In this document: piece after piece, positions 1-64,000 of the stretch | How positions within the stretch are numbered: position 1 is the first letter of the stretch | Layout of the letters: each line of letters starts with the position of its first letter | Origin: an uncultured cyanobacterium | GTDB lineage: Bacteria; Cyanobacteriota; Cyanobacteriia; CAKZMO01 | Direction of reading: 5' to 3' | DNA: 64,000 nt | Assembly: GCA_963719515.1 (NCBI GenBank) | Contig: CAVRCJ010000001.1 | Span: 96,001-160,000, forward strand | The notes under the pieces: model-generated | The model's database searches: none | What the model saw: the letters and a program-made list of their open reading frames with translations, nothing else | Told to the model about the DNA's origin: nothing | Program-made: the position numbers and the translations under genes

Positions 1-64
1 GGGTGATCAGCACGGGGGGTGCCGCCTCAGGTTGAGACGGCTGCTCGGGGTATAGGAATGTCAT
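1..64 (-). CDS. Small uncharacterised protein, 5' part only (MTFLYPEQPSQPEAAPPVLIT...), runs off the window edge; paralog of 25208..25486
   Basis: ATG at 64-62; N-terminus MTFLYPEQPxxxEAA matches the ORF at 25208; same upstream leader. Confidence 0.75.
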   Translation of the reverse strand, partial: MTFLYPEQPSQPEAAPPVLIT

Positions 65-279
65 GATTTTGTTGAGTTAATGGGCAAGAAGCCCAAAAAC
101 TTGGCCATCCCGGACTATGGCATGTCTAGGATGGCCTCTTGCGATTGGTTAAAATCACAAAAGTCCAAGACAGCGTACATCTGTCGCGGGCTAGGGCGCG
201 ATCGTCACCGTGAATGGCGATCGCGTCCGCTGCTGACCAAATTTTTGGGAAGGTAGAGCTAGGTGTTAAACAGCTCTAG
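65..279 (-). ncRNA. Candidate structured RNA leader, copy A
   Basis: Six hairpins in the same order as at 24995-25207, with shared linker TCCCAAnAnTTTGGTCA and stems GACAG/CTGTC and GGCCATCC/GGATGGCC. Confidence 0.65.
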
Positions 280-285
280 ATAGAG

Positions 286-314
286 AGGATAGCGCACCTA
301 GTACAAAGGGGCAA
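286..314 (-). promoter_or_regulatory. Sigma70-type promoter for leader A (TTGCCC-17bp-TATCCT)
   Basis: Same -35 hexamer and 17-bp spacing as upstream of copy B; ends ~7 nt before the first hairpin. Confidence 0.55.
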
Positions 315-478
315 GTGTGTTGTGCTCTTGGCAAAGGGCCCCACCTTTCCCCTACGTCTGCCCAGCCACCGAGCTGATGGCCCGACAGATGCGCCTTTTC
401 GACGTCCAGATAATGGCCGCCACCACCGCCAGCCCCACCCCAGCCAACCCATAGGTGGAGGCAAAACCGACGCTAGCG

Positions 479-619
479 CTAATGGGTTGGGAGACAATGG
501 GCGACAGAAACTGTCCCAGAAAATGGTGGCCCCCGACAGATCATCGTTTCCAGCGGCACCTGACAACCGATGCCGCCAGAGCCGCCGGTAAGGGCAGCAA
601 CCTTTCCATTCAAATTCAC
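479..619 (-). pseudogene. SDR oxidoreductase N-terminal remnant
   Basis: MNLNGKVAALTGGSGGIG (TGxxxGIG Rossmann motif), then similarity is lost. Confidence 0.6.
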
Positions 620-632
620 AGATTTTCCACCC

Positions 633-1432
<800 letters not shown>

Positions 1433-1593
1433 CCTCAAAGGGCTTTGCGAGTGGGCGATCGCTCACTTTGATGAGGTGGAGGTAGCGCGAGAACAGACCT
1501 GCGTCACGGAGCCGTAGGGCCAAGTGCTGAAAATCCATGCTGGAGCAGTCTGAGGAAGCTTCACGGGAACGCTCTCAATTTACGTACGGCGTA

Positions 1594-1660
1594 GGCTTAT
1601 TGTGAGACTTGTGCTCTTACGGTAAGTCTGATAATAATACTATTAATCTCATATTAATAT
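1594..1660 (+). repeat. Three-box palindromic site, copy 1
   Basis: GGCTTA-TTG-TGAGAC (1594), CTCTTA-CGG-TAAGTC (1614), ATCTCA-TAT-TAATAT (1646). Confidence 0.6.
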
Positions 1661-1722
1661 AAAGGGGTGCAGCGGCGCTTCGGGACCGCTCCTAGGGCTG
1701 CGGCCCGCCCACCCAAAGACCA

Positions 1723-3669
1723 TCACGTTCTGAGCACCCGTCCAGCATTCAAAATAGCCAGTAGAGCTACCCCCACATCAGCGAACACCGCTTCCCAAAG
1801 CGTGGCGATGCCTATTGCACCTAGGGCAATGAAAAGGGCTTTGACAGCCATAGCAAGAATGATGTTTTGCCAAACAATCTTCAGGGTTCTGCGGGCGATC
1901 GCGATCGCTTCAGCCACCTTGGCGGGCGAGTCGGTCATAATCACCACGTCGGCGGTCTCGATGGCCGCATCGGAGCCCAAGGCCCCCATCGCGATACCCA
2001 CGTCAGCCCGAGCGATCGCCGGGGCGTCGTTGATGCCGTCTCCCACGAAAGCAACTTTGCCGTTGGTTCGCTTGGCCTGCTGTAGGAACGCTTCTAGGGC
2101 ATTGACCTTATCCTCAGGCAAAAGCTCAGCGCGGTGCTGGTCAATCCCGATTCTCTGCGCAATGCCGTCGGCAACGGATTGGCGATCGCCCGTAAGCATG
2201 GCGGTCTCAATGCCCTGAACTTTCAGGGTACGAATGGCCTCGGCGGCATCGGGCTTCAGCGCATCGGCGATGAGAATCCGTCCGGTATACGTCCCTTCTA
2301 CGGCAAGATGGACCACTGTCCCCTCCATCTCACAGGCCTCATGGGGGACAGACTCTCGGTGCAGCAGCCGGTCATTCCCCGCAATCACTCGCTGCCCGTT
2401 CACGCGGGCGCGAATGCCGTGGCCCGAAATCTCTTCGTAGTCTCGCACCTCAGACCCATTCACCGGCTGTCCGTAGGCCCGCCGAATCGACTGCGCCACA
2501 GGATGATTGGACTGAGACTCAGCTTGGGCCGCTAGGGCCAGCAGTTGCCCTTGGCTCAAGCCGTTTTCGGAAACCACCTCGACAACTCGAAAGTTGCCCT
2601 GGGTGAGGGTACCCGTCTTGTCAAACACCACCGTCTTCACCTGGGTTAAGGTATCCAAGAACGTCGAACCCTTAACCAAAATGCCGCGCTTCGCCGCCCC
2701 GCCCACGCCGCCAAAGTAGCCTAAAGGAATGCTAATGACGAGGCCGCAGGGGCAGGAAATCACCAGCAGGACTAAAGCCCTGTAGGTCCATTCCGCTGGC
2801 GTTGCACCGGGCAGCAGCAGCGGCGGCAGAATCGCCACGGCCAAGGAGAGAACCACCACCACAGGGGTGTAGTAGCGGGCGAAGCGGGTGATGAACTTCT
2901 CGGTGTCGGCCTTTTTACTGCTGGCGCTTTCCACCAGCTCTAAAATTCTAGAAATAGAGGACGCTTCAAAGGGCTTGGTGACCCGCACGGTAAGCGCTCC
3001 GGACTGATTGATCATGCCCGCCAGCACGGAGTCGCCTACAGACAAACGGCGGGGCATCGACTCCCCCGTGAGCGCAGAGGTGTCAACCTGAGTGCTCCCT
3101 TCTAGGACTTCCCCGTCTAGAGGCACTTTTTCCCCAGGGCGCACCAAAATTACGTCCCCAACGCTCACCGAGTCCGGAGAGACCTGGCGAACTTCCCCGT
3201 TGACCTTCAAATTGGCCGTATCCGGTCGCACCTCTAGCAGCGCCTTAATCGACCGCCGCGATCGCCCTACGGAATAGCCCTGGAACAGCTCCCCCACCTG
3301 AAAGAACAGCATTACGGCTACCGCTTCAGGAATTTCGTGAATGGCGATCGCCCCTAGGGTTGCGATGGTCATCAAAAAATTCTCGTCAAAAATTCGTCCC
3401 CGCACAATGTTGCGTCCGGCAGTGGTCAGCACGCTCCAGCCGCTGAGCAGATAGGCAGGCATTAGAACCGCGTATTCGGCGATGGCGAAGGGGGTATTGT
3501 GCAGCGCGGTATTGAAGATTAGCCCCACCAGAAACAAGACAGCGGCGATCGCGATGGGCGGTAGTTCGTTGCGCAGGTCAAACTCGTCTGAGTCGTGCCT
3601 GTGTCCATGGCTATGATTGTGCCCAGGGTCATGGCCGCAGCTACCGCACCCGGCGTGGAATTCTGTCAT
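1723..3669 (-). CDS. cadA: Zn/Cd-translocating P1B-type ATPase (ZiaA/CadA-like)
   Basis: His/Cys-rich N-terminus, TGES, CPC, DKTGT, HP and GDGINDAP motifs. Confidence 0.93.
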   Translation of the reverse strand: MTEFHAGCGSCGHDPGHNHSHGHRHDSDEFDLRNELPPIAIAAVLFLVGLIFNTALHNTPFAIAEYAVLMPAYLLSGWSVLTTAGRNIVRGRIFDENFLMTIATLGAIAIHEIPEAVAVMLFFQVGELFQGYSVGRSRRSIKALLEVRPDTANLKVNGEVRQVSPDSVSVGDVILVRPGEKVPLDGEVLEGSTQVDTSALTGESMPRRLSVGDSVLAGMINQSGALTVRVTKPFEASSISRILELVESASSKKADTEKFITRFARYYTPVVVVLSLAVAILPPLLLPGATPAEWTYRALVLLVISCPCGLVISIPLGYFGGVGGAAKRGILVKGSTFLDTLTQVKTVVFDKTGTLTQGNFRVVEVVSENGLSQGQLLALAAQAESQSNHPVAQSIRRAYGQPVNGSEVRDYEEISGHGIRARVNGQRVIAGNDRLLHRESVPHEACEMEGTVVHLAVEGTYTGRILIADALKPDAAEAIRTLKVQGIETAMLTGDRQSVADGIAQRIGIDQHRAELLPEDKVNALEAFLQQAKRTNGKVAFVGDGINDAPAIARADVGIAMGALGSDAAIETADVVIMTDSPAKVAEAIAIARRTLKIVWQNIILAMAVKALFIALGAIGIATLWEAVFADVGVALLAILNAGRVLRT

Positions 3670-3691
3670 AGGTTTTGCTCAGAAAAGCTTG

Positions 3692-3717
3692 AACAACTGA
3701 AGGGATATTCAGATATT
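3692..3717. promoter_or_regulatory. SmtB/ZiaR-type operator upstream of the ATPase
   Basis: Imperfect 12-2-12 inverted repeat AACAACTGAAGGGATATTCAGATATT (TGAA-N6-TTCA core). Confidence 0.75.
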
Positions 3718-3770
3718 AGGAAGCAGCACGGGCTGTTGACAACCGTAGCGATATCTTTGTGGAGGTGAGC

Positions 3771-4994
3771 TTACGCCTCGTCGACATGCTCAGCCACATC
3801 TCGGTAAGGGACATTCAAGCAAAACGTCGTCCCAACTTGAGCGTCTAGACTTAGAAGGAGTTGTTGAAACCGGGTAGGCAAGAGTGGAACTGACAGAAGG
3901 TGTTAAATCGCTTTTCATTGAGACCGCAGAAACGCTCAAAGGGCACGAGCGCCGTCGTTTCATGGCAAAGACAGTTACCGAACTGGGGCCAGGAGGGCAA
4001 CGGCTGGCCGAGCGGGAGCTGGGGTGGAGCCGCGAGGTGATTCGAAAAGGGCAGCGAGAAGTGAGCAGCGGCATCATCTGCATCGATAACTTCAAGGGGA
4101 GGGGACGAAACCCAACAGAGCACTACTTGCCGAGGCTGGTAGAAGATTTACGCTCTATCGTCGATAGTCAAAGTCAAAGCGACCCGCAGTTCAAAAACCA
4201 GCGGCTATACACCCGGCTGAGCGTAGCGCAGGTAAGGTCGCAGCTGATTGAGAGCAAAGGCTACCTATCAGAGGAATTGCCCAGCAACGAACCTGGCTTA
4301 CTATCCGCCCTACCACAGCAAGTACAACCCTGTTGAGCGCGTTTGGGGCATCTTAGAGCAGCACTGGAACGGCAGCATCCTCGATGAGGTTGACACCGTG
4401 GTGCGCTTTGCCCGAACGATGTGCTGGCGAGGACGACCTCCAGTGGTCACCTTGGTGACGAAGACCTATCAAACTGGGGTCAAGCTGACTCAAAAAGCGA
4501 TGGTCCAGGTGGAACAACAAATCCAAAGACTCTCTCACACTGACCAAGAAGGGCTCCCTGACCTCGGCAAGTGGTTTGTGGACATCCCCTGGACCACAGC
4601 TTGAGCATTGGCATACTTTTTTCTTTGAATGTCCCTAAAGCGCCACAATATGCTCATCCGCTAGGCTGTAGTAGACGTTGCGGCCCTGGCGGCGATATTT
4701 AACTAACCGGTGCGATCGCAGTACCCGCAGCTGGTGCGACACCGCTGATTCTCCCATTGTGACGGCAGCGGCTAAGTCACAGACGCAAAGCTCCTGCTGT
4801 GCTAGGGCTGAGAGCAGCTTTAGTCGGTGGGGGTCGGAGAGGGCGCTAAAAAATTCTGCCATCCGCTGCGCTTTCTCCGTTTCAAGCACTTTGGGCTGGA
4901 CCTGACGCACGTTGTTGAGGTGGACGAGCGGTTCCGCACAACCGGGAATATTGGGGCGAGGATCTCTTTCTTTGGCGGAGCGAGAGGCGACCAT
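3771..4994 (-). pseudogene. ArsR/SmtB-family metal-sensing repressor (ZiaR/SmtB-like) interrupted by an IS
   Basis: ELCVCDLA...SAVSHQLR...LADEHIVAL at 4994-4636; the C-terminus YRDVAEHVDEA* lies at 3807-3771 beyond the IS. Confidence 0.9.
3808..4635 (+). mobile_element. ISAzo13-family element, apparently internally deleted (828 bp)
   Basis: Terminal IRs GGGACATTCAA; TAA target duplication (3805-07 and 4636-38); transposase N-terminus (3884-) joined out of frame to C-terminus LAYYPPYHSKYNPVERVWGILEQHWNG. Confidence 0.85.
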
Positions 4995-5046
4995 GATGAG
5001 CGAACCTCGAAGTATTTCTGTAACCTATGGTACTAGTGATCCCTGT

Positions 5047-5068
5047 CACCTGAACGCTTGTTCAGATA
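5047..5068. promoter_or_regulatory. Second SmtB-type operator (autoregulation of the repressor)
   Basis: CACCTGAACGCTTGTTCAGATA, TGAAC...GTTCA core ~50 bp upstream of the repressor start. Confidence 0.7.
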
Positions 5069-5263
5069 AGTTAGCATTCTTGCAACCTGTGCTAGATGGC
5101 GTGCTGCGTACCTGTACTCAGTCTAGCCAAGGCGAAGGGGTGGCATCTTGAAATGCTCAGCGCAACTGCTGATGGAGTTTCAGCATCAGGTTGTCTACAT
5201 AATTTCAATCTTATTGAGCTTATAGCCCCCTTTAGACCAGCGATTACGCTGTGCTAGCCAAAA

Positions 5264-6022
5264 ATGTACAACCTAAAGAATTTCGCGAAAGAAGATGTGT
5301 TTGAGAGTGCAATAGCGCTTCGGAACATGGATAATGAGTCAGCTAATACTGAAGAAACTGCCAACAAAATAGTCAAATATATTTATAGCAAATTTACCTT
5401 TCCTGATACTGAAGAAAGCGCCTGTGCTTTAGTCCGTTTTTTTAAAACCCATCCCTATCAGCTGCTAGAAGATGACGTTCAGAAAGCGGCTCAGGCGCTT
5501 ATAGGCAGGGAGGATATACCTGCTGCTACACAATGTCTAACGTTGCTCGGAACTGCTGGCGACAGGCCAGAGTGGAATTTCAGGCAAGGGTCAAACGGGC
5601 ATCAGGCAATTCCGCTAATCGACGGAGACTTTGTGCGCGGCATCCCTATGATTTTTCAGCTGATTAGGCAATTCGGCTTAGATGTTAGCACTGTGCTTGA
5701 AGGCTCTCCTACCATGATTACTCAGTCTGCCTGCAGGGGATTCAACGTTTTCTACGTTCCTGAAGCCTTGGACAGTCCCTATATTCCTGCCCAAAGTGAT
5801 TTTGTGGCTCCCCATAAGGTTCAGTCGGTTTTAGGGTTTGGCGGGTTATTGGCGACTGGAGACTTATTCGCGGTTATTCTATTCAGTAAAGTTTTTATCC
5901 CGCTTGAAACAGCCAAACAGTTTAAGTGGCTCTCGGCTTATGTTCGTCTTGCTGCTGAGAAGTTTGATCGGGAGAAAACCTTTGCTAGAAGCTTGAAGCC
6001 ACAGAGCCCGGTAAAATCCTGA
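5264..6022 (+). CDS. Uncharacterised protein; stand-alone sensor-like (possibly GAF-like) domain
   Basis: 252-aa ORF; LVRFFKTHPY / CLTLLGTAG / VLGFGGLL motifs recalled from N-termini of cyanobacterial kinases. Confidence 0.6.
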   Translation: MYNLKNFAKEDVFESAIALRNMDNESANTEETANKIVKYIYSKFTFPDTEESACALVRFFKTHPYQLLEDDVQKAAQALIGREDIPAATQCLTLLGTAGDRPEWNFRQGSNGHQAIPLIDGDFVRGIPMIFQLIRQFGLDVSTVLEGSPTMITQSACRGFNVFYVPEALDSPYIPAQSDFVAPHKVQSVLGFGGLLATGDLFAVILFSKVFIPLETAKQFKWLSAYVRLAAEKFDREKTFARSLKPQSPVKS

Positions 6023-6099
6023 CGGACTTCGCTGGGAGGAGATGCGGCGTACTGCATCTTCGAGAATGGCCCGCAGTTCAGCAGCGCCAAAGTTTGCTT

Positions 6100-6165
6100 G
6101 TCTCGCGTCAAGACTCGCTTCATCAATATTAGTCTAACTATGAGATACGCAGTCTCTCATGAGAC
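6100..6165 (-). repeat. Three-box palindromic site, copy 2
   Basis: GTCTCG-CGT-CAAGAC (6100), GTCTAA-CTA-TGAGAT (6132), GTCTCT-CA-TGAGAC (6152). Confidence 0.65.
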
Positions 6166-6272
6166 AAGGTGGTGGGGCGATCGCTCCCTGCCGCCCGCCT
6201 CGCGCAGGCGTTCTAATTAGGCCCTAATATAAAGCTCTAAGCGCCGTTATTGTCAGGCGTAGCAGGAGCAGC

Positions 6273-8052
6273 TTGGTTGATTCTCAGCCCCAATCCTCTT
6301 CCCTACGGCATCTACGGCGGGTGCTGGGTCGTCTCGCCGCCTATCCCGCCCTTGCCCTCGGCACGTTGGGGAGTGCCCTGCTGCTGGTGGCGGCCTATGT
6401 GGCCACGCCGCAGCTGTTCCGCTGGGCCATCGACGAGGGCATCACCAAAGGCAACTTCACCGTCATCCTGCACAGCGGCATTGGGCTATTGATCGCCGCC
6501 GTGGCCCGTGGCCTGTTCAACTTTGGACAGAGCTTTTGCGCCGAGGCCCTGTCCCAAAGCGTGGTCTACGACCTGCGCAACCGCATCTTTAGCAAAATTC
6601 AGACCCTCAGCTTTAGCTACCACGACCAGGCCCAGACCTCTCAGCTGCTGACGCGGGTGACCAGCGACATTGAGCAGATTCGCACTTTTTTGAGCACCAA
6701 CCTGGTGCAGGTGATCAGCGGCTCCGTCACCCTGGTGACCATCGCCGTGCTGCTGCTGGTGATGAACTGGGAGCTGGCCCTGATCAGCCTGACGGTGGTG
6801 CCCATCGCGGGGTGGCTAATGGCGCGGTTTTTTAGCCGCAATAACCTACTGTTTCGCCGGGTTCAAGAGCAGCTCAGCGATCTCAACGGGGTGCTGCAGG
6901 AAAATCTGCTGGGGGTGCGGGTGGTGAAGGCCTTTGTGCGGGGGCCGGTGGAAACCGAGCGCTATACCCGGCTCAACCAGGACCTGGTGGCCGCTAACCT
7001 GAAGACCATCCAGGCAATCCGCAATACGTTTCCGTTTATGTTCCTGGCCAGCAACCTGGTGATTGTGGTGGTGATCGGCTACGGCGGGGCGGCGGTGATT
7101 GACCAGCGCTTTTCGGTGGGGGAGCTGGTGGCCTTTAACGCCTATCTGCTGCTGATTTTGCAGCCGATTTTGCTGATTGGCTTTGCGGCCCCGGCGATCG
7201 CCCAGGCGGCGGCTTCGGCGGAGCGGGTCTATGAGGTGGTGGACGCTGAGGTTGAAATTAAGGACCGGCCCCGGGCGGTGCCCTTCGAGCGATTGCGGCG
7301 GCAGAATCACCTTCGAAGACGTCTCCTTCCGCTATCCGGGGGCCACTACCCCGGCCCTGTGCCACATTTCTTTTGAAACCAAGCCCAACGAGCTAATCGC
7401 TATTTTGGGCATGACCGGCTCGGGCAAGAGCACCGTCACCAACCTGATTCCTCGCTTTTACGACGTAACCTCGGGGGCAGTGCGCATCGACGGGCGAGAC
7501 GTGCGGGACTTTACCCTCCACAGTTTGCGATCGCGCATCAGCACGGTGTTTCAGGAGACTACTCTGTTCTCGGGCACGATTTTTTCTAACATCGCCTACG
7601 CCAAGCCCGAGGCTACCCTAGACCAGGTGATGGAGGCGGCGAAAGCGGCCCAAATCCACGACTTTGTGGCTGGCCTGCCGGAGGGCTACGACACGGAGGT
7701 GGGAGAGCGAGGGGTGGGGCTTTCGGGCGGCCAGAAGCAGCGGGTGGCGATCGCCCGTACTCTGCTTACGGACTACAAGATTTTGATTCTGGATGACAGC
7801 ACTTCTGCGGTGGATGCCCAGACCGCTGCCCAGATTCAGGCGTCGCTGGATGACCTGATGCGCCGCCGCACCTGCACGTCGTTTGTGGTGGCGCAGCGAA
7901 TTAGCACGGTGCGCAATGCGGACCGGATTTTGCTGATGGATAAGGGGCGACTGGTGGCGCAGGGGACCCATGAGTTGCTGATGGCGAGCAGTCCGCTGTA
8001 TGGGGTGATTTTGGAGTCTCAGGTTGGGGCAGCCCCGGCGCTGACGGGGTGA
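6273..8052 (+). CDS. ABC exporter permease/ATP-binding subunit; +1 frameshift near 7293
   Basis: TMD ORF 6273-7376 plus NBD ORF (GMTGSGKS, LSGGQKQR, ILDDSTS); removing one T in CGATTGC restores the frame. Confidence 0.88.
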
Positions 8053-8072
8053 GCTATGGTTGTGATATTTTC

Positions 8073-8303
8073 ATGAGCATGGGGATAGTCAACACCATTG
8101 CAGAATTTGCCACGGCTCAGGGCTGCAAGAATGCCTACGAGTTTTGGAAGCTTACAGGGCTATCCCAACCCACTGCTTACCGCCTCTACAATGACCGCGA
8201 CGCATTCCCCTCGAAAGAGACGCAGGCGGCTATCTGCAGCGCGTTCAATGCACAGCCAGGCGATTTCCTGCGGTATTTAGAAGATGGCGAGGATTGTAGC
8301 TAA
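8073..8303 (+). CDS. Cro/C1-type HTH transcriptional regulator
   Basis: AYEFWKLTGLSQPTAYRLY...ICSAFNAQPGDFL pattern. Confidence 0.75.
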   Translation: MSMGIVNTIAEFATAQGCKNAYEFWKLTGLSQPTAYRLYNDRDAFPSKETQAAICSAFNAQPGDFLRYLEDGEDCS

Positions 8304-8484
8304 CCCGCTCGCGCGCTCCTGGATCTTTGTTTGGCCGTGTGGATGTCTTTTACCAGCACCTGCAGCAAGTCTTTGGCAAAGCGTTGGTCAACCCTGTCCA
8401 ATACAACCCCACAAGACATCACGCATTGGCGAACGATGGGCCGACGCTATAGCTACACTTGAGATAGCGTTACCCTAGCCCACT

Positions 8485-8718
8485 ATGTCTGCAAGTGACC
8501 CTCTGAGTCCTACCCATACTGTGCTGGAAGCCGTAATACAGGAGATTAGGCGAACGCTATCTGAGCATTTGCCCAATTTTCTATAAATGATTCGACTGTT
8601 TCGAGCAAGTGTCGCCCTAAAGGCGGCTTAGGAAAGCTTTCGTCAAGGTTGGCATGAGGAAATGAGCGGGCAAGCGCTGCTGCGCTCTGAACTCTGGCGA
8701 GATATTGATGCCGAGTGA
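8485..8718 (+). pseudogene. Putative type II antitoxin remnant (two in-frame stops)
   Basis: ...IQEIRRTLSEHLPNFL*MIRLFRASVALKAA*ESFRQGWHEEMSGQALLRSELWRDIDAE*; its 3' end overlaps a short MPSE... start. Confidence 0.5.
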
Positions 8719-9263
8719 GCGATCGTTGGTCAATCTTGAGTTTCGCCTGAATCTGTATACAACTAGCTATGAGCTGAATATCGCTTTTCGGGTATGGCTA
8801 CGCTGGGTCGGTAGGCAACCTAACTAAACTATTGATGCTGACTTAAAAATGCCTACCTATCTCCATGGATGCTATTGAACACTATTTATGAAGACTGTTG
8901 AGTTTTTAAAATTTAGCCTAATCTATAACTTTTCGCGCTCTAGAAAAGCAATAACCTATTAGAACAATAGACAAGCTTTTCGGCGGTCCAAAATAGTTAA
9001 CAATTATTAACAAACTAATCTTTTGATTTCTTTAATTAGCTCAAATTCAGTCGCAGAGTGAATTTCGGCATAATGCATGCTTGTCCTTCAAGTTCAAATG
9101 CCCTAAAAATATAGATAATTCATACCAAGCTATACTATACGGCTTGATATGCCTTCAACACAAAGCTTTGAGCTAATGGCTAAGATGAATTTAGTACAAA
9201 GACTCAGCGTCATAATTCGCTGTGATTTACTGGGTCTTTCCCAATTAGAAAAGGACTGTTGAA

Positions 9264-9506
9264 ATGCCAAAAAATATGAAGCCAAACTTTCCGTACGCTC
9301 GCTTTATGCCAGATAACTTTTTTTCTTTCCTGCTGTTTTTGATTGCGCTGACGCTTCTTCTTCCTCGACCTGTGCAAATTATCTACACTAATAACTCACC
9401 CAACACAACTGCAAAGCAATCTAATCCTGTGGAGACAGATATCAATAATGAATCCCCTAACGCAGCTATAGAAGAGTCTGAGCGCGCTGAAGAAGACACC
9501 CCATAA
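9264..9506 (+). CDS. Small hypothetical membrane-anchored protein
   Basis: AAAGGA upstream; one hydrophobic segment plus polar tail; AT-rich context. Confidence 0.4.
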   Translation: MPKNMKPNFPYARFMPDNFFSFLLFLIALTLLLPRPVQIIYTNNSPNTTAKQSNPVETDINNESPNAAIEESERAEEDTP

Positions 9507-9779
9507 GTGTTCAGGAACTAGACGATCTTGTACAGTGAATAGAACTTGTTGCTGTTGCCAAAGACCATTCTATGGAGCAAAATATTTGCGAAACTCTTGA
9601 ACCCCGCTACGTCTCTCGCTCACCTGTGATTGAGCGAATTCGTCAGCGTTGGTCAACCTTATCCAATACGACCCCAGAAGACATGAGCATTGGCGAACAG
9701 TAGGCCGTCTTGATAGAGTTCTATCACCCAGCGATCGCCTGCTCCGCTCAGACAACTCTTATTCCCCCGCACCTACCCC

Positions 9780-11549
9780 ATGACCGCTCTCCCCCTCGCG
9801 GCACCCCCGCCCGCTAAGCCCAAGCTCTCCACCGCGAGGCGGTTCCTGCAATACTTCGCCCCCTACCGCCAAGAGCTCCCCGTGGCCCTGCTGCTAGTCG
9901 CCATCGGGGCCACCACCCAGGCCATCGGCCCGCTGCTCATCGGCTGGTCCATCGACAACCTCATCCTCAAGGGCAACCTGCCGGGCCTGCTGCGGATGCT
10001 GGCTCTGCTCACCGCCATCTACTTCATAGGTCTGTGGGCCATTCGCGGGCAGATTTTGCGCATGGGCTCCATCGTGCAGCGGCTGCTGGGGCAGCTCCGG
10101 CAGGATATCTTCGACAAGGTGCAGAGCCTGCCGGTGAGCTTCTTTGACCGCAGCGAATCCGGGGACCTGATGAGCCGCCTGCTCAACGACGTGAACACGG
10201 TCAACCAGGCCTTTGGGCTGACGATTCCCCAGATGCTGGGCCAGACCTTTAGCCTGGTGGGCATCATCATCGCCATGCTCTCCATCAACCTGCAGCTGGG
10301 GCTGCTGAGCAACCTGGTGGTGCCGCTGATGATCTTCACCACGGCGGTCTTCTCCCGCTGGGCCCGAAAGCGGTTTCGCGTTACCCGGCAGACCATCGGC
10401 GACCTGTCCGCCAAGCTGGAAGAGGACATCGGCAGCGTGCGCGAGGCTCAGGCGTTTAACCGCACCCAGCTCAACATTGAAGAATTTGACAGCCTCAACG
10501 CCGCCAACCGCCGCGCCAACGTGCAGGCCGTAGCGGTGACGGCGGCGTTCTTGCCCTCCATCGACTTCCTCAATACCCTGGCGATCGCCGGCGTGATGAC
10601 CTACGGCGGCTACCTCGCGGTGAACGGGGTGATGACAGTGGGCACGGTGACCGCCTTTTTGCTCTACGTGCAGCAGTTCTTTCGCCCGATTCAGATTCTC
10701 AGCCAGTTCTACACCCAGGCCCAGTCTGCCCTAGCGGGACTAGACCGCATCTTTTCGCTGCTGGATGAGCCCGCCACCTTAAAAGACGCTACCGACGCCA
10801 CCGAGATGCCCCCCATTCGCGGGGAGGTGCGCTTTGAGCAAGTGGAGTTTGGCTACACCGCCACTCAGCGGGTGCTCCAAGGGATAAACCTCTGCGCTCA
10901 GCCGGGGGAGATGATCGCCTTAGTGGGGCCGACGGGGGCGGGGAAAAGTACGATCATTAACTTGATTTTGCGGTTTTACGACGTCTCAGCGGGGGCCGTC
11001 AAAATTGACGGCATCGATGTGCGCCAGGTGACCCAGGCCAGCCTGCGGCGGCAGATTGGCATCGTGCTGCAGGACAACCTGCTGTTTAGCGGCACTGTGG
11101 CCGAAAATATCGCCTTTGGGGCTCCCGACGCCAGCCAGGCCGACATTGAAGCTGCGGCCCAGGCCGCCAACGCCCACGAGTTCATTACCCTGCTGCCCCA
11201 GGGCTACAGCACCCGCCTGGGAGAGCGGGGCGCGCCTTTGAGTCAGGGGCAGCGGCAGCTGGTGAGCATTGCCCGCGCGGTGCTGATCGACCCGCGCATT
11301 TTGGTGCTGGATGAGGCCACCAGCAGCATCGACACCCGCACCGAAGGGCTGGTGCAGGCGGCGATCGCCACCCTCCTGCAGGGGCGCACCAGCTTTGTGA
11401 TTGCCCACCGCCTCAGCACGGTCACCCAGGCGGATCAGGTGCTGGTGATTCAGCAGGGGGCGATCGCAGAGCGAGGCTCCCACAGCGAGCTGATGGCGCT
11501 CCAGGGCATCTATGCCAACCTGTATGGCTTACAGCTCGGGAGCGACTGA
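9780..11549 (+). CDS. ABC exporter permease/ATP-binding subunit (likely heterodimer partner of 6273..8052)
   Basis: GPTGAGKS, LSQGQRQ, LDEATS, IAHRLST. Confidence 0.92.
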   Translation: MTALPLAAPPPAKPKLSTARRFLQYFAPYRQELPVALLLVAIGATTQAIGPLLIGWSIDNLILKGNLPGLLRMLALLTAIYFIGLWAIRGQILRMGSIVQRLLGQLRQDIFDKVQSLPVSFFDRSESGDLMSRLLNDVNTVNQAFGLTIPQMLGQTFSLVGIIIAMLSINLQLGLLSNLVVPLMIFTTAVFSRWARKRFRVTRQTIGDLSAKLEEDIGSVREAQAFNRTQLNIEEFDSLNAANRRANVQAVAVTAAFLPSIDFLNTLAIAGVMTYGGYLAVNGVMTVGTVTAFLLYVQQFFRPIQILSQFYTQAQSALAGLDRIFSLLDEPATLKDATDATEMPPIRGEVRFEQVEFGYTATQRVLQGINLCAQPGEMIALVGPTGAGKSTIINLILRFYDVSAGAVKIDGIDVRQVTQASLRRQIGIVLQDNLLFSGTVAENIAFGAPDASQADIEAAAQAANAHEFITLLPQGYSTRLGERGAPLSQGQRQLVSIARAVLIDPRILVLDEATSSIDTRTEGLVQAAIATLLQGRTSFVIAHRLSTVTQADQVLVIQQGAIAERGSHSELMALQGIYANLYGLQLGSD

Positions 11550-11641
11550 CGTCGAGGCTGTGAGGCTAGCGGTAGATCGGTCTGCGAGCCGGGGCTTAGT
11601 GAGCACAACGTCTGATGGGATGGGGCGGCTTGGTACGGGGT

Positions 11642-12925
11642 CTACGTCTGCTTGCTCACGATAGCTATGACAACCGGCAGGCCAATGATTACAGCGATGC
11701 CAGCGCCAGCTGCAATCAAGAGAATCGGCAGCACGGCCAATACCTCCCGTATCAACGCATCGGCAGTCCGTTTGCCTGTTTCCCAATAGACCCAATCGTC
11801 TCCCAACTGGCTGGCTAGAGTCGTGCTACCGGAAACCATCACCACAATGCCATTCCCGGTGGCCGGATTAATGCGTACCGTATGGTTTAAGGCGGGAAGG
11901 TTGGCCCCGTCGTGCCCCACCACAAGACCTGCCTCAGTCTTCATGTAGACACTGTGACCCAGTCCCCAAATGCCAGAGGTACCGGGCTGAGGCGTCGTCA
12001 TCTCTGATAGCGTCGCCGGACTGAGAACCGGGTTGCTGCCAAAATAGGCTCGTGTAAGAGCGGCCATATCTTGAGGTGTGGCGTACAGAGATGCCGCTGC
12101 TGTTGCTGTGTAGCGGCGGTGGGGTGCTGGTTGGAGGTCCGTATCAAAACTTGTGGCCAGGTGACTTTCGCGATCGCTCGCTTCAATGCTCTCCCAATCA
12201 AAGCTTGCGCCCGTCATATTCAGAGGCTGCAATACGGTCTCCGTCATATAGTCTGCAAAGGTCTGGCCAGTGACCTCTTCTACTAAAAGCTGCAGCACCG
12301 TGTAGCCACCCCCTGAATAGCGCCAGCGATCGCCCGGCTGCTGCGTCACCGCCACACCGCGCGGCTCACCGGCTGCCGGGTCATGGGCTAGGGTGAGCGA
12401 TTCTTCTAGGGTCTGCAGCGGTTCGCCGGGCAGAAATCCCGCATAGCCGAAGCCATCGCCCAAGCCCGCAGTATGGCTCAGCAATTGGCGGACCGTAACC
12501 TCGCTGGCGTCGTAATCTCCGGCGGAAAATTGCCAGCGGGTTAGATAGTTCGATACCCGGTCATCTAAAGTGACGATTCTTCCATCCTCAACGAGCTTCA
12601 TCACGCCCCAGGCGGTGACCAACTTGCTGACCGAGGCCATTTGGTAGAGAGTCTTATCGAACTGGACTGGGGCCTGTGATAAATCCGCGTCGCCAAAACC
12701 GTGGGTAGCGATCACCTGGCCGTTCTGCACTAGAGCAATGGCCGCACTGCCGAACCGCTGACCGGCGGCCTTACCTACGGTTGCCACGAGGTACTCCTCA
12801 AAGGCAGCGGCATCACCGCTGGAAGCGACGGGGCGAGTTACGGCAAGACTGGCGATCGTTACGCCAACGGCGGCTAGTACCCATAGGGCAATGAAACCCA
12901 ATTTAGAGAAGAGATAGGAACCCAT
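11642..12925 (-). CDS. Serine hydrolase, beta-lactamase family
   Basis: SVSK (SxxK), LLSHTAG, YSGGGY, HDG; N- and C-terminal hydrophobic segments. Confidence 0.88.
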   Translation of the reverse strand: MGSYLFSKLGFIALWVLAAVGVTIASLAVTRPVASSGDAAAFEEYLVATVGKAAGQRFGSAAIALVQNGQVIATHGFGDADLSQAPVQFDKTLYQMASVSKLVTAWGVMKLVEDGRIVTLDDRVSNYLTRWQFSAGDYDASEVTVRQLLSHTAGLGDGFGYAGFLPGEPLQTLEESLTLAHDPAAGEPRGVAVTQQPGDRWRYSGGGYTVLQLLVEEVTGQTFADYMTETVLQPLNMTGASFDWESIEASDRESHLATSFDTDLQPAPHRRYTATAAASLYATPQDMAALTRAYFGSNPVLSPATLSEMTTPQPGTSGIWGLGHSVYMKTEAGLVVGHDGANLPALNHTVRINPATGNGIVVMVSGSTTLASQLGDDWVYWETGKRTADALIREVLAVLPILLIAAGAGIAVIIGLPVVIAIVSKQT

Positions 12926-13184
12926 CAGGTCACACTTGGTAGGCTAAAACTTTTGTCCTTGGCTTGCCTCTCGGGAAAACGTAAATTTCTAGCTCCTCAA
13001 GAAATGCAGCAGGTGAAATGCTGTCGCTGCCTATCAGAAGACCCATATGAAGCTCACATCACCATGGGCGATCTGCCGCTGGGGTGGATTGTACCCCGAG
13101 AAACGCGGTAATGCGCTCTTGGGCAGCAGCAGCAGATGTCCTGCTTGCTGTAAAGCTGATGTCCTAATTTAGCGCAGCGTCCGT

Positions 13185-13251
13185 TTCTTATGCTAAGAAT
13201 TGATTTTCCACTATGAGTCCAATTTTGAGACCTTGCATCTTAGCCTAATAC
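13185..13251 (-). repeat. Three-box palindromic site, copy 3
   Basis: TTCTTA-TGC-TAAGAA (13185), GTCCAA-TTT-TGAGAC (13217), ATCTTA-GCC-TAATAC (13237). Confidence 0.65.
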
Positions 13252-13799
13252 AGCTTCAAAAACCAAGCTCAACCTGCTCGCAGCTGCGGCTCAGGTCATC
13301 CGCGACAAAGGCGTCGCCCAGCTAACCCTGGAAGCCGTCGCCGACCAGGCCAAGGTCAGTAAAGGGGGGCTGCTATACCACTACCCCAGCAAACAGGCCC
13401 TGCTAACCGCCATGGTCACTCACCTGATTGATAGTTTCGAGACTGCGATCGCCGCCCAAATCGAAGCGGCGGATAGGAAAATGACCTGGCTAGAAGCTTA
13501 CGTCCTACTGTCCTTCGACCCTGAGCAGTCTCAGCTAGTGGAGAGCGCGGGCATCTTGGCGGCGGTGGTGGGCGCACCCTGAACTGCTAGAACCCCTGCA
13601 GCAGCAGTACCAGGCGTGGCAGGCCGCATCTGAGGCCAGCGGGCTTACACCTGCCTTAGCGACTGTGGTACGGCTGGCCGCTGACGGGTTATGGTTTACC
13701 GAGCTACTTGACGTCTCTCCACTGACGGAAGAGCGGCGATCGCAGGCTCTAGAGGCGCTGCTTGATCTGATTCGAACCCACAAGGAGCGACAGTCATGA
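13244..13799 (+). pseudogene. TetR-family regulator; no start codon and a frameshift near 13571
   Basis: LLAAAAQVIRDKGVAQLTLEAVADQAKVSKGGLLYHYPSKQALL; C-terminal RLAADGLW; stop overlaps the P450 start (ATGA). Confidence 0.8.
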
Positions 13800-15207
13800 C
13801 TAGCAACTTGATCCGTTCTAGTATCGAAAGGCCAAATCCGCCGAAAATCTCTCGCCTGACAGGGCTGGCCGCTCTTCGCAGCCTCATCCACTACAGCCGC
13901 CAGCCCCTAGAATTCTCCACCCTCACCCGCGAAAAGTATGGCGATGGCGTTTGCCTCACCCTTGGTCCGGTTCAAATCCACTTGCTCAACCATCCTGCTT
14001 TAATTGAAGCGGTACTGGCCAAGCAAAATCAGCGTTTTATCAAGGACATCAGCTACCGAGCCTTGAAGGGCGTATTCGGCGACGGGCTGCTGCTGAGCGA
14101 AGGGGACGTATGGAAGCGACACCGACGGCTGATGCAGCCAGGTTTTGAGGCGATCGCATGGCGCATTATGCCGCTACGGTGGTAGCAGACGCGGCTCAAG
14201 TGCTGGATTGCTGGCGAGTTGGGGAGGTGCGCGATGTGCATCAGGAGATGAGCCAGCTGACGGTGCGGGTGATCACCCAAGCGATGTTCGGCGTGGAGGT
14301 GGTAGAGACTGCGCTGGAGATTGGCGAGGCCATGGAGGCGATTATGGTGCGCTATTTTCACCAGGCGGAAACCTGGTTTTTGATGCCGAACTGGTAGCCC
14401 ACTGCGAGCAACCGGAAAGCCCATAAAGCCACACGGCGACTGAGGACGCTAGTCGACGACATCATTGACCAGCGCCGTCAAACCCCCAAAGGTGATCTGC
14501 TCTCAGCCCTGCTGCAAGCTCAAGACGAAGCCGGTGAACGGCTCTCCCAGCAGGAGCTGCGGGATGAGGTGATGACGCTGCTGCTGGCGGGGCACGAGAC
14601 GACGGCCAATGCCTTAACCTGGACGCTGTTGCTCCTGGCTCAGCACCCAGCAGTATGGGACAGGCTGGCGAAGGAGGTGCATTTGGTCTTGGGCGATCGC
14701 TTGCCCACCTATGGCGATTTGCCCCAGCTGCACTACACCAAGTGCATCATCAAAGAATCAATGCGGCTCTACCCACCGGCTTGGGCGCTAGGCCGCGAGG
14801 TGGTTGAGGATTGCCAGATTGAGGGCTATAGCCTGAAGCGCGGGACCGCAGTTTACGTCAGCCAGTGGGTTATGCAACGCGTCCCACGCTTTTTTGAAGA
14901 ACCAGAGCAGTTTTGCCCGCAGCGATGGGCGGGAGGCTTAGAGCAGCGCTTGCCTCGCGGGGTCTATTTCCCCTTTGGCGCAGGACCACGGGTTTGCATT
15001 GGCAAAGCCTTTTCGATGATGGAGTCGGTGTTGATTTTGGCAATGGTAGCGCAGCGGTTTCGACTGAGGCTGGCACCGCAGCCGCCGGTAGAGCTACTGC
15101 CGTCGATTACGCTGCGGCCAAAGCGGGGCGTTGAGATGAGAGTACAGCGCAAATGGTGCTTCTCCGCGCAAAAGCCTATACTTGGACAGAGGGCTTGTCT
15201 CGATTGA
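13796..15207 (+). pseudogene. Cytochrome P450 (frameshift ~14150, in-frame TAG 14395-14397)
   Basis: AGHETT, ESMR (ExxR) and FGAGPRVCIG heme motif spread over three ORF pieces. Confidence 0.88.
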
Positions 15208-15632
15208 GCTGGACCTTGCCAACAGAGCCAGAAAGGCGAGAGCTTTTCATACCCCTAGACTGAATTGAGTGCCGCCTTGGTCGTTCTGAGATAGGCTAGG
15301 AATGGGTTATAGCCTATCCTGACGGGGCGAGCATCTTGTTCAAAAAGCTCTGTAGATTTAGTCCAATTTTAGTCCAACTAAGAACGCGATCGCCAAAACC
15401 CTTATCGGGCAAGTGTTTATGGAAGTTTCTGATTATTTGCGGGTTACCGCAAATAATCAAAGGGCTGTTAATATCGGCGGGAGTCCTAGCGGAAGCTCTA
15501 ACCTTATACAACTTCTCTGTAGACTGTCTCTCCACTTCCTTACCCCCTTTTTGCCCTGGTATCCTGGCCTGCTATGGTCTAACGCGCTCCAAATCAGCAG
15601 CTAGCTGAGTCTTCAAGGCACCCAATTCGTTA

Positions 15633-16037
15633 ATGCAGCCCCGCTCACCCCGTAATTCAGGCCCCACAACAGAGCTAGCAAAGCAGCGCAACCAGGCCGC
15701 AGCGGAAAGGACTCTGCTTGCCTGGATTCAAAACAGCCTGATGCTGCTCGGCTTGGGCATCACGCTCAACTATGTTGCGGCTTCACTTCTCCAAAACGCT
15801 TCTAGTTTTAATGAGGCGATCGCTCAGTCAGCGTTTGATTCACTCAGCCTACTCGTCATACCCTTAGGGCTCATCTTGCTCGCATTGGCAATCTGGCAAT
15901 ACCGGCTTTCGGTGCGATCGCTTCGGCGCAAGAATGACGTTTTGCTCCCAAGTCAGCTGATGGTGATAGTTGCAGTCGTATCAGTGACTCTGTTTGGAAT
16001 TATTTCAGCCGTCATCGTTTTGTTCAGAAGCGTCTAA
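15633..16037 (+). CDS. DUF202/YidH-family membrane protein
   Basis: ELAKQRNQAAAERTLLAWI plus 3 TM segments. Confidence 0.8.
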   Translation: MQPRSPRNSGPTTELAKQRNQAAAERTLLAWIQNSLMLLGLGITLNYVAASLLQNASSFNEAIAQSAFDSLSLLVIPLGLILLALAIWQYRLSVRSLRRKNDVLLPSQLMVIVAVVSVTLFGIISAVIVLFRSV

Positions 16038-16043
16038 TCCTTT

Positions 16044-16442
16044 TCAGGTAAACGCCTTGATTAAAATTCCAACAAAAGCAACCACCCCAAACACGAGTAG
16101 CGAATTGGCCACGATCAGGCCGATGGAGCGCTCAGGAACGTAGGTATAGTCCTCGTGCTGGATGTGCTTAAGCTCCTGGCGATGCTGCACAGCTGCCGCC
16201 AGCGTCGCCCAGGTCCCCAGAGCAATGAAGAACAGGCCCAAAATTCGCGATAGCCGAATTGGGTTATTGACCCCCGCTACGTTGTTCAGCGCTGCCACGA
16301 TCTGGTCAATACCGAAGCCAAAGCTAATCAAAGAAAGACTTGTCCGAATCCACGCCATCAGCGTTCGCTCTGCGGCCGCCTGGTTTCTTTTCTTAGCAAG
16401 TTCAGTTTTGAGGTCGAGGCGAGTAGTTTGAGGAGCTTGCAT
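16044..16442 (-). CDS. DUF202/YidH-family membrane protein (start uncertain)
   Basis: ELAKKRNQAAAERTLMAWIRTSLSLISFGFGI. Confidence 0.82.
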   Translation of the reverse strand: MQAPQTTRLDLKTELAKKRNQAAAERTLMAWIRTSLSLISFGFGIDQIVAALNNVAGVNNPIRLSRILGLFFIALGTWATLAAAVQHRQELKHIQHEDYTYVPERSIGLIVANSLLVFGVVAFVGILIKAFT

Positions 16443-16863
16443 GGCTGTAGTTTCGGTGGGGCGATCGCTAAGCGAGTAGTCTTTCAGATCGTAGTCGTAT
16501 CGGTAACTCTCCTTGACCATTCCAGGCAGGTCACCTAGGTGATTTGGCCTTGCTGAAAGGGGTCGAGGAGAACCAGGGTGATCTTCCCACAGCCCGCGAT
16601 CGCCTAGCTCACGTCCCAGACCGCTAGCGCTGAAGATGGGAGGCCCCATGACAAGATAATCGCGGTCCAACTGTGTTGCCCCTCCACCTTACACTCAGCG
16701 TCGGGGCGGCAATTTGTCCAGATACAGTCCTGGTACTTCAGTCCGGGAAGGAAGTAATGAGAGTAACCTACTGCTTTGGGCATATTCAGCACAGATACCG
16801 CCACAGCGATCGCCAGAAGTAGTGGCGCAGATTCAGTTTGCCCAAGACAAATACTAATGCTCA

Positions 16864-17454
16864 ATGCTCAAAAACTATATTGCCCTGGCCGGTTTACTGG
16901 TCTCCAGCCTCTCCACCGCGATAATGCTCCCTTGGAGTCAACCAGTCAATGCTCTCCCGGCCGTTGATTCCGCCTGCTACATGATTGGCGGACCCGGACA
17001 AACCCTCGACTTATCTGCCCTATGCGGGCAGGGCTCAACCGCCGCACCACAAGCACCAGCGCCCGTTGGCACCTCCAGCCCTAGCTTCGAGCAAGCGATG
17101 GACAATATAGGCTTAAGGCGCTGGACAGATGGCCAATTTGACAATATTGCTTTTGATGTTTGGACCAAGCAGGGCGGGGGATTCTACTACTTCCTCTGGT
17201 CTATGCCAGCCCCTGAAGATCGCAGTGATCCAGACGTCGTCGTGTTCTTCGATAGCAGCGTTTCTCGCCTCAACAGAGCCTTCGTGCTGGGGTGCTACTT
17301 TTCCTCTGGAAGCACCTGTACCGGGGATGGACTCTCGCCAGCAGGCTATACCGAGAGTGCCGTTGAACATCTTATCGACGATCTATCGATAATATCGCCG
17401 CACGTTCGGCGAAGAGGCCCCTGCAATGTAAACTGCATCAGCGGATTTCGCTAG
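16864..17454 (+). CDS. Secreted hypothetical protein
   Basis: Signal peptide followed by CYM...GQTLDLSALCG motif. Confidence 0.65.
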   Translation: MLKNYIALAGLLVSSLSTAIMLPWSQPVNALPAVDSACYMIGGPGQTLDLSALCGQGSTAAPQAPAPVGTSSPSFEQAMDNIGLRRWTDGQFDNIAFDVWTKQGGGFYYFLWSMPAPEDRSDPDVVVFFDSSVSRLNRAFVLGCYFSSGSTCTGDGLSPAGYTESAVEHLIDDLSIISPHVRRRGPCNVNCISGFR

Positions 17455-17558
17455 ACTCTACCCCCGTTCGGCCTGAGGCCATCACTTGCCTATTGCGCTC
17501 ACCATAAGCCCAGCAGCAACTTCACCGATAGCCTTTAATTCAGCTTCAGAAAGACACA

Positions 17559-17693
17559 ATGCATTCGTTTATGGCAATTCAGCGTCACGCTAAACCGGCT
17601 GAGGTTGCGGGGATGGTGGCCTATTCGGTTGGCCCTGAGGTGTCGATCGCGACGGGGGCGCAGCACGCTATCGATGGTGGTTTTGGGGCGTAA
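17559..17693 (+). pseudogene. SDR oxidoreductase (BdcA-like) C-terminal remnant
   Basis: MHSFMAIQRHAKPAEVAGMVAYSVGPEVSIATGAQHAIDGGFGA*. Confidence 0.7.
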
Positions 17694-17716
17694 AGAACGG
17701 GCATCTTTCCTCTTTT

Positions 17717-17763
17717 AGGCGATCGCTACGCGGGCGTTTTCCGCAGTGGGCGATCGCCTTTTT
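17717..17763 (+). terminator. HIP1-containing hairpin followed by a T-tract
   Basis: AGGCGATCGC...GCGATCGCCT followed by TTTT. Confidence 0.55.
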
Positions 17764-17822
17764 GTGAGACTGTGAGTTTCATAGTGAGACTCATAGTGGT
17801 TGAGGTGGTCTCAGATTAAGAG
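17756..17822 (+). repeat. Three-box palindromic site, copy 4
   Basis: GCCTTT-TTG-TGAGAC (17756), GTTTCA-TAG-TGAGAC (17776), GTCTCA-GAT-TAAGAG (17808). Confidence 0.65.
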
Positions 17823-17902
17823 CAATAGAGCTATTGACCGAGTTATTCCTCTTCGACTATGCTGCAAAGGTCATAGTTGATTGAGCCGCTAAACGGTAAT
17901 TC

Positions 17903-17977
17903 ATGCAGCAGCGTTCTCCACAATTCGCCCTACTCCTAGGGCTGCTGCTCCTGCGCGTCAAGCGCAGAACAATTTGA
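17903..17977 (+). CDS. Putative leuA leader peptide MQQRSPQFALLLGLLLLRVKRRTI
   Basis: 7 Leu codons in an 8-codon run upstream of leuA; complementary downstream segment at 18013-18020. Confidence 0.65.
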   Translation: MQQRSPQFALLLGLLLLRVKRRTI

Positions 17978-18189
17978 CATACTATTTTTCCACCGCAGTA
18001 TAAGCATCGGACGCCCTAGGCTACGCTAGGGGCTGACTTCATATAGGCTTTTGCTAGCAAGGCAGGCACCGTACAGGTGGCCTGTCCTTCATCCATCTCT
18101 GGTGCTCTTAGGCAGTGGTCCATAACACCGCCATGGACGTGTTCAGCGTTCTGGAAGCCCCTCGTTTTGAGGGAAGGGAACCAGACTCT

Positions 18190-18211
18190 CCTCTCCCAAA
18201 ATTGGGAGAGG
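18190..18211. repeat. Cyanobacterial REP-like hairpin
   Basis: CCTCTCCCAA-AA-TTGGGAGAGG. Confidence 0.5.
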
Positions 18212-18343
18212 GGCCGGGGAAGAGCGCCAAAGCCGCGCTAAACACATGCCTACCATGCCCATACTCTCAATTCCATGCCCTACCGTGGCACCGTCGCATT
18301 CCCACGGCCCAATATCCAAATTCACAACACCCGAGTTTCTACC

Positions 18344-20050
18344 ATGTTGACTAATCCCGCAGCCAAATATCAACCCTTTCAGCCCGTCAATTTACCCAAT
18401 CGCACCTGGCCCAGCCAAACCATCACCCAGCCCCCCGTCTGGCTGAGTACCGACCTGCGAGACGGCAACCAGGCTCTCATCGAACCCATGAACCGTCGCC
18501 GCAAGCTGGATATGTTTGAGCTGCTGGTGGCCATCGGATTTAAGGAAATCGAAGTGGCCTTTCCCTCCGCCTCGCAAACTGATTTCGACTTCGTCCGCGA
18601 CCTCATTGAAGGCGATCGCATCCCCGACGACGTCACCATTCAGGTGCTCACCCAGGCCCGAGAGCACCTCATCCGCCGAACCTTCGAGTCGCTGCGGGGG
18701 GCAAAGCGGGCCATTGTTCATGTCTACAACGCCACTGCGCCCAACTTCCGCCGCGTGGTGTTCCGGCAGGATAAAGCCGGCACCATCGAGCTCGCTGTCA
18801 ACGCGGCCCAGCTGATTCAAGCGTTGGCTGCCCAGCAGCCCGACACCCACTGGCGCTTTCAGTACTCCCCGGAAACCTTCACCGCCACTGAGCTAGACTT
18901 CGCCAAAGACATTTGCGACGCGGTCCTCGACGTCTGGCAGCCTACCGCTGACCGCAAAGCTATCATCAACCTTCCCGCCACTGTGGAAGTTTCTACCCCG
19001 AACGGCTTTGCCGACCAGGTGGAGTGGATGCACCGCCACATGGCCCACCGCGAAAACACCGTTCTCAGCGTTCACACCCACAACGACCGGGGCTGTGCGA
19101 TCGCCGCCGCAGAGTTGGCCCAGCTAGCGGGAGCCGACCGAGTAGAAGGCTGTCTATTTGGCAACGGGGAGCGCACCGGCAACGTGGACTTAGTCACCCT
19201 AGCCCTGAATCTCTATACCCAGGGCGTTCATCCCGGCCTGGATTTCTCCCACATTAACGAGGTGGCCCGCACCGTAGAAAACTGCACCCAGCTCCCTATC
19301 CACCCCCGTCATCCCTATGTGGGCGACTTGGTGTTCACCGCCTTTTCCGGCTCTCACCAGGACGCCATCAAAAAAGGCTTCGAGGCCCACGACGCTGCTG
19401 GGCTGTGGGAGATACCCTATCTGCCTATTGACCCCGCCGACCTGGGCCGCACCTACGAGTCGGTGATTCGGGTCAACAGCCAGTCGGGCAAGGGGGGGAT
19501 GGCTTTCTTGCTTGAGCGGGACTACGGTCTGGCCATGCCCCGCCGCATGCAGATTGAGTTCAGCCAGGTGGTGCAGCGGGTGATGGATGAGCGGGGTGAG
19601 GAGATGACCTCCGCACAGCTTTGGGATCTGTTTCAGCAGGAGTATCTGCAGCGGTCTACGCCGTTTAAGCTAGACACCTATCGGCTGATGGAGAGCGGCA
19701 CGGACCAGGAGATTGGCGCTACGGTGCGCTTTAACGGCCAAGACTTTTCTATTGCAGGCTGCGGCAATGGTCCTATTGATGCCTTCTTAGACGCACTGGA
19801 TATGCAGGTGAAGGTACACCACTACGAAGAGCGATCGCTCTCCCACGGTAGCGACGCTAAGGCGATCGCCTTTGTTGAGCTGTCGGGGGACTTTATTCCT
19901 AGCTCAACGTTTGGTGTAGGAATCCACGAGAACATTGTGACGGCGTCGCTGCTGGCGGTGCTGTGTGCAGTGAACCGGGTGATGGCGCAGGTGGATGAAG
20001 GTGCTCGTCGTAGGCTGCTGCAGCGATTTGAGCAGGCTTTGATTGTCTGA
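18344..20050 (+). CDS. leuA: 2-isopropylmalate synthase (LEU4/proteobacterial-type)
   Basis: [39 protein letters not shown]; likely start MLTNPAAKY. Confidence 0.93.
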
Positions 20051-20078
20051 AGGAGGCGATCGCGTGCTTGCTCTAGCC

Positions 20079-20153
20079 ATATCAAGATAAGACGGGAAAA
20101 GCCAAGATAAGACTAATTCTGAAGAGAGTCGTCTTAGTCTAAGACGACTCTCT
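20079..20153 (+). repeat. Three-box palindromic site, copy 5; third box extended into a perfect 15-1-15 palindrome
   Basis: ATATCA-AGA-TAAGAC (20079), AAGCCA-AGA-TAAGAC (20099), AGAGAGTCGTCTTAG-T-CTAAGACGACTCTCT (20123-20153). Confidence 0.6.
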
Positions 20154-20411
20154 CGAACAATTCATTCAACTGCGGCACGGGGCGGGCTTTTAAGAGGGGA
20201 GAGCGCTGCTTTGGACTGGGCTGGACAATCACTCGCCTAGAGGTGATCTAAATCACTCGGTCGTATGATTGACAACCTGAACTAATCTCGGAGTCTTCCT
20301 GAATAAACCTCAACTTTTCGGGATTTTTTCTGCTCAGCGATTTTGGAATACTTAAGTCATCGAAAGGCCACACGAAGCACCTCTCACCTGACAACTTTAC
20401 CCCCCAAAGCC

Positions 20412-20588
20412 ATGACTACTCTCACTTATCGCGGCGTCCAGTTCGAGAACGATACGACTTCCGTTGAGACTGCTGACCTCGGTATCTCTGGGATCTATCG
20501 CGGCAGCAAGACATCCTTTACCCGTTCCACGGCCAAGCCCTCAACCGGCAAACCTATGCAGTTTCTGGGTAAGAAATACGCAGCTTAA
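20412..20588 (+). CDS. DUF4278-family small protein
   Basis: MTTLTYRGVQFE...GIYRG...MQFLGKKY repeated YRG pattern. Confidence 0.75.
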   Translation: MTTLTYRGVQFENDTTSVETADLGISGIYRGSKTSFTRSTAKPSTGKPMQFLGKKYAA

Positions 20589-20619
20589 CTCTATGGTTTG
20601 AGCATCTACGGAGTCCCCT

Positions 20620-20892
20620 ATGCAATCGCCATCCTTCCGTTCTCGCGGTCCGCTCCCCTCTTCCACAAATCTGGCTCGCCCTGCCCACTTAGAGCCGCAG
20701 CGCTGGCTGCATCAGCTAACGAGCAGCCTACACCGGCTGCTCACGGCAGACGATTCTATGCGCGTCACGCGTCAAATCTGGGGAGGGCGAACCTACTGGG
20801 TCGCTTACGACCCGACTACCTCGAAGCAGTATCTATTTGAATCTGAGGATGAGGGCTACGCTTGGCTAGAAGCCCATACGCCTCAAGGCTAG
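20620..20892 (+). CDS. Small cyanobacterial hypothetical protein
   Basis: WVAYDPTT...FESEDEGYAWLE motif. Confidence 0.6.
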   Translation: MQSPSFRSRGPLPSSTNLARPAHLEPQRWLHQLTSSLHRLLTADDSMRVTRQIWGGRTYWVAYDPTTSKQYLFESEDEGYAWLEAHTPQG

Positions 20893-21480
20893 AGGTGAGG
20901 TGTATGGTCAGAGCTATCGAACCTGTCGCTCTGCCATTAGTCTGCACTTCTTTGCTATAGCAAATGGTTCTGCGGTCATATCCAACAACATTGATGCCTT
21001 GGCCTTCAGTGGTCAGGGCGCTTTTCTATATGCGATCGCTCAAGCAGGGCGCTTGAGTTTGAGCCCTGCTTGACGAGAAGGCCTCTATTTACCGGCTAAT
21101 TGCTCCGCGCCGCTTTTGTGTATGGCTTCGCCGACGATTTCGCTGACTGACTTAGACTGCTTCTCCGCTAAATCCTTAGCAATTTTGACAGTGGACCGCG
21201 AAATTCTTAACGTGACAACAACCCAATCTTTTTTATCACTTTTCATTTTGCGTGCCAGGAATTGTTTTGGATGGTCATTGAACCCTGATTTTTACCCTGC
21301 TAAATAGCAGTTTGTAACCTGCCAAGGCTTGAGAAGAATCCTTTCTTTTATCGCAAAATACTAAGTTAAGGAATTCCGTTCCTAAACATAATTATAATCG
21401 AATCCTACAGCAAAGTCAGGGCTAAATGCACTGCTTGCATTATGTCTATACCGTAATTACATAATTAAAACATTACCGCT

Positions 21481-22395
21481 TCAGGCTGCCTCAGAAGCCT
21501 CAGACTGCGGCAGCGACAGCACCAGCACCCCAGCAAGAATCAACGCCGCCCCCTGCAGGCTCAAAACCGGAATTTGCTCACCGAGCAGGACAACAGCCAC
21601 GATCGCCGCAAAGATTGGGGTGAGTAAGTTTAGCGTCGTCGTCAAAATGGGAGAAAGGTGCTTTGCCGCAAAGCTGTAGCAAAGCGTTGGCACAACCGTT
21701 GACACTGTCCCCAAACCTAACGCAATCCACCAGACGTCAGGCTGTGCCAGCTTCTCGATCCAAACTGGCGACGGTAGCGAAGCCATTGGCACAATGACAA
21801 TTGACCCCAAAGCGAACGTCATAAACGCGATCGCAATCGGATTGAGGGCGCGTCTTTTTCCGGCGTAGTGCTTAAACAGCGAGGCGTAGCCAAGGGTGAC
21901 GCAGGCGGAAAGTAGCGCAAAAAATAGCCCCGTTAAATAAGTCGAGCGTCCAAATTCGACCTGAAGTTTGGGCAAGACAAACAGCACTAACCCTACAAAC
22001 GCGGTGATGGCCCCAATCCCCTCGCTTCGCCTTAGCGGCGCTCGCAAAACCAACTTGAGGCCCAATCCCATCAGCGGTGAGAGGCCGACAATCAGGACGA
22101 CGTCGCTGACCGGAGCCAGCTGAAAGGCCCGCACCGCGAACAGATAGTAGAGCACCATCAGGCTAGACAAGCTGAGTCCCGGCGGCGATCGCATCAGAGA
22201 GAGAAACTCTGCTCTCAGCGAGTCATTGGCCAAAAAAACTGGCCCCGTCACCCCGCAGGCAATGGCAAGCCGAAGCGCCAGCACCTCCAGCGTCGTAAAG
22301 TCTGGCAGCAGCTTTACAAAGGAGCCTGTAATCCCCCATCCCAGGGCGGATAGGCAACCCGAAGCAATAGCGTAGGCGCGGAGGGACTGGGTCAT
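21481..22395 (-). CDS. DMT/EamA-family transporter
   Basis: About 10 TM segments in two EamA-like halves. Confidence 0.85.
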   Translation of the reverse strand: MTQSLRAYAIASGCLSALGWGITGSFVKLLPDFTTLEVLALRLAIACGVTGPVFLANDSLRAEFLSLMRSPPGLSLSSLMVLYYLFAVRAFQLAPVSDVVLIVGLSPLMGLGLKLVLRAPLRRSEGIGAITAFVGLVLFVLPKLQVEFGRSTYLTGLFFALLSACVTLGYASLFKHYAGKRRALNPIAIAFMTFALGSIVIVPMASLPSPVWIEKLAQPDVWWIALGLGTVSTVVPTLCYSFAAKHLSPILTTTLNLLTPIFAAIVAVVLLGEQIPVLSLQGAALILAGVLVLSLPQSEASEAA

Positions 22396-22431
22396 AGCTT
22401 ACACTTTGGTCGTTTATCCTAGCGGCGATCG

Positions 22432-23208
22432 CTACAAGAAGAGCAGCAAAACCGTGTAAGCAAAAGCGCCCAAAGCAAACGCCGAAAACTTACTCTGCCG
22501 CTCCTCTGGAAGCTCCTCCTTAAGCACATTGAGAATAATGCTGCCCGCTAAGAACGAGAACAGCAGGGATATCCCGATCTCCGATATCTCACTGCCCCAG
22601 CCCACCACAGATCCCGCAATAATTGCCGCTGCCACAATCCACCGCCCGCTGTGGCGGTAGGCGCTGGGATAATCCTGACTTAGACCAAAATCATTCACAA
22701 CAAAGTGTAGGGCCATCACCAGCGTGTAGACCAGCAGGTCACCTAGCCCCGGTTCTTCTCGGTGAAAGAGCGAATAGCCAATCAAAGCGTTGTAAAGTGC
22801 AAAAGAGCCAATGTGCAGCCAATAAATTCCTGGGTTAACGTCTTCTGACCCTTCATCCTGCTGTGCCTGAAAGTCTATGACGACCCGCTCCAAACCGTAA
22901 AAGGTCGTCATGCCAACCAAGGCCATAATGTACAGATGCTTTTCGATCCAGCCTAGCCCAGTCCCTACAAACGACGCCTGCATCTCACTCAGCTCTGGTA
23001 AGAGATGAACAAATACGTAGGCCACAGAAACGCCGCTCGCTCCCGACAGACACCGGCTTCTGGGACGGGTGCCAATAAACTTCAGCTTATTGACGAATAA
23101 GTGAGTGAGGGCCAGGGCGATCGCGCAAAGCCCCGATTGAACGATGTAGTTTGCGCTTGTCTCGGCAGCGCCGGATACGGCAATCAGCATGACTTCCTTT
23201 ATTCCCAA
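22432..23208 (-). CDS. Membrane protein, ZIP-like
   Basis: GVSVAYVFVHLLPEL, ALHFVVND, NVLKEELPE motifs. Confidence 0.65.
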   Translation of the reverse strand: MGIKEVMLIAVSGAAETSANYIVQSGLCAIALALTHLFVNKLKFIGTRPRSRCLSGASGVSVAYVFVHLLPELSEMQASFVGTGLGWIEKHLYIMALVGMTTFYGLERVVIDFQAQQDEGSEDVNPGIYWLHIGSFALYNALIGYSLFHREEPGLGDLLVYTLVMALHFVVNDFGLSQDYPSAYRHSGRWIVAAAIIAGSVVGWGSEISEIGISLLFSFLAGSIILNVLKEELPEERQSKFSAFALGAFAYTVLLLFL

Positions 23209-23269
23209 GCGCGTTGGTTTATCATTTTAGCTGGAGGTGAGGAAAGTATTAAGGGCGATCGCCTTCAAG

Positions 23270-24010
23270 CTAACGCTCCAGTTCCAGCAAAGCCCGCTTG
23301 CGCTCTAATCCCCACCGATAGCCCCCCAAACCGCCATCCTCTCGCACAATGCGGTGACAGGGCACTAGCACAGCAACCGTGTTGGCACCACAGGCCGAGG
23401 CTACCGCACGCGTCGCTTTGGGCTTACCCACCGCCTCAGCCAGCTTCCCGTAGCTCAGAGTCTCCCCCCCCTCCATGCTGAGCAGAAACCGCCACACCAG
23501 CATCTGAAACGCCGTCCCCCGCAGGTCTAGCGGCAGATCTGGGCGCGGTGTCCGCTGGGTCAGATGGGCGTCGAGCGCTGCTATCCACTCATTCAGTGGC
23601 CCGCTCTCACTGGCCTCTGAGACGCTGATGTCTGCCTTCGGAAACTCGGTCTTAAGCTGCTCCAGCAGCATTTCCCCATCTTCGTTAAAAGCGACAAAAC
23701 ATACGCCCCGCTCCGTCGCCGCCATCATCATCAAGCCCAGCGCCGTCTGCCGCAGCGCGTAGTAAATCACCTCGCCCTCCCGCGACGCTTCGGTAGGGCG
23801 ACAGCGCTTGCAGGGCCGAAACCCAGCGGCGATCGCCGTCTCGCAGGTGGAATAAAACCGCACGTTCTGCCGCAGTGGCGTCCGCGCCGAGCAGGAGGGC
23901 CGGCAAAAGATTCCGGTGGTCACCACGGCGCAGACAAACTGACCGTCGAAAGCGGCGTCTCTGCTGGCGATCGCCGCCCACATGGCGTCATCGGTTGCTC
24001 GCTGCCCCAT
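23270..24010 (-). CDS. Ada Zn-binding domain fused to O6-methylguanine-DNA methyltransferase
   Basis: CRPSC...PCKRC and VPCHR motifs. Confidence 0.88.
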   Translation of the reverse strand: MGQRATDDAMWAAIASRDAAFDGQFVCAVVTTGIFCRPSCSARTPLRQNVRFYSTCETAIAAGFRPCKRCRPTEASREGEVIYYALRQTALGLMMMAATERGVCFVAFNEDGEMLLEQLKTEFPKADISVSEASESGPLNEWIAALDAHLTQRTPRPDLPLDLRGTAFQMLVWRFLLSMEGGETLSYGKLAEAVGKPKATRAVASACGANTVAVLVPCHRIVREDGGLGGYRWGLERKRALLELER

Positions 24011-24292
24011 CGCTCACCGTCTCCTTGCCCTTACACAAAGTCTCTCATTAGACTACAGCCTTGCCCTCATCCTCGCACTCCGCTTCTTGTCGCGTAATTT
24101 GTGGGGGTGGGTTTGGGCAGCACCCAGCTCAGATTAGGAGGTACTTTTCTCATGAAGAAGATCAATGCCGATGCGATAACAGCTGTTTTCGGATTTACAC
24201 ACTCTTAATTAATATTACTGAGATTGTTTTGCTGTCTTTGTATAATATGTGAAAAAATAAAAGTGGACTACTGAAGTGAACAGAAAAAACTA

Positions 24293-24835
24293 ATGAAAAA
24301 GTACATCAAAACGCTTGCGGTCACTGCTGCTGTTGTCGCGACGGCTGCGATCGCGGCTCCTGCTGCTTTTGCTTTCGACTTCCGTGGAAGCGTATCGGGT
24401 ACCTCAGGAGAGTCGTTCTCGTTCGACTTTGATGCAGACGTGGCGGGCGACGGAGATAGCTTGACCAATCTGACAAATTTTGGAAATTTGTCATTTGAAT
24501 GGATTCGGCTTTAGTTAAATCCGGACTCTCTGAGCAGACGGCTCGTCTCCCTGAGATATTTGGCTCAAACGATGTTTTAGACGTTTCTTTATCTGGGGGA
24601 ATTGGGAATCTCTTTGCATTCAATGATGCCGCTTCCGACGGATTTTACGTAGCAGAAAGGATCTTTTCGGGATCATTCCAGAAGGATTTTTATCGCTTCG
24701 TCAACCTCTGTCGTCGCCCTTGACACTTCCACCCCCACAGATAAGATCCCGACTCCCGCGCTCCTCCCTGGCCTCATCGGCATGGGCATTGCCGCCATCC
24801 GCAAGCGTGGCCAGCCGAAAGCCGAAGAAGCATAG
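24293..24835 (+). pseudogene. PTPA-CTERM (PEP-CTERM-like) surface protein, frameshifted
   Basis: Signal peptide MKKYIKTLAV...AFA; C-terminus IPTPALLPGLIGMGIAAIRKR in a different frame. Confidence 0.75.
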
Positions 24836-24957
24836 ATCGACCTACTGCTTCGGCCCAGTTGCTTAGAACAATGCAGACGGCAAGCCTCAGTGTTTCATAG
24901 GTTACTGGGCAGCAGGTCCCGGCGTCCCCACGGTCGTCGGGACTGCTTCGATTAGAC

Positions 24958-24986
24958 TTGCCCTCTGACCGCGAATAGTGTAAATT
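24958..24986 (+). promoter_or_regulatory. Sigma70-type promoter for leader B (TTGCCC-17bp-TAAATT)
   Basis: Same -35 and spacing as copy A. Confidence 0.55.
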
Positions 24987-24994
24987 TTACGCTT

Positions 24995-25207
24995 GAGAGC
25001 TGCAACCCGCAGCTTAGCTCCCAAGACTTTGGTCATAAACGGCGACGACCGTTGCTGGAGACAGCGATCGCCGCCTGACCCCCAAGACAGGACAGAGCTG
25101 TCCGGGCGCTATGGGCATTGTCCCATGGCCATCCCGAACACCCAACGTCGCAGGGATGGCCAAGGCTTGGGTTTCCTACCCATCAACGCAAAACAGGAAC
25201 CCAAACC
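24995..25207 (+). ncRNA. Candidate structured RNA leader, copy B
   Basis: Hairpins 24998-25014, 25031-25080, 25086-25102, 25111-25126, 25127-25161, 25168-25182, colinear with copy A. Confidence 0.65.
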
Positions 25208-25486
25208 GTGACATTTTTATACCCCGAACAGCCCCTCGACCGCGAGGCGGCACTGATTCGCCTAGACCAAATTCCGCCCCAGCCCGACGGCGAGGTGGTG
25301 CGTCACCTGCTCATCGGCTCCCCCGAGGGCATCCGCGAAACCATCCACCTCATGCACATCAACCGCTACTACGTCGAGCAGGGCCTGTGGACCGGACCGG
25401 TGGACATTGGCCCCGACGGCGTGAGGCTGAGCCGCCGGGAAGGGCAGGTGTTGGCCTACCTAATGCGCCAGCGCGGGCTGCAGTAG
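25208..25486 (+). CDS. Small uncharacterised protein (92 aa, MTFLYPEQP...RHLLIGSPEGIRETIHLMH...)
   Basis: GTG start preceded by AGGA; N-terminus shared with the ORF at 64..1. Confidence 0.75.
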   Translation: MTFLYPEQPLDREAALIRLDQIPPQPDGEVVRHLLIGSPEGIRETIHLMHINRYYVEQGLWTGPVDIGPDGVRLSRREGQVLAYLMRQRGLQ

Positions 25487-25514
25487 CCTAAACGCCGGCC
25501 AGGGCGGTGCTGGC

Positions 25515-26604
25515 TTACCACAGGTGGCACTGCCCGTGGTCGCGCAGCAGATGGTCACAAAGCACCAGGGCCATCATCGCCTCCACCATGGGCACCGCCC
25601 GAGGCAGCACGCAGGGGTCATGTCGCCCCCGCGCCGCCAGCACCGTATCTTCCCCCTCGCGGGTCACCGTGTTCTGCTGCTTGCGAATCGTGGCCGTCGG
25701 CTTAAAAGCGACGCGAATCACCACCGGCTCCCCGTTGCTGATGCCCCCCTGCACCCCCCCCGAGCGGTTGGTGCGGGTGCGGGTGTTCCCCGCCTCGTCG
25801 ATATAAAATTCGTCGTTGTGCTCGCTGCCGGTCATCGTCGTCCCGGCAAACCCCGAGCCAATCTCGAAGCCCTTACTGGCGGGCAGCGACATCACACCCT
25901 TGGCTAGGTCAGCCTCCAGCTTATCGAACACCGGAGCCCCCAAACCACGCGGCACCGAGCGGGCCACACATTCCACCACGCCACCGATGGAGTCTCCCGG
26001 CGCGCCCCGTTTGCTCAATCAGATCGATCATCCGCTCGGCGCAGTCGGCGTCAGGGCAGCGGACGATGTTGCTCTCCACCTGCTCTAGAGTGACGGTGGC
26101 GGGGTCTACGACCCCTTCTAGGGTCTGAATGCGCTTCACGTAGCCCACGATTTCCACGCCCGCCGCCTGACGAAGAATTTTTTTGGCGATCGCCCCTGCT
26201 GCCACCCGGCCAATGGTCTCCCGCGCCGAGGAGCGTCCCCCGCCCTGCCAGTTGCGAATGCCGTACTTAGCGTCGTAGGTGGCGTCCGCGTGGGAGGGGC
26301 GGTAGGCCGTCTGCATCTCGGTGTAGTCCTGAGAGCGGGTGTCTTTGTTGCGCACCAGGATAGAAATAGGCGTCCCTGTGGTTTGGCCCTGAAACACCCC
26401 CGACAAAATCTCGCAGGTATCTGACTCTTTGCGCGGCGTGGTGATTTTACTTTGGCCCGGACGGCGGCGGTCTAGGTCAAACTGGATTTCTTCCGCCGAA
26501 AGCTCTAAGCGAGGCGGACAGCCATCTACCGTGACGCCGACTCCGCCCCCGTGGGACTCTCCAAAAGTGGTGATCCGAAACAGCTGTCCAAAAGTGTTGC
26601 CCAT
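25515..26604 (-). CDS. aroC: Chorismate synthase; +1 frameshift near 25997 (probably a sequence error)
   Basis: [19 protein letters not shown] motifs in two overlapping ORFs. Confidence 0.93.
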
Positions 26605-26708
26605 GCATCAGTACCCAACGGCGCTCTCGATCTTACCGCAGCTTCTGATCGTTTGAGCGCGATCGCAGCGGGGCCAACCGCCAAAAACAGGCGAGAGCGC
26701 GGGTGAAT

Positions 26709-27134
26709 TCAGTACTTATCCGGGAGCGCTTCTTGGTAAGTGGTTTCTTTTCCCAATAGCTCAGGGTAGGGCTCAGTCGCCGGCAGGTTTTTCTGGTCAG
26801 CAGTGGAAATATGTCCGGTATAAAAGGCCCCCGGTTCAATGTCCAAAGAGCTCGCGGTTACATCTCCCTCCAAGCGAGCCGTTCGGCTCAAGCTCAGGCG
26901 GCCCTGAACGAACACGCTGGACTTGATGACGCCATGCACCACCAAATTGTTGACCCGTAGCTCCGGCCCTTCCACCAAACCGCTTTGAGAAACCTCCATA
27001 TCGCCAATCACCTCAACAGTACCGTGAATGATACCGTCAACCCGCAGATTACCATCGACGTGAAGATCCCCTTGAAACTCGCTCTTCGCGCCTAGATACG
27101 TAATCGAGGACGCCTGCTGCTTACGCCAAATCAT
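26709..27134 (-). CDS. Bactofilin (polymer-forming cytoskeletal protein)
   Basis: Beta-helix repeats LRVDG...LEGDV...GA.Y.G. Confidence 0.88.
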   Translation of the reverse strand: MIWRKQQASSITYLGAKSEFQGDLHVDGNLRVDGIIHGTVEVIGDMEVSQSGLVEGPELRVNNLVVHGVIKSSVFVQGRLSLSRTARLEGDVTASSLDIEPGAFYTGHISTADQKNLPATEPYPELLGKETTYQEALPDKY

Positions 27135-27238
27135 TCACTTACCTCGCGCTTCAAATTTGGTTGATGTCCGCTCTGCCGCCAAGCGTATCAAACCGTCCCC
27201 CTAAATATAGCCCGCTTCCCCTGATAGAGCGCCATGAG

Positions 27239-28096
27239 CTAGGGATTGTAGTTCAATAAATCTTGAGGGTCGACGGCTTTTTCGTTGTAGTACACGGTGT
27301 AGTGGAGATGCGGCCCGGTCGAGCGCCCTGTGCTGCCGATACGACCCACTATATCCTCGCGCTCCACGGCATCTCCCGCCGCCACCGTCATTTGCGATAG
27401 GTGGGCATAAAGCGTCTTATAGCCGTAGCCGTGGTCAATAACGACGTGACGTCCGTAGCCTCGGCTAGAGATGGCCTTCTCCACCGTTCCTGCCCCCGTC
27501 GAATGGACCGGCGTGCCGGTAGGGCCAGGGAAGTCAATCCCGTTGTGCAGCTCATACCCCCGGCCAAAGGGATTAGCGCGAACGCCAAACTTTGAAGAAA
27601 TGCGGCTGCCTTTAACCGGTCGTCCTGTGGGGAGGGCCGCTGCCTGCGCTTCCTCTTCCTCTAAGGTGTCGGTCAGCGCTGGCTTGACCTGGCGGTGTAG
27701 CCTGAGGGAGACCGAGGGAAGCTGATGCTCTGCAGCTGCCAAAACTTCCTCCGGCGTCAGCTCATTGGGAATTCCCCCGCGCGATCGCTGAGTACCCCGA
27801 TCCTCATCGTCTTCAGAAAGTCCGGCCCGCTCTTCTAGACGGTCAATCTCTGCATCGATCTGATTGAGCGCCTTGGCAACGTCGCTGGCGGTCTCGCTGA
27901 GATCGCTGTTTCGCTGAGTCAGCGCCTGGTTCTCCTGGTGGAGCTGGTAGATTCTACCGAATAGTAGCCCTAGGGGCGTGAGGGTCAATGCAGCAAGCAG
28001 GAGCATTAGCGGCAGAGGTTTAACCGACAGCACCAGCGGATGCTGCCCGGTCTGGGTCACCAAAACGGTGCAGTTTTTGGGGGTAGAACGGCGCAT
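27239..28096 (-). CDS. M23-family peptidase
   Basis: HNGIDF, YAHL, STGPHLHY; TM segment plus coiled coil. Confidence 0.9.
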   Translation of the reverse strand: MRRSTPKNCTVLVTQTGQHPLVLSVKPLPLMLLLAALTLTPLGLLFGRIYQLHQENQALTQRNSDLSETASDVAKALNQIDAEIDRLEERAGLSEDDEDRGTQRSRGGIPNELTPEEVLAAAEHQLPSVSLRLHRQVKPALTDTLEEEEAQAAALPTGRPVKGSRISSKFGVRANPFGRGYELHNGIDFPGPTGTPVHSTGAGTVEKAISSRGYGRHVVIDHGYGYKTLYAHLSQMTVAAGDAVEREDIVGRIGSTGRSTGPHLHYTVYYNEKAVDPQDLLNYNP

Positions 28097-28321
28097 TTAC
28101 TTGGGACAAGGTAAGCCAATAGGTCAGCTTCGAAAAGCTTCGGGGATCATATCAAATTTTGGGTTCACTATTGCATTGGTTTAGCTGCTTAGGACACCAG
28201 AATCGGCTGAAAGCCTGACGTTATGTAGGCAACCGAACGCGCAAATGTCCCAATACATCAGGGCATTTGCTATAAGCTCTAAATGCTGCAGGGCTATTTT
28301 AGACTCGCTCTCACAACAGCA

Positions 28322-28363
28322 CAGAAGCGCCCCCTCCAAAAGAGATTGGAGGGGGCGCTTCTG
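28322..28363 (-). terminator. psbA terminator hairpin
   Basis: CAGAAGCGCCCCCTCCAA / TTGGAGGGGGCGCTTCTG 18-bp stem. Confidence 0.75.
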
Positions 28364-28411
28364 CTACGTCTGTCTGACCTGCAGCAAGCTCAGACTAACT
28401 GCAATGGGGGG

Positions 28412-29473
28412 TTAGCCTTTAATGGCAGGTGCCTCAGCAGCAGCAAGGTCAAGCGGGAAGTTGTGAGCGTTGCGCTCGTGCATCACTTCCATACCTAGGT
28501 TGGCGCGGTTGATGATGTCCGCCCAGGTGTTGATGACCCGGCCCTGGCTGTCTAGAACAGACTGGTTGAAGTTGAACCCGTTCAGGTTGAACGCCATCGT
28601 GCTGATGCCCAGCGCCGTGAACCAGATGCCTACGACAGGCCATGCGCCCAAGAAGAAGTGCAGTGCCCGTGAGTTGTTGAACGATGCATATTGGAAGATC
28701 AGGCGGCCGAAGTAGCCGTGCGCTGCAACGATGTTGTAGGTCTCTTCTTCTTGCCCGAACTTGTAGCCGTAGTTCTGCGACTCAGACTCAGTCGTCTCTC
28801 GCACCAGTGAAGAGGTCACCAGTGAACCGTGCATCGCGCTGAATAGTGCGCCGCCGAAGACGCCTGCCACTCCCAGCATGTGGAAGGGGTGCATCAGAAT
28901 GTTGTGCTCGGCCTGGAACACGAACATGAAGTTGAACGTGCCCGAGATGCCCAGCGGCATGCCGTCAGAGAATGAACCCTGGCCGATGGGGTAGATGAGG
29001 AAGACTGCCGTTGCTGACGCTAGAGGCGCGCTGTAGGCAACGCAAATCCAAGGGCGCATGCCCAACCGGTAAGACAGCTCCCACTGACGACCCATGTAGG
29101 CAAAAACGCCAATTAGGAAGTGGAATACCACTAGCTGGTAAGGTCCGCCGTTGTACAGCCACTCGTCAAGTGATGCTGCTTCCCAGATGGGGTAGAAGTG
29201 TAGGCCGATGGCGTTGGATGACGGAACAATTGCACCAGAGATGATGTTGTTACCGTACATCAGTGAACCTGCAACAGGCTCGCGGATGCCGTCGATGTCG
29301 ACGGGAGGCGCTGCAACGAATGCAATCAAGAAGCAGATGGTTGCGGTTAGCAAAGTCGGAATCATCAGGACGCCGAACCAACCGACATAGATGCGGTTGT
29401 TGGTGCTGGTGACCCAGTCGCAAAACCGCTCCCATACGTTAGCGCCAGAGCGCTGCTGTAAAGAAGTAGTCAT
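28412..29473 (-). CDS. psbA: Photosystem II D1 protein
   Basis: Canonical D1 sequence, Q130, ends HNFPLDLA plus 9 aa. Confidence 0.99.
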
Positions 29474-29627
29474 GATTAAGTAATCCAGGTATGTTGCTAT
29501 TTACAAAGATGTATAGTCGAACCCAATTCCGAGATATTTGGAACTGGGCTGCTCACCGATTATTTTATTAAGACTTAAAAGGTTTTTTGACGATCGCTCT
29601 TACAAACTTCACCTTTTTTCAAAAAAG

Positions 29628-30764
29628 TTAGTTAACTTGCGTAAAGAGCTGACTGATAGTTTGGGCGGCGGCGGCCTGAAGTGCCTGGTAGGTATAGACC
29701 TTCTCTCGGATGTGCTGGCATTGCTCCTCGTAGCGATCGCCGATCCAGCTCACCAGCGCCAGCAGAGATGCTATGCACTGCTCCGTTGGGGCCAGCGTAT
29801 CGGTGCGCATCGTGAACAGCTCTAGGTCCATGCTGGCCATGTGGTCATAGCATTTGGGCGCATAGCTCAACAGAATGGCGGGCACCCCGCAGGCATGGGC
29901 GGCGACCGCAGCGTGGAGGCGTTGTCCGATCAGAAGGTCGCAGCTTTTCAGATAGGCCAGGGTGTCTGGGATGTCGCTGGCGAGGCGGCAGGGAAAGGGC
30001 CGCTCAAAGACCTGCAGCAGCGCCTCAGCGATCTGCTCAGCGATCGCCTGGTCGGTGTCGTTGAGGGCCAGAAACTCCACCCACCAGCCCTGTCGATGGA
30101 GGGCGAAGCAAAGGCTTTGAACGGTCTGATTGATTGTCTCTTGGTCGCCCCACTGGATGCCGTGACTACCCACGTTGATGGTGACTCTGCGGGTGCGCCG
30201 ATAGGTCGCTCGTGGCGTATCAATAGAGAGCGCCGGGTCGCCGATCACCAGAGGCTCTAGGCCAAACGACTGCAGAGCCTTGGCCGAGTTCGGTCCGCGC
30301 ACCCCTAAATAGGTGACGGCCTTGAGCGCTACGGCCCAGTCCGCCATCAGCTGAACGGGGTCAACCTCAGGGTGGTGCCGCTGCCAAAACTCCGGGTCGC
30401 AGACGCCAGTACCAAATACGGCGCAGGCGTAGTCAGACATTGCCTGCTGCAGCCGCGACAAAAAAGCTTCGCGGTTGATTAGCGTGCCGCCGCCCAAGAT
30501 AATGCCGTCGTATAGCGCAGGCTTAAAGACGCGGCGATAGACCTTGAGTCGCTTAGGGAGATTGTATTTGGGGTCCCGGTGGGCGGGCTGCACCGCTCCG
30601 TCGTAGGCGAGCAGCTGCTGTCCCGCAAACAGACGGGCGATCGCCGCAAACAGCAGCTCGTCGCCGAAGTTGCCGTACCCGAGGTAGCCAATATATCCCA
30701 GAGTAGGCTGGGGCCAAAAGTAGTCCCGGCGGTGGCGGAATCTGTTATAGCGCGGGGTTGTCAT
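29628..30764 (-). CDS. Polysaccharide pyruvyl transferase family protein
   Basis: GYGNFGDE, GGGTL, GVRG, RLHA motifs. Confidence 0.85.
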   Translation of the reverse strand: MTTPRYNRFRHRRDYFWPQPTLGYIGYLGYGNFGDELLFAAIARLFAGQQLLAYDGAVQPAHRDPKYNLPKRLKVYRRVFKPALYDGIILGGGTLINREAFLSRLQQAMSDYACAVFGTGVCDPEFWQRHHPEVDPVQLMADWAVALKAVTYLGVRGPNSAKALQSFGLEPLVIGDPALSIDTPRATYRRTRRVTINVGSHGIQWGDQETINQTVQSLCFALHRQGWWVEFLALNDTDQAIAEQIAEALLQVFERPFPCRLASDIPDTLAYLKSCDLLIGQRLHAAVAAHACGVPAILLSYAPKCYDHMASMDLELFTMRTDTLAPTEQCIASLLALVSWIGDRYEEQCQHIREKVYTYQALQAAAAQTISQLFTQVN

Positions 30765-30891
30765 GGCGCTTTAAAAGAGAGATACGATGAACATAAATAG
30801 AGCTATAGGACGCTAAAGGACCAGGGAAAACCGCGATACAAAGAGAACCGCGATACAAAAAGGCTGCGATGCAGACGGGACCGGAACGCCG

Positions 30892-31521
30892 ATGAACCTC
30901 TTAGCCCACCTTTGCTTGAGTCACCCCACGCCGGAGTCCTGGTTGGGGAACCTGATGGGCGATTTCATCAAAGGAACGCCTAAAGCAGAGCTGGGCGAGG
31001 GGCTGATTCGCGGCGTTAAGCGCCATCGCGCTATCGATACCTTCACCGATACTCACGCTATTGTGCGCCAAAGCAAACGCCTGATCAGCCCCGAGCGACG
31101 TCGCTTTGCAGGGATTATATTAGATGTAGGCTATGACTACTTCCTCTGCCGTCACTGGCAATCTTATAATCCGATGCCGTTAAGGGCTTTCGTTCAAGTG
31201 GTGTATACCGGGCTAGCCGCCCAGCTGCAGCAGCCTTCATCTCAGGTCGTGCCCCCTGCCTGCCGCCACTCAATTCAGCGGATGATTGCCGGGGATTGGC
31301 TGACATCCTATCAAACGCTGGCGGGCATTGGGATAGCGTTAGATCAAATATCTCAGAGATTGAAGCGGCAAAATACGCTTCGGGGCTCCGTGGAGGAGAT
31401 CCAGGAGAACGACGCTGCCCTAGACCAGTCTTTTCAGCAGTTTTTTCCGGAACTGATTCGACATGTGAACGGTCTCGATGAAGGGTATCGCGATGAAGGG
31501 CATACAGGGCCTCCTTCTTGA
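30892..31521 (+). CDS. acpH: ACP phosphodiesterase
   Basis: MNLLAHL, GNLMGDFIKG, HRAIDTFTD. Confidence 0.85.
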   Translation: MNLLAHLCLSHPTPESWLGNLMGDFIKGTPKAELGEGLIRGVKRHRAIDTFTDTHAIVRQSKRLISPERRRFAGIILDVGYDYFLCRHWQSYNPMPLRAFVQVVYTGLAAQLQQPSSQVVPPACRHSIQRMIAGDWLTSYQTLAGIGIALDQISQRLKRQNTLRGSVEEIQENDAALDQSFQQFFPELIRHVNGLDEGYRDEGHTGPPS

Positions 31522-31624
31522 GCCTTAGTCAATGGAAGCGTTTTTAGCTGTTTCCCCATCCATGCTCCCCTACAGCACGCTGCGGGGGGAGTTATGTCAA
31601 ACTTAAAGGGTCTGCCGGGCGTGC

Positions 31625-31638
31625 CATACTGTTGTACT
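31625..31638. promoter_or_regulatory. Putative cyanobacterial LexA box upstream of recN
   Basis: Minus strand AGTAC-AAC-AGTATG, one mismatch to RGTAC-N3-DGTWCB. Confidence 0.5.
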
Positions 31639-31669
31639 AAGCTTGGCGTAGCCGACCTATCGTCCCCCT

Positions 31670-33517
31670 ATGCTCATCTCCCTTCACGTTGAAAATTTTG
31701 CGCTGGTTGACTCGCTAGACCTGCTATTTGGCCCTGGGCTCAACGTGCTCACTGGAGAAACAGGGGCTGGAAAGTCGATTATTCTCGATGCGATCGATGC
31801 CGTTCTAGGTGGACGGGTGTCAGGGCGAATTGTGCGGGCCGGGGCCGAACGGGGGCTCATTGAGGCCCGCTTTGCCCTAGTGCCCGAGCTGGCTCAGTGG
31901 ATTGCTGAGCAAGAGATTGAGCCCGAGGAAGACGGGGTGATGATATGCCGTCGGGAGCTGACGGCGGGGCGGGGTGGGGTGCGCAACCGCTCGCGGATAA
32001 ACGGCATGCCGGTGAACAAGCCGCAAATCGAGTCCCTGCGTCAGCGGCTTGTGGAGATTACCGCCCAGGGGCAAACCGTGCAGCTCGGGGAGGCGGCCCT
32101 GCAGCGGCGATGGCTAGACGGATTCGGCGGACCAGAGCTACAGCGCCAGCTTGAAGCCGTAGCAGCAGCCTACAGCGCGGCTCAGGTGGCCCAAAAAGCG
32201 CTAGAGCAACGCCAGCAGCAAGACGCCCAGCGCCGGCAGCAGCTAGATCTATTTACCTTTCAGGCCAAAGAGCTGCAGGCTGCCAACCTCAACGACCCCG
32301 ACGAGATCGATAGCCTGGAGCAAGAGCGCAAGCGGCTGAGCCACGCGGTGGAACTGCAGCAGTACAGCTATCAGGCCTATCAGCTGCTCTACCAGGCCGA
32401 CGACGGCAGTGCGGCCTGCGCCGACCTGATGGGTCGGGCCCACGGCACCCTCACCGACATGGTGGAGTACGACACCACCATCGCCCCCCTATTGGAGATG
32501 CTCAACGAGGCGCTGGCGCAGGTGGAGGAGGCGGGGCGGCAAATCAACGCCTACGGGGAGGGGCTGGAGACCGACCCTCAGCGGCTCAGCGAGGTGGAAG
32601 AGCGTCTCGTGCAGCTCAAGCAAATTTGCCGTAAGTATGGCCCTACCTTAGGGGAAGCGATCGCCCGCGATCAGCAGCTGCAGGTGGAGCTAGAGGCTCT
32701 CAACGACGGGGGCCAGTCCCTAGAGGTGCTAGAAAAGGCGTATCGGGTCAAGCAGGCCAAGCTGGTCACTGAATGCCAGCAGCTCACCCAGCAGCGCCAG
32801 GCGGTGGGCCAAGATCTGCAAGGTCAAATTGTTGGCCAGCTTAAGCCGCTGGCGATGGACAAGGTGCAGTTTCAGGTGGAGGTGTCTCCTGTTTCTCCCA
32901 CCGCCAGCGGCGCAGATCGAATCACGTTTATGTTTAGCCCCAACCCTGGTGAGCCGCTGCAGCCGCTCTCGGAAACAGCTTCGGGCGGAGAAATGAGCCG
33001 CTTTTTGCTGGCGCTCAAGGTGTGCCTCTCTCAGGCAGACGCCGTGGGGACGATGATTTTTGACGAGATTGACGCCGGGGTGTCGGGTCGGGTGGCCCAG
33101 GCGATCGCCGAAAAGCTACACCAGCTCAGCTACCGTCACCAAGTGCTCTGCGTTACTCACCAGCCCATTGTGGCGGCCATGGCCGATAATCATTTTCACG
33201 TCAGTAAGACCCTGGTGGGGGATGAAGTAGCCGCTTCTCTCCCCTCGGCGGCCTCCGTAGGAACGAAGCGACGCTCGAAGAAGAGCGGGGCGAAAGCTAC
33301 CCCGGCTGCCGGCGCTGTCGATGCCGTCGACGGTGCGCCCAACGGGACCGTGCGCACCGTCGTGCGGGTGATGCCCTTAGACCAGGAGCAGCGCCGCGAA
33401 GAGTTAGCTCAGCTAGCGGGGGGCAAGTCTGACCAGGAGGCGATCGCCTTTGCCGAGTCTTTGCTCAACCAGGCGGATAAAACCCGTCAGGCGATGCAGG
33501 TGGCGGTTGGTCAGTGA
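31670..33517 (+). CDS. recN: DNA repair protein RecN
   Basis: TGETGAGKS, ASGGEMSR, FDEIDAGVSG, CVTHQP. Confidence 0.96.
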   Translation: MLISLHVENFALVDSLDLLFGPGLNVLTGETGAGKSIILDAIDAVLGGRVSGRIVRAGAERGLIEARFALVPELAQWIAEQEIEPEEDGVMICRRELTAGRGGVRNRSRINGMPVNKPQIESLRQRLVEITAQGQTVQLGEAALQRRWLDGFGGPELQRQLEAVAAAYSAAQVAQKALEQRQQQDAQRRQQLDLFTFQAKELQAANLNDPDEIDSLEQERKRLSHAVELQQYSYQAYQLLYQADDGSAACADLMGRAHGTLTDMVEYDTTIAPLLEMLNEALAQVEEAGRQINAYGEGLETDPQRLSEVEERLVQLKQICRKYGPTLGEAIARDQQLQVELEALNDGGQSLEVLEKAYRVKQAKLVTECQQLTQQRQAVGQDLQGQIVGQLKPLAMDKVQFQVEVSPVSPTASGADRITFMFSPNPGEPLQPLSETASGGEMSRFLLALKVCLSQADAVGTMIFDEIDAGVSGRVAQAIAEKLHQLSYRHQVLCVTHQPIVAAMADNHFHVSKTLVGDEVAASLPSAASVGTKRRSKKSGAKATPAAGAVDAVDGAPNGTVRTVVRVMPLDQEQRREELAQLAGGKSDQEAIAFAESLLNQADKTRQAMQVAVGQ

Positions 33518-33885
33518 AATCGAGCTCGGTTAAACAGAGCATTTAAAGGTGGCTTTGTCCGTGGACATGGAGAAGTCCGCGATTACTGGACGGAGCAGTG
33601 TAGCGAGATCGATGGGCAGGTCGAGCCAGTCAGCACAGGCGATCGCCATCACCCCACCGCAACAACTGTCACCCAGTGATGGGGGTTCTTCTCACGGTTC
33701 GCTATCGTCGAAGTAGCTCAGGTCTTGGCCCATCTACCCCGACCGCATCAACAACCCTGTGAAGACGGTATTACTACCGTTGGGTTACCCCGACCGGGTA
33801 CTGAGCAACTCGGGCAACGGTAAGGCAAACTTGAAGGGAAGCCCCCTCACCGCTGTCCACATTAATCCGTCGCGAGGATATCACT

Positions 33886-35208
33886 GTGCTGGAGTTACGC
33901 CGCTTTTATCGGGCCTGTAATCCCACAAGAACGTTAAAGGTTGAAGATCCGCAGGATCGAAAATACTACATCGACTTTTCTCCCGTGCGCGGCAGCGACC
34001 TCATCCGCGAGCTGCGGCGCATGATTACCGTTTTGGCCACTGACGAACCCACCTGTCAATTGTTCACGGGTCACATTGGCTGCGGCAAATCTACCGAGCT
34101 GCTGCGGCTAAAGGCAGAGCTAGAGGGAGAGGGCTTCCACGCCGTGTACTTTGAGTCGAGCCGCGATTTGGATCTGGCCGATATCGACGTCACCGACATT
34201 TTGCTCGCCATCGCTCAGCGGGTGAGCGCCAGCCTGGAGGCCATCGGCATTCATCTGCGTCCCCGCTACTTTGCCAACCTGTTTGAGGAAGTCTCCGCAT
34301 TTCTCAAGACCCCGGTGAGCCTCGATGTAGAAGCCGAACTCTCTTTAGGCATCGGCAAAATCACCGCTCAAACCCGCGAGAGCCCCCGACTGCGCGATCG
34401 CCTGCGGCAGTATCTAGAGCCCCGCACCAGCAGCATTCTAGAGGCCATTAACGCTGAGCTGTTCACTCGGGCGAATCAGGAGCTGAAGAAGCGGGGCCTC
34501 CGGGGTCTGGTGGTGATTGTCGATAACCTAGACCGGGTGGATAGCTCCCTGAAGCCCTCGGGGCGATCGCAGCCGGAGTATCTGTTTGTAGACCGGGGAG
34601 ACCAGCTGAAGCAGCTCAACTGCCACGTAGTGTATACCATCCCCCTGGTGCTAGTGTTCTCCAACGAGCTGGGGCGGCTGATTAACCGGTTTGGCGTTGA
34701 CCCCAAGGTGTTGCCGATGGTGCCGGGGCGGTTGCCCGACGGCCAGCCCTGTGAGCCGGGGCTAGCGCTGCTGCGGCAAATGGTGCTGGCGCGGGCGTTT
34801 CCTGACGACTCACCCGAAGTGCGGCTGAGCCGGGTTCCTGAGGTGTTTGACAGCGTCGATACCCTCAATCGCCTGTGCAGCATCAGCGGCGGCCACGTCC
34901 GCAATCTGCTGGTGCTGCTCAACCGCTGTCTACAGCAAGAAGACCCCCCCATCTCTCGGGCCTGCTTAGAGAGCATTATTGCCCAGCGCCGCAACGAGCT
35001 GAGCCTAGCCATCACGGGGGATGAATGGCCCCTGCTGCAAAAGATTATGCAAAAGCGTCAGGACGTCCGGGGCGAGGAGGCCTACAAGCTGCTGCTGCGC
35101 AGCCTGTTTGTGTTTGAATACCGCCACGACGGCCAGCTGTGGAACGACATTAACCCCATCCTGGCGGAAACCCAAGAGGTGCAGGCATGGCTAGCCTCCA
35201 GCAGATAG
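33886..35208 (+). CDS. P-loop ATP-binding protein (AAA-like)
   Basis: GHIGCGKST Walker A, VIVDNLDR Walker B; overlaps the next gene. Confidence 0.85.
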   Translation: MLELRRFYRACNPTRTLKVEDPQDRKYYIDFSPVRGSDLIRELRRMITVLATDEPTCQLFTGHIGCGKSTELLRLKAELEGEGFHAVYFESSRDLDLADIDVTDILLAIAQRVSASLEAIGIHLRPRYFANLFEEVSAFLKTPVSLDVEAELSLGIGKITAQTRESPRLRDRLRQYLEPRTSSILEAINAELFTRANQELKKRGLRGLVVIVDNLDRVDSSLKPSGRSQPEYLFVDRGDQLKQLNCHVVYTIPLVLVFSNELGRLINRFGVDPKVLPMVPGRLPDGQPCEPGLALLRQMVLARAFPDDSPEVRLSRVPEVFDSVDTLNRLCSISGGHVRNLLVLLNRCLQQEDPPISRACLESIIAQRRNELSLAITGDEWPLLQKIMQKRQDVRGEEAYKLLLRSLFVFEYRHDGQLWNDINPILAETQEVQAWLASSR

Positions 35209-38200
35209 TCGAAGCCGACCGCTACAACTGGCAGGCGGTCAATAAAGTAGTGCGGGTAGTGGAGCTAGTGCCAGAGGAGTTCTCCCTGGTGCTGGCCCAC
35301 TGCAACTATGCCGACCTCCAGCACACGATGCTGGACTGGATCCATCGCGCTTGCCCTGTACCGGTGCAAACGGTGCATCTCAAGCCCGCTAGCCAAACGA
35401 TGCTGACGGCCCTCCAGCAGGCGATCGCCCGCGGCAGGGAGACGCCTCAAGCGCTGATGGTAACGGGGCTGGAGTCGGTTTCTCGCTTAGACCAGCTGCT
35501 GAAAGCGACCAACCAGGTGCGGGATGAGTTTCGCAAATGTTTTCCCTTCCCGGTCGTCCTGTGGGTGAACGACGACGTCCTGCGGCAGATGATCCGGCTG
35601 GCGCCCGACTTCCAGAGCTGGGCCACCACCATCGACTTTCAGCCGGCCACCACCCAGCTCCTGAACGCCCTGACCTGGGGAGAGGAGCAGCTGTTTGACC
35701 AGGTGTTAGAGGCGGGGGTCGGGCGCTTTTTGAGCAACACCGACATCTTTGGGAGTCGCTACCAGGCAGAGCTGATGGCGGCGCTGCGAGACTTAGAGCG
35801 CCGGCAGGTGGCACCTGACCCAGCGCTGCAGGCGAGTTTAGAGTTTCTGCTGGGACGAGAGGCCTATGCCACCCACCAGCTAGCGGAGGCTGACGAACGC
35901 TACAGCCGCAGCCTAGAGTTTTGGCAGCAGACAGAGGACTGGCAGCGGCAGGGGTGTTTACTCTACAGCCTGGGGCTGATGTGGCGCACCTGGGCAGAGC
36001 ACAACCGCCCCGAACACCGTCAGGCCTGTGAGCGGGCGCAAAGCTACTTTCAGCGGTGCATCGACACCTTTGAATCGGCCCATAGCCCCGACTGCACGGC
36101 CAAGTTTATCAACGCCTTGGGAGAGGTGCTGCAGCGACTCAAGCAGTGGGATGAGCTAGAGCGGGTGGCTCAGCGGGCCGTGGTGCTGCAGCGCTATTAC
36201 CGAGCGCCGTTTCGGCTAGCGCGGGCCTACGGATTTCTCAGCGAGGTTGCCCTGGCGCGAAAAGACTGGCCCGAGGCGAAAACCTTGGCGGAACGGGCGA
36301 TCGCGAACCTGGAACAGGCGCTAAAGCCGGCCAGCGACCTCAGCTCGGGCCAAAGAGCTGACCAAGACTGGGAGCGGGCCTTTCACCAGGGGTGGTATCT
36401 GCTGGCCCAGGCGCGATCGCTGCTAGCGCTGCAGGAAGTGCCGCCGGCCATTGAGAGCCTAGAAAAAGCGCGGCGGGAAACCAACCCCCAGTACGACCCC
36501 GAGCTGTATATCCGAATTCTCAATCAGCTGCGGCTCGTGTATTTTCAGCAGGGCCGTTATCTAGACGCCTTCAAAATTCGCCAGACCCGCCGCGCCATAG
36601 AATATCAGTTTGGCTTCCGGGCCTTTTTGGGGGCGACCCGTTTGCAGCCCAAGCAGGCGATTACCAATCCGGCCATTGCCCATCCCTCAGAGCAAGTGCA
36701 GGCTCACGAGCTAGCCGCATCGGGGCGGCAGGCCGATATTGACCGCTTGGTGGCTAGGCTGGGGCGCAACGACAATCGGCTCACGGTCCTCTACGGCCAG
36801 TCGGGAGTGGGGAAAAGCTCCATTCTAGTCGCCGGCCTAATTCCCACACTCAAGCGAACCACAATCAAGTCCCGAGGCGTTCTGCCTGTGCTGCACCAGG
36901 TGTACACAGACTGGACAGAGAACCTGCACGAAGCCCTGCTGCAAGCGATGGGAGAGCAGCGTATCCCCTTAGAAGAATCGTCAGAACTGAGCACCCTGGG
37001 TCAGCTGGCCCTCAACGACGATCGCAACTTGACGACGGTCTTGATCTTCGACCAGTTTGAAGAATTTTACTCGGCCTGCAAGCATCCCCATCAGCGCCGA
37101 GACTTTTACCTGTTTCTCAAACGCTGCCTCAACATCCCCTACGTCAAAGTGGTGTTGTCCCTGCGGGAAGACTACCTCCACTACCTGCTCGAAGTGACCC
37201 GCTTTGTCACGCTTGACGTGATCAACAACAACATTCTTGATCAACAGATTCTCTACTACATCGGCAACTTTTCCCGCGAAGAAGCGAAGTCGGTCATCTA
37301 CCGGCTTACAGAACGCACCCCCTTCTCTTTGGAACCTGACCTAATTAACGCCCTTGTTGACGATTTAGCGCAGGAGCTGAATCAGGTGAGCCCCATCGAG
37401 CTGCAGGTGGTGGGGGCGCAGCTGCAGATTGACGAGATCACCACCCTGCAGGCCTACCGTGAGCAGGGGCCAAAAACCGAACTGGTGAGACGCTATGTGG
37501 ACGCGGCGGTGGAAAACTGCGGCCCCGAGAACCAGCAATTAGCGAAGCAGATTCTTTATTTCCTCACCGAGGACCAGGGCACTCGCCCTCTGAAAACGCG
37601 CACCGAGCTGGCGGAAGAGGCCGAAGTCGACAAGAATCAGCTCGCCCCCGTCCTCCATATCTTGGTGGGGGCGGGCCTAGTGTTCGAGCTGCCCAGCGCC
37701 TCCATTCGCTACTACCAGCTCGTCCACGACTATTTGGTCCCTTTTATTCGTCAAGAGCAAACCCCGGAGCTGCTGACCGAGCTGCGGCAGACCAAAGCCC
37801 AGCTCAAGCAAGCCCTCTACAAAGAGCAGCAGGAGCGGCGGCGGGCCGAGATGGCCGAGATCAAGGTGCTCAATGCCCTGTCGCAGGCGCTCTTGCTGTC
37901 CCACGACCATCTGGGAGCCCTGCTCTCTAGCGTTAAAGCAGGACGCAAGCTACTCAAGGCCGCAGGCGGTGCCCCCGCCGATATTCAGCGTCAAACGCGG
38001 GAGCGGCTGTGGCATACGCTCAATCAAATTCGAGAGGTCAACCGCTTTTCTGGCCACAGCGCCTCGGTGTTCGACATCGAGTTTAGCCCCGACGGACAGA
38101 TCCTCGCCTCGGCCAGCGCCGACCATACGGTCCGGCTGTGGACTCTGGAGGGAGAGCCTGCGGCGGTGTGCAGCGGCCATTGGGACCAGGTCCACAGCGT

Positions 38201-39929
38201 CAAGTTTAGCCCCGACGGGCAGCTCCTCGCCTCGGCCAGCGCCGACCGGACGGTGCGGCTGTGGCGACGGGATGGGGTACCGGTGCGGACGCTGAAAGGC
38301 CACGGCGATCGCGTTTTTAGCCTGTGCTTTAGCCCTGACGGTAAGCGGCTCGCCTCGGGCGGGGAAGACGGGGTGCTGCGGCTGTGGGACAGCCAAGGCG
38401 ATCTGCTTAAAGCCTTTCGCCCCGGCGTGGCCATCTACACGGTTTGCTTTAGCCCCAGCGGCAGGGTGCTAGCCACCGCTTGCGAGGGGGGAAAGATTCG
38501 CCTATGGCACGCTAACGGCACCCTGCTAGCGGAGGTGAAAGGCCATGAGGGCCGCGTCTTTAACCTGGTCTACAGCGCCGATGGCCAGATTCTGGTTTCT
38601 ACCGGTGAGGATGGCACCGTCAAATTTTGGAGCCCCGACGGTATCCTCACCGGTATCCTCCATCAGCATGGAACCCCCGGCTACGGGGTCTGCTTTAGCC
38701 CTGACAACCAGCTGCTGGCCCTCACTAGCGCTGACCATACGGTGCGCCTGTGCAATATTTTGGGGCAAACCATCGCCCAGTTTCAGGGACACAACAGCTC
38801 GGTATATGGCCTCAGCTTTAGCCCCGACGGGCGTCTACTGGCTTCTGCAGGAGAGGACAGAACCATTCGCCTTTGGGGATTAGACGGGCTAGGGCTGTAT
38901 GTGGACCAGGGCCACCGCCACAGGGTGCTCGACGCCAGCCTTTACGACAGCAATCTAGCCACTGCTGGGGAAGATGGCACCGTGAAGCTGTGGCAGCTCA
39001 ATGGTGAGCTTGTGAGAACCTTCCACGGCCACGAATCCCTGGTGCGCAGCGTCAGCATCAGTCCCGACGGCACTTTGATCGCCTCTGCCAGTAACGATCA
39101 AACCGTGCGGCTGTGGCGCATAGATGGCTCCCTGCTGCAGGTGTTTGACGAGCACTACAACGGGGTCCGCCACGTCAGCTTTAGCCCCGACGGACAGCTG
39201 CTGATCTCAGCGGGGAACGATCGCATCCTGCGGCTGTGGCGACTGGACGGCTCGCTGGTGACCTCGCTTTATGGCCACAGTGCCCGCATTATGAGTGTGA
39301 GCATGAGCCCCGATGGCACCAAAATAGCGGCGGCCAGCGGCAGAACGATATATCTGTGGCGGCCAGCGGGAGATGCCATCGCGACCCTGCAAGGTCACGA
39401 CGCCCGCGTACTGGACGTACAGTTTAGCCCTGACGGGCATCAGTTCGCCTCTGCTAGCGCTGATGGTACCGTGAAGCTGTGGTCTCAGCATGGCGCGCTG
39501 CTCAAGACGTTTCGCGGCCACGAGGCGCGGGTGCGGGGGGTACGTTTTACCCCAGACGGGATGCATTTAGTCTCCTACAGCGCCGACCGGACGGTGCGGC
39601 TGTGGCGGCTGGGCGGCAGCGCTGCGCGAGTGCTGCGGGCACAGCGGTCGGCCATTTGCTATGTCAAAATCTCTGCCGAGGGCCGGCTGGTGGTGGTCGA
39701 AGAGGGGGGATGCGTGAGGGGCTGGAAGATGGCGGTGCTGCTGAGCCAGTCTGATACGGTAGAACCGCTGTTTGAGTTTAACCTCAACGGCCTGCCCGCA
39801 CCGTCGCGGCAAGCCGAGGCGAGCCTCAGCGAGCTGCTGGCAGACGGCTGCCTGTGGCTAGAGGGCTACCTGCGCCACAATGTCCACGTGGCTGAGGGCG
39901 ATCGCGATATCTGCCGCGGGTTTATGTAG
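35187..39929 (+). CDS. TPR-like + STAND NTPase + WD40 repeat protein
   Basis: GQSGVGKSS, IFDQFEE, LVHDYL, ~14 WD40 repeats. Confidence 0.88.
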   Translation: MASLQQIVEADRYNWQAVNKVVRVVELVPEEFSLVLAHCNYADLQHTMLDWIHRACPVPVQTVHLKPASQTMLTALQQAIARGRETPQALMVTGLESVSRLDQLLKATNQVRDEFRKCFPFPVVLWVNDDVLRQMIRLAPDFQSWATTIDFQPATTQLLNALTWGEEQLFDQVLEAGVGRFLSNTDIFGSRYQAELMAALRDLERRQVAPDPALQASLEFLLGREAYATHQLAEADERYSRSLEFWQQTEDWQRQGCLLYSLGLMWRTWAEHNRPEHRQACERAQSYFQRCIDTFESAHSPDCTAKFINALGEVLQRLKQWDELERVAQRAVVLQRYYRAPFRLARAYGFLSEVALARKDWPEAKTLAERAIANLEQALKPASDLSSGQRADQDWERAFHQGWYLLAQARSLLALQEVPPAIESLEKARRETNPQYDPELYIRILNQLRLVYFQQGRYLDAFKIRQTRRAIEYQFGFRAFLGATRLQPKQAITNPAIAHPSEQVQAHELAASGRQADIDRLVARLGRNDNRLTVLYGQSGVGKSSILVAGLIPTLKRTTIKSRGVLPVLHQVYTDWTENLHEALLQAMGEQRIPLEESSELSTLGQLALNDDRNLTTVLIFDQFEEFYSACKHPHQRRDFYLFLKRCLNIPYVKVVLSLREDYLHYLLEVTRFVTLDVINNNILDQQILYYIGNFSREEAKSVIYRLTERTPFSLEPDLINALVDDLAQELNQVSPIELQVVGAQLQIDEITTLQAYREQGPKTELVRRYVDAAVENCGPENQQLAKQILYFLTEDQGTRPLKTRTELAEEAEVDKNQLAPVLHILVGAGLVFELPSASIRYYQLVHDYLVPFIRQEQTPELLTELRQTKAQLKQALYKEQQERRRAEMAEIKVLNALSQALLLSHDHLGALLSSVKAGRKLLKAAGGAPADIQRQTRERLWHTLNQIREVNRFSGHSASVFDIEFSPDGQILASASADHTVRLWTLEGEPAAVCSGHWDQVHSVKFSPDGQLLASASADRTVRLWRRDGVPVRTLKGHGDRVFSLCFSPDGKRLASGGEDGVLRLWDSQGDLLKAFRPGVAIYTVCFSPSGRVLATACEGGKIRLWHANGTLLAEVKGHEGRVFNLVYSADGQILVSTGEDGTVKFWSPDGILTGILHQHGTPGYGVCFSPDNQLLALTSADHTVRLCNILGQTIAQFQGHNSSVYGLSFSPDGRLLASAGEDRTIRLWGLDGLGLYVDQGHRHRVLDASLYDSNLATAGEDGTVKLWQLNGELVRTFHGHESLVRSVSISPDGTLIASASNDQTVRLWRIDGSLLQVFDEHYNGVRHVSFSPDGQLLISAGNDRILRLWRLDGSLVTSLYGHSARIMSVSMSPDGTKIAAASGRTIYLWRPAGDAIATLQGHDARVLDVQFSPDGHQFASASADGTVKLWSQHGALLKTFRGHEARVRGVRFTPDGMHLVSYSADRTVRLWRLGGSAARVLRAQRSAICYVKISAEGRLVVVEEGGCVRGWKMAVLLSQSDTVEPLFEFNLNGLPAPSRQAEASLSELLADGCLWLEGYLRHNVHVAEGDRDICRGFM

Positions 39930-40111
39930 CCGAATTCGCTGCCGCTGCGTAAAAGTTACTCCCACCACATCCATGGGAATTCTTGATCTATAATCGGTCA
40001 TTAATTTCTTCTCAAGCTACCGGTTAGAGCCCGCATCGACCGATTCGCGATACCTTATCATCTGCGATCGCTTTCTCTATAAGCTCACTTTATTCCATAG
40101 ACGCATCAACA

Positions 40112-42421
40112 ATGACAGACCTCACACCGCAGCGTTCTGACGTCGTCACAGCAGAGAACGTCAGCCTCACCAACTGCGATCGCGAACAGGTTCACATTCC
40201 GGGTGCAGTTCAACCCCACGGGGTTCTGTTCGTTCTGCAAGAGCCTGACTACACGATTGTTCAGGTCAGCCAAAACAGCGAGCGGCTTTTGGGCCGCAGC
40301 CCCAGCGAACTTCTGGGAACGCCGCTCTCGTTGCTGGTAGGCGATAACGTCATTGACGAGATTCAGCGTTGCCTATTGGGAGATTTTGAGAGCCTAAACC
40401 CCATCAGAGTCAAGCTTGACGCCCCCGGAAAGGGGCTGACCTTTGACGGCATTGTCCACCGCTATCAAGGTGTGACCATGTTTGAGCTGGAGACGATGCC
40501 CGCCATTGAAACCACCAGCTTCTTCGATTTTTATCGTCTGGTGAAAGCGACGCTTACTAAGCTGCAGAGAACCAAAACCCTGCAGGATCTCTGCCAGATT
40601 GTGGTCAAGGACGTCCGCAACATCACCGGATTTGACCGCGTGATGATCTATCGATTCGAGGCTGACGGCACCGGCGTGGTTGAGGCCGAAAGCAAAGGAG
40701 AGGCCGTCGAGGCATTCCTGGGCCTCCGCTACCCCTCCACCGACATCCCGGTGCCGGCGCGGCGCTTATATTTGCTTAACTGGCTGCGGCTGATCCCAGA
40801 CGTCAACTACGAGCCCGTCGGGCTTATGAGCCAAAGGGACGTCGAGACGCAAGAGCCCCTAGACCTGAGCTACTCGGTGTTGCGCAGCGTGTCGCCCCTC
40901 CACGTTGAGTATTTGAAAAATATGGGGGTGCAGGCCTCCATGTCGATTTCCCTGATCAAAGATGGGAAGCTGTGGGGCCTCATTGCCTGCCATCACGACT
41001 CTCCCCGATACGTGACCTATCAGGTGCGCACCTCCTGCGAATTTCTGGGACAGGCCATGTCTTTGGAGCTAGCCGCTAAAGAGGAGAACGAAGACCTGCA
41101 GTACAAAATGGAGATTAAGGAGCTGCAGGCCCAGCTGATCGATCGCCTCGCAGCTCAAGATTCCTTCGCCCACAGTCTGGCCGAGAACTCAACCCTGCTG
41201 CTGGATATAGTGAGCGCCCAGGGGGTCGCTATCTGCACTGACGATGGGATTTCTTTATTGGGTAACACCCCCAGCCACCAGCAGGTTGAGGCGCTGGTTG
41301 AGTGGGTAACGGAGAATACTGAAGACGACCTGATGGTGACCCAACAGCTGTCAGAGCAGTATCCTCCGGCAAAAGATTACAAGACGCCTGCCAGCGGACT
41401 GCTCGCCCTCGCTGTCACTCGCATCACTAAAAACTACATTCTTTGGTTTCGCCCAGAAGTGGTGCAGTCGGTGACCTGGGCCGGCGATCCCAATAAACCG
41501 GCTGAGGTGATGCCCGACGGTAGTCTTCACTTGTCGCCGCGCCAGTCCTTCGAGCACTGGCAAGAGCAGGTCTACGGCACGTCACTGCCGTGGAAATCCT
41601 GCGAAATTGACGGCGTTTACGCGATTAAAAACGCCATTGTAGGCACCGTTCTCCGCCAAGCAGATGCCCTTGCAGAGCTCAACAGTCAGCTCATGACCAG
41701 CAATGACGAGCTAGATGCATTTGCCTACGCGGCCTCCCATGACCTCAAAGAGCCCTTGAGAGGGATTTACAACTACTCCAGCTTTTTGATGGAGGACTTC
41801 TCTGGGCAGCTGAGTGAGGAAGGGGTTGACTACCTTAAGTCAATCTCCAAGCTCACCCAGCGTATGGAGAGCCTCATCGATTCGCTGCTGCACTATTCAC
41901 GGTTGGGGCGGGCAGACTTGGTGACGCAGCCCGTCGATATGTCGGAGCTGATGAAAGAGGTGGTTGATCTATTTCGCATGCAGTTCTCAGCGGACGACCT
42001 CAAACTACAGATTGAGCCGGCGCTGCCGGTTGTACTAGGAGATTCTGTCCAGCTGATGGAAGTATTTACCAACTTGATCAGCAACGCAATTAAGTACAAT
42101 GAAAGTGAGCAAAAGTGCGTGGAAGTTGGTCTGTGCCGCGACTCTAATATTCCAGACGGTGCTTTCGTTGACGCCGGGACGCCGTCCGTGACCTTCTATG
42201 TCAAAGACAATGGCATCGGCATTCCCGAAAAGCATCATGCCAACGTCTTCAGACTTTTTAAGCGCCTGCACTCTCCCAAAAAATACAAGGGCGGCACAGG
42301 CGTGGGGTTGACGCTGGTCAAACGAATTATTGAGCGCCACCAGGGCGCGATCGCGCTCACTTCGGTGAAGGGCGAGGGCAGCACGTTTTACATCACATTC
42401 CCAGTTGAGTACAATAGTTAG
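40112..42421 (+). CDS. Phytochrome histidine kinase (PAS-GAF-PHY-HK), biliverdin/CphB-type
   Basis: LTNCDRE.VHIPG, DIP, LRSVSPLH (no GAF Cys), PRQSF, SHDLKEPLR. Confidence 0.9.
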   Translation: MTDLTPQRSDVVTAENVSLTNCDREQVHIPGAVQPHGVLFVLQEPDYTIVQVSQNSERLLGRSPSELLGTPLSLLVGDNVIDEIQRCLLGDFESLNPIRVKLDAPGKGLTFDGIVHRYQGVTMFELETMPAIETTSFFDFYRLVKATLTKLQRTKTLQDLCQIVVKDVRNITGFDRVMIYRFEADGTGVVEAESKGEAVEAFLGLRYPSTDIPVPARRLYLLNWLRLIPDVNYEPVGLMSQRDVETQEPLDLSYSVLRSVSPLHVEYLKNMGVQASMSISLIKDGKLWGLIACHHDSPRYVTYQVRTSCEFLGQAMSLELAAKEENEDLQYKMEIKELQAQLIDRLAAQDSFAHSLAENSTLLLDIVSAQGVAICTDDGISLLGNTPSHQQVEALVEWVTENTEDDLMVTQQLSEQYPPAKDYKTPASGLLALAVTRITKNYILWFRPEVVQSVTWAGDPNKPAEVMPDGSLHLSPRQSFEHWQEQVYGTSLPWKSCEIDGVYAIKNAIVGTVLRQADALAELNSQLMTSNDELDAFAYAASHDLKEPLRGIYNYSSFLMEDFSGQLSEEGVDYLKSISKLTQRMESLIDSLLHYSRLGRADLVTQPVDMSELMKEVVDLFRMQFSADDLKLQIEPALPVVLGDSVQLMEVFTNLISNAIKYNESEQKCVEVGLCRDSNIPDGAFVDAGTPSVTFYVKDNGIGIPEKHHANVFRLFKRLHSPKKYKGGTGVGLTLVKRIIERHQGAIALTSVKGEGSTFYITFPVEYNS

Positions 42422-42439
42422 AGTTTCAGCCGATTTTAG

Positions 42440-42877
42440 ATGGTGGATGCTTTTTCCGGAAATTCCCGCCTGATTGTGGTGGAGGACAGCGACGCTGACT
42501 TTACCGCCCTGAAGCGATCGCTAGTCAAACTAAAGGTTCGCAACCCCATCCGGCGTTTTGAAAATGCAGACGATACCCTCGACTTTCTTCAATCGCGTTA
42601 CCAGGAGGCTTCACAGGTCGAGCCAACCATTATCCTGCTCGACCTCAACCTTCCGGGAACCGACGGTCGAGATTTCATCGTTCAAGTCAAACAAAACGAC
42701 GCGCTCAAGCGTATTCCTGTGGTGGTCTTCTCGACGTCGTCGAACCCAAGGGATGTCGAGTTCGCATACCTCAACGGCGCTAACGGCTATATGGTAAAGC
42801 CTGTGAGTACCGAGAAGTTCTACGCTAGCATGAGCAGCTTCAAAAGCTACTGGCTAGAGACTAACCACCTTGATTGA
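42440..42877 (+). CDS. Phytochrome-associated single-domain response regulator (Rcp-like)
   Basis: VEDS, LLDLNLPG, KP. Confidence 0.88.
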   Translation: MVDAFSGNSRLIVVEDSDADFTALKRSLVKLKVRNPIRRFENADDTLDFLQSRYQEASQVEPTIILLDLNLPGTDGRDFIVQVKQNDALKRIPVVVFSTSSNPRDVEFAYLNGANGYMVKPVSTEKFYASMSSFKSYWLETNHLD

Positions 42878-43032
42878 CGCTATGGGGTCTTTTCTACAGG
42901 ACTCTTGAAGATTGGTCCGCAGCGCGATCGCTCGTCATATCCTATAAGCATTACGATGCACCCCCGCTCAATCTTGATACCGCTGGCGAATTTCATGTCT
43001 TGTTACATCTCGGCTATTTCCTGCCCCGGAGA

Positions 43033-43152
43033 AGGCCCCCTAAATCCCCCAATTCTGGGGGACTTCAGAGAGGTTAGAACTCCTTAAAGTCAATAGCCGC
43101 GAATAGTATGGCCACTGCTCCGGTTCCCCCAGAATTGGGGGTTAGGGGGCCT
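43033..43152. repeat. Inverted-repeat (REP/MITE-like) element between convergent genes
   Basis: AGGCCCCCTAAATCCCCCAATTCTGGGGGA ... TCCCCCAGAATTGGGGGTTAGGGGGCCT. Confidence 0.7.
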
Positions 43153-43194
43153 CGAAAGCGTGCAGCTCGATTACGAAATATTTCGCCAGCGGTA

Positions 43195-43632
43195 TCAATC
43201 TTTGCGCGGGGGTATTTTTACGATCGTGAACCAAAACTGCTCTAACGCGCGAATAACCTCATTAAATTCATCTAGACCGACGGGTTTACTGACGTAGCAG
43301 TTAGCGCCCAATCGGTAGCTGTCGTCAATATCTTGCTGCGCTTGAGACGTCGTCAGAACGGCAATTGGAATATGGCACAGCTCTTTCTCTGATCGAATTA
43401 CCTGGATGATTTCTTTACCACTCATGCCGGGAAGATTTAGGTCTAAAAAGATTAGGTCTGGCAAAATAGCGTCCTCGAAGGGAGCCCGCTGATGTAAGTA
43501 CGTCAGCGCGTCAGCGCCGCTGCGGACCGCGTTGAGGCGTACATGGAGCTTCGATTCCAGTAAGGCTTCCTGCGTCAGATCAATGTCTGCTGCATCATCT
43601 TCGACCAGAAGTACTTCAAAAGGAGAACTCAT
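43195..43632 (-). CDS. Single-domain response regulator
   Basis: LLVEDD, FLDLNLPG, SKP. Confidence 0.88.
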   Translation of the reverse strand: MSSPFEVLLVEDDAADIDLTQEALLESKLHVRLNAVRSGADALTYLHQRAPFEDAILPDLIFLDLNLPGMSGKEIIQVIRSEKELCHIPIAVLTTSQAQQDIDDSYRLGANCYVSKPVGLDEFNEVIRALEQFWFTIVKIPPRKD

Positions 43633-43739
43633 TGAAAACCTTCTTCGTAGGCGTTTGTGGTCCATAACTTAGCAAAGTCTACCCGCTAAAGCCATCCGTC
43701 TTTACTAGGAAATCCCGAAATTCGCAAGCTCAAATAGGG

Positions 43740-46700
43740 TTAAGAGAGTTCAAGAACTGGAACCTGTTGAGAGCGCGCTTCGGGATCTACGACATGCCGA
43801 GCAGGCACTGCCGGTAGCGTAAAATAAAACGTTGCCCCTTCTCCCAACGTTGATTCAACCCAAATTTGGCCGCCGTGGTGTTCAACAATGCGTTTACACA
43901 CCGCCAGCCCAATCCCCGTTCCCTCGTAGGCTTCCCGCACGTGTAGCCGCTGGAACACCACAAATATTCGCTCGGCGAACTCGGGAGCGATGCCAATGCC
44001 GTTGTCTGAGACTGAAAATTGCCAGAACTCGCCTGCGGGTGCGGCTTCAATGACAATCTTGGGAGAGTCATCAGATCGATATTTGAGACTGTTGCCAATC
44101 AGGTTTTGCAGCAGCTGTCGCAGCTGAATGGCATTGCCCTGAACCAGAGGCAGGGAGGAAGGACTGTCGATCTCAGCCTGGTTTTCCTCAATGTACGTCT
44201 GCAGATCGCTGAGCACCTGATCCAGTAGAGGCCCTAGTGCGACGGGCTTGCTCTTGAGTTCGCCCCGCCCGACCCGCGAGTACTCCAGCAGGTCATTGAT
44301 TAAGTTCATCATCCGCATAGCGCCGTCGGTGATGTAGCCGATATACTTATCGGCCCGCTCGTCGAGCTGCCCCTCGTAGCGTTTGACCAAAAGATCGGAA
44401 TAGCTGCGAATTTTACGCAACGGCTCCCGCAGGTCGTGGGAGGCGACGTAGGCGAAATGCTCTAGCTCCTTATTAGACCGCTTGAGCTCTTCATTGAGCT
44501 TCTCAAGCTGCTCCTCGCTGCACTTTTTCTGCGTGATGTCTATGGTCAGCATGCCCAGCTGAGCGGTAGCACCAGACGCATCAGAAATAGGAAAGTAAAA
44601 GCCTAGCCAATGGCGCACCACCTCAGGCTCCCAAGGGGTGCAAAACGCTAGCTCCTGCTGAATAGCAGCTCCACCCTGAAAAACCTGCTCGTAGATGGGG
44701 ATCGTTTTCTCGGCAAGATGAGGCACCACGTCTGACACCCGCTTACCCAGGTGGTCTGCCGGGGAGAGAGTGTCGATGTCTGCTAGGGCCGGATTGATCT
44801 GCAGGTATCGAAAGTCTTTATCGAGAATAGCGATGCCAATATTGGCGCAAGAAACGGCCTCAAAGAAAGACTGCAAGAGGTTTTGCTGGGCAGCAATCTC
44901 TTCCTGCAGCCGCTTCCTTTCGGTAATTACCTCAGTCAGCATAATTAACCCCCCAATTGCCCCCCCGTCGGTGTACCAAGGATGCAGCTCCCAGCGCAGC
45001 CACTCTGTCTCTCCGTTTTCACGTACGAACGAGTCTTCTTCGCAGGTCAAAACCTCTCCTGCCAGACAGCGCTGATGATTCGTTCTCCAGCGGTCAGGGG
45101 TGTCTGGAAAGAACTCATAGTGACTGCGCCCAATCAGATCGCGATCGCTCAGGTTGTAGTCGCTGAGCCAGCGGTGACTGTAAACCTGATAGCAGAGGTC
45201 GCGGTCCAGCATGGCCACGGCAGCAGGCGTGTACTTAACGAATAGACGCAGCTGATTTTCACTCTCCCGCAGCGCAGCCTCAGCGTGGCGGCGCTGCTCT
45301 ACTTCCGCTTCGAGCTGTTGGTTGGTCTCAACCAGCAGGGCAGTGCGCTGCTGGATACGCACCTCCAAGTCTTGGTTAACTTGCTCTAAACTACGCTGCG
45401 CCTCGGCTAGACCTTTCTCGGCTTTGCAGCGCTCTAAGAGCTCGCCTTGAAGCTGCTCTAGCAGACACATTTGCTGAATCGAAATTCCGAGCTGGACGGC
45501 GATCTCCAACAATATGTCAATATCTTCTGGCGCGGGTTTGGCCGTGGGGGAATAGCTAGCCACCAGCGTCCCCCAAGAGGAGCAGCATTGACAGTCGATA
45601 TCGGTGTCAGAGGATAGGCGAATGGGCACCGATAGTTTGGCTCCTATGCTGCCGGTAGCGGAGATCAAGACTGGCTTCTTGCCTCCAATTATCGAATTGT
45701 CATCTGGGTCGGGGCTACTGTCCGTTGCCAGCGGGCTGACAACGCCCGAGAGGAGCGTCTGGCTATCGGTATCTACGCGGTAGACGCGCACTCCCTCGCA
45801 GTTCAGCACCTGCTGAATATCTTCAACCGCCGTCTTTAAAGTGTCTTGAAGCTCAGCAGATTGATGAATTCTTAGAGCTGAATCAGTAATCAGCTGACGG
45901 CGACGCTGGCTGCGGTCTAGCTCTAGCTTGAGCCGCTGCTGCGTGAGCGCCCGATGCATTGTATTGACCAGCTTGGCCCGATTCACCTTGCCTTTGACCA
46001 AATATTCCGCTGCTCCAGCCTTGATTGCCCCTACCGCCACTTCCTCATCACCTTGCCCCGTCATCATAATGATGGCCGGGAAAACCCCAGGATGCTGCTG
46101 ACGCAGCGCCTCCAGCGTATCTAGTCCCTGCGAATCCGGCAGGCAGTAGTCTAGCAAGATGATGTCTGGCAAATGCTCTTTTGCTAAAGCTAGACCTTCC
46201 GCGCTGTCCTCAGCCTCAATGAACCGGTAGTCGTAGGCTTCATCTCCTTTGAGGTATCGCTGGTAGGAGAGGCGATCGCTCTCAAAATCATCAACAATTA
46301 GTACCTTGACGTCGCGGCTCATAGCGCTGGCGCTAATTCTCTCTAATATTGTGTCGATTTCTGCTCTAGATTCGGCTAGGGCCGTCTCAACGCGCTCGCG
46401 TGCCTCAATCTCCTGCTGCAGCTGCTGGTTGGCCGCCTCAATGTCGTCTAGGTCGGGCCGCTTCAGCATCTCTCGAATCGTCGGCACCAGCGTCACTGCA
46501 GCGCAGATAGACGCCAGCGCCATGATGGCTTTAATAGTCCCGGAGGTCCAATAGTCTGGATGCCACAGCGTCCAAATTTCCATGAGGTGCGCCGTTCCAC
46601 CGGCTAGGACAAAGGCTCCGAACAGCGCGAACATCTTGTTAAACGGCAAGTCGTCCCGCCGCCGTACGAAAAAAAGCAGCGATATAGGGATGGAATAGTA

Positions 46701-46823
46701 GGCGATCGCCGTCAAGGCATCAGCCAAAACGTGGAGCACTACCAAATCCGTTTGCCAGGGGTAGCAATGCCCATAGGGCATCATATGGAGCGCAGTGAGG
46801 GTAGCTAGACTAAGCGTGAACAT
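43740..46823 (-). CDS. Sensor histidine kinase: ethylene-receptor-like TM domain, REC, GAF-like, 2xPAS, HK
   Basis: DALTAIAYYSIP / FVLAGGTAH TM motif; LIVDD..LLDY; SHDLREPLR; GTGIGL. Confidence 0.85.
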   Translation of the reverse strand: MFTLSLATLTALHMMPYGHCYPWQTDLVVLHVLADALTAIAYYSIPISLLFFVRRRDDLPFNKMFALFGAFVLAGGTAHLMEIWTLWHPDYWTSGTIKAIMALASICAAVTLVPTIREMLKRPDLDDIEAANQQLQQEIEARERVETALAESRAEIDTILERISASAMSRDVKVLIVDDFESDRLSYQRYLKGDEAYDYRFIEAEDSAEGLALAKEHLPDIILLDYCLPDSQGLDTLEALRQQHPGVFPAIIMMTGQGDEEVAVGAIKAGAAEYLVKGKVNRAKLVNTMHRALTQQRLKLELDRSQRRRQLITDSALRIHQSAELQDTLKTAVEDIQQVLNCEGVRVYRVDTDSQTLLSGVVSPLATDSSPDPDDNSIIGGKKPVLISATGSIGAKLSVPIRLSSDTDIDCQCCSSWGTLVASYSPTAKPAPEDIDILLEIAVQLGISIQQMCLLEQLQGELLERCKAEKGLAEAQRSLEQVNQDLEVRIQQRTALLVETNQQLEAEVEQRRHAEAALRESENQLRLFVKYTPAAVAMLDRDLCYQVYSHRWLSDYNLSDRDLIGRSHYEFFPDTPDRWRTNHQRCLAGEVLTCEEDSFVRENGETEWLRWELHPWYTDGGAIGGLIMLTEVITERKRLQEEIAAQQNLLQSFFEAVSCANIGIAILDKDFRYLQINPALADIDTLSPADHLGKRVSDVVPHLAEKTIPIYEQVFQGGAAIQQELAFCTPWEPEVVRHWLGFYFPISDASGATAQLGMLTIDITQKKCSEEQLEKLNEELKRSNKELEHFAYVASHDLREPLRKIRSYSDLLVKRYEGQLDERADKYIGYITDGAMRMMNLINDLLEYSRVGRGELKSKPVALGPLLDQVLSDLQTYIEENQAEIDSPSSLPLVQGNAIQLRQLLQNLIGNSLKYRSDDSPKIVIEAAPAGEFWQFSVSDNGIGIAPEFAERIFVVFQRLHVREAYEGTGIGLAVCKRIVEHHGGQIWVESTLGEGATFYFTLPAVPARHVVDPEARSQQVPVLELS

Positions 46824-46880
46824 GGCGAGTGATTCTAAAGGGTGAGGTCGGACGGCAGCAAAGCGCGGCGGAGGGGGTTG

Positions 46881-49431
46881 CTAAGCGACAGCATTCATCG
46901 TCGTCGCTTCAAACCCGACGATTGGCTTTTCCGCCAGCAGCGCCGGCATGGCGATCGCATAGCCCTGCATGTAGTCCACGCCCAGGGTTTTCACCTTCTC
47001 TAGCAGCTGCGCATCGCTGACAAACTCGGCTATTGTGCGCAGCCCCATCAGATGGGCCACATTGTTGACGGCCTCTACCATGGCGCAGGCTACCTGGTCG
47101 CTCGCAATATCGCGAATAAAGCTGCCGTCGATTTTGAGATAGTCTACGGGTAGAGTTCTGAGGTAAGACAAGGACGACATCCCGGTCCCGAAGTCGTCGA
47201 GGGCAAACTGACAGCCGACCTGCTTGAGTTGCTCAATGAAGCTGACAGCTCGCTTCATATTAGAGATAGCAGCGGTCTCAGTGATTTCAAAGCAGATGAT
47301 TTGGGGAGGAATGCCGTAGTGGTCTAGCTGCGCCTGAATAAACCCCAAAAAGCGCTCGTCATTGATGCTATCGCCAGAGAGGTTGATGGAGTACACCGAG
47401 TTCAATAGGGCAGCCTGCTCGTCGAGGGAAGTCCCATACCGCGGCCAGGGAAGGCGATCGCTCAAATATTCAAAACAGTGGCGAATTACCCAGCGATCGA
47501 TCTCGGGCATCAGGCTATAGCGCTCTGCCGCCGGAATGAAAGCGGCAGGTGAGATTAAGTTGTTGTGCTCATCGACCAGCCGGAGAAGCACCTCGCAGTG
47601 GTGAGCCCCTCCCGAGCTGTCGTCAGACTCAGCAATCGGCTGATAAAATAGCTGAAACTGATCCCCTTCGAGGGCTTCAGAGAGTCGTGTAAACCACTGG
47701 GTTTCGCTTGAGTATCGAGAGAGCCCCTGATCTTCGTGCTGGTAGACATGGACGCGGTTGCGGCCTCGGCGCTTGGCGGCGTAGCAGGCGGCGTCGGCAG
47801 CATTCATGCACTCGTCTTTGGTGTGAATGGTCTCGTCGATTAGGCTGAGGCCAATACTGCTGCCGATTTTGAAGACGCGGCCCTGCTGCGAGAAGCGAAA
47901 CTGACTGAACAGATTGCAGATGGTATTCGTGATTCGCAGCGCCTGGTCAAGCGGACATTCGTAGAGCAAAATGGCGAATTCATCGCCACCCAAGCGAGCG
48001 ACGACGTCAGTTTTGCGAACTCGCTCTTGCAGTATCTCTGCCACCTGCCGCAGCAGCTCATCTCCAGAGGCGTGGCCGCAGGTGTCGTTAACCACCTTGA
48101 AGTGGTCTAAATCGACGCAGCAGAGGACGTGGGAGCGAGACCCTTCCCGCACAGATTGGATTGCTTCCTCTACTTTGTGGCAAAAGGCTCTGCGATTGAG
48201 CAGGCCCGTTAGGGCGTCGTGGTTGGCCTGCCAGGAGAGCTGGTTGGCTCGCCCTCGGGCTTCGGTGACGTCGTGAAAAACAATAACGCTGCCGACGATG
48301 TCCCCTGTGTTGGAGTGAATCGGGGCTGTGGAATCGTCGATGGCAATCGACTGCTGGTTTCTGGAGAGCAGCACGGGATGGTTGCTTAGGCTAACGACCC
48401 GGTTTTCTTTGAATAGAGACCTCAACGGGATTGGGCAACGGCTCGAAGGTCTCTTCATCCACCACCTTGAAGACCTGCTGAACAGACTGCCCCTTGGCGT
48501 GGTCTAAGGTCCATCCCGTGAGCTTTTCCGCTGCCGGATTTAGGGATTCAACAATGCCGTGTTTGTCGGTGGTGATCACCGCGTCCCCAATGGACTGCAG
48601 GGTGATCATCGCCAGCTCTTTTTCTTCGTACAGCTTCTGCTCTAGATATTTTCGCTGCGTGATATCAGATAAAGACCCCGCGATGCGGTAGGCTTGCCCG
48701 ACGCTGTCCCAAAGCGCCATGCCGCGACACAGCCCCCAAACATAGTCGCCGCTTTTATGGCGAATTTGATGCTCAACCTGCCAGTGGGCGTCTTGCCGAT
48801 TGAGGTGGCGCGTCATGGATTCCATCACCTTCTGCAGGTGGGCGGGATGGACACGGTGTAGCCACTCGTCCGGGTGGTCTCCAATTTCGTGCTCTTGGTA
48901 GCCCAGCATGAGCTTCCAGCGAGGTGAGAAATAGATGGTCTTACGGTTCAAGTCCCAATCCCAAAGGCCATCGTTGGCCCCCTGGACTGCGATCGCATAC
49001 CGCTCTTCGCTGATCAGTAGCTGATTGAGCAGTTGCTTTCGCTCTATCGCATAGTGAATAGTTCGGTTGAGGATATCTTCGTTAATGTTGCCTTTAATGA
49101 GATAGTCTTGCGCCCCCGTTCGCAGCGCTTCGATGGCCACATCTTTGTCGTCGAGCCCTGTCAGCACCACAATTGGAATTTCAGGACTGGCTTGAACGAC
49201 CCGTTTGATGGTGGTCATTCCGGTGGCGTCGGGTAGCGAGAGATCAAGCAAAACCACGTCGAAGCAGTTTTTTACCTGGCGATAGCTAAGATAGTTAAGA
49301 CCCTCCTCCAAAGTCCGCACATGCACTAGCCCGCAGTAAACGGCACCGGCTAGCTCAAGATACTCTCGAAGGAGATCGGCATCGCCCTCGTCGTCTTCAA
49401 TTAACAACACCTGTAGGTATCGCTCTAGCAT
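46881..49431 (-). CDS. REC-PAS-PAS-GGDEF-EAL protein; +1 frameshift near 48410
   Basis: LIEDD, DGLWDWD, HDALTGL, GGDEF, EVLLR, DDFGTG. Confidence 0.88.
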
Positions 49432-49610
49432 ATAGACTCTTGACCTCTACGCACACCAAGCTCTGTCTGTGACCTCACGTTCGAGCTTGAGCTTGACTCA
49501 TCACAGTTAGAGTGCCCTTGTGTCTATTTGTATCGCTAGCGGATATTACTGAAGCTGATATCCAGTAAGGAGCTATACGCGCTAGCCGCTAAGGTCTGTG
49601 GCGATCGCCC

Positions 49611-50135
49611 TCAGTCAGCGGTCTCTACGCTTTCCTCTATCTCGATGCCGTCTTCACTCTCGACGCTTTCCTCTACCTCTAGGCTTTCCTCACCCCCAGC
49701 CAGCGGCAACACCTCCTGCACCACCAGCCGATACCGCCCCCGATGCTCTGGATCTTGCGCATTGGCAACCACTGAATACGTCCCGTCCTCTGGCAGCGTC
49801 ACTAAAATGCCGGCGCTTAGCGTCGTGTCATCAAAGTCGTCGTTCGTGGCTAGCTGCTCGTCCTGTGGACCAAACAGCCATACATATGAGTCAAGCTCCG
49901 CGCTCTCCATGACGATGCTCACGGCCTGTCCTGCTTGCCCCTCAAATGAATAAATATCGTAGAGACTGCCGTCTTGCTCAAGCACCTCGTCTCCCGCCTC
50001 CAGCACTCCCTCTACCTGTAAAAGAGGTTCTGATGGAGATGGGGCTGTGCTTTGGGCAGCGGCGTGGCTGGCCAATGCTGTGCCTTCTAGCATCAGCAGC
50101 GCTGCCAGACCAAACCATTTAAAGGAAAAGCGCAT
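49611..50135 (-). CDS. Secreted PPC-domain protein
   Basis: Signal peptide; DIYSFEGQAGQ...NDD...DGTYSVVA. Confidence 0.75.
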   Translation of the reverse strand: MRFSFKWFGLAALLMLEGTALASHAAAQSTAPSPSEPLLQVEGVLEAGDEVLEQDGSLYDIYSFEGQAGQAVSIVMESAELDSYVWLFGPQDEQLATNDDFDDTTLSAGILVTLPEDGTYSVVANAQDPEHRGRYRLVVQEVLPLAGGEESLEVEESVESEDGIEIEESVETAD

Positions 50136-50415
50136 GAGAAATTCTCCAAAGGAACAAGCGAGAAACCTTTAGCAGTGTATCTTGCCTAGTCTAAAGCCCT
50201 GTGCAGCAAAGGTCAGCGCCTAGATTGGCTGGACCCATTCCTGTAGCCCTCTGAGACGGATCGAAGTAGCAGTCGGTTGAAGACAAAAGCCTTGAGGTGG
50301 CGGATAAAGCGAAGTGCCCCATACGTGAGCGCCGTATGAAAGTTTTATCAATTGGCTTGAGATATACCCGAGGTTGGATGCAAGCTGTATCTACCACCAC
50401 CACATCAAACAGCCT

Positions 50416-51756
50416 ATGCGTCGGCGAGATTTAGCAAGAAACAAGATCAATCAGTCCAAATCTATTGCGCTGAGTCCCCAAAGAAAAATTTTCAAAGACT
50501 TTGTCGGCCAAAGCGATCGCGACGATCTCTACCGATTTCGCGCTAGCAGCAGCAGCACCGTCCGGCTCAACCTTAAAGGTCTAAAGGGCAATGCAAACTT
50601 GCAGATCTTTGCGCCGAAGCGCAGCGTCCGCCAGACGAAGCGTCGCATCGGGTCTATAGATTTTAGTAACCTCAAGCCCTCAAGAATCCGGCGGTTCCTC
50701 AGCCCGGTTGCCAGGTCCAGCCGGGGCGGGCGGCGAAATGAGGCGATCGCAGTTGATGTTGACCCAGGCACTTACTACATCCGCGTTTCGTCAAAAGGGC
50801 GAGCCAACACCCGCTACAGACTGATCGCTAGGGCCAACTCAGTCCCAGTACCGCCAGCTGGACTGCCTCCCGCGCCAGTTGCACCAACTCCGCGGCCGGC
50901 TCCCAGTAATCCAGTCACAGGCAGCCCAACTCCCAGCAATCCAACTCCCAGCAATCCAACTTCACCGCCAGCTTCCAGCAATCCGATCAACGGTAGCACT
51001 GCGTTCACGCTCTATAGCGGTAGCGGACTACCCACCCAGCAGGAACTAGCCCTAGGACAGGTTCCGGTTCCCTTCTCCGACGTCCCCGCAAACCTGCAGC
51101 CTTTCCTCAGTTTTCTGCCCGCTTCGTTGGCAGAGTTCGTGACCCCGACGGCTTTTGCCACCCAAACCGCCACAGCAAATGGCGTCGTTCTTGATACGCG
51201 CAACAGCGCTGACCCCAATGCAGGCTACGCAGGCTACTCTAATTACACCGTTGATCTCAGCGGCGTGAGCCTGGCGAATCCTACTAATATTGATTTCACC
51301 CCCGTCAATCCCAACTTTCCCGTCCTAAACAACAACACCGGGTACAGCCTGACCTTCGACCTTGCCATTAACGCCGAGTCGAGCGTCCCCAACCGCGCTG
51401 GGTTCAGCATACTGGTGGTGGGCAATGACAGTCGGGCGATCGAACTCGACTTTAAGGCTAACAGCATCTTTGCTCAAGCCGCTGACTTTGGCGCTGCTGA
51501 GACGGTAGTACCGAGCTTTAGCTTGGCGAACCGCAACAGCTACGCCCTCAACGTCGCCAACGGCGGCTACGAGCTGTTTGCCAACGGCTCGCAAATCTTG
51601 TCAGGGGCGCTACGCAACTACAACTTCGATCCCGCCGCGAGCGATCCCCCCCTACCGGTCAATCCCTACGCTACGCCCAACTTCATCTTTGGGGGCGACC
51701 TCACCGATGGCGGCTCTAGCTTAACCACCCTAGGCCCGATTTCACTATTCACTTAG
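50416..51756 (+). CDS. PPC-like domain, Pro-rich linker and extracellular domain (choice-of-anchor Y-like)
   Basis: DLYRF...GTYYIRV; PTPSN repeats; GYSNY / NRAGFS / NPYATPNFIF. Confidence 0.6.
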   Translation: MRRRDLARNKINQSKSIALSPQRKIFKDFVGQSDRDDLYRFRASSSSTVRLNLKGLKGNANLQIFAPKRSVRQTKRRIGSIDFSNLKPSRIRRFLSPVARSSRGGRRNEAIAVDVDPGTYYIRVSSKGRANTRYRLIARANSVPVPPAGLPPAPVAPTPRPAPSNPVTGSPTPSNPTPSNPTSPPASSNPINGSTAFTLYSGSGLPTQQELALGQVPVPFSDVPANLQPFLSFLPASLAEFVTPTAFATQTATANGVVLDTRNSADPNAGYAGYSNYTVDLSGVSLANPTNIDFTPVNPNFPVLNNNTGYSLTFDLAINAESSVPNRAGFSILVVGNDSRAIELDFKANSIFAQAADFGAAETVVPSFSLANRNSYALNVANGGYELFANGSQILSGALRNYNFDPAASDPPLPVNPYATPNFIFGGDLTDGGSSLTTLGPISLFT

Positions 51757-51784
51757 GGCATTAGAGCGCTGAGAATGGCGAAAA

Positions 51785-51808
51785 GAAGGGGGGCATCTGC
51801 CCCCCTTC
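51785..51808. terminator. Hairpin between convergent genes
   Basis: GAAGGGGGGC-ATCT-GCCCCCCTTC. Confidence 0.6.
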
Positions 51809-51877
51809 CTAATTACCTTACCTGTCGTCCTATTGCTCTAGCCTGCGTTGATGAAGGCTAGAAACCAGAACTAAGGT

Positions 51878-52855
51878 CTAGATGCGAACTAGCTCCGGAT
51901 ACTCCGCCACCATCTCGTCAGCCGTCAAGGTCTCTCCGTCCGCCTGGGGCGTCCACAGAACCTCCAGAGCCACCATCTCATCTCCAGAGACAGAACCCAC
52001 CTGGCTCAGGGCCTGACGCAGGTCCTGAGTGGACGAGATTTTGGGCAGGTCAATCTTGCGGCGAGTGGCCACCAGCAGCGTCGCCACAATGTACTCCCCG
52101 GACATGTCAGACTCAATAAGCGCACTGCTTGCAGCGGCGTCGGCCTCGGCGAGGTTTAGCTGGTTGTTGACGTTGGACAGAGATTCGCGGGTGAACTTGC
52201 TGCGCTCCGTCAGCGCCAGCCGGTTGAACTTGGCTTCAGCGCTCTCAAGCCGCGCTTGCTCTGACTCAGCCGCTGCGTAGATCCAGTATTCTGGGTTTCG
52301 CAGTAGAGACAGGGTTGACTCTTGCAGCACCTGGGCCAAACCGGCAGAGCTGCTGGTGTCGGCACTTTCCGCCATGCGGCTGAGGTCTTGCTGCAGATAG
52401 CGGGCCTGAGCTAACAACCCAACCTGAATTTTGGCCACGGACAGCTTGGGGCTAGCCGTGCTGTAGCTGACCTCGTCTTCAACGCCTGCGCTGCGGAAGC
52501 TGCGAACGATGAAGTTGGCCACGGAAATGAAGATCAAAATGGTGAATAGCCCGCCGAAGCCACCGCCAAAGCCAAAGAAGGGCAGCAGGAAGGGAAAGCC
52601 GAAGCCACCGCCGCCGTAGCCATAGCCGTAGCCTCTACCGACGGGAGGCGCGGTGCGGGGAGAGCTGTAGCTGCGCGGGGCGGAGTAGCTGCGGGGCGCA
52701 GAGCGAAAACTGCCGCCGCCAATTCGACCTCCGGAGCGGGCCGCTAAGGCGGAGTTGGCCTGTCCAAAGACCAGTACGGCGATTAGCCCTACCGTCATCA
52801 GCACTTTGGTCAGCGCCTTGAGCCGTGGCGAAATTGTCTGAAGTAGTTTTCTCAT
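51878..52855 (-). CDS. DUF1517 family protein (FLAP1-like)
   Basis: SGGRIGGGSF, Gly-rich segment, EVLWTPQ...D. Confidence 0.88.
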   Translation of the reverse strand: MRKLLQTISPRLKALTKVLMTVGLIAVLVFGQANSALAARSGGRIGGGSFRSAPRSYSAPRSYSSPRTAPPVGRGYGYGYGGGGFGFPFLLPFFGFGGGFGGLFTILIFISVANFIVRSFRSAGVEDEVSYSTASPKLSVAKIQVGLLAQARYLQQDLSRMAESADTSSSAGLAQVLQESTLSLLRNPEYWIYAAAESEQARLESAEAKFNRLALTERSKFTRESLSNVNNQLNLAEADAAASSALIESDMSGEYIVATLLVATRRKIDLPKISSTQDLRQALSQVGSVSGDEMVALEVLWTPQADGETLTADEMVAEYPELVRI

Positions 52856-53076
52856 AGCAGTCGTTTATCGGTCGTTGATTTGGGCCGTGGTGTCGAAAGC
52901 TTTTGAACCGGTAAGCGATGCCTAGCGATGGTTCGTGGCTCTGCGACGTCAGTGCACCCTTTACTCCTACGTTAGCGCCTTGGCGGCGATCGCGCGTCCC
53001 GTAAACGGCAGATTCTGGTCGCGATTGCCGAACCTGTTGCGCAACGGGATCGATTCGGATAATCTCACGGTTCAAG

Positions 53077-55453
53077 CTAGTAATGCCCGGAACGCGGCCT
53101 GCCAACATCAGCCGACCAGTTGCCAGAGCCAACGCCAAACTGGCCCGATTCAAACCACTCAGATTTCAGCAGCGACCACCAGTCGGCGGTGAGTCCTGCC
53201 AAGACATAGTCGTAGGGAAGCCAGCCGTAGCCACCCTTACCCCATTCAGCGCCCCAAGAGTTACGAATCAGAATCGCCCCTTGGGACCGTTTGCCATCGG
53301 CGTTCTCCACAATGTAGCTATCGTCGTAGCCCACAGCAACAACGGCATGCCCACCTTCCATCTGGTCGACCTCGTCGGGGTAGGGGATGTGCCCCTGGTC
53401 TTCATTGTCCTCGTGGTAAGCGGAGGTGTACAGCGTGAAGCCAAACATGCAAGGGAACCCTGCAGCCAGCACCGCTTTTGCTTGAATGAGTAGTTCGTCT
53501 TCAGCAATGCCGGCATAGTCTAGGCGGAAGTATTTAAGGGCCTGATAGTTTTGGGCAAAGGAGTAGCAAAACGGCGTCGGCTCTTCGTCGTAGCGTTCTT
53601 CGTCGTAGGGCCAGTGATCCTCTGGCGGAATGCCAAACAGCACCATGGCTTTCATGGTTTCTCGCACGGAGGCCCCTGAGTCTCCCTGGCGCTGCATTAG
53701 GTTTCGCGCCGTTTTGTAGAGAAACAATGGCGAGACGTCAGTGTATTTGCCAAAGGATCGCTTGGCGAAGTACTCGGTGAGGGCAACCCCAGCGTGGGCG
53801 GTGCAGGAGTTGAGGGAGCCCTGATCTTCAACATCTGAGCACCATAGGCTCAAGTCGACAAATTCTGGCAACCGTAAATAAAATCTTTTGCGCTGACCCT
53901 CAACTACCTTAGGCTGATTCGCGTAGTGAGCTTGAATTTGCTTATGCAGACTCCAGTTGATAGGAATTTTTAGATCAAAGTCGAGATCAAAGTAATCGGT
54001 TTTTCTATCTTGAGCCGCAATAACTTCTAGCAATGGCGCTGCCAAAGCAGATTTGGGAGAGTCTAGTTCGGATTCGGGCTGCTCTTCTGATAGTCCATGT
54101 TGATCGACAATGCTCTGGAACTTCTCCTTGACCCAAGAGTCAGGCTGAGACTTCAGTTGCTTATGAACCTCTTGGACAGCGACCAACGCCATACTCTTTA
54201 GGCGTAGACTGTTGTCGTCGCCCGTCTGCGGTGCCGATACGCTATTATCATCGGTAACTAAAGCCTTAAAGGCGTCTATTCCAACGGCAGCTGCCTTTCT
54301 ATAGTTTGCATGCTGACCCAGAGGTAAGATAAGCCGCACGATCGCTTCGACAATAGGCTGCAAGAGCTGGGTTAGCTCTTGTTGCACGGCGATCGCCACC
54401 TCTGAAGCCACAATATCATGATAATCTTCCTTCTCTGCATAGTGATCAAATGATGCTAGATCCCAACTGATACCATCTTCGTGTGCAATTTCCTCTGGGG
54501 ATCTCGGCTGGGATATACCTTTATTCTGTGCAAAAGCATCAATTGCTTGACCAATCTCTTCCCGACTAAGCTCCTCTGGCTTAGCAGAAAATTTTTGTGC
54601 GCTTGGAACTGGCCACAGCACCAAAAGCTGCTCCCTTAATCGTTTTTCACCCTCTTTCCTTTGCCGAATAACATAGTCGGAGTAGTCGTCTTCGCTCATA
54701 CCGTAGGGAACAACTTGATACTCTGACCATGTGACTGGCTTCACGAGCTGGTCGATGGATTCTGCATCACGTTTAGGAATGAGGCTGGTGAAAATATGGG
54801 CAGATAAACCGTCTGGCGCTATCGGTTGGATAGACTCTTCTACTCCAAACACAGTAGTGTGAAATGGTTCGGACGTCGATTGACCGGGATTTTCTCGAAT
54901 ATATTTAGCTCACCGAAGCGCGTCCATCGTTTGTATATCGACAACGCTGTCGCCAGTAAGACCTTGACTGTCTTTAAAGTGCTTGACCAGCTTTGCTGTC
55001 AACTCATCAAAAAAGGGGTCTAGCGAACAGCCGTTCTTGCCGCCTATTTCTTGCAAATCAAAATACAGTTTCTGCAGACATTGCTTTATTTCTAGGATTT
55101 CCCGCCCGCTCATTCCCGGCGTGAAGCTTTTAAGAACACCGACGGATACAAAGCGGATTCCGCCACCAGCCTTCTCGTCTAGCTGCTCAGCTAAACGTTC
55201 TAACTTCGTCTAGTGATTCTCTATCGTTATCAGCAGTTGCTTCATCACCACCGGTAGCATCCGTTTGGACGGCGCTCTTCTCCGCCGTCAACAGCTTTAG
55301 CGCCTGAGAAACCTGCTTCGTCAAGTCCTCCACAGCACCCATAGACCGCTCCGTTTGCACCTGCCCCGCCAGCGCCTGAATCTCGGCGTGATTCAGCGTG
55401 TAGTCCTTAACATCAGGGAAATCGGGTACCCAGCCGGTTCCTTTCCTATCCAT
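53077..55453 (-). pseudogene. Papain-like C1 cysteine peptidase split by a frameshift (~55210) and an in-frame TGA (54910-12); catalytic part intact in 53077..54852
   Basis: GTGWVPDFPDVKDY N-terminus; DQGSLNSCTA, GGHAV, IRNSWG. Confidence 0.8.
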
Positions 55454-55527
55454 GGTGCATCCTGTAGTGGCGATGATATATCCCTTAAATTTACCGCCTT
55501 TTTCCCCAACGAGTTAAATTTTTCATT

Positions 55528-58500
55528 TTATGGCACATCTGCGATCGCAATCCCTTGGCAGAGGCCGTTAGGCGCGTTAGGATTTGTGCCCAAATAGTTC
55601 TCAATCCATCCGCAGCCGTAGGCTAACAAACCATCTAGCGTGAAGTTCTCCATAGTCCACATTAGAATTTGCCCATCGGAACTAACCGAAACCAGCGTCG
55701 CACCATCCGGGCTAAATCGCAGATTATCCACTGGTGCTTTGTGGCCATTGAGCGTCGCAATTAAGAGGCCATCCGAGTGCCATAACTTAACCGTATTGTC
55801 ATCGCTAGCGGTTGCAATCAGCTGCCCATCGGGGCTAAAGCTAGCGCTCCATACCCCAGCATTGTGGGACTCCAGAGCCGCAATTTCATCTCCGTCAGCG
55901 GTCCACAGTTTGACCGTGTTGTCTTCGCTGGTGGTGGCGATCGCCCCGTCCGCGCTGAAGGTAACCGAGTACACCGGCCCATCATGCCCCGTAAGCACCT
56001 GTCGCTGCATGCCATCGATGCTCCACAGCTTAGCGGTATTGTCTTCGCCGGCAGTTGCGATGGTCTGCCCGTCAGGGCTAAAGCTGATGCTGTTTGCGCC
56101 CCCCTCGTGGGCCTCTAGAGTCCGCATGAGACGCCCATCCTGGTTCCAGAGCTTGGCGGTTTGGTCAAAGCTCACCGTACCAACGGTTTGCCCGTCAAAG
56201 CTAAACTGAGCGCTAATGACCACGTCCTCATGACCTGATAGGGTAGCGATCGCCTGGCCATCCCGTTGCCAAATTCTCGCCGTTTTGTCAGCGCTGGCTG
56301 TTAAAATTCGCTGTCCGTCCGGGCTGAAGCGAACGCTATTAACGCCGTCTAAATGCCCTGTTATCGTTTGGAGTAAATTGCCCTCTTGGTCCCACAGCTT
56401 GACAGTGCTATCTTCACCCGCAGTGGCAATCACCTGGCCATCGGGGCTAATATCTATCCCATAAATTGCGCCGTCGTGGGCATTTTCAACGGACGTCAGT
56501 AGCGGGGAGTCGAGCTGCCAGAGCTTTACCGTCTTATCGAGACCGGCAGACGCAAGCACCCGCCCGTCGGGGCTGAAGCCAACATCGGACACCCGGCCAC
56601 GGTGCCCCCGAAGCGTCGCAATCGTATCCCCACCGCTATTCCACAGCTTCACGGTCTCGTCCTCGCTAGCCGTCGCGATGGTTTTACCATCGGGGCTAAA
56701 CTGGACGCTGCTAATCAGCTCCTGATGCTGTAGAACCTGCCGTTTGATGCGTTGAGTAACGTCCCATAAAATAGCGCTTTGGTCGAGGCCTGATGACGCC
56801 AAAATAGCGCCGTCTGGGCTAAAGCCAACGTCAAACACAGCGTCTTGGTGGCCGACGAACGTATGTAGGAGCTGCCCATCCAAGGTCCACAGCTTTACGG
56901 TGTTGTCGAAGCTGGCGGTGGCGATGGTTTGACCGCCAGGGCTAAAGCTAACCCCAGTGACTCGGGCCTCATGCCCCTGGAGAACGGTGAGCAAATTCCC
57001 TGATTTGGACCAAAGCCATGCTGTACCGCTCGTCCCCAGCAGCAGCCAGCAGCAGCCCGTTGGGGCTAAAGGCCACGTCGTTGAGCGGCTCGTCGGCGTC
57101 GGTGAAGGTCATAACCTCATCTCCCGCCGGTGTCCACAGCTTTACCGTTTTGTCGTTGCTCGCAGAGGCCAACAGATCCCCGTTAGGGCTCACGCTCACG
57201 CTTTTGACAAAGTCCGAATGGCCTGCCAATGTCTGGAGTAATTGACCATCCCGTCCCCAGAGCTTGACGGTACTGTCATAGCTGGCTGTCGCAATCAAGC
57301 TGCTATCAGGGCTAAAGCTCACGGCCCGCACATAGTCGCCGTGGCCTTCTAGGCGATCGCGCTCTTTCACCCAATAATTCGCCTGGGCTAGCGCCGTCAT
57401 CACCTTGGCCCGCAGGGCAGGGTCGTGCTTCAGCAAAATCGTTCGCTGTAGGCGCGTGCCCGCCTCCAAAGCCTGCAGCAAGGCATCAAAAGTATCTGGG
57501 TTGACGGTAAACGAGGCCTGGGAGGCCTGAGTCAATGCCTCAATTTCACTTTTGACGGCGCTGTAGGTCTGCTTGAGGGCAAAAGCTCCTGTCCCCAAAG
57601 CCACCACCAGAGCGACGCTGACGGCCCTCAGCAAAACTTTTAGGCGCTGCTGCTGCCGCTCTTCCCGCCGCTCTTGGGCCTCGATCACGTCCTTACTGAC
57701 GTAGATATAGTCCTGATGCAGGCTGGTGGGGGCGGGCTGCTTCTTTTGGGTGGAAGAGGCTTGGAACCAGTCTTGAGCGATTGCAAACTCGCTGCCCCGC
57801 AGCAGCAGGTCTTCGCTGCGATTCTTCTGCTCCCACTCGATGGCCCGCTGCGCCCACTTGGTGTGGTGATGCACGTGCTCGCGGTCTGTATCCAAGGCGC
57901 GCGCGAGCGGGTTAAAGCAGTCGCCAAAACTGCCTTGGCGGGTGAAATCAATCCACTGCACCTTAGCCAGCTGCGGATGAAGATCGCCGGGCTGCACCGG
58001 GCGGTGGAGTACCGTAATCAGCCGCTTATTGAGCTTAGCGGCGTATTCCACCTCGTCGGCGCAGTAAGAAGAGGCCACCGACTGGGGCGACAAGATAAAT
58101 AGAAAGTTGTCGCAGGCGGCAATGCCCTGGTAGATTTCCTGCTGGAAGTCAGCGCTAGCAACAGCGATGCTCTCTTGGTCAAACCAGGTGAGCTTACCGT
58201 AGCCCTGTAGATTGTCGTTGAGCCGACGGGCGATGTCTGAATCTGAGCGAGAGTAGGAGATAAAGACATCCAGTGACTCTGCGGGGGGCTGCCGGAGACT
58301 CTCCTGAACAAACTCCTCCTGCAGGTCTGTAGGGCGGTGGGCCAGTCGCTTCTTCGCCGTTTTCAGCCAGGTTTCAAATTGCCGCAGGTTGTAGCCCCGC
58401 AGCAAAATGCTGGGGTTATGGTGCTGCCTTTGCCATTTGAGGGCTTTAGTGAGCAGCAGCTTGTGAGCCTGGTGATAGGCCTTATCCGTCTTGAGAATCC

Positions 58501-59590
58501 GCAGCAGCTGACTTTCGTCCAGCTGATAGTCTTCCTCCCGCTCGTTGTCTGTCAGATCGATGTACTGCAGGCCTCTAAGGCCCAGCGGCTGACTGCTCGG
58601 CTCAGTAGGGCGCACCAGAATCGGCACAATGCGTTTACGAAGTGCGATCGCGTAGTCTAGCTCGTGCTGACAGAAGGTCGACCGCGTCGACTCTGGCGAC
58701 AGCAGATAGACCACGTTGTCAGCCTGCTCAACGCCCTGGTCGATGGCCTGCTGAAACGCCTCTCCAGTCTGAATGTCGTTAGCGCTGGTCCAAACGGTGA
58801 TTCCCTCACGCTGCAGCGATCGCTTCACCTTCTCCATTACGGCTCTGTCTGCTTCCGCATGGGCTAGAAACACCTGACTCATCAGGTTGCTGGCGTTCTT
58901 GATGCTCTCGGTGATGTACTCCCCATGCAGGTCGGTGGGGGTGCAGGGGGGCTGCTCGTCTTTGAAGCGGATTTTGAGCCAGGCTTCGGCGCGCTCCCTC
59001 GCCTCGCCCACCAGCAAAAACTGCGACTGCCGCTGCTGCGACCACTGCAGCGCCTGGAGCAGCAGCTGGGTATGGGTGTAGACGTAGTCGCGGTGCCGCT
59101 CGAAAATCGCCGCTATTCCCGCAAAAGCGGCTGAGACATCGTCCTCGCCTTCTCGCCCATAGATCCAGTTGAGCTTGCCTAAGATAGGGTGCAGCCGGGG
59201 GTTGCGCACATCGCCAAACTGCAGCTTTTGCGCCTGATAGTCGGCCCAATCCTCAGGGGTACCGAAGGGGCTGCGCTGCTGCCAAGTGCTGCGGCTGACT
59301 TCGTCGACATGCAGGAGGGGAATGACGCGCTTGTGCCTGGCGATCGCCCGCTCCACCTCTAGGCGGCAGTAGGCAGAATTCACCGCGTGGGGCGACATCA
59401 CAAAGATAAAGTTGTGCGATCGCTCTAGATCGGCGTCAATCTGCTTTTGATAGTCGACGCCTAGGGGAATGTCGTTCAGGTCGAGCCAGACGCGGTAGCC
59501 CTGGGCCGTGAGAAACTGGCAGAGCTTAGCGGCAAACGCTTTGCTGTCGGCGCGACCATAGGAGATAAAGGCGTCGTAGAGCTGAGGCAT
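55528..59590 (-). CDS. 3xTIR + TM + WD40 repeat protein; +1 frameshift near 57030
   Basis: DAFISYGR, VFLAHA and DVFISYSR, each followed by C..E; ~14 WD40 repeats across two ORFs. Confidence 0.85.
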
Positions 59591-59669
59591 AGTGAACGCA
59601 CCCTGAACTGAGGCAATAGCAGGCCTTAGCCGCCTTGCTTGCCTAAAAATAATCTACCACGGAAAAAAG

Positions 59670-59888
59670 TTATCCTCCCCCCACGATGGTGACGATTTCT
59701 AGGCGATCGCCCTCCTGAAGCGAGGTCGTCTCCCAGTACTGACGGTGTAGAATCTCGCCGTTGTACTCCACCGCCACTAGACGAGGGTTGAGACCAATTG
59801 AGGTCAGCAGCTCGGGCACAGAGAGGTCGGGGAAGCAGGTTTGAGATTTCCCGTTAACCTGAATTTGAATAGAGTTTGGAGTTGCCAT
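59670..59888 (-). CDS. thiS: Thiamine biosynthesis sulfur carrier
   Basis: VAVEYNGEIL...EIVTIVGGG. Confidence 0.92.
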   Translation of the reverse strand: MATPNSIQIQVNGKSQTCFPDLSVPELLTSIGLNPRLVAVEYNGEILHRQYWETTSLQEGDRLEIVTIVGGG

Positions 59889-60002
59889 AGCGTTGCAGTG
59901 ATCCACGCACAAAATAAACGCCAGAGCACAGAGGCCCCAGCGTTTAAACAGCGTACTTCAAGGAGTCATGACTTTTAAGAACATGCCTCTACGTAGGGGA
60001 CG

Positions 60003-60776
60003 CTACCACAGCCCGCGCACCGGCTGCGCTGCCGAGGGCTCGGGGCGGGAGGAGCGAGCTTCTGGTTCCGGCGCTGGCTCTGGGGCGGGCGTAGGTTCTG
60101 ACATCGGAGCAGGTTCTGGAGCCGGCTCTGTAACTGCCGTCTCTTCTAGAAGTGCTTGAACCTCGGGCAGCGCCGATTGTGGAACCAGCACCGCGTCGAT
60201 GACGTGAATAATTCCGTTGCTCGCCTGGACATCGGGCTGAACCACCGTTGCGCTGTCGACCGTGATCACATCCCCGACCTCTGCCGTTAGCTCATCTTCC
60301 GACAGCGTAGACACAGGGCCGGAGGTGACAGCCGTTGAGGGCACTTCACCGTCAACGACGTGGTACGTCAAAATATCTACCAGCAGGCCGCGGTTCTCAG
60401 GCTGAAGCAGCGCCTCGACGACGCCGTCGGGCAGTTGCGCAAACGCATCGTCGGTGGGGGCAAACACGGTGAAGGGTCCGGGACCAGAGAGGGTGTCTAC
60501 AAGTTCAGCCGTTTGCAGCGCTTGAACAAGGGTGTCGAAGGCGTCGCTGCTGGCGGCTAGCTCCACAAGGGTTGGCGGCTCTGACTCTGGCGATTCAGCT
60601 TGGGCTAACTCTTGTGATGCTGGAAGCGGGAAACGCTGGGCGTTTGCCTGCTCACTTGGAAAAATCAATGCTGTTCCGCCAAGGAAAATACCACCCAGAA
60701 GCCAAAGTTTGTGTGCAAAAAGAGACATAAGTTTAGGGCTTGCTTTAAAGATTTCATGAACAACTGCTCGTAGCAT
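60003..60776 (-). CDS. Fasciclin-domain protein
   Basis: FTVFAPTDDAF, ILTYHV, NGIIHVIDAVL; PEPA tail. Confidence 0.9.
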   Translation of the reverse strand: MLRAVVHEIFKASPKLMSLFAHKLWLLGGIFLGGTALIFPSEQANAQRFPLPASQELAQAESPESEPPTLVELAASSDAFDTLVQALQTAELVDTLSGPGPFTVFAPTDDAFAQLPDGVVEALLQPENRGLLVDILTYHVVDGEVPSTAVTSGPVSTLSEDELTAEVGDVITVDSATVVQPDVQASNGIIHVIDAVLVPQSALPEVQALLEETAVTEPAPEPAPMSEPTPAPEPAPEPEARSSRPEPSAAQPVRGLW

Positions 60777-60812
60777 AGTCGTTAAGCCTTCACGTTAAGT
60801 TCCGAATTCTGT

Positions 60813-62927
60813 CTAATTCTCCAAATCTGACCAATGGCGAATCAGCTCCGCAACTGACCACGCCAGGGCGATCGCTCCTTGAGGGCTGTGGGGCGGGTCG
60901 CCATCAAACAGCTCTGAAATCGAGCCGATGCAGCCGTCGTGGTCGAAGTGCTGGAGCAGCAGATCTAAGCTCAGCGGCAGGGGATCGTTGGGAAAGAAGC
61001 GCTGCCACCCCCGGATAAAGGGCCCGAGCAGCCAGGTCCAGGCGCTGCCCTGGTGGTAGGCCAGGTCCCGGTGGGCGACGTTCCCGGCGTATTGGCCCAC
61101 GTAGTCCGTCTCTGCTGGGTCTAGCGATCGCAGGCCGTAGGGAGTCAAAAGGCGATCGCGGGCCAATAGCAGCGCGGCTCGCCCGTGGTGGGGCGAGAAG
61201 CTGCAGTGGGAGAGGGAGAGGGCCACGATAGCGTTGGGTCGGATGCGATCGTCGGGGCGATCATCAGGGCCGATAACGTCGTAGAAATAGCCCCGGCGGG
61301 GATTCCAATATTTCTGCAGCGAATTGCTGACCTGGTCGGCCTGCTGTTGGTAGCGGCGAGCCTGTCGGTCTATTCCAGGAATATCGGCGTTAATTTTTAG
61401 CCACGACGTCCAGCGGCTGGCCCAGCGCAGGCTGGAGTACCATAGAGCGTTGATCTCGATTGGTTTTCCCCGGCGGGGCGTTACCGGCTGGTTTTGAACG
61501 ACCGCATCCATCCAGGTGAGGGCGAAATGGGGGGTGTCCCACGTTAAGAGTCCATCCACCGCATCGACGCGGATATTGTGCAGCGTGCCGATGGTTAGCG
61601 CCTTGTAGATTTTCTGTACGGTGGGGTACTGCTCTATCAAAAAGTCCCAGTCTCGGGTGGTTTCTAGGTAAAGCCCTAGGGTTTCAATCCACCAGAGGGA
61701 GGCGTCGAGGCAGTTGTAGAACGGCTGACTGCCAACGTCGGGGAAGCTGTTGGGAATAAGACCGTATTCGCAGTAGCGGGCAAAGGTGCGCAGCAGGCCC
61801 TTTGCCAAGGTGAACCGTCCCGTGGTTAGGGCCAAGCCCGGTAGAGAAATCAGCGTATCTCGCCCCCAGTCGCTAAACCAGGGATAGCCCGCCAAAACCG
61901 TCGGCCCCGACACCGACTCGCGGTAGACGACAAATTGGTCGCCCGCTAGCAGGAGCTGCCGAAGGGCCGCTGCTTTAGAGAGCGCCTCCGGTTCGTCTGG
62001 GTCTGCCGGTCCTGGTTCCGAACGAGACGAGTTCACCGGGGGAGCCAGCGCTGACGACAGTGCCGGACTGCCCGAGGCCCGCATCCGCTCAATCTGCCGA
62101 TCCAGCCTGTGTCTCTCGGCGTGGAGAGCGTCATTAAAGCTGCGATCGCCGAGGGTCAAGGGGGACCCATTGCCTAAGCTGGCCTCCAGCGTCACGCTTT
62201 GCCCCGGCTCTAAAGGCACCGTTAAATAGCCGGGACTGTAAAGGTCTTCGCGATCGCTTAGCCCCCGCCGCGTCTCCTCAGGGTAGCAATAGTCCCAGTA
62301 CCATACCCCGTCTGGGGTGTAGTCCCCCGCCGTCCACTGCAGCGTCCAGGCGGTGCCTGCTTGCTGCGGACGAATGGCCTGCAGCAGCACCTGGCGATCG
62401 CCCGTAGTCTGCTCAAACTGCACCTCTTCATCACCAGACTGCTGATGGTGGAAGCCGCGATCGCCGATGATTGGCCGCAGTTTGAGCAGCGCTGCCGTCT
62501 CACCCTGGTAGTGATAGTGCAGGAGCAGGCGCTGGCGGGCTATGGCACCGCCTTCTTTAGGGCTGTCGTCTGTATCCGGTGGATCTAGCCAGGCATAGGG
62601 CATCAGCAGCTGCCGGGTGATCCGCCAGTTCTGGTCTCCCCAGATCCAGGTGGGGATAGGGTAGCGCTGAAACGACTGCAGCAGCTGATAGCCGGAGGGA
62701 CTGATGCTGCCGCTTCCCCAGTGGTTTGTGCTCAGGTCATACCAGCTGCTTTGGTAGTCCAGCGAAGCGTCAATGCCCGCCAGCAGCAGCTGCCGGCGGG
62801 TGGGCGGGTTTAGAGCCGCTACCATTAGCCCGTGATAGGTGCGGGTGCGAGCATCGCTGATGGTGCCACAGGCGAAGCTGCCCAATCCGTTGGTTAAGAG
62901 CCATTCTCTTTGATCTAGTTTATCCAT
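60813..62927 (-). CDS. Amylo-alpha-1,6-glucosidase (glycogen debranching family)
   Basis: EWLLTNGLG, AGYPWFSDWGRDT, TWMDA, YHQG. Confidence 0.9.
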   Translation of the reverse strand: MDKLDQREWLLTNGLGSFACGTISDARTRTYHGLMVAALNPPTRRQLLLAGIDASLDYQSSWYDLSTNHWGSGSISPSGYQLLQSFQRYPIPTWIWGDQNWRITRQLLMPYAWLDPPDTDDSPKEGGAIARQRLLLHYHYQGETAALLKLRPIIGDRGFHHQQSGDEEVQFEQTTGDRQVLLQAIRPQQAGTAWTLQWTAGDYTPDGVWYWDYCYPEETRRGLSDREDLYSPGYLTVPLEPGQSVTLEASLGNGSPLTLGDRSFNDALHAERHRLDRQIERMRASGSPALSSALAPPVNSSRSEPGPADPDEPEALSKAAALRQLLLAGDQFVVYRESVSGPTVLAGYPWFSDWGRDTLISLPGLALTTGRFTLAKGLLRTFARYCEYGLIPNSFPDVGSQPFYNCLDASLWWIETLGLYLETTRDWDFLIEQYPTVQKIYKALTIGTLHNIRVDAVDGLLTWDTPHFALTWMDAVVQNQPVTPRRGKPIEINALWYSSLRWASRWTSWLKINADIPGIDRQARRYQQQADQVSNSLQKYWNPRRGYFYDVIGPDDRPDDRIRPNAIVALSLSHCSFSPHHGRAALLLARDRLLTPYGLRSLDPAETDYVGQYAGNVAHRDLAYHQGSAWTWLLGPFIRGWQRFFPNDPLPLSLDLLLQHFDHDGCIGSISELFDGDPPHSPQGAIALAWSVAELIRHWSDLEN

Positions 62928-63037
62928 CCACCGGGGGGAGCGCTGATGCCTCGTAAAATAAAAACTATACGCTAGTCACCATAATCTATGGCGTATCCAC
63001 CGCGTTTGCGCTGAGCGTCGATGCATTTCTCCAAATC

Positions 63038-64000
63038 ATGACCTTAACTCGATTCACTCGACGTCCGAAAGTCCCCTTAGCACCATGGCTCGTCCAAAGC
63101 CGTCAGGCGATCGCCCCGGCGACGGCACTTATCGCCATGGCGGTCCTGCTGGTAGGCGGGCCGCTAGAACTGCTGATGTCGCCCGCCGCCCTTGCGCAGT
63201 CTGCCCCGCCGTCATCCGAAGCAGCCCGCGAGGCGGGTAACCTGATCAATCAGGGGCTAGAGGCGATTCAGCAGGGCGATCTTGAGAGGGCAACCGCTGC
63301 CTTTCAGCAGGCGACCCAGACCGACCCCAGCTCTGCCGCCGCCTTCTACAACCTGGGGCTAGCCCTACGACAGCAGGGACAGCTCCAGCAAAGCGCCAAT
63401 GCCTTTTACCAGGCCACCCAGGCCGACCCCGCTTTCTCGGTGGCCTACGCCAATCTGGGGGCAACCCTGCTGGAGGGCAGTCAGTTTGACCAAGCGAAAG
63501 GGTACCTGCAGCGGGCGATCGCCCTAGACGACGAGCTGGGGCTAGCCCACTACAACTTGGGGCTGGTGTACCGGGGCCAGGGCGACCTTGACGCGGCGCT
63601 GACGGCCTTCGACCGTGCCCACCAGCTCAGCGACAATGCCCCCGAGCCCGCCTATTACCAAGGTCAGATCTACCTACAGCGGCAGCAGCTTGGCCCGGCC
63701 ATTGCCGCCTTCGATCAGGCGATTGCCCGGCGACCTGACTACCCAGAAGCCCACTACAGTCGGGGGCTGGCGCTCTATCAGCAGCAGCAATTTCCTCAGG
63801 CCCTAGACGCCTTCCGGCGAACCACACAGGTCAATCCCGCCTACGCCAGCGCCTACTACAGCGCCGGGCTGATTTTTGCTCAGCAGCGGCAGTATGCCGA
63901 CGCCCGGCGGGTGTTGGACTATGCCCAAACCCTATTTGAGGCCCAGGGCAATGACCAGTGGGCCACCCAAACCGCGCAAATTCTAGACGATCTACCGCCG
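63038..64000 (+). CDS. TPR-repeat protein, runs off the 3' edge
   Basis: Open frame from ATG 63038 with a signal-like segment and repeated AFYNLG / AYANLG / AHYNLG TPR motifs. Confidence 0.8.
   Translation, partial: MTLTRFTRRPKVPLAPWLVQSRQAIAPATALIAMAVLLVGGPLELLMSPAALAQSAPPSSEAAREAGNLINQGLEAIQQGDLERATAAFQQATQTDPSSAAAFYNLGLALRQQGQLQQSANAFYQATQADPAFSVAYANLGATLLEGSQFDQAKGYLQRAIALDDELGLAHYNLGLVYRGQGDLDAALTAFDRAHQLSDNAPEPAYYQGQIYLQRQQLGPAIAAFDQAIARRPDYPEAHYSRGLALYQQQQFPQALDAFRRTTQVNPAYASAYYSAGLIFAQQRQYADARRVLDYAQTLFEAQGNDQWATQTAQILDDLPP

Follow-up and report, generated by a model that had tools for sequence, protein, structure and literature searches.

Phased 67-bp arrays clustered around a candidate dif-like site in the presumed terminus region of cyanobacterial chromosomes

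Five copies of a palindromic site of about 67 bp are dispersed among accessory genes in the window analysed here, a stretch of 64,000 nt (G000:C1:96001-160000) from a 5.28-Mb cyanobacterial assembly of 21 contigs, and the question was what such a site does there. A first-pass annotation had offered two answers, multi-subsite recombination sites that shuffle cassettes or a shared operator. That the window comes from a cyanobacterial chromosome is shown by its psbD-type gene, core genes and GCGATCGC repeats. Accessory genes, a MITE and an IS remnant occupy positions 1-25000, and such accessory gene character suits a terminus. The MITE-like element (746-1142; 397 bp, near-identical in 53 genomic copies) splits a remnant of an NADH:flavin oxidoreductase, and the ISAzo13-type remnant (3805-4635) lies between a metal ATPase and its ArsR regulator, where the empty site was seen in contigs from two runs. 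Two inverted members of a multi-copy small-ORF family of about 500 bp (1-296 and 24957-25487) flank the accessory region. Split genes were observed for an ABC transporter (6273-8052), a P450 (13796-15207) and chorismate synthase (25515-26604); assembly indels may explain some of them, and one contig was found without a base at 7287. Upstream of leuA, a leucine-rich leader peptide of 24 aa (17903-17977, plus strand) sits in a non-coding stretch that is 76-87% conserved among relatives, and it is likely a leucine attenuator. A protein with TIR-repeat and WD40 parts, split into two ORFs (55528-59590), may represent a defence gene.

The five copies proved to be real, at 1594-1660 (centre 1627), 6100-6166 (centre 6133), 13185-13251 (centre 13218), 17756-17822 (centre 17789) and 20079-20145 (centre 20112), with matrix scores of 40.4, 32.0, 29.2, 35.3 and 20.2 bits, respectively. 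Their box starts are 20 and 32 bp apart, as had been described, except that copy 2 measures 66 bp because one base is missing from an outer box. Pairwise ungapped identity was 32-40 of 67 positions when the better orientation was taken, and a matrix derived from the five copies found no further sites in this genome. With the same copy-derived matrix four of the five copies scored on both strands, indicating that a fourth box, overlapping at offset 32, makes the site a dyad, not the set of three boxes previously seen, and that the strands assigned to the copies carry little meaning. In 153 sites from other cyanobacteria, the array was a symmetric 67-bp set of 9-bp pseudo-palindromic units (TRAGWCTYA) in 12-12-8 spacing, centred at -32, -20, -12, 0, +12, +20 and +32. 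The maxima of unit spacing were 12, 20 and 32 bp, and some arrays continued beyond the set with a 32-bp period. Since there are three units per 32 bp, the units would lie on one face of the helix. The spacers between units differ from copy to copy, and no hairpin common to the five copies was found.

The scoring matrix was prepared from 80 of 91 aligned sites after the rows of this genome and its genus had been removed; the site set had initially been seeded from the five copies, and the independence of the matrix is therefore incomplete. With it, the five copies ranked 1-5 genome-wide (20.2-40.4 bits) and the next site reached 9.6 bits. The top scores in two block-shuffled genomes were 7.1 and 8.0 bits, so the copies score better than shuffled DNA. 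A strict array pattern was detected in 10 of the 401 cyanobacterial genomes of the survey set, and its reversed control in 0 of 401.

The loci of array-bearing genomes were found to have a second motif in common, an arm-type direct repeat. In the window it lies on the minus strand at 15358-15376, between array copies 3 and 4, as two units of 11-bp period (TGGACTAAA), and this was its one exact occurrence in the genome. The repeat matched 69 of the 401 genomes (control, 3) and was single in 61 of these 69 by table count. Upstream of it a conserved, dif-like palindrome of recombinase type was recognised as the core (15430-15459, minus strand), separated from the arm by a spacer with weakly conserved phased A/T tracts (15377-15429, minus strand). 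The spacer length is kept across cyanobacteria or is about two helical turns longer, the arm being at +73/74 from the core in 49 loci and at +94-96 in 11. The core, TTGACTAGTTGC-N7-GCAAATAATCAA (12-7-12), was present in 84 of 87 loci selected for core plus arm, with an overlap of 7 bp in 82 of the 84 and of 8 bp in two. At 8 of 12 pairs its left and right arms agreed more often than column shuffles did, a palindromy that was partly selected for. The overlap of the window core is 8 bp in this assembly, and one low-depth contig from a related strain was without the base at 15447. The core+arm model gave a strong match in most of the families sampled and a weak one or none in others, and a Sericytochromatia MAG (L132) carries core, arm and arrays. 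No tRNA gene was found in eight of nine core loci scanned; the remaining one (L020) has a tRNA gene 180 bp away. Array unit and arm unit have T-N-R-GAC-T-N-A in common. Multiple arm-like repeats were also seen on each of two contigs (G149:C19 and G126:C29), possibly as arrays of integrated elements.

The core lies opposite dnaN in most of the chromosomes tested. With 23 complete or largest contigs taken as circular chromosomes, which is an assumption, and dnaN as the proxy for the origin, the median distance between core and dnaN was 0.454 of the circle; 15 of the 23 were at 0.40 or more and seven at 0.25-0.39, and these position counts, like the co-occurrence counts given below, include kin genomes and are not statistically independent, so that p-values drawn from them are too strong. 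Four rows were left out of the set: G022, an exception with the core 238 kb from dnaN; G168, with a weak core match near 0.16; and the draft contigs G188 and G333. G207 and G143 likewise count as exceptions. The position of the core showed no relation to dnaA. In S. elongatus, according to the portion of the source available, oriC adjoins dnaN with dnaA elsewhere, and GC skew is a poor guide to the terminus of cyanobacteria (PMC3480399).

Arrays cluster around the same site. The genome-wide array model, built from 91 of the 153 sites, matched 27 of the 40 mostly closed genomes used for scoring co-occurrence, with 0 matches in the controls. In the 20 genomes with both arrays and a located core, seven of which lay outside the training of the model, all 50 array matches were within 15 kb of the core, and 57 of the 84 core loci contain arrays. 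We regard the core as very probably the recombination site of the terminus. It is probable, too, that this separate core at 15430-15459, overlooked in the first-pass annotation, is where crossover takes place.

The absence of a recombinase gene from the window, as had been noted, was confirmed. The sole PF00589 match in the genome is a 384-aa protein encoded beside hemH on contig C10, and PF00239 (serine resolvase) had no match in this genome. The catalytic columns R, K, R, H and Y are invariant in the alignment, while the N-terminus gave a weak match to the arm domain PF12167 (E 0.043), one homologue being named DUF3596. Among the 40 genomes, a core match (E <=1e-3) was obtained in 15 of 22 with an orthologue of this recombinase versus 1 of 18 without it. 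Six of the seven orthologue genomes without a significant core gave a weak match or none, and G163 has a recognisable core. In four genomes without the orthologue there were weak-scoring arrays at 0.43-0.50 from dnaN, scattered across as much as 180 kb. A search of five genomes for FtsK found none in four of them; none was found in this genome. At six loci an integrase homologue adjoins the same arm repeat, and several of these loci are at tRNA genes. In L074 and L115 the arm lies 68-69 bp from the anticodon centre, and the chromosomal arm lies 67 bp from the overlap centre; in five other integrase loci the arm-anticodon distance was 164-232 bp, on the opposite side. Our inference is that a domesticated integrase acts on the chromosomal site as an att-like substrate. 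An actin-like ATPase gene (L034:6006-7049 on G000:C10; ALP_N, E 3.8e-9) is convergent with the recombinase gene, a possible link to segregation.

In three of the first loci, arrays were located upstream of a gene that encodes a protein of about 116 aa and adjoins ppa. The search with this protein returned 2392 homologues, several labelled 'resolvase' by NCBI; no catalytic domain was found in it, and the label is a misannotation. A winged-helix-like domain followed by a C-terminal helix was predicted, and the folds nearest to the model were Xis, BldC, terminase and RacA domains, with modest Z. Arrays were found in 27 of the 34 genomes that encode the protein and in none of the six that do not, these six coming from related lineages. 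The gene is within the core loci of 13 genomes. In the present genome it is on a different contig, without an array, and the arrays are still near the core, indicating that arrays follow the terminus and not the gene. In distant relatives the small-protein domain is fused to an integrase N-terminal domain, and P0178 and P0180 are fusions of both with a GntR helix-turn-helix. Judging from the co-occurrence patterns, the protein probably binds the arrays.

On balance, we favour the reading that the arrays are terminus marks bound by the ~116-aa protein around a dif-equivalent core that is cut by the arm-domain recombinase. The winged-helix domain would bind the units cooperatively on one helix face and the C-terminal helix would oligomerise, and the arrays bridged in this way may compact the terminus region and hold sister termini together, in the manner of MatP at matS. 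The recombinase would be a domesticated relative of tRNA-targeting cyanobacterial integrases, and with the arm site in control it would resolve dimers of the chromosome at the core without FtsK. It is plausible, and we hold it more tentatively, that in most cyanobacteria a domesticated phage-type integrase/excisionase pair runs the terminus. An att-like dif would then be the place where the arm-domain integrase resolves dimers, with no need of FtsK, and the former excisionase would be a sequence-specific terminus organiser on phased arrays, for which the integrase would be dispensable.

The predicted Xis-like fold of the small protein also suits arrays that act as accessory recombination sites, at which the protein would bend or wrap DNA near the core, impose a resolution-only direction and so replace FtsK. 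Xis for phage integrases and PepA/ArgR at plasmid sites are parallels, and the fusion to the integrase N-terminal domain, the failure to find FtsK in four of five genomes and the location of 87 of 141 arrays no more than 1 kb from the core, a count biased by short loci, point the same way. We nevertheless consider this unlikely, because the distance from the core is variable (2.2 kb for the nearest array in the window, 9-14 kb for others), arrays are kept in the four genomes without a recombinase orthologue, and G038 has a core with neither arrays nor the small-protein gene. The latter two observations also speak against arrays bound by the arm domain of the recombinase or by another nucleoid protein in place of the ~116-aa protein. 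Such a binder appears improbable, even with a motif common to array and arm units and just six negative genomes, from related lineages, behind the co-occurrence with the small protein. Clustering at the presumed terminus would be expected as well of replication fork barriers, RTP/Ter- or Tus/Ter-like, that confine fork fusion near the core. B. subtilis Ter has overlapping subsites with a common trinucleotide, of which the trinucleotide common to the overlapping subsites here is reminiscent, and the centre base of the window arrays switches at the core (three left, two right). Across loci, however, no polarity was observed (73 arrays away from the core and 67 toward it; 23 vs 23 loci), the arrays are close to symmetric, and most of them (111 of 141) share one side of the core, which leaves a fork barrier with a small probability.

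The shared operator of the first-pass annotation fared no better. Arrays do lie directly upstream of the small-protein gene in several genomes, as ordinary operators would if they had first autoregulated this gene and then spread locally by chance. We doubt this strongly, since arrays remain by the core where the gene has moved, as here, the adjoining genes are unrelated, the distances to gene starts vary, and copy 5 lies 29 bp beyond a stop codon; proximity to one terminus site is the sole feature common genome-wide. As for the arrays being sites of crossover for cassette excision or inversion (attC-, pdif- or res-like), they lie between accessory modules and each 32-bp half is readable as arm-spacer-arm, but the spacers vary among copies, there is no common hairpin and the genome is without a serine resolvase. 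Homologues of the ATPase and ABC modules are present in loci of relatives (L030-L033) without an array, and the arrays flanking leuA hold inherited positions in three genus relatives. None of the seven joints listed in four runs was at an array, in contigs, which reveal the presence and not the absence of rare joints. Cassette crossover at the arrays is thus very improbable; from the multi-subsite recombination sites first proposed, multi-subsite protein binding linked to recombination was retained, and the res- or att-like shuffling role was given up.

The core is likely the long-missing cyanobacterial dif equivalent. As far as the available text of that survey goes, dif prediction failed in Cyanobacteria, one of two phyla where this was so (Kono et al. 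2011; PMC3025954), and according to a genome paper of 2019, cyanobacteria have no predicted dif (PMC6416890). Recombinase surveys name a separate simple 'Cyan' subgroup (10.1101/542381, PMC8138268). In the accessible portions of the literature searched, supplements being outside the scope, no published account of the arrays or of the core site was found. If the proposal is true, the integrase/excisionase pair would represent terminus machinery of a third design, and polyploid cyanobacteria would have a defined terminus. Dimer resolution and terminus organisation would become testable, in laboratory strains, through a concrete site, recombinase, accessory protein and motif. Furthermore, cyanobacterial chromosomes could be oriented by a sequence landmark, two conserved but uncharacterised genes would gain a function and, possibly, site-specific recombination would gain a self-contained tool.

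Among known systems, Xer/dif, especially XerS/difSL and XerH/difH, resembles the present one in its single conserved chromosomal recombinase of tyrosine type and its single palindromic core opposite the origin; here a single core with an overlap of 7 or 8 bp was found opposite the origin in most chromosomes tested, by the dnaN proxy, and co-occurring with the recombinase. It differs from Xer/dif in the 7-bp overlap, the arm-type repeat at fixed phase, the N-terminal arm-like domain and the failure to find FtsK. A simple arm-less, FtsK-activated Xer does not fit that domain, itself a weak match, or the failure to find FtsK in four of five genomes. A fork trap of opposed polar sites (RTP/Ter, Tus/Ter) does not fit the 73 vs 67 orientation. 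BldC and RacA/ram, MerR-like proteins on repeated sites, differ in motif and role, with RacA an origin marker. Integrases with an arm domain and an Xis (lambda-like att; DUF3596/PF12167, the latter as presented in PMC8138268) are alike in core+arm geometry, 7-bp overlap and a partner that is here putatively Xis-like, and their homologues at tRNA genes have the same arm repeat; unlike them, the present site is single, belongs to the core chromosome, has no linkage to the recombinase gene and is without tRNA in eight of nine loci. From what could be consulted of PMC7188993, enterobacterial MatP/matS likewise has repeated specific sites confined opposite the origin and a small dedicated protein, here predicted to oligomerise, but matS sites are 13-mers over 800 kb and those described here are 67-bp phased multi-unit arrays over tens of kb; no MatP family or chain was among the matches to the ~116-aa protein, whose predicted fold is MerR/Xis-like, and the array motif differs from matS. 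Caulobacter ZapT, in the same partial source, is a MerR-type protein assigned to the terminus region, as the ~116-aa protein would be, yet it lacks a consensus motif, its binding is mostly within ORFs and its gene is in an operon with ihfA, in contrast to the strong intergenic motif and the gene beside ppa found here (PMC7188993). By analogy, the cyanobacterial system would surround a dif-like site and work as matS/MatP or ZapT do, yet it departs from each of them in a defining feature.

Follow-up and report, generated by a model that had tools for sequence, protein, structure and literature searches.

A multicopy structured leader RNA tied to one small-protein family in a filamentous cyanobacterium: a candidate translational switch

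The genome of a filamentous cyanobacterium carries about 60 scattered, stand-alone copies of a unit that consists of a conserved promoter, a leader of ~220 nt and an ORF of 75–160 aa. The leader is predicted to fold into a five-way junction closed by a long-range helix, and a G-run at the 3′ end of this helix can pair alternatively with a CCC just before the start codon. We class the RNA as a structured, Shine–Dalgarno-sequestering leader that is unusual in its size, its copy number and its tie to a single protein family. Our tentative interpretation, held with somewhat less than even confidence, is that the leader is a cis-acting switch of translation, and that its trigger would most likely be a trans-acting macromolecule such as the encoded protein.

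Results

Two copies in the window and about 60 in the genome

The analyzed window is a stretch of 64,000 nt (G000:C1:96001-160000) from the 5.28-Mb genome of a cyanobacterium (G000; 21 contigs, 57% G+C), hereafter the host genome. It contains two copies of the unit, termed copy A and copy B (Table 1). A first-pass annotation of the window had described both as sharing a promoter, a leader and an ORF; we found the two copies where it had placed them, with the shared motifs in the reported order and a mean column identity of 74% on the alignment. Both leaders are predicted to fold more stably than shuffled sequences, with z = −4.3 for copy A and z = −7.8 for copy B, and in neither case was an equally stable fold obtained among 200 shuffles.

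Table 1. Positions of the unit features in the window, with the evidence attached to each. Pair counts and percentages of paired cells refer to 100 aligned leaders.
Feature	Position in window	Strand	Remarks
Copy A, putative promoter	24950..24978	+	position and spacing kept among genome copies
Copy A, −35 box TTGCCC	24950-24955	+	letters present in the sequence
Copy A, −10 box TAAATT	24973-24978	+	17-nt gap from the −35 box
P0, 5′-terminal hairpin GAGCTGC / GCAGCTT	24997..25015	+	minimum-energy fold and RNAalifold
Copy A, covariance-model match	25020-25208	+	
P1, 5′ strand CCCAAGACTTTGGTC	25020..25034	+	pairs with 25158-25171
P2, long hairpin, often rich in GCGATCGC-type palindromes	25041..25075	+	13/14 pairs with two-sided changes
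J2/3, best-conserved single-stranded stretch, consensus CT-R-n-C-C-c-c	25076..25085	+	100 aligned leaders
P3, GACAG-N7-CTGTC	25086..25102	+	5 pairs, 4 two-sided, 96.5% of cells paired
P4, variable-length hairpin with ATTnT-type apical motif	25108..25129	+	7/8 modeled pairs two-sided, 78.4% paired; alignment uncertain in this region
P5, CATCCC...GGGATG	25130..25158	+	6 pairs, 5 two-sided, 93.2% of cells paired
P1, 3′ strand GGCCAAGGCTTGGG	25158..25171	+	last bases are the shared G-run, 25169-25171
P6, anti-Shine–Dalgarno helix	25169..25202	+	GGGTTTCCT (25169-25177) with AGGAACCC (25195-25202)
Shine–Dalgarno AGGA, within P6	25195-25198	+	
Copy A, leader 3′ limit	25207	+	
Copy A, ORF	25208..25486	+	92 aa, GTG start
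Copy B, putative promoter	286..314	-	TTGCCC at 314-309 and TATCCT at 291-286
Copy B, leader core, P1 to P6	51..249	-	covariance-model match G000:C1:96051-96249, 122 bits
Copy B, ORF	1..64	-	ATG at 64-62; gene extends past the window; 96 aa in the genome

The family is larger than these two copies. A covariance model of the leader (R1; 194 positions and 54 pairs, derived from 53 leaders) yielded 62 matches in the host genome at E ≤ 0.01. Searching the same genome with the copy A protein gave 51 matches at E ≤ 0.01, and an nhmmer profile of the upstream region gave 55, of which 43 are full length. These 43 full-length units comprise 39 intact ORFs and four broken ones (one in-frame TAG and three frameshifts). 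Among the extra R1 matches is a second protein clade (MTYD..., LRLIAIGS..AV.NCR..LH.LGYA...WS...VMRILTKRI). Inspection of 16 diverged R1 matches revealed intact family ORFs in 11, broken ORFs in three and no ORF in two.

The first-pass annotation had also proposed a promoter of the form TTGCCC-17-TAnnnT, and conservation bears out its position and spacing: 42 of 43 genome copies have TTG at the −35 position, and in 41 of these 42 a TAnnnT hexamer follows at a distance of 17–18 nt (17 nt in 31 units, 18 nt in 10). A strict sigma-70 consensus scan made no call at copy A, so that the promoter of this copy, which matches 8 of 12 sigma-70 consensus positions by manual count, is assigned from conservation only.

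Similarity between copies starts at the −35 box and ends at the stop codon, with unrelated flanks on both sides. No recurrent neighboring gene emerged from all-against-all clustering of the ORFs that flank the copies. Around copy A, Tandem Repeats Finder reported no arrays in 24850-25600, and within 24750-25750 the unit is not bordered by inverted or direct terminal repeats. The region 3′ of the stop codon contains a hairpin in many copies and a T-run in few. The unit is a stand-alone gene and not a classical mobile element. Its copies are diverged, the copy A protein being 30–88% identical to its paralogues in the host genome, and in a same-genus genome the orthologous slot beside aroC is occupied by a different subfamily of the protein. 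As a separate observation, the leader of one unit is interrupted by the insertion of a repeat element whose own copies in the genome are 98–99% identical.

Covariation outlines a five-way junction

Comparative analysis predicts that the leader forms a five-way junction in which P1 encloses the hairpins P2 to P5, with P0 in front of it and P6 behind. RNAalifold, given 43 leaders aligned with MAFFT only, predicted P0, part of P1, P2, P3 and a helix covering the Shine–Dalgarno sequence, and 22 of its 34 pairs keep their pairing via two-sided changes; in P0, for instance, 21 rows have UA and 18 have CG at columns 17:34. This MAFFT-only result serves as the independent check on a larger set of 100 leaders aligned to R1, 45 from the host genome and 55 from 19 others (20 genomes in all; five near-duplicate host loci, L005, L015, L035, L041 and L101, are omitted). 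In the larger set, whose pair counts lean towards structure because the alignment was fitted to R1, 87.7% of cells hold standard pairs, compared to 70.2% after shuffling and 35–47% when partners were slid by 1–3 columns. Two-sided changes occur in 48 of the 54 pairs. Compensatory cells amount to 974, compared to 308 in the shuffled and 164–208 in the slid controls, and none of 500 shuffles reached any of the observed pairing measures.

P1 is a long-range helix of ~15 bp, formed by CCCAAAAATTTGGTC with GRCCNNN-TTTTTGGG as its partner. All of its 14 pairs vary across the 100 leaders, 12 of them with two-sided changes, and 88.8% of cells are paired. At locus L065, which comes from a different cyanobacterial family, TTTGGTC/GGCCAAA in the P1b segment is replaced by TTGCCGC/GCGGCAG, and the two strands remain completely complementary. 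The outer pairs of P5, which was detected as inverted repeat I1 as well, overlap the P1 3′ strand. In P6, two-sided changes affect all seven modeled pairs and 91.1% of cells are paired (100 leaders); three of these pairs read, for example, UA in 39 and AU in 33 leaders, UA in 59 and CG in 29, and CG in 48 and UA in 38. The anti-Shine–Dalgarno strand of P6 is U/C-rich in many copies (TTTTCT:AGAAAA) and is attached to the covarying junction of 165 nt. Outside the helices, conservation of at least 90% among the 100 leaders is limited to about five positions. When all column pairs were scanned for additional (pseudoknot) pairings, lineage signal dominated and no usable pairing emerged.

Much of the architecture read from the two window copies in the first pass is backed by compensatory changes, i.e., the AGAGCTG hairpin (P0), the long stem (P2), GACAG-N7-CTGTC (P3), the variable hairpin (P4) and the core of GGCCATCC/GGATGGCC (P5). 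Three elements have to be reassigned. What had been taken for a linker, TCCCAAnAnTTTGGTCA, is the 5′ strand of P1, and its partner GGCCAAn-TTTTTGGG lies ~150 nt downstream. The GGTCA/TGACC or TAGCC closure suggested for the long stem does not agree with the substitutions: G changes to A in 21 of 99 rows while the proposed partner stays C, whereas the long-range P1 partner becomes T in 20 rows. The proposed closure has a median duplex energy of −3.6 kcal/mol, the long-range pairing one of −8.4 kcal/mol. Lastly, a TGGGT/ACCCA hairpin had been placed in front of the ORF; its letters are invariant and therefore carry no covariation, and the covarying helix at this place is GGGTTTCCT/AGGAACCC (P6), which covers the Shine–Dalgarno sequence.

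The RNA had not been recognized as a named family, and this agrees with our searches of Rfam 15, which gave no match at the gathering threshold anywhere in the window and only chance-level matches under permissive settings (E ≤ 10 for copy A, E ≤ 0.1 for eight further unit loci). Rfam contains cyanobacterial leaders that precede small ORFs, namely glutamine-II / Downstream-peptide, Cyano-1 and Cyano-2, all of which are much smaller motifs. They resemble the unit in being cyanobacterial and located upstream of small genes, but stayed below threshold on the window and on the eight further loci. Full-text literature searches, considered at the level of abstracts, returned no description of the leader RNA or of the protein.

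Two helices share one G-run

A GGG is common to both helices at the 3′ side of the leader, forming the last three bases of P1 and the first three of P6. Both of its potential partners are conserved, the CCC at the 5′ end of P1 and the CCC just before the start codon. P1 has a median duplex energy of −16.1 kcal/mol and P6, with the G-run included, one of −15.1 kcal/mol; without the G-run these values drop to −7.2 and −6.2 kcal/mol, respectively. Among 100 leaders, the G-run measures 3 nt in 60, 4 nt in 8 and 5 nt in 20; at locus L065 it measures 4 nt, as do the C-run at the 5′ end and the one preceding the AUG. As P1 and P6 share the G-run and are similar in predicted stability, the leader looks like a translational switch, and the covariation of P1 implies that the P1 state, too, is under selection. 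By these predictions, the leader has the layout of a riboswitch-like expression platform, with P6 overlapping the junction-closing P1 and the two being nearly iso-energetic.

Minimum-energy folds were calculated for 43 leaders, from the putative transcription start to +20. At least 60% of the Shine–Dalgarno window is paired in 42 of the 43. The partner of the G-run lies downstream in 35 folds, is the 5′ CCC in four and is unclear in another four. Since these folds favor P6, the predicted resting state is one with a closed ribosome-binding site (OFF). The contrast between ON and OFF may be small, because the Shine–Dalgarno window is still about 73% paired where the predicted fold forms P1. In the clade with five Gs, P1 and P6 overlap by only 1–2 nt, and their coexistence, stacked end to end, is possible. 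Reading the alignments of this clade by eye, we also noted that both C-rich partners can extend to five pairs.

Distribution and linkage of RNA and protein

R1 matched 13 of 17 genomes of the order, all from one family and with 1 to 62 copies each, as well as 10 of 151 genomes in a phylum-wide sample that includes the host genome. In chosen genomes of other families, we counted 14, 24, 22, 5, 1, 4, and 4 copies, and the fold of the leader is present across at least seven cyanobacterial families. The protein profile found matches in 46 of 401 sampled genomes of the phylum, belonging to 24 of 156 genera. The protein family is wider than the RNA, as the leader is missing in front of some homologues from other lineages. 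For the single-copy long forms of one genus and the short forms of another family, the region upstream of the gene is different and simpler, and R1 gave no matches in three genomes with short-form homologues. Relatives of the protein that bear names come from Elainellaceae MAGs, and a search for related loci with a single peptide pattern returned only Elainellaceae and one unclassified cyanobacterial MAG.

Outside the host genome, 51 of 55 R1 matches are followed by an ORF of at least 45 aa that starts at most 25 nt from the RNA end; four of the 55 run into contig ends. The family profile recognizes 46 of these 51 ORFs at E ≤ 0.001, and the five misses include two probable mis-picked GTG starts and one frameshifted gene. 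Furthermore, 10 of 12 later loci carry family ORFs as judged by eye. Together with the strong covariation, this linkage sustains the central proposal of the first-pass annotation, a conserved structured RNA coupled to a small protein.

A small protein with a basic domain and an acidic tail

The encoded protein starts with a conserved motif, MT[FIT][LQ]YP..P..EAA. It combines a variable, proline-rich N-terminal tail (20% Pro), which is acidic with a median pI of 4.2, with a C-terminal domain of about 65 aa, which is conserved and basic (median pI 9.7). Pairwise comparison of 39 paralogues gave median dN/dS values of 0.46 (domain) and 0.66 (tail), as expected of coding genes under no more than moderate constraint. 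When 1.84 billion representative proteins were searched with the family profile, 262 clusters (50% identity) matched at E ≤ 0.001, and the best 150 of these 262 contain small proteins throughout (36–185 aa). Across 137 diverse members, the near-invariant positions hold only Gly, Ile, Leu, Tyr, and Trp; such residues would suit a domain for binding or scaffolding better than an enzyme.

No family was found for the protein in Pfam, NCBIfam or PADLOC, nor among PHROGs or a PDB sequence profile, and its matches in the ESM Atlas were limited to cyanobacterial clusters annotated as "hypothetical". Two AlphaFold models (pLDDT 70.8 and 74.7) had no Foldseek match in the PDB at E ≤ 0.001. The best VIA-align Z for the predicted fold was 2.7, with which no fold can be assigned, and this does not prove a new fold. 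A tblastn search for homologues on plasmids found none. We also considered the IGSPEG loop as a GxxG or YhbY-type RNA-binding loop and discarded the idea, as its second Gly is missing in the second clade and Pfam gave no match.

Discussion

Each unit would, in our interpretation, be a transcription unit of one gene under the control of a cis-acting leader that can adopt two states. In the P1 state, the ~15-bp P1 would close the five-way junction made up of P1 and the hairpins P2 to P5. In the P6 state, the G-run at the 3′ end of P1 would pair with the CCC upstream of the start codon instead, lengthening P6 and hiding the ribosome-binding site. The two states are about equally stable by prediction, with P6 favored, which would set the resting state to OFF. 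Anything that stabilizes the closed junction would withdraw the G-run from P6 and thereby loosen the ribosome-binding site. The covarying structure, the shared G-run, the linkage of RNA and protein and the copy number come directly from the sequence comparisons; that switching occurs, and in which direction, we infer from the modeled folds, as we do the kind of trigger. Of the three examples offered in the first pass (a riboregulator, an RNA–protein module, and a small mobile or selfish unit), the riboregulator fits best, because the helix that sequesters the Shine–Dalgarno sequence shares its G-run with the helix that closes the junction; classical mobility, in the form of terminal repeats and conserved flanks, was not borne out.

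We envisage that the switch is triggered by a macromolecule sensing the junction's shape, most likely the protein encoded by the unit itself through its basic C-terminal domain, which would amount to autogenous control. A macromolecular trigger is preferred because the regulon consists of one protein family and the sequence of the junction is only loosely conserved. The combination of a basic domain and an acidic tail likewise suggests a macromolecule rather than a metabolite. The strict linkage to the RNA and the basic domain are the indirect hints that make the encoded protein a candidate for the leader-binding regulator. Autogenous control is the mode of ribosomal-protein operon leaders (L1, S15, L20, and similar). 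Like these, the unit has a structured leader that is tied to one family, encodes a small basic protein and, by prediction, controls the ribosome-binding site; it differs in that its protein is not ribosomal, the unit is multicopy and the RNA is much larger. A protein that stabilizes P1 would give positive feedback, which is unusual for autogenous control. The homologues without the leader, the missing fold match and the restriction of near-invariant positions to Gly, Ile, Leu, Tyr, and Trp also count against this reading.

Any account of the unit has to cover its exclusive RNA–protein partnership, its very high copy number, the few invariant unpaired nucleotides and the two-way pairing of the G-run. 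The same structural mechanism could respond to another trigger. If the leader were a riboswitch for a small molecule or ion, the junction would be the aptamer, the ligand would stabilize P1, and the G-run would couple binding to the exposure of the Shine–Dalgarno sequence. The lysine riboswitch, built on a five-way junction of similar size, and the P1-closed four-way junction of SAM-I show how well the architecture would suit this reading: in both, as in the unit, a long-range P1 closes a junction of hairpins, its 3′ strand overlaps the expression platform, and the Shine–Dalgarno sequence is controlled. The conservation of the fold in at least seven families is also what a riboswitch would lead one to expect. 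The unit departs from these riboswitches, however, in its few conserved junction nucleotides, with few invariant unpaired positions for an aptamer of ~165 nt, and in the lack of an Rfam match. Its regulon is a single family of small proteins without conserved catalytic-type residues, no metabolic or transport genes belong to it, and neighboring genes are unrelated; a genome with some 60 copies, all preceding paralogues of a single gene, would to our knowledge be without precedent. We regard a ligand-binding riboswitch as less likely than a macromolecular trigger, but as a serious alternative. A leader without a specific ligand appears unlikely. Such an RNA would stabilize or process the mRNA, keep translation permanently low, or act as a fourU-type thermometer, and it would account for the conserved 5′-terminal hairpin P0, the pairing of the Shine–Dalgarno sequence with a U/C-rich strand in many copies and its predicted sequestration in 42 of 43 leaders. 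Thermometers of the fourU/ROSE type are short hairpins with weak, U-rich pairs on the Shine–Dalgarno sequence and no large sensor domain. A 165-nt junction of five helices, with covariation in all of them, goes far beyond the needs of stabilization or of a thermometer. The matched lengths of two C-runs and one G-run would also be hard to explain without alternative pairing.

Two further readings were weighed. In an addiction or defense-type RNA–protein module, of the type III toxin–antitoxin or the type I fold-back kind, the leader would restrain a harmful protein, and this could explain why the copies are numerous, scattered and fast-evolving. In type III systems (ToxIN type), tandem antitoxin RNA repeats precede the toxin gene, with the endoribonucleases ToxN/AbiQ, CptN, and TenpN as toxins; the likeness to the unit lies in one promoter serving a structured RNA and then a protein gene, and in a multicopy, fast-evolving family. 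In type I toxin mRNAs such as hok and tisB, long-range pairing folds back to shut the ribosome-binding site, much as the unit's site is predicted to be closed by default. The dispersed, multicopy family with broken genes (4 of 43, plus three broken and two lacking an ORF among the diverged copies), the leader hit by a repeat element, the fairly high dN/dS of domain and tail, the replacement by another subfamily in the slot next to aroC, and the predicted OFF resting state would all be in keeping with such a module. Against it, the leader has no tandem RNA repeats, and copy A has no terminator-like hairpin between RNA and ORF, in contrast to type III systems. The protein, half the size of those toxins and without a ToxN-like, Pfam or PADLOC family, lacks conserved catalytic-type residues; it is soluble and basic and not a hydrophobic, toxin-like membrane peptide as in type I, and the tblastn search found no plasmid homologue. 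We therefore judge this module quite unlikely. A bolder reading, a self-contained RNA–protein module of a new kind in which the ~165-nt five-way-junction RNA is both gatekeeper of translation and binding partner of the protein, and the unit has spread to dozens of copies per genome as an addiction, immunity or defense-type module rather than for housekeeping, seems to us about as unlikely as the ligand-free leader. Finally, we consider it very improbable that the unit is a small mobile or selfish DNA element multiplying within the genome. The ~60 dispersed copies without a recurrent neighbor and the many copies at contig ends in the draft genomes of relatives could be read in this sense; but the unit contains no transposase and no flanking terminal repeats, similarity runs from promoter to stop codon only, and its copies are old and diverged, with the 30–88% identity of the copy A protein standing against the 98–99% of the inserted repeat element.

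If the tentatively preferred reading of a translational switch with a macromolecular trigger is true, a large and well-supported class of structured RNA would join the short list of cyanobacterial cis-regulators. We know of no riboswitch or protein-binding leader that matches its ~60 copies per genome before the paralogues of one family. The RNA also marks a cyanobacteria-restricted family of small proteins, comprising the 262 clusters described above, that has no library name, function or fold. The identity of the trigger would explain why some filamentous cyanobacteria carry dozens of these units.

Neighbours of the units in the window

The gene convergent with copy A, the plus-strand unit of promoter, folded leader RNA and small-protein ORF, is presumably chorismate synthase (aroC). 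Its coding sequence falls into two ORFs, 25921-26604 and 25515-26018, that overlap but are not in the same frame, which could reflect a frameshift or an assembly error. In a same-genus genome, a unit (L164, G411:C210:320-4394) is likewise found beside aroC, but it belongs to a different subfamily; identity between L164 and the window is 68% for the leader and 86% for aroC, the far flank of L164 is unrelated, and the ORF of its unit comprises only 53 aa as read. A near-consensus promoter-like site, lying ~230 nt upstream of the -35 box of copy A, was without an obvious gene. Another ORF in the window is presumably psbA-like (D1 protein), judging from its N-terminus. A psbA paralogue was located within 4 kb of three of the 43 units with full-length profile matches in the source genome (G000), and this proximity is probably due to chance.

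Features neighbouring the units in the window
Feature	Position	Strand	Remark
aroC-like gene	25515-26604	-	convergent with copy A
TTGACA-16-TAAGAT, promoter-like site	24720-24747	+	near-consensus, 10/12
psbA-like ORF	~28412-29473	-
repeat element copy	746-1143	-	~430 bp from copy B (minus-strand unit)

Repeat element and clustered units

The repeat element of ~400 bp is present in >50 copies in G000 with 98-99% identity. Matches to its ends were recovered as pairs of sites ~1.4 kb apart, possibly representing a longer parent element. At L008 (G000:C1:181206-181982), the leader of a unit is interrupted by a ~780-bp insertion containing a copy of the element, and an HNH-like ORF fragment adjoins this copy.

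Units also occur close to each other, forming a cluster of three spaced by 6-7 kb (G000:C18:20890-34572) and a pair spaced by 2.2 kb (G000:C1:256573-259347). Short repetitive serine/leucine-rich ORFs were observed upstream of several of these clustered units.

Short-form homologues

Short-form homologues of the protein in other cyanobacterial genomes (L068, L070, L073, and L075) lack the large leader and carry a conserved GGCGATCGCC...GCGATCGCC hairpin instead, which precedes the Shine-Dalgarno sequence by ~20-25 nt. At L073, this hairpin is present as two copies in tandem.
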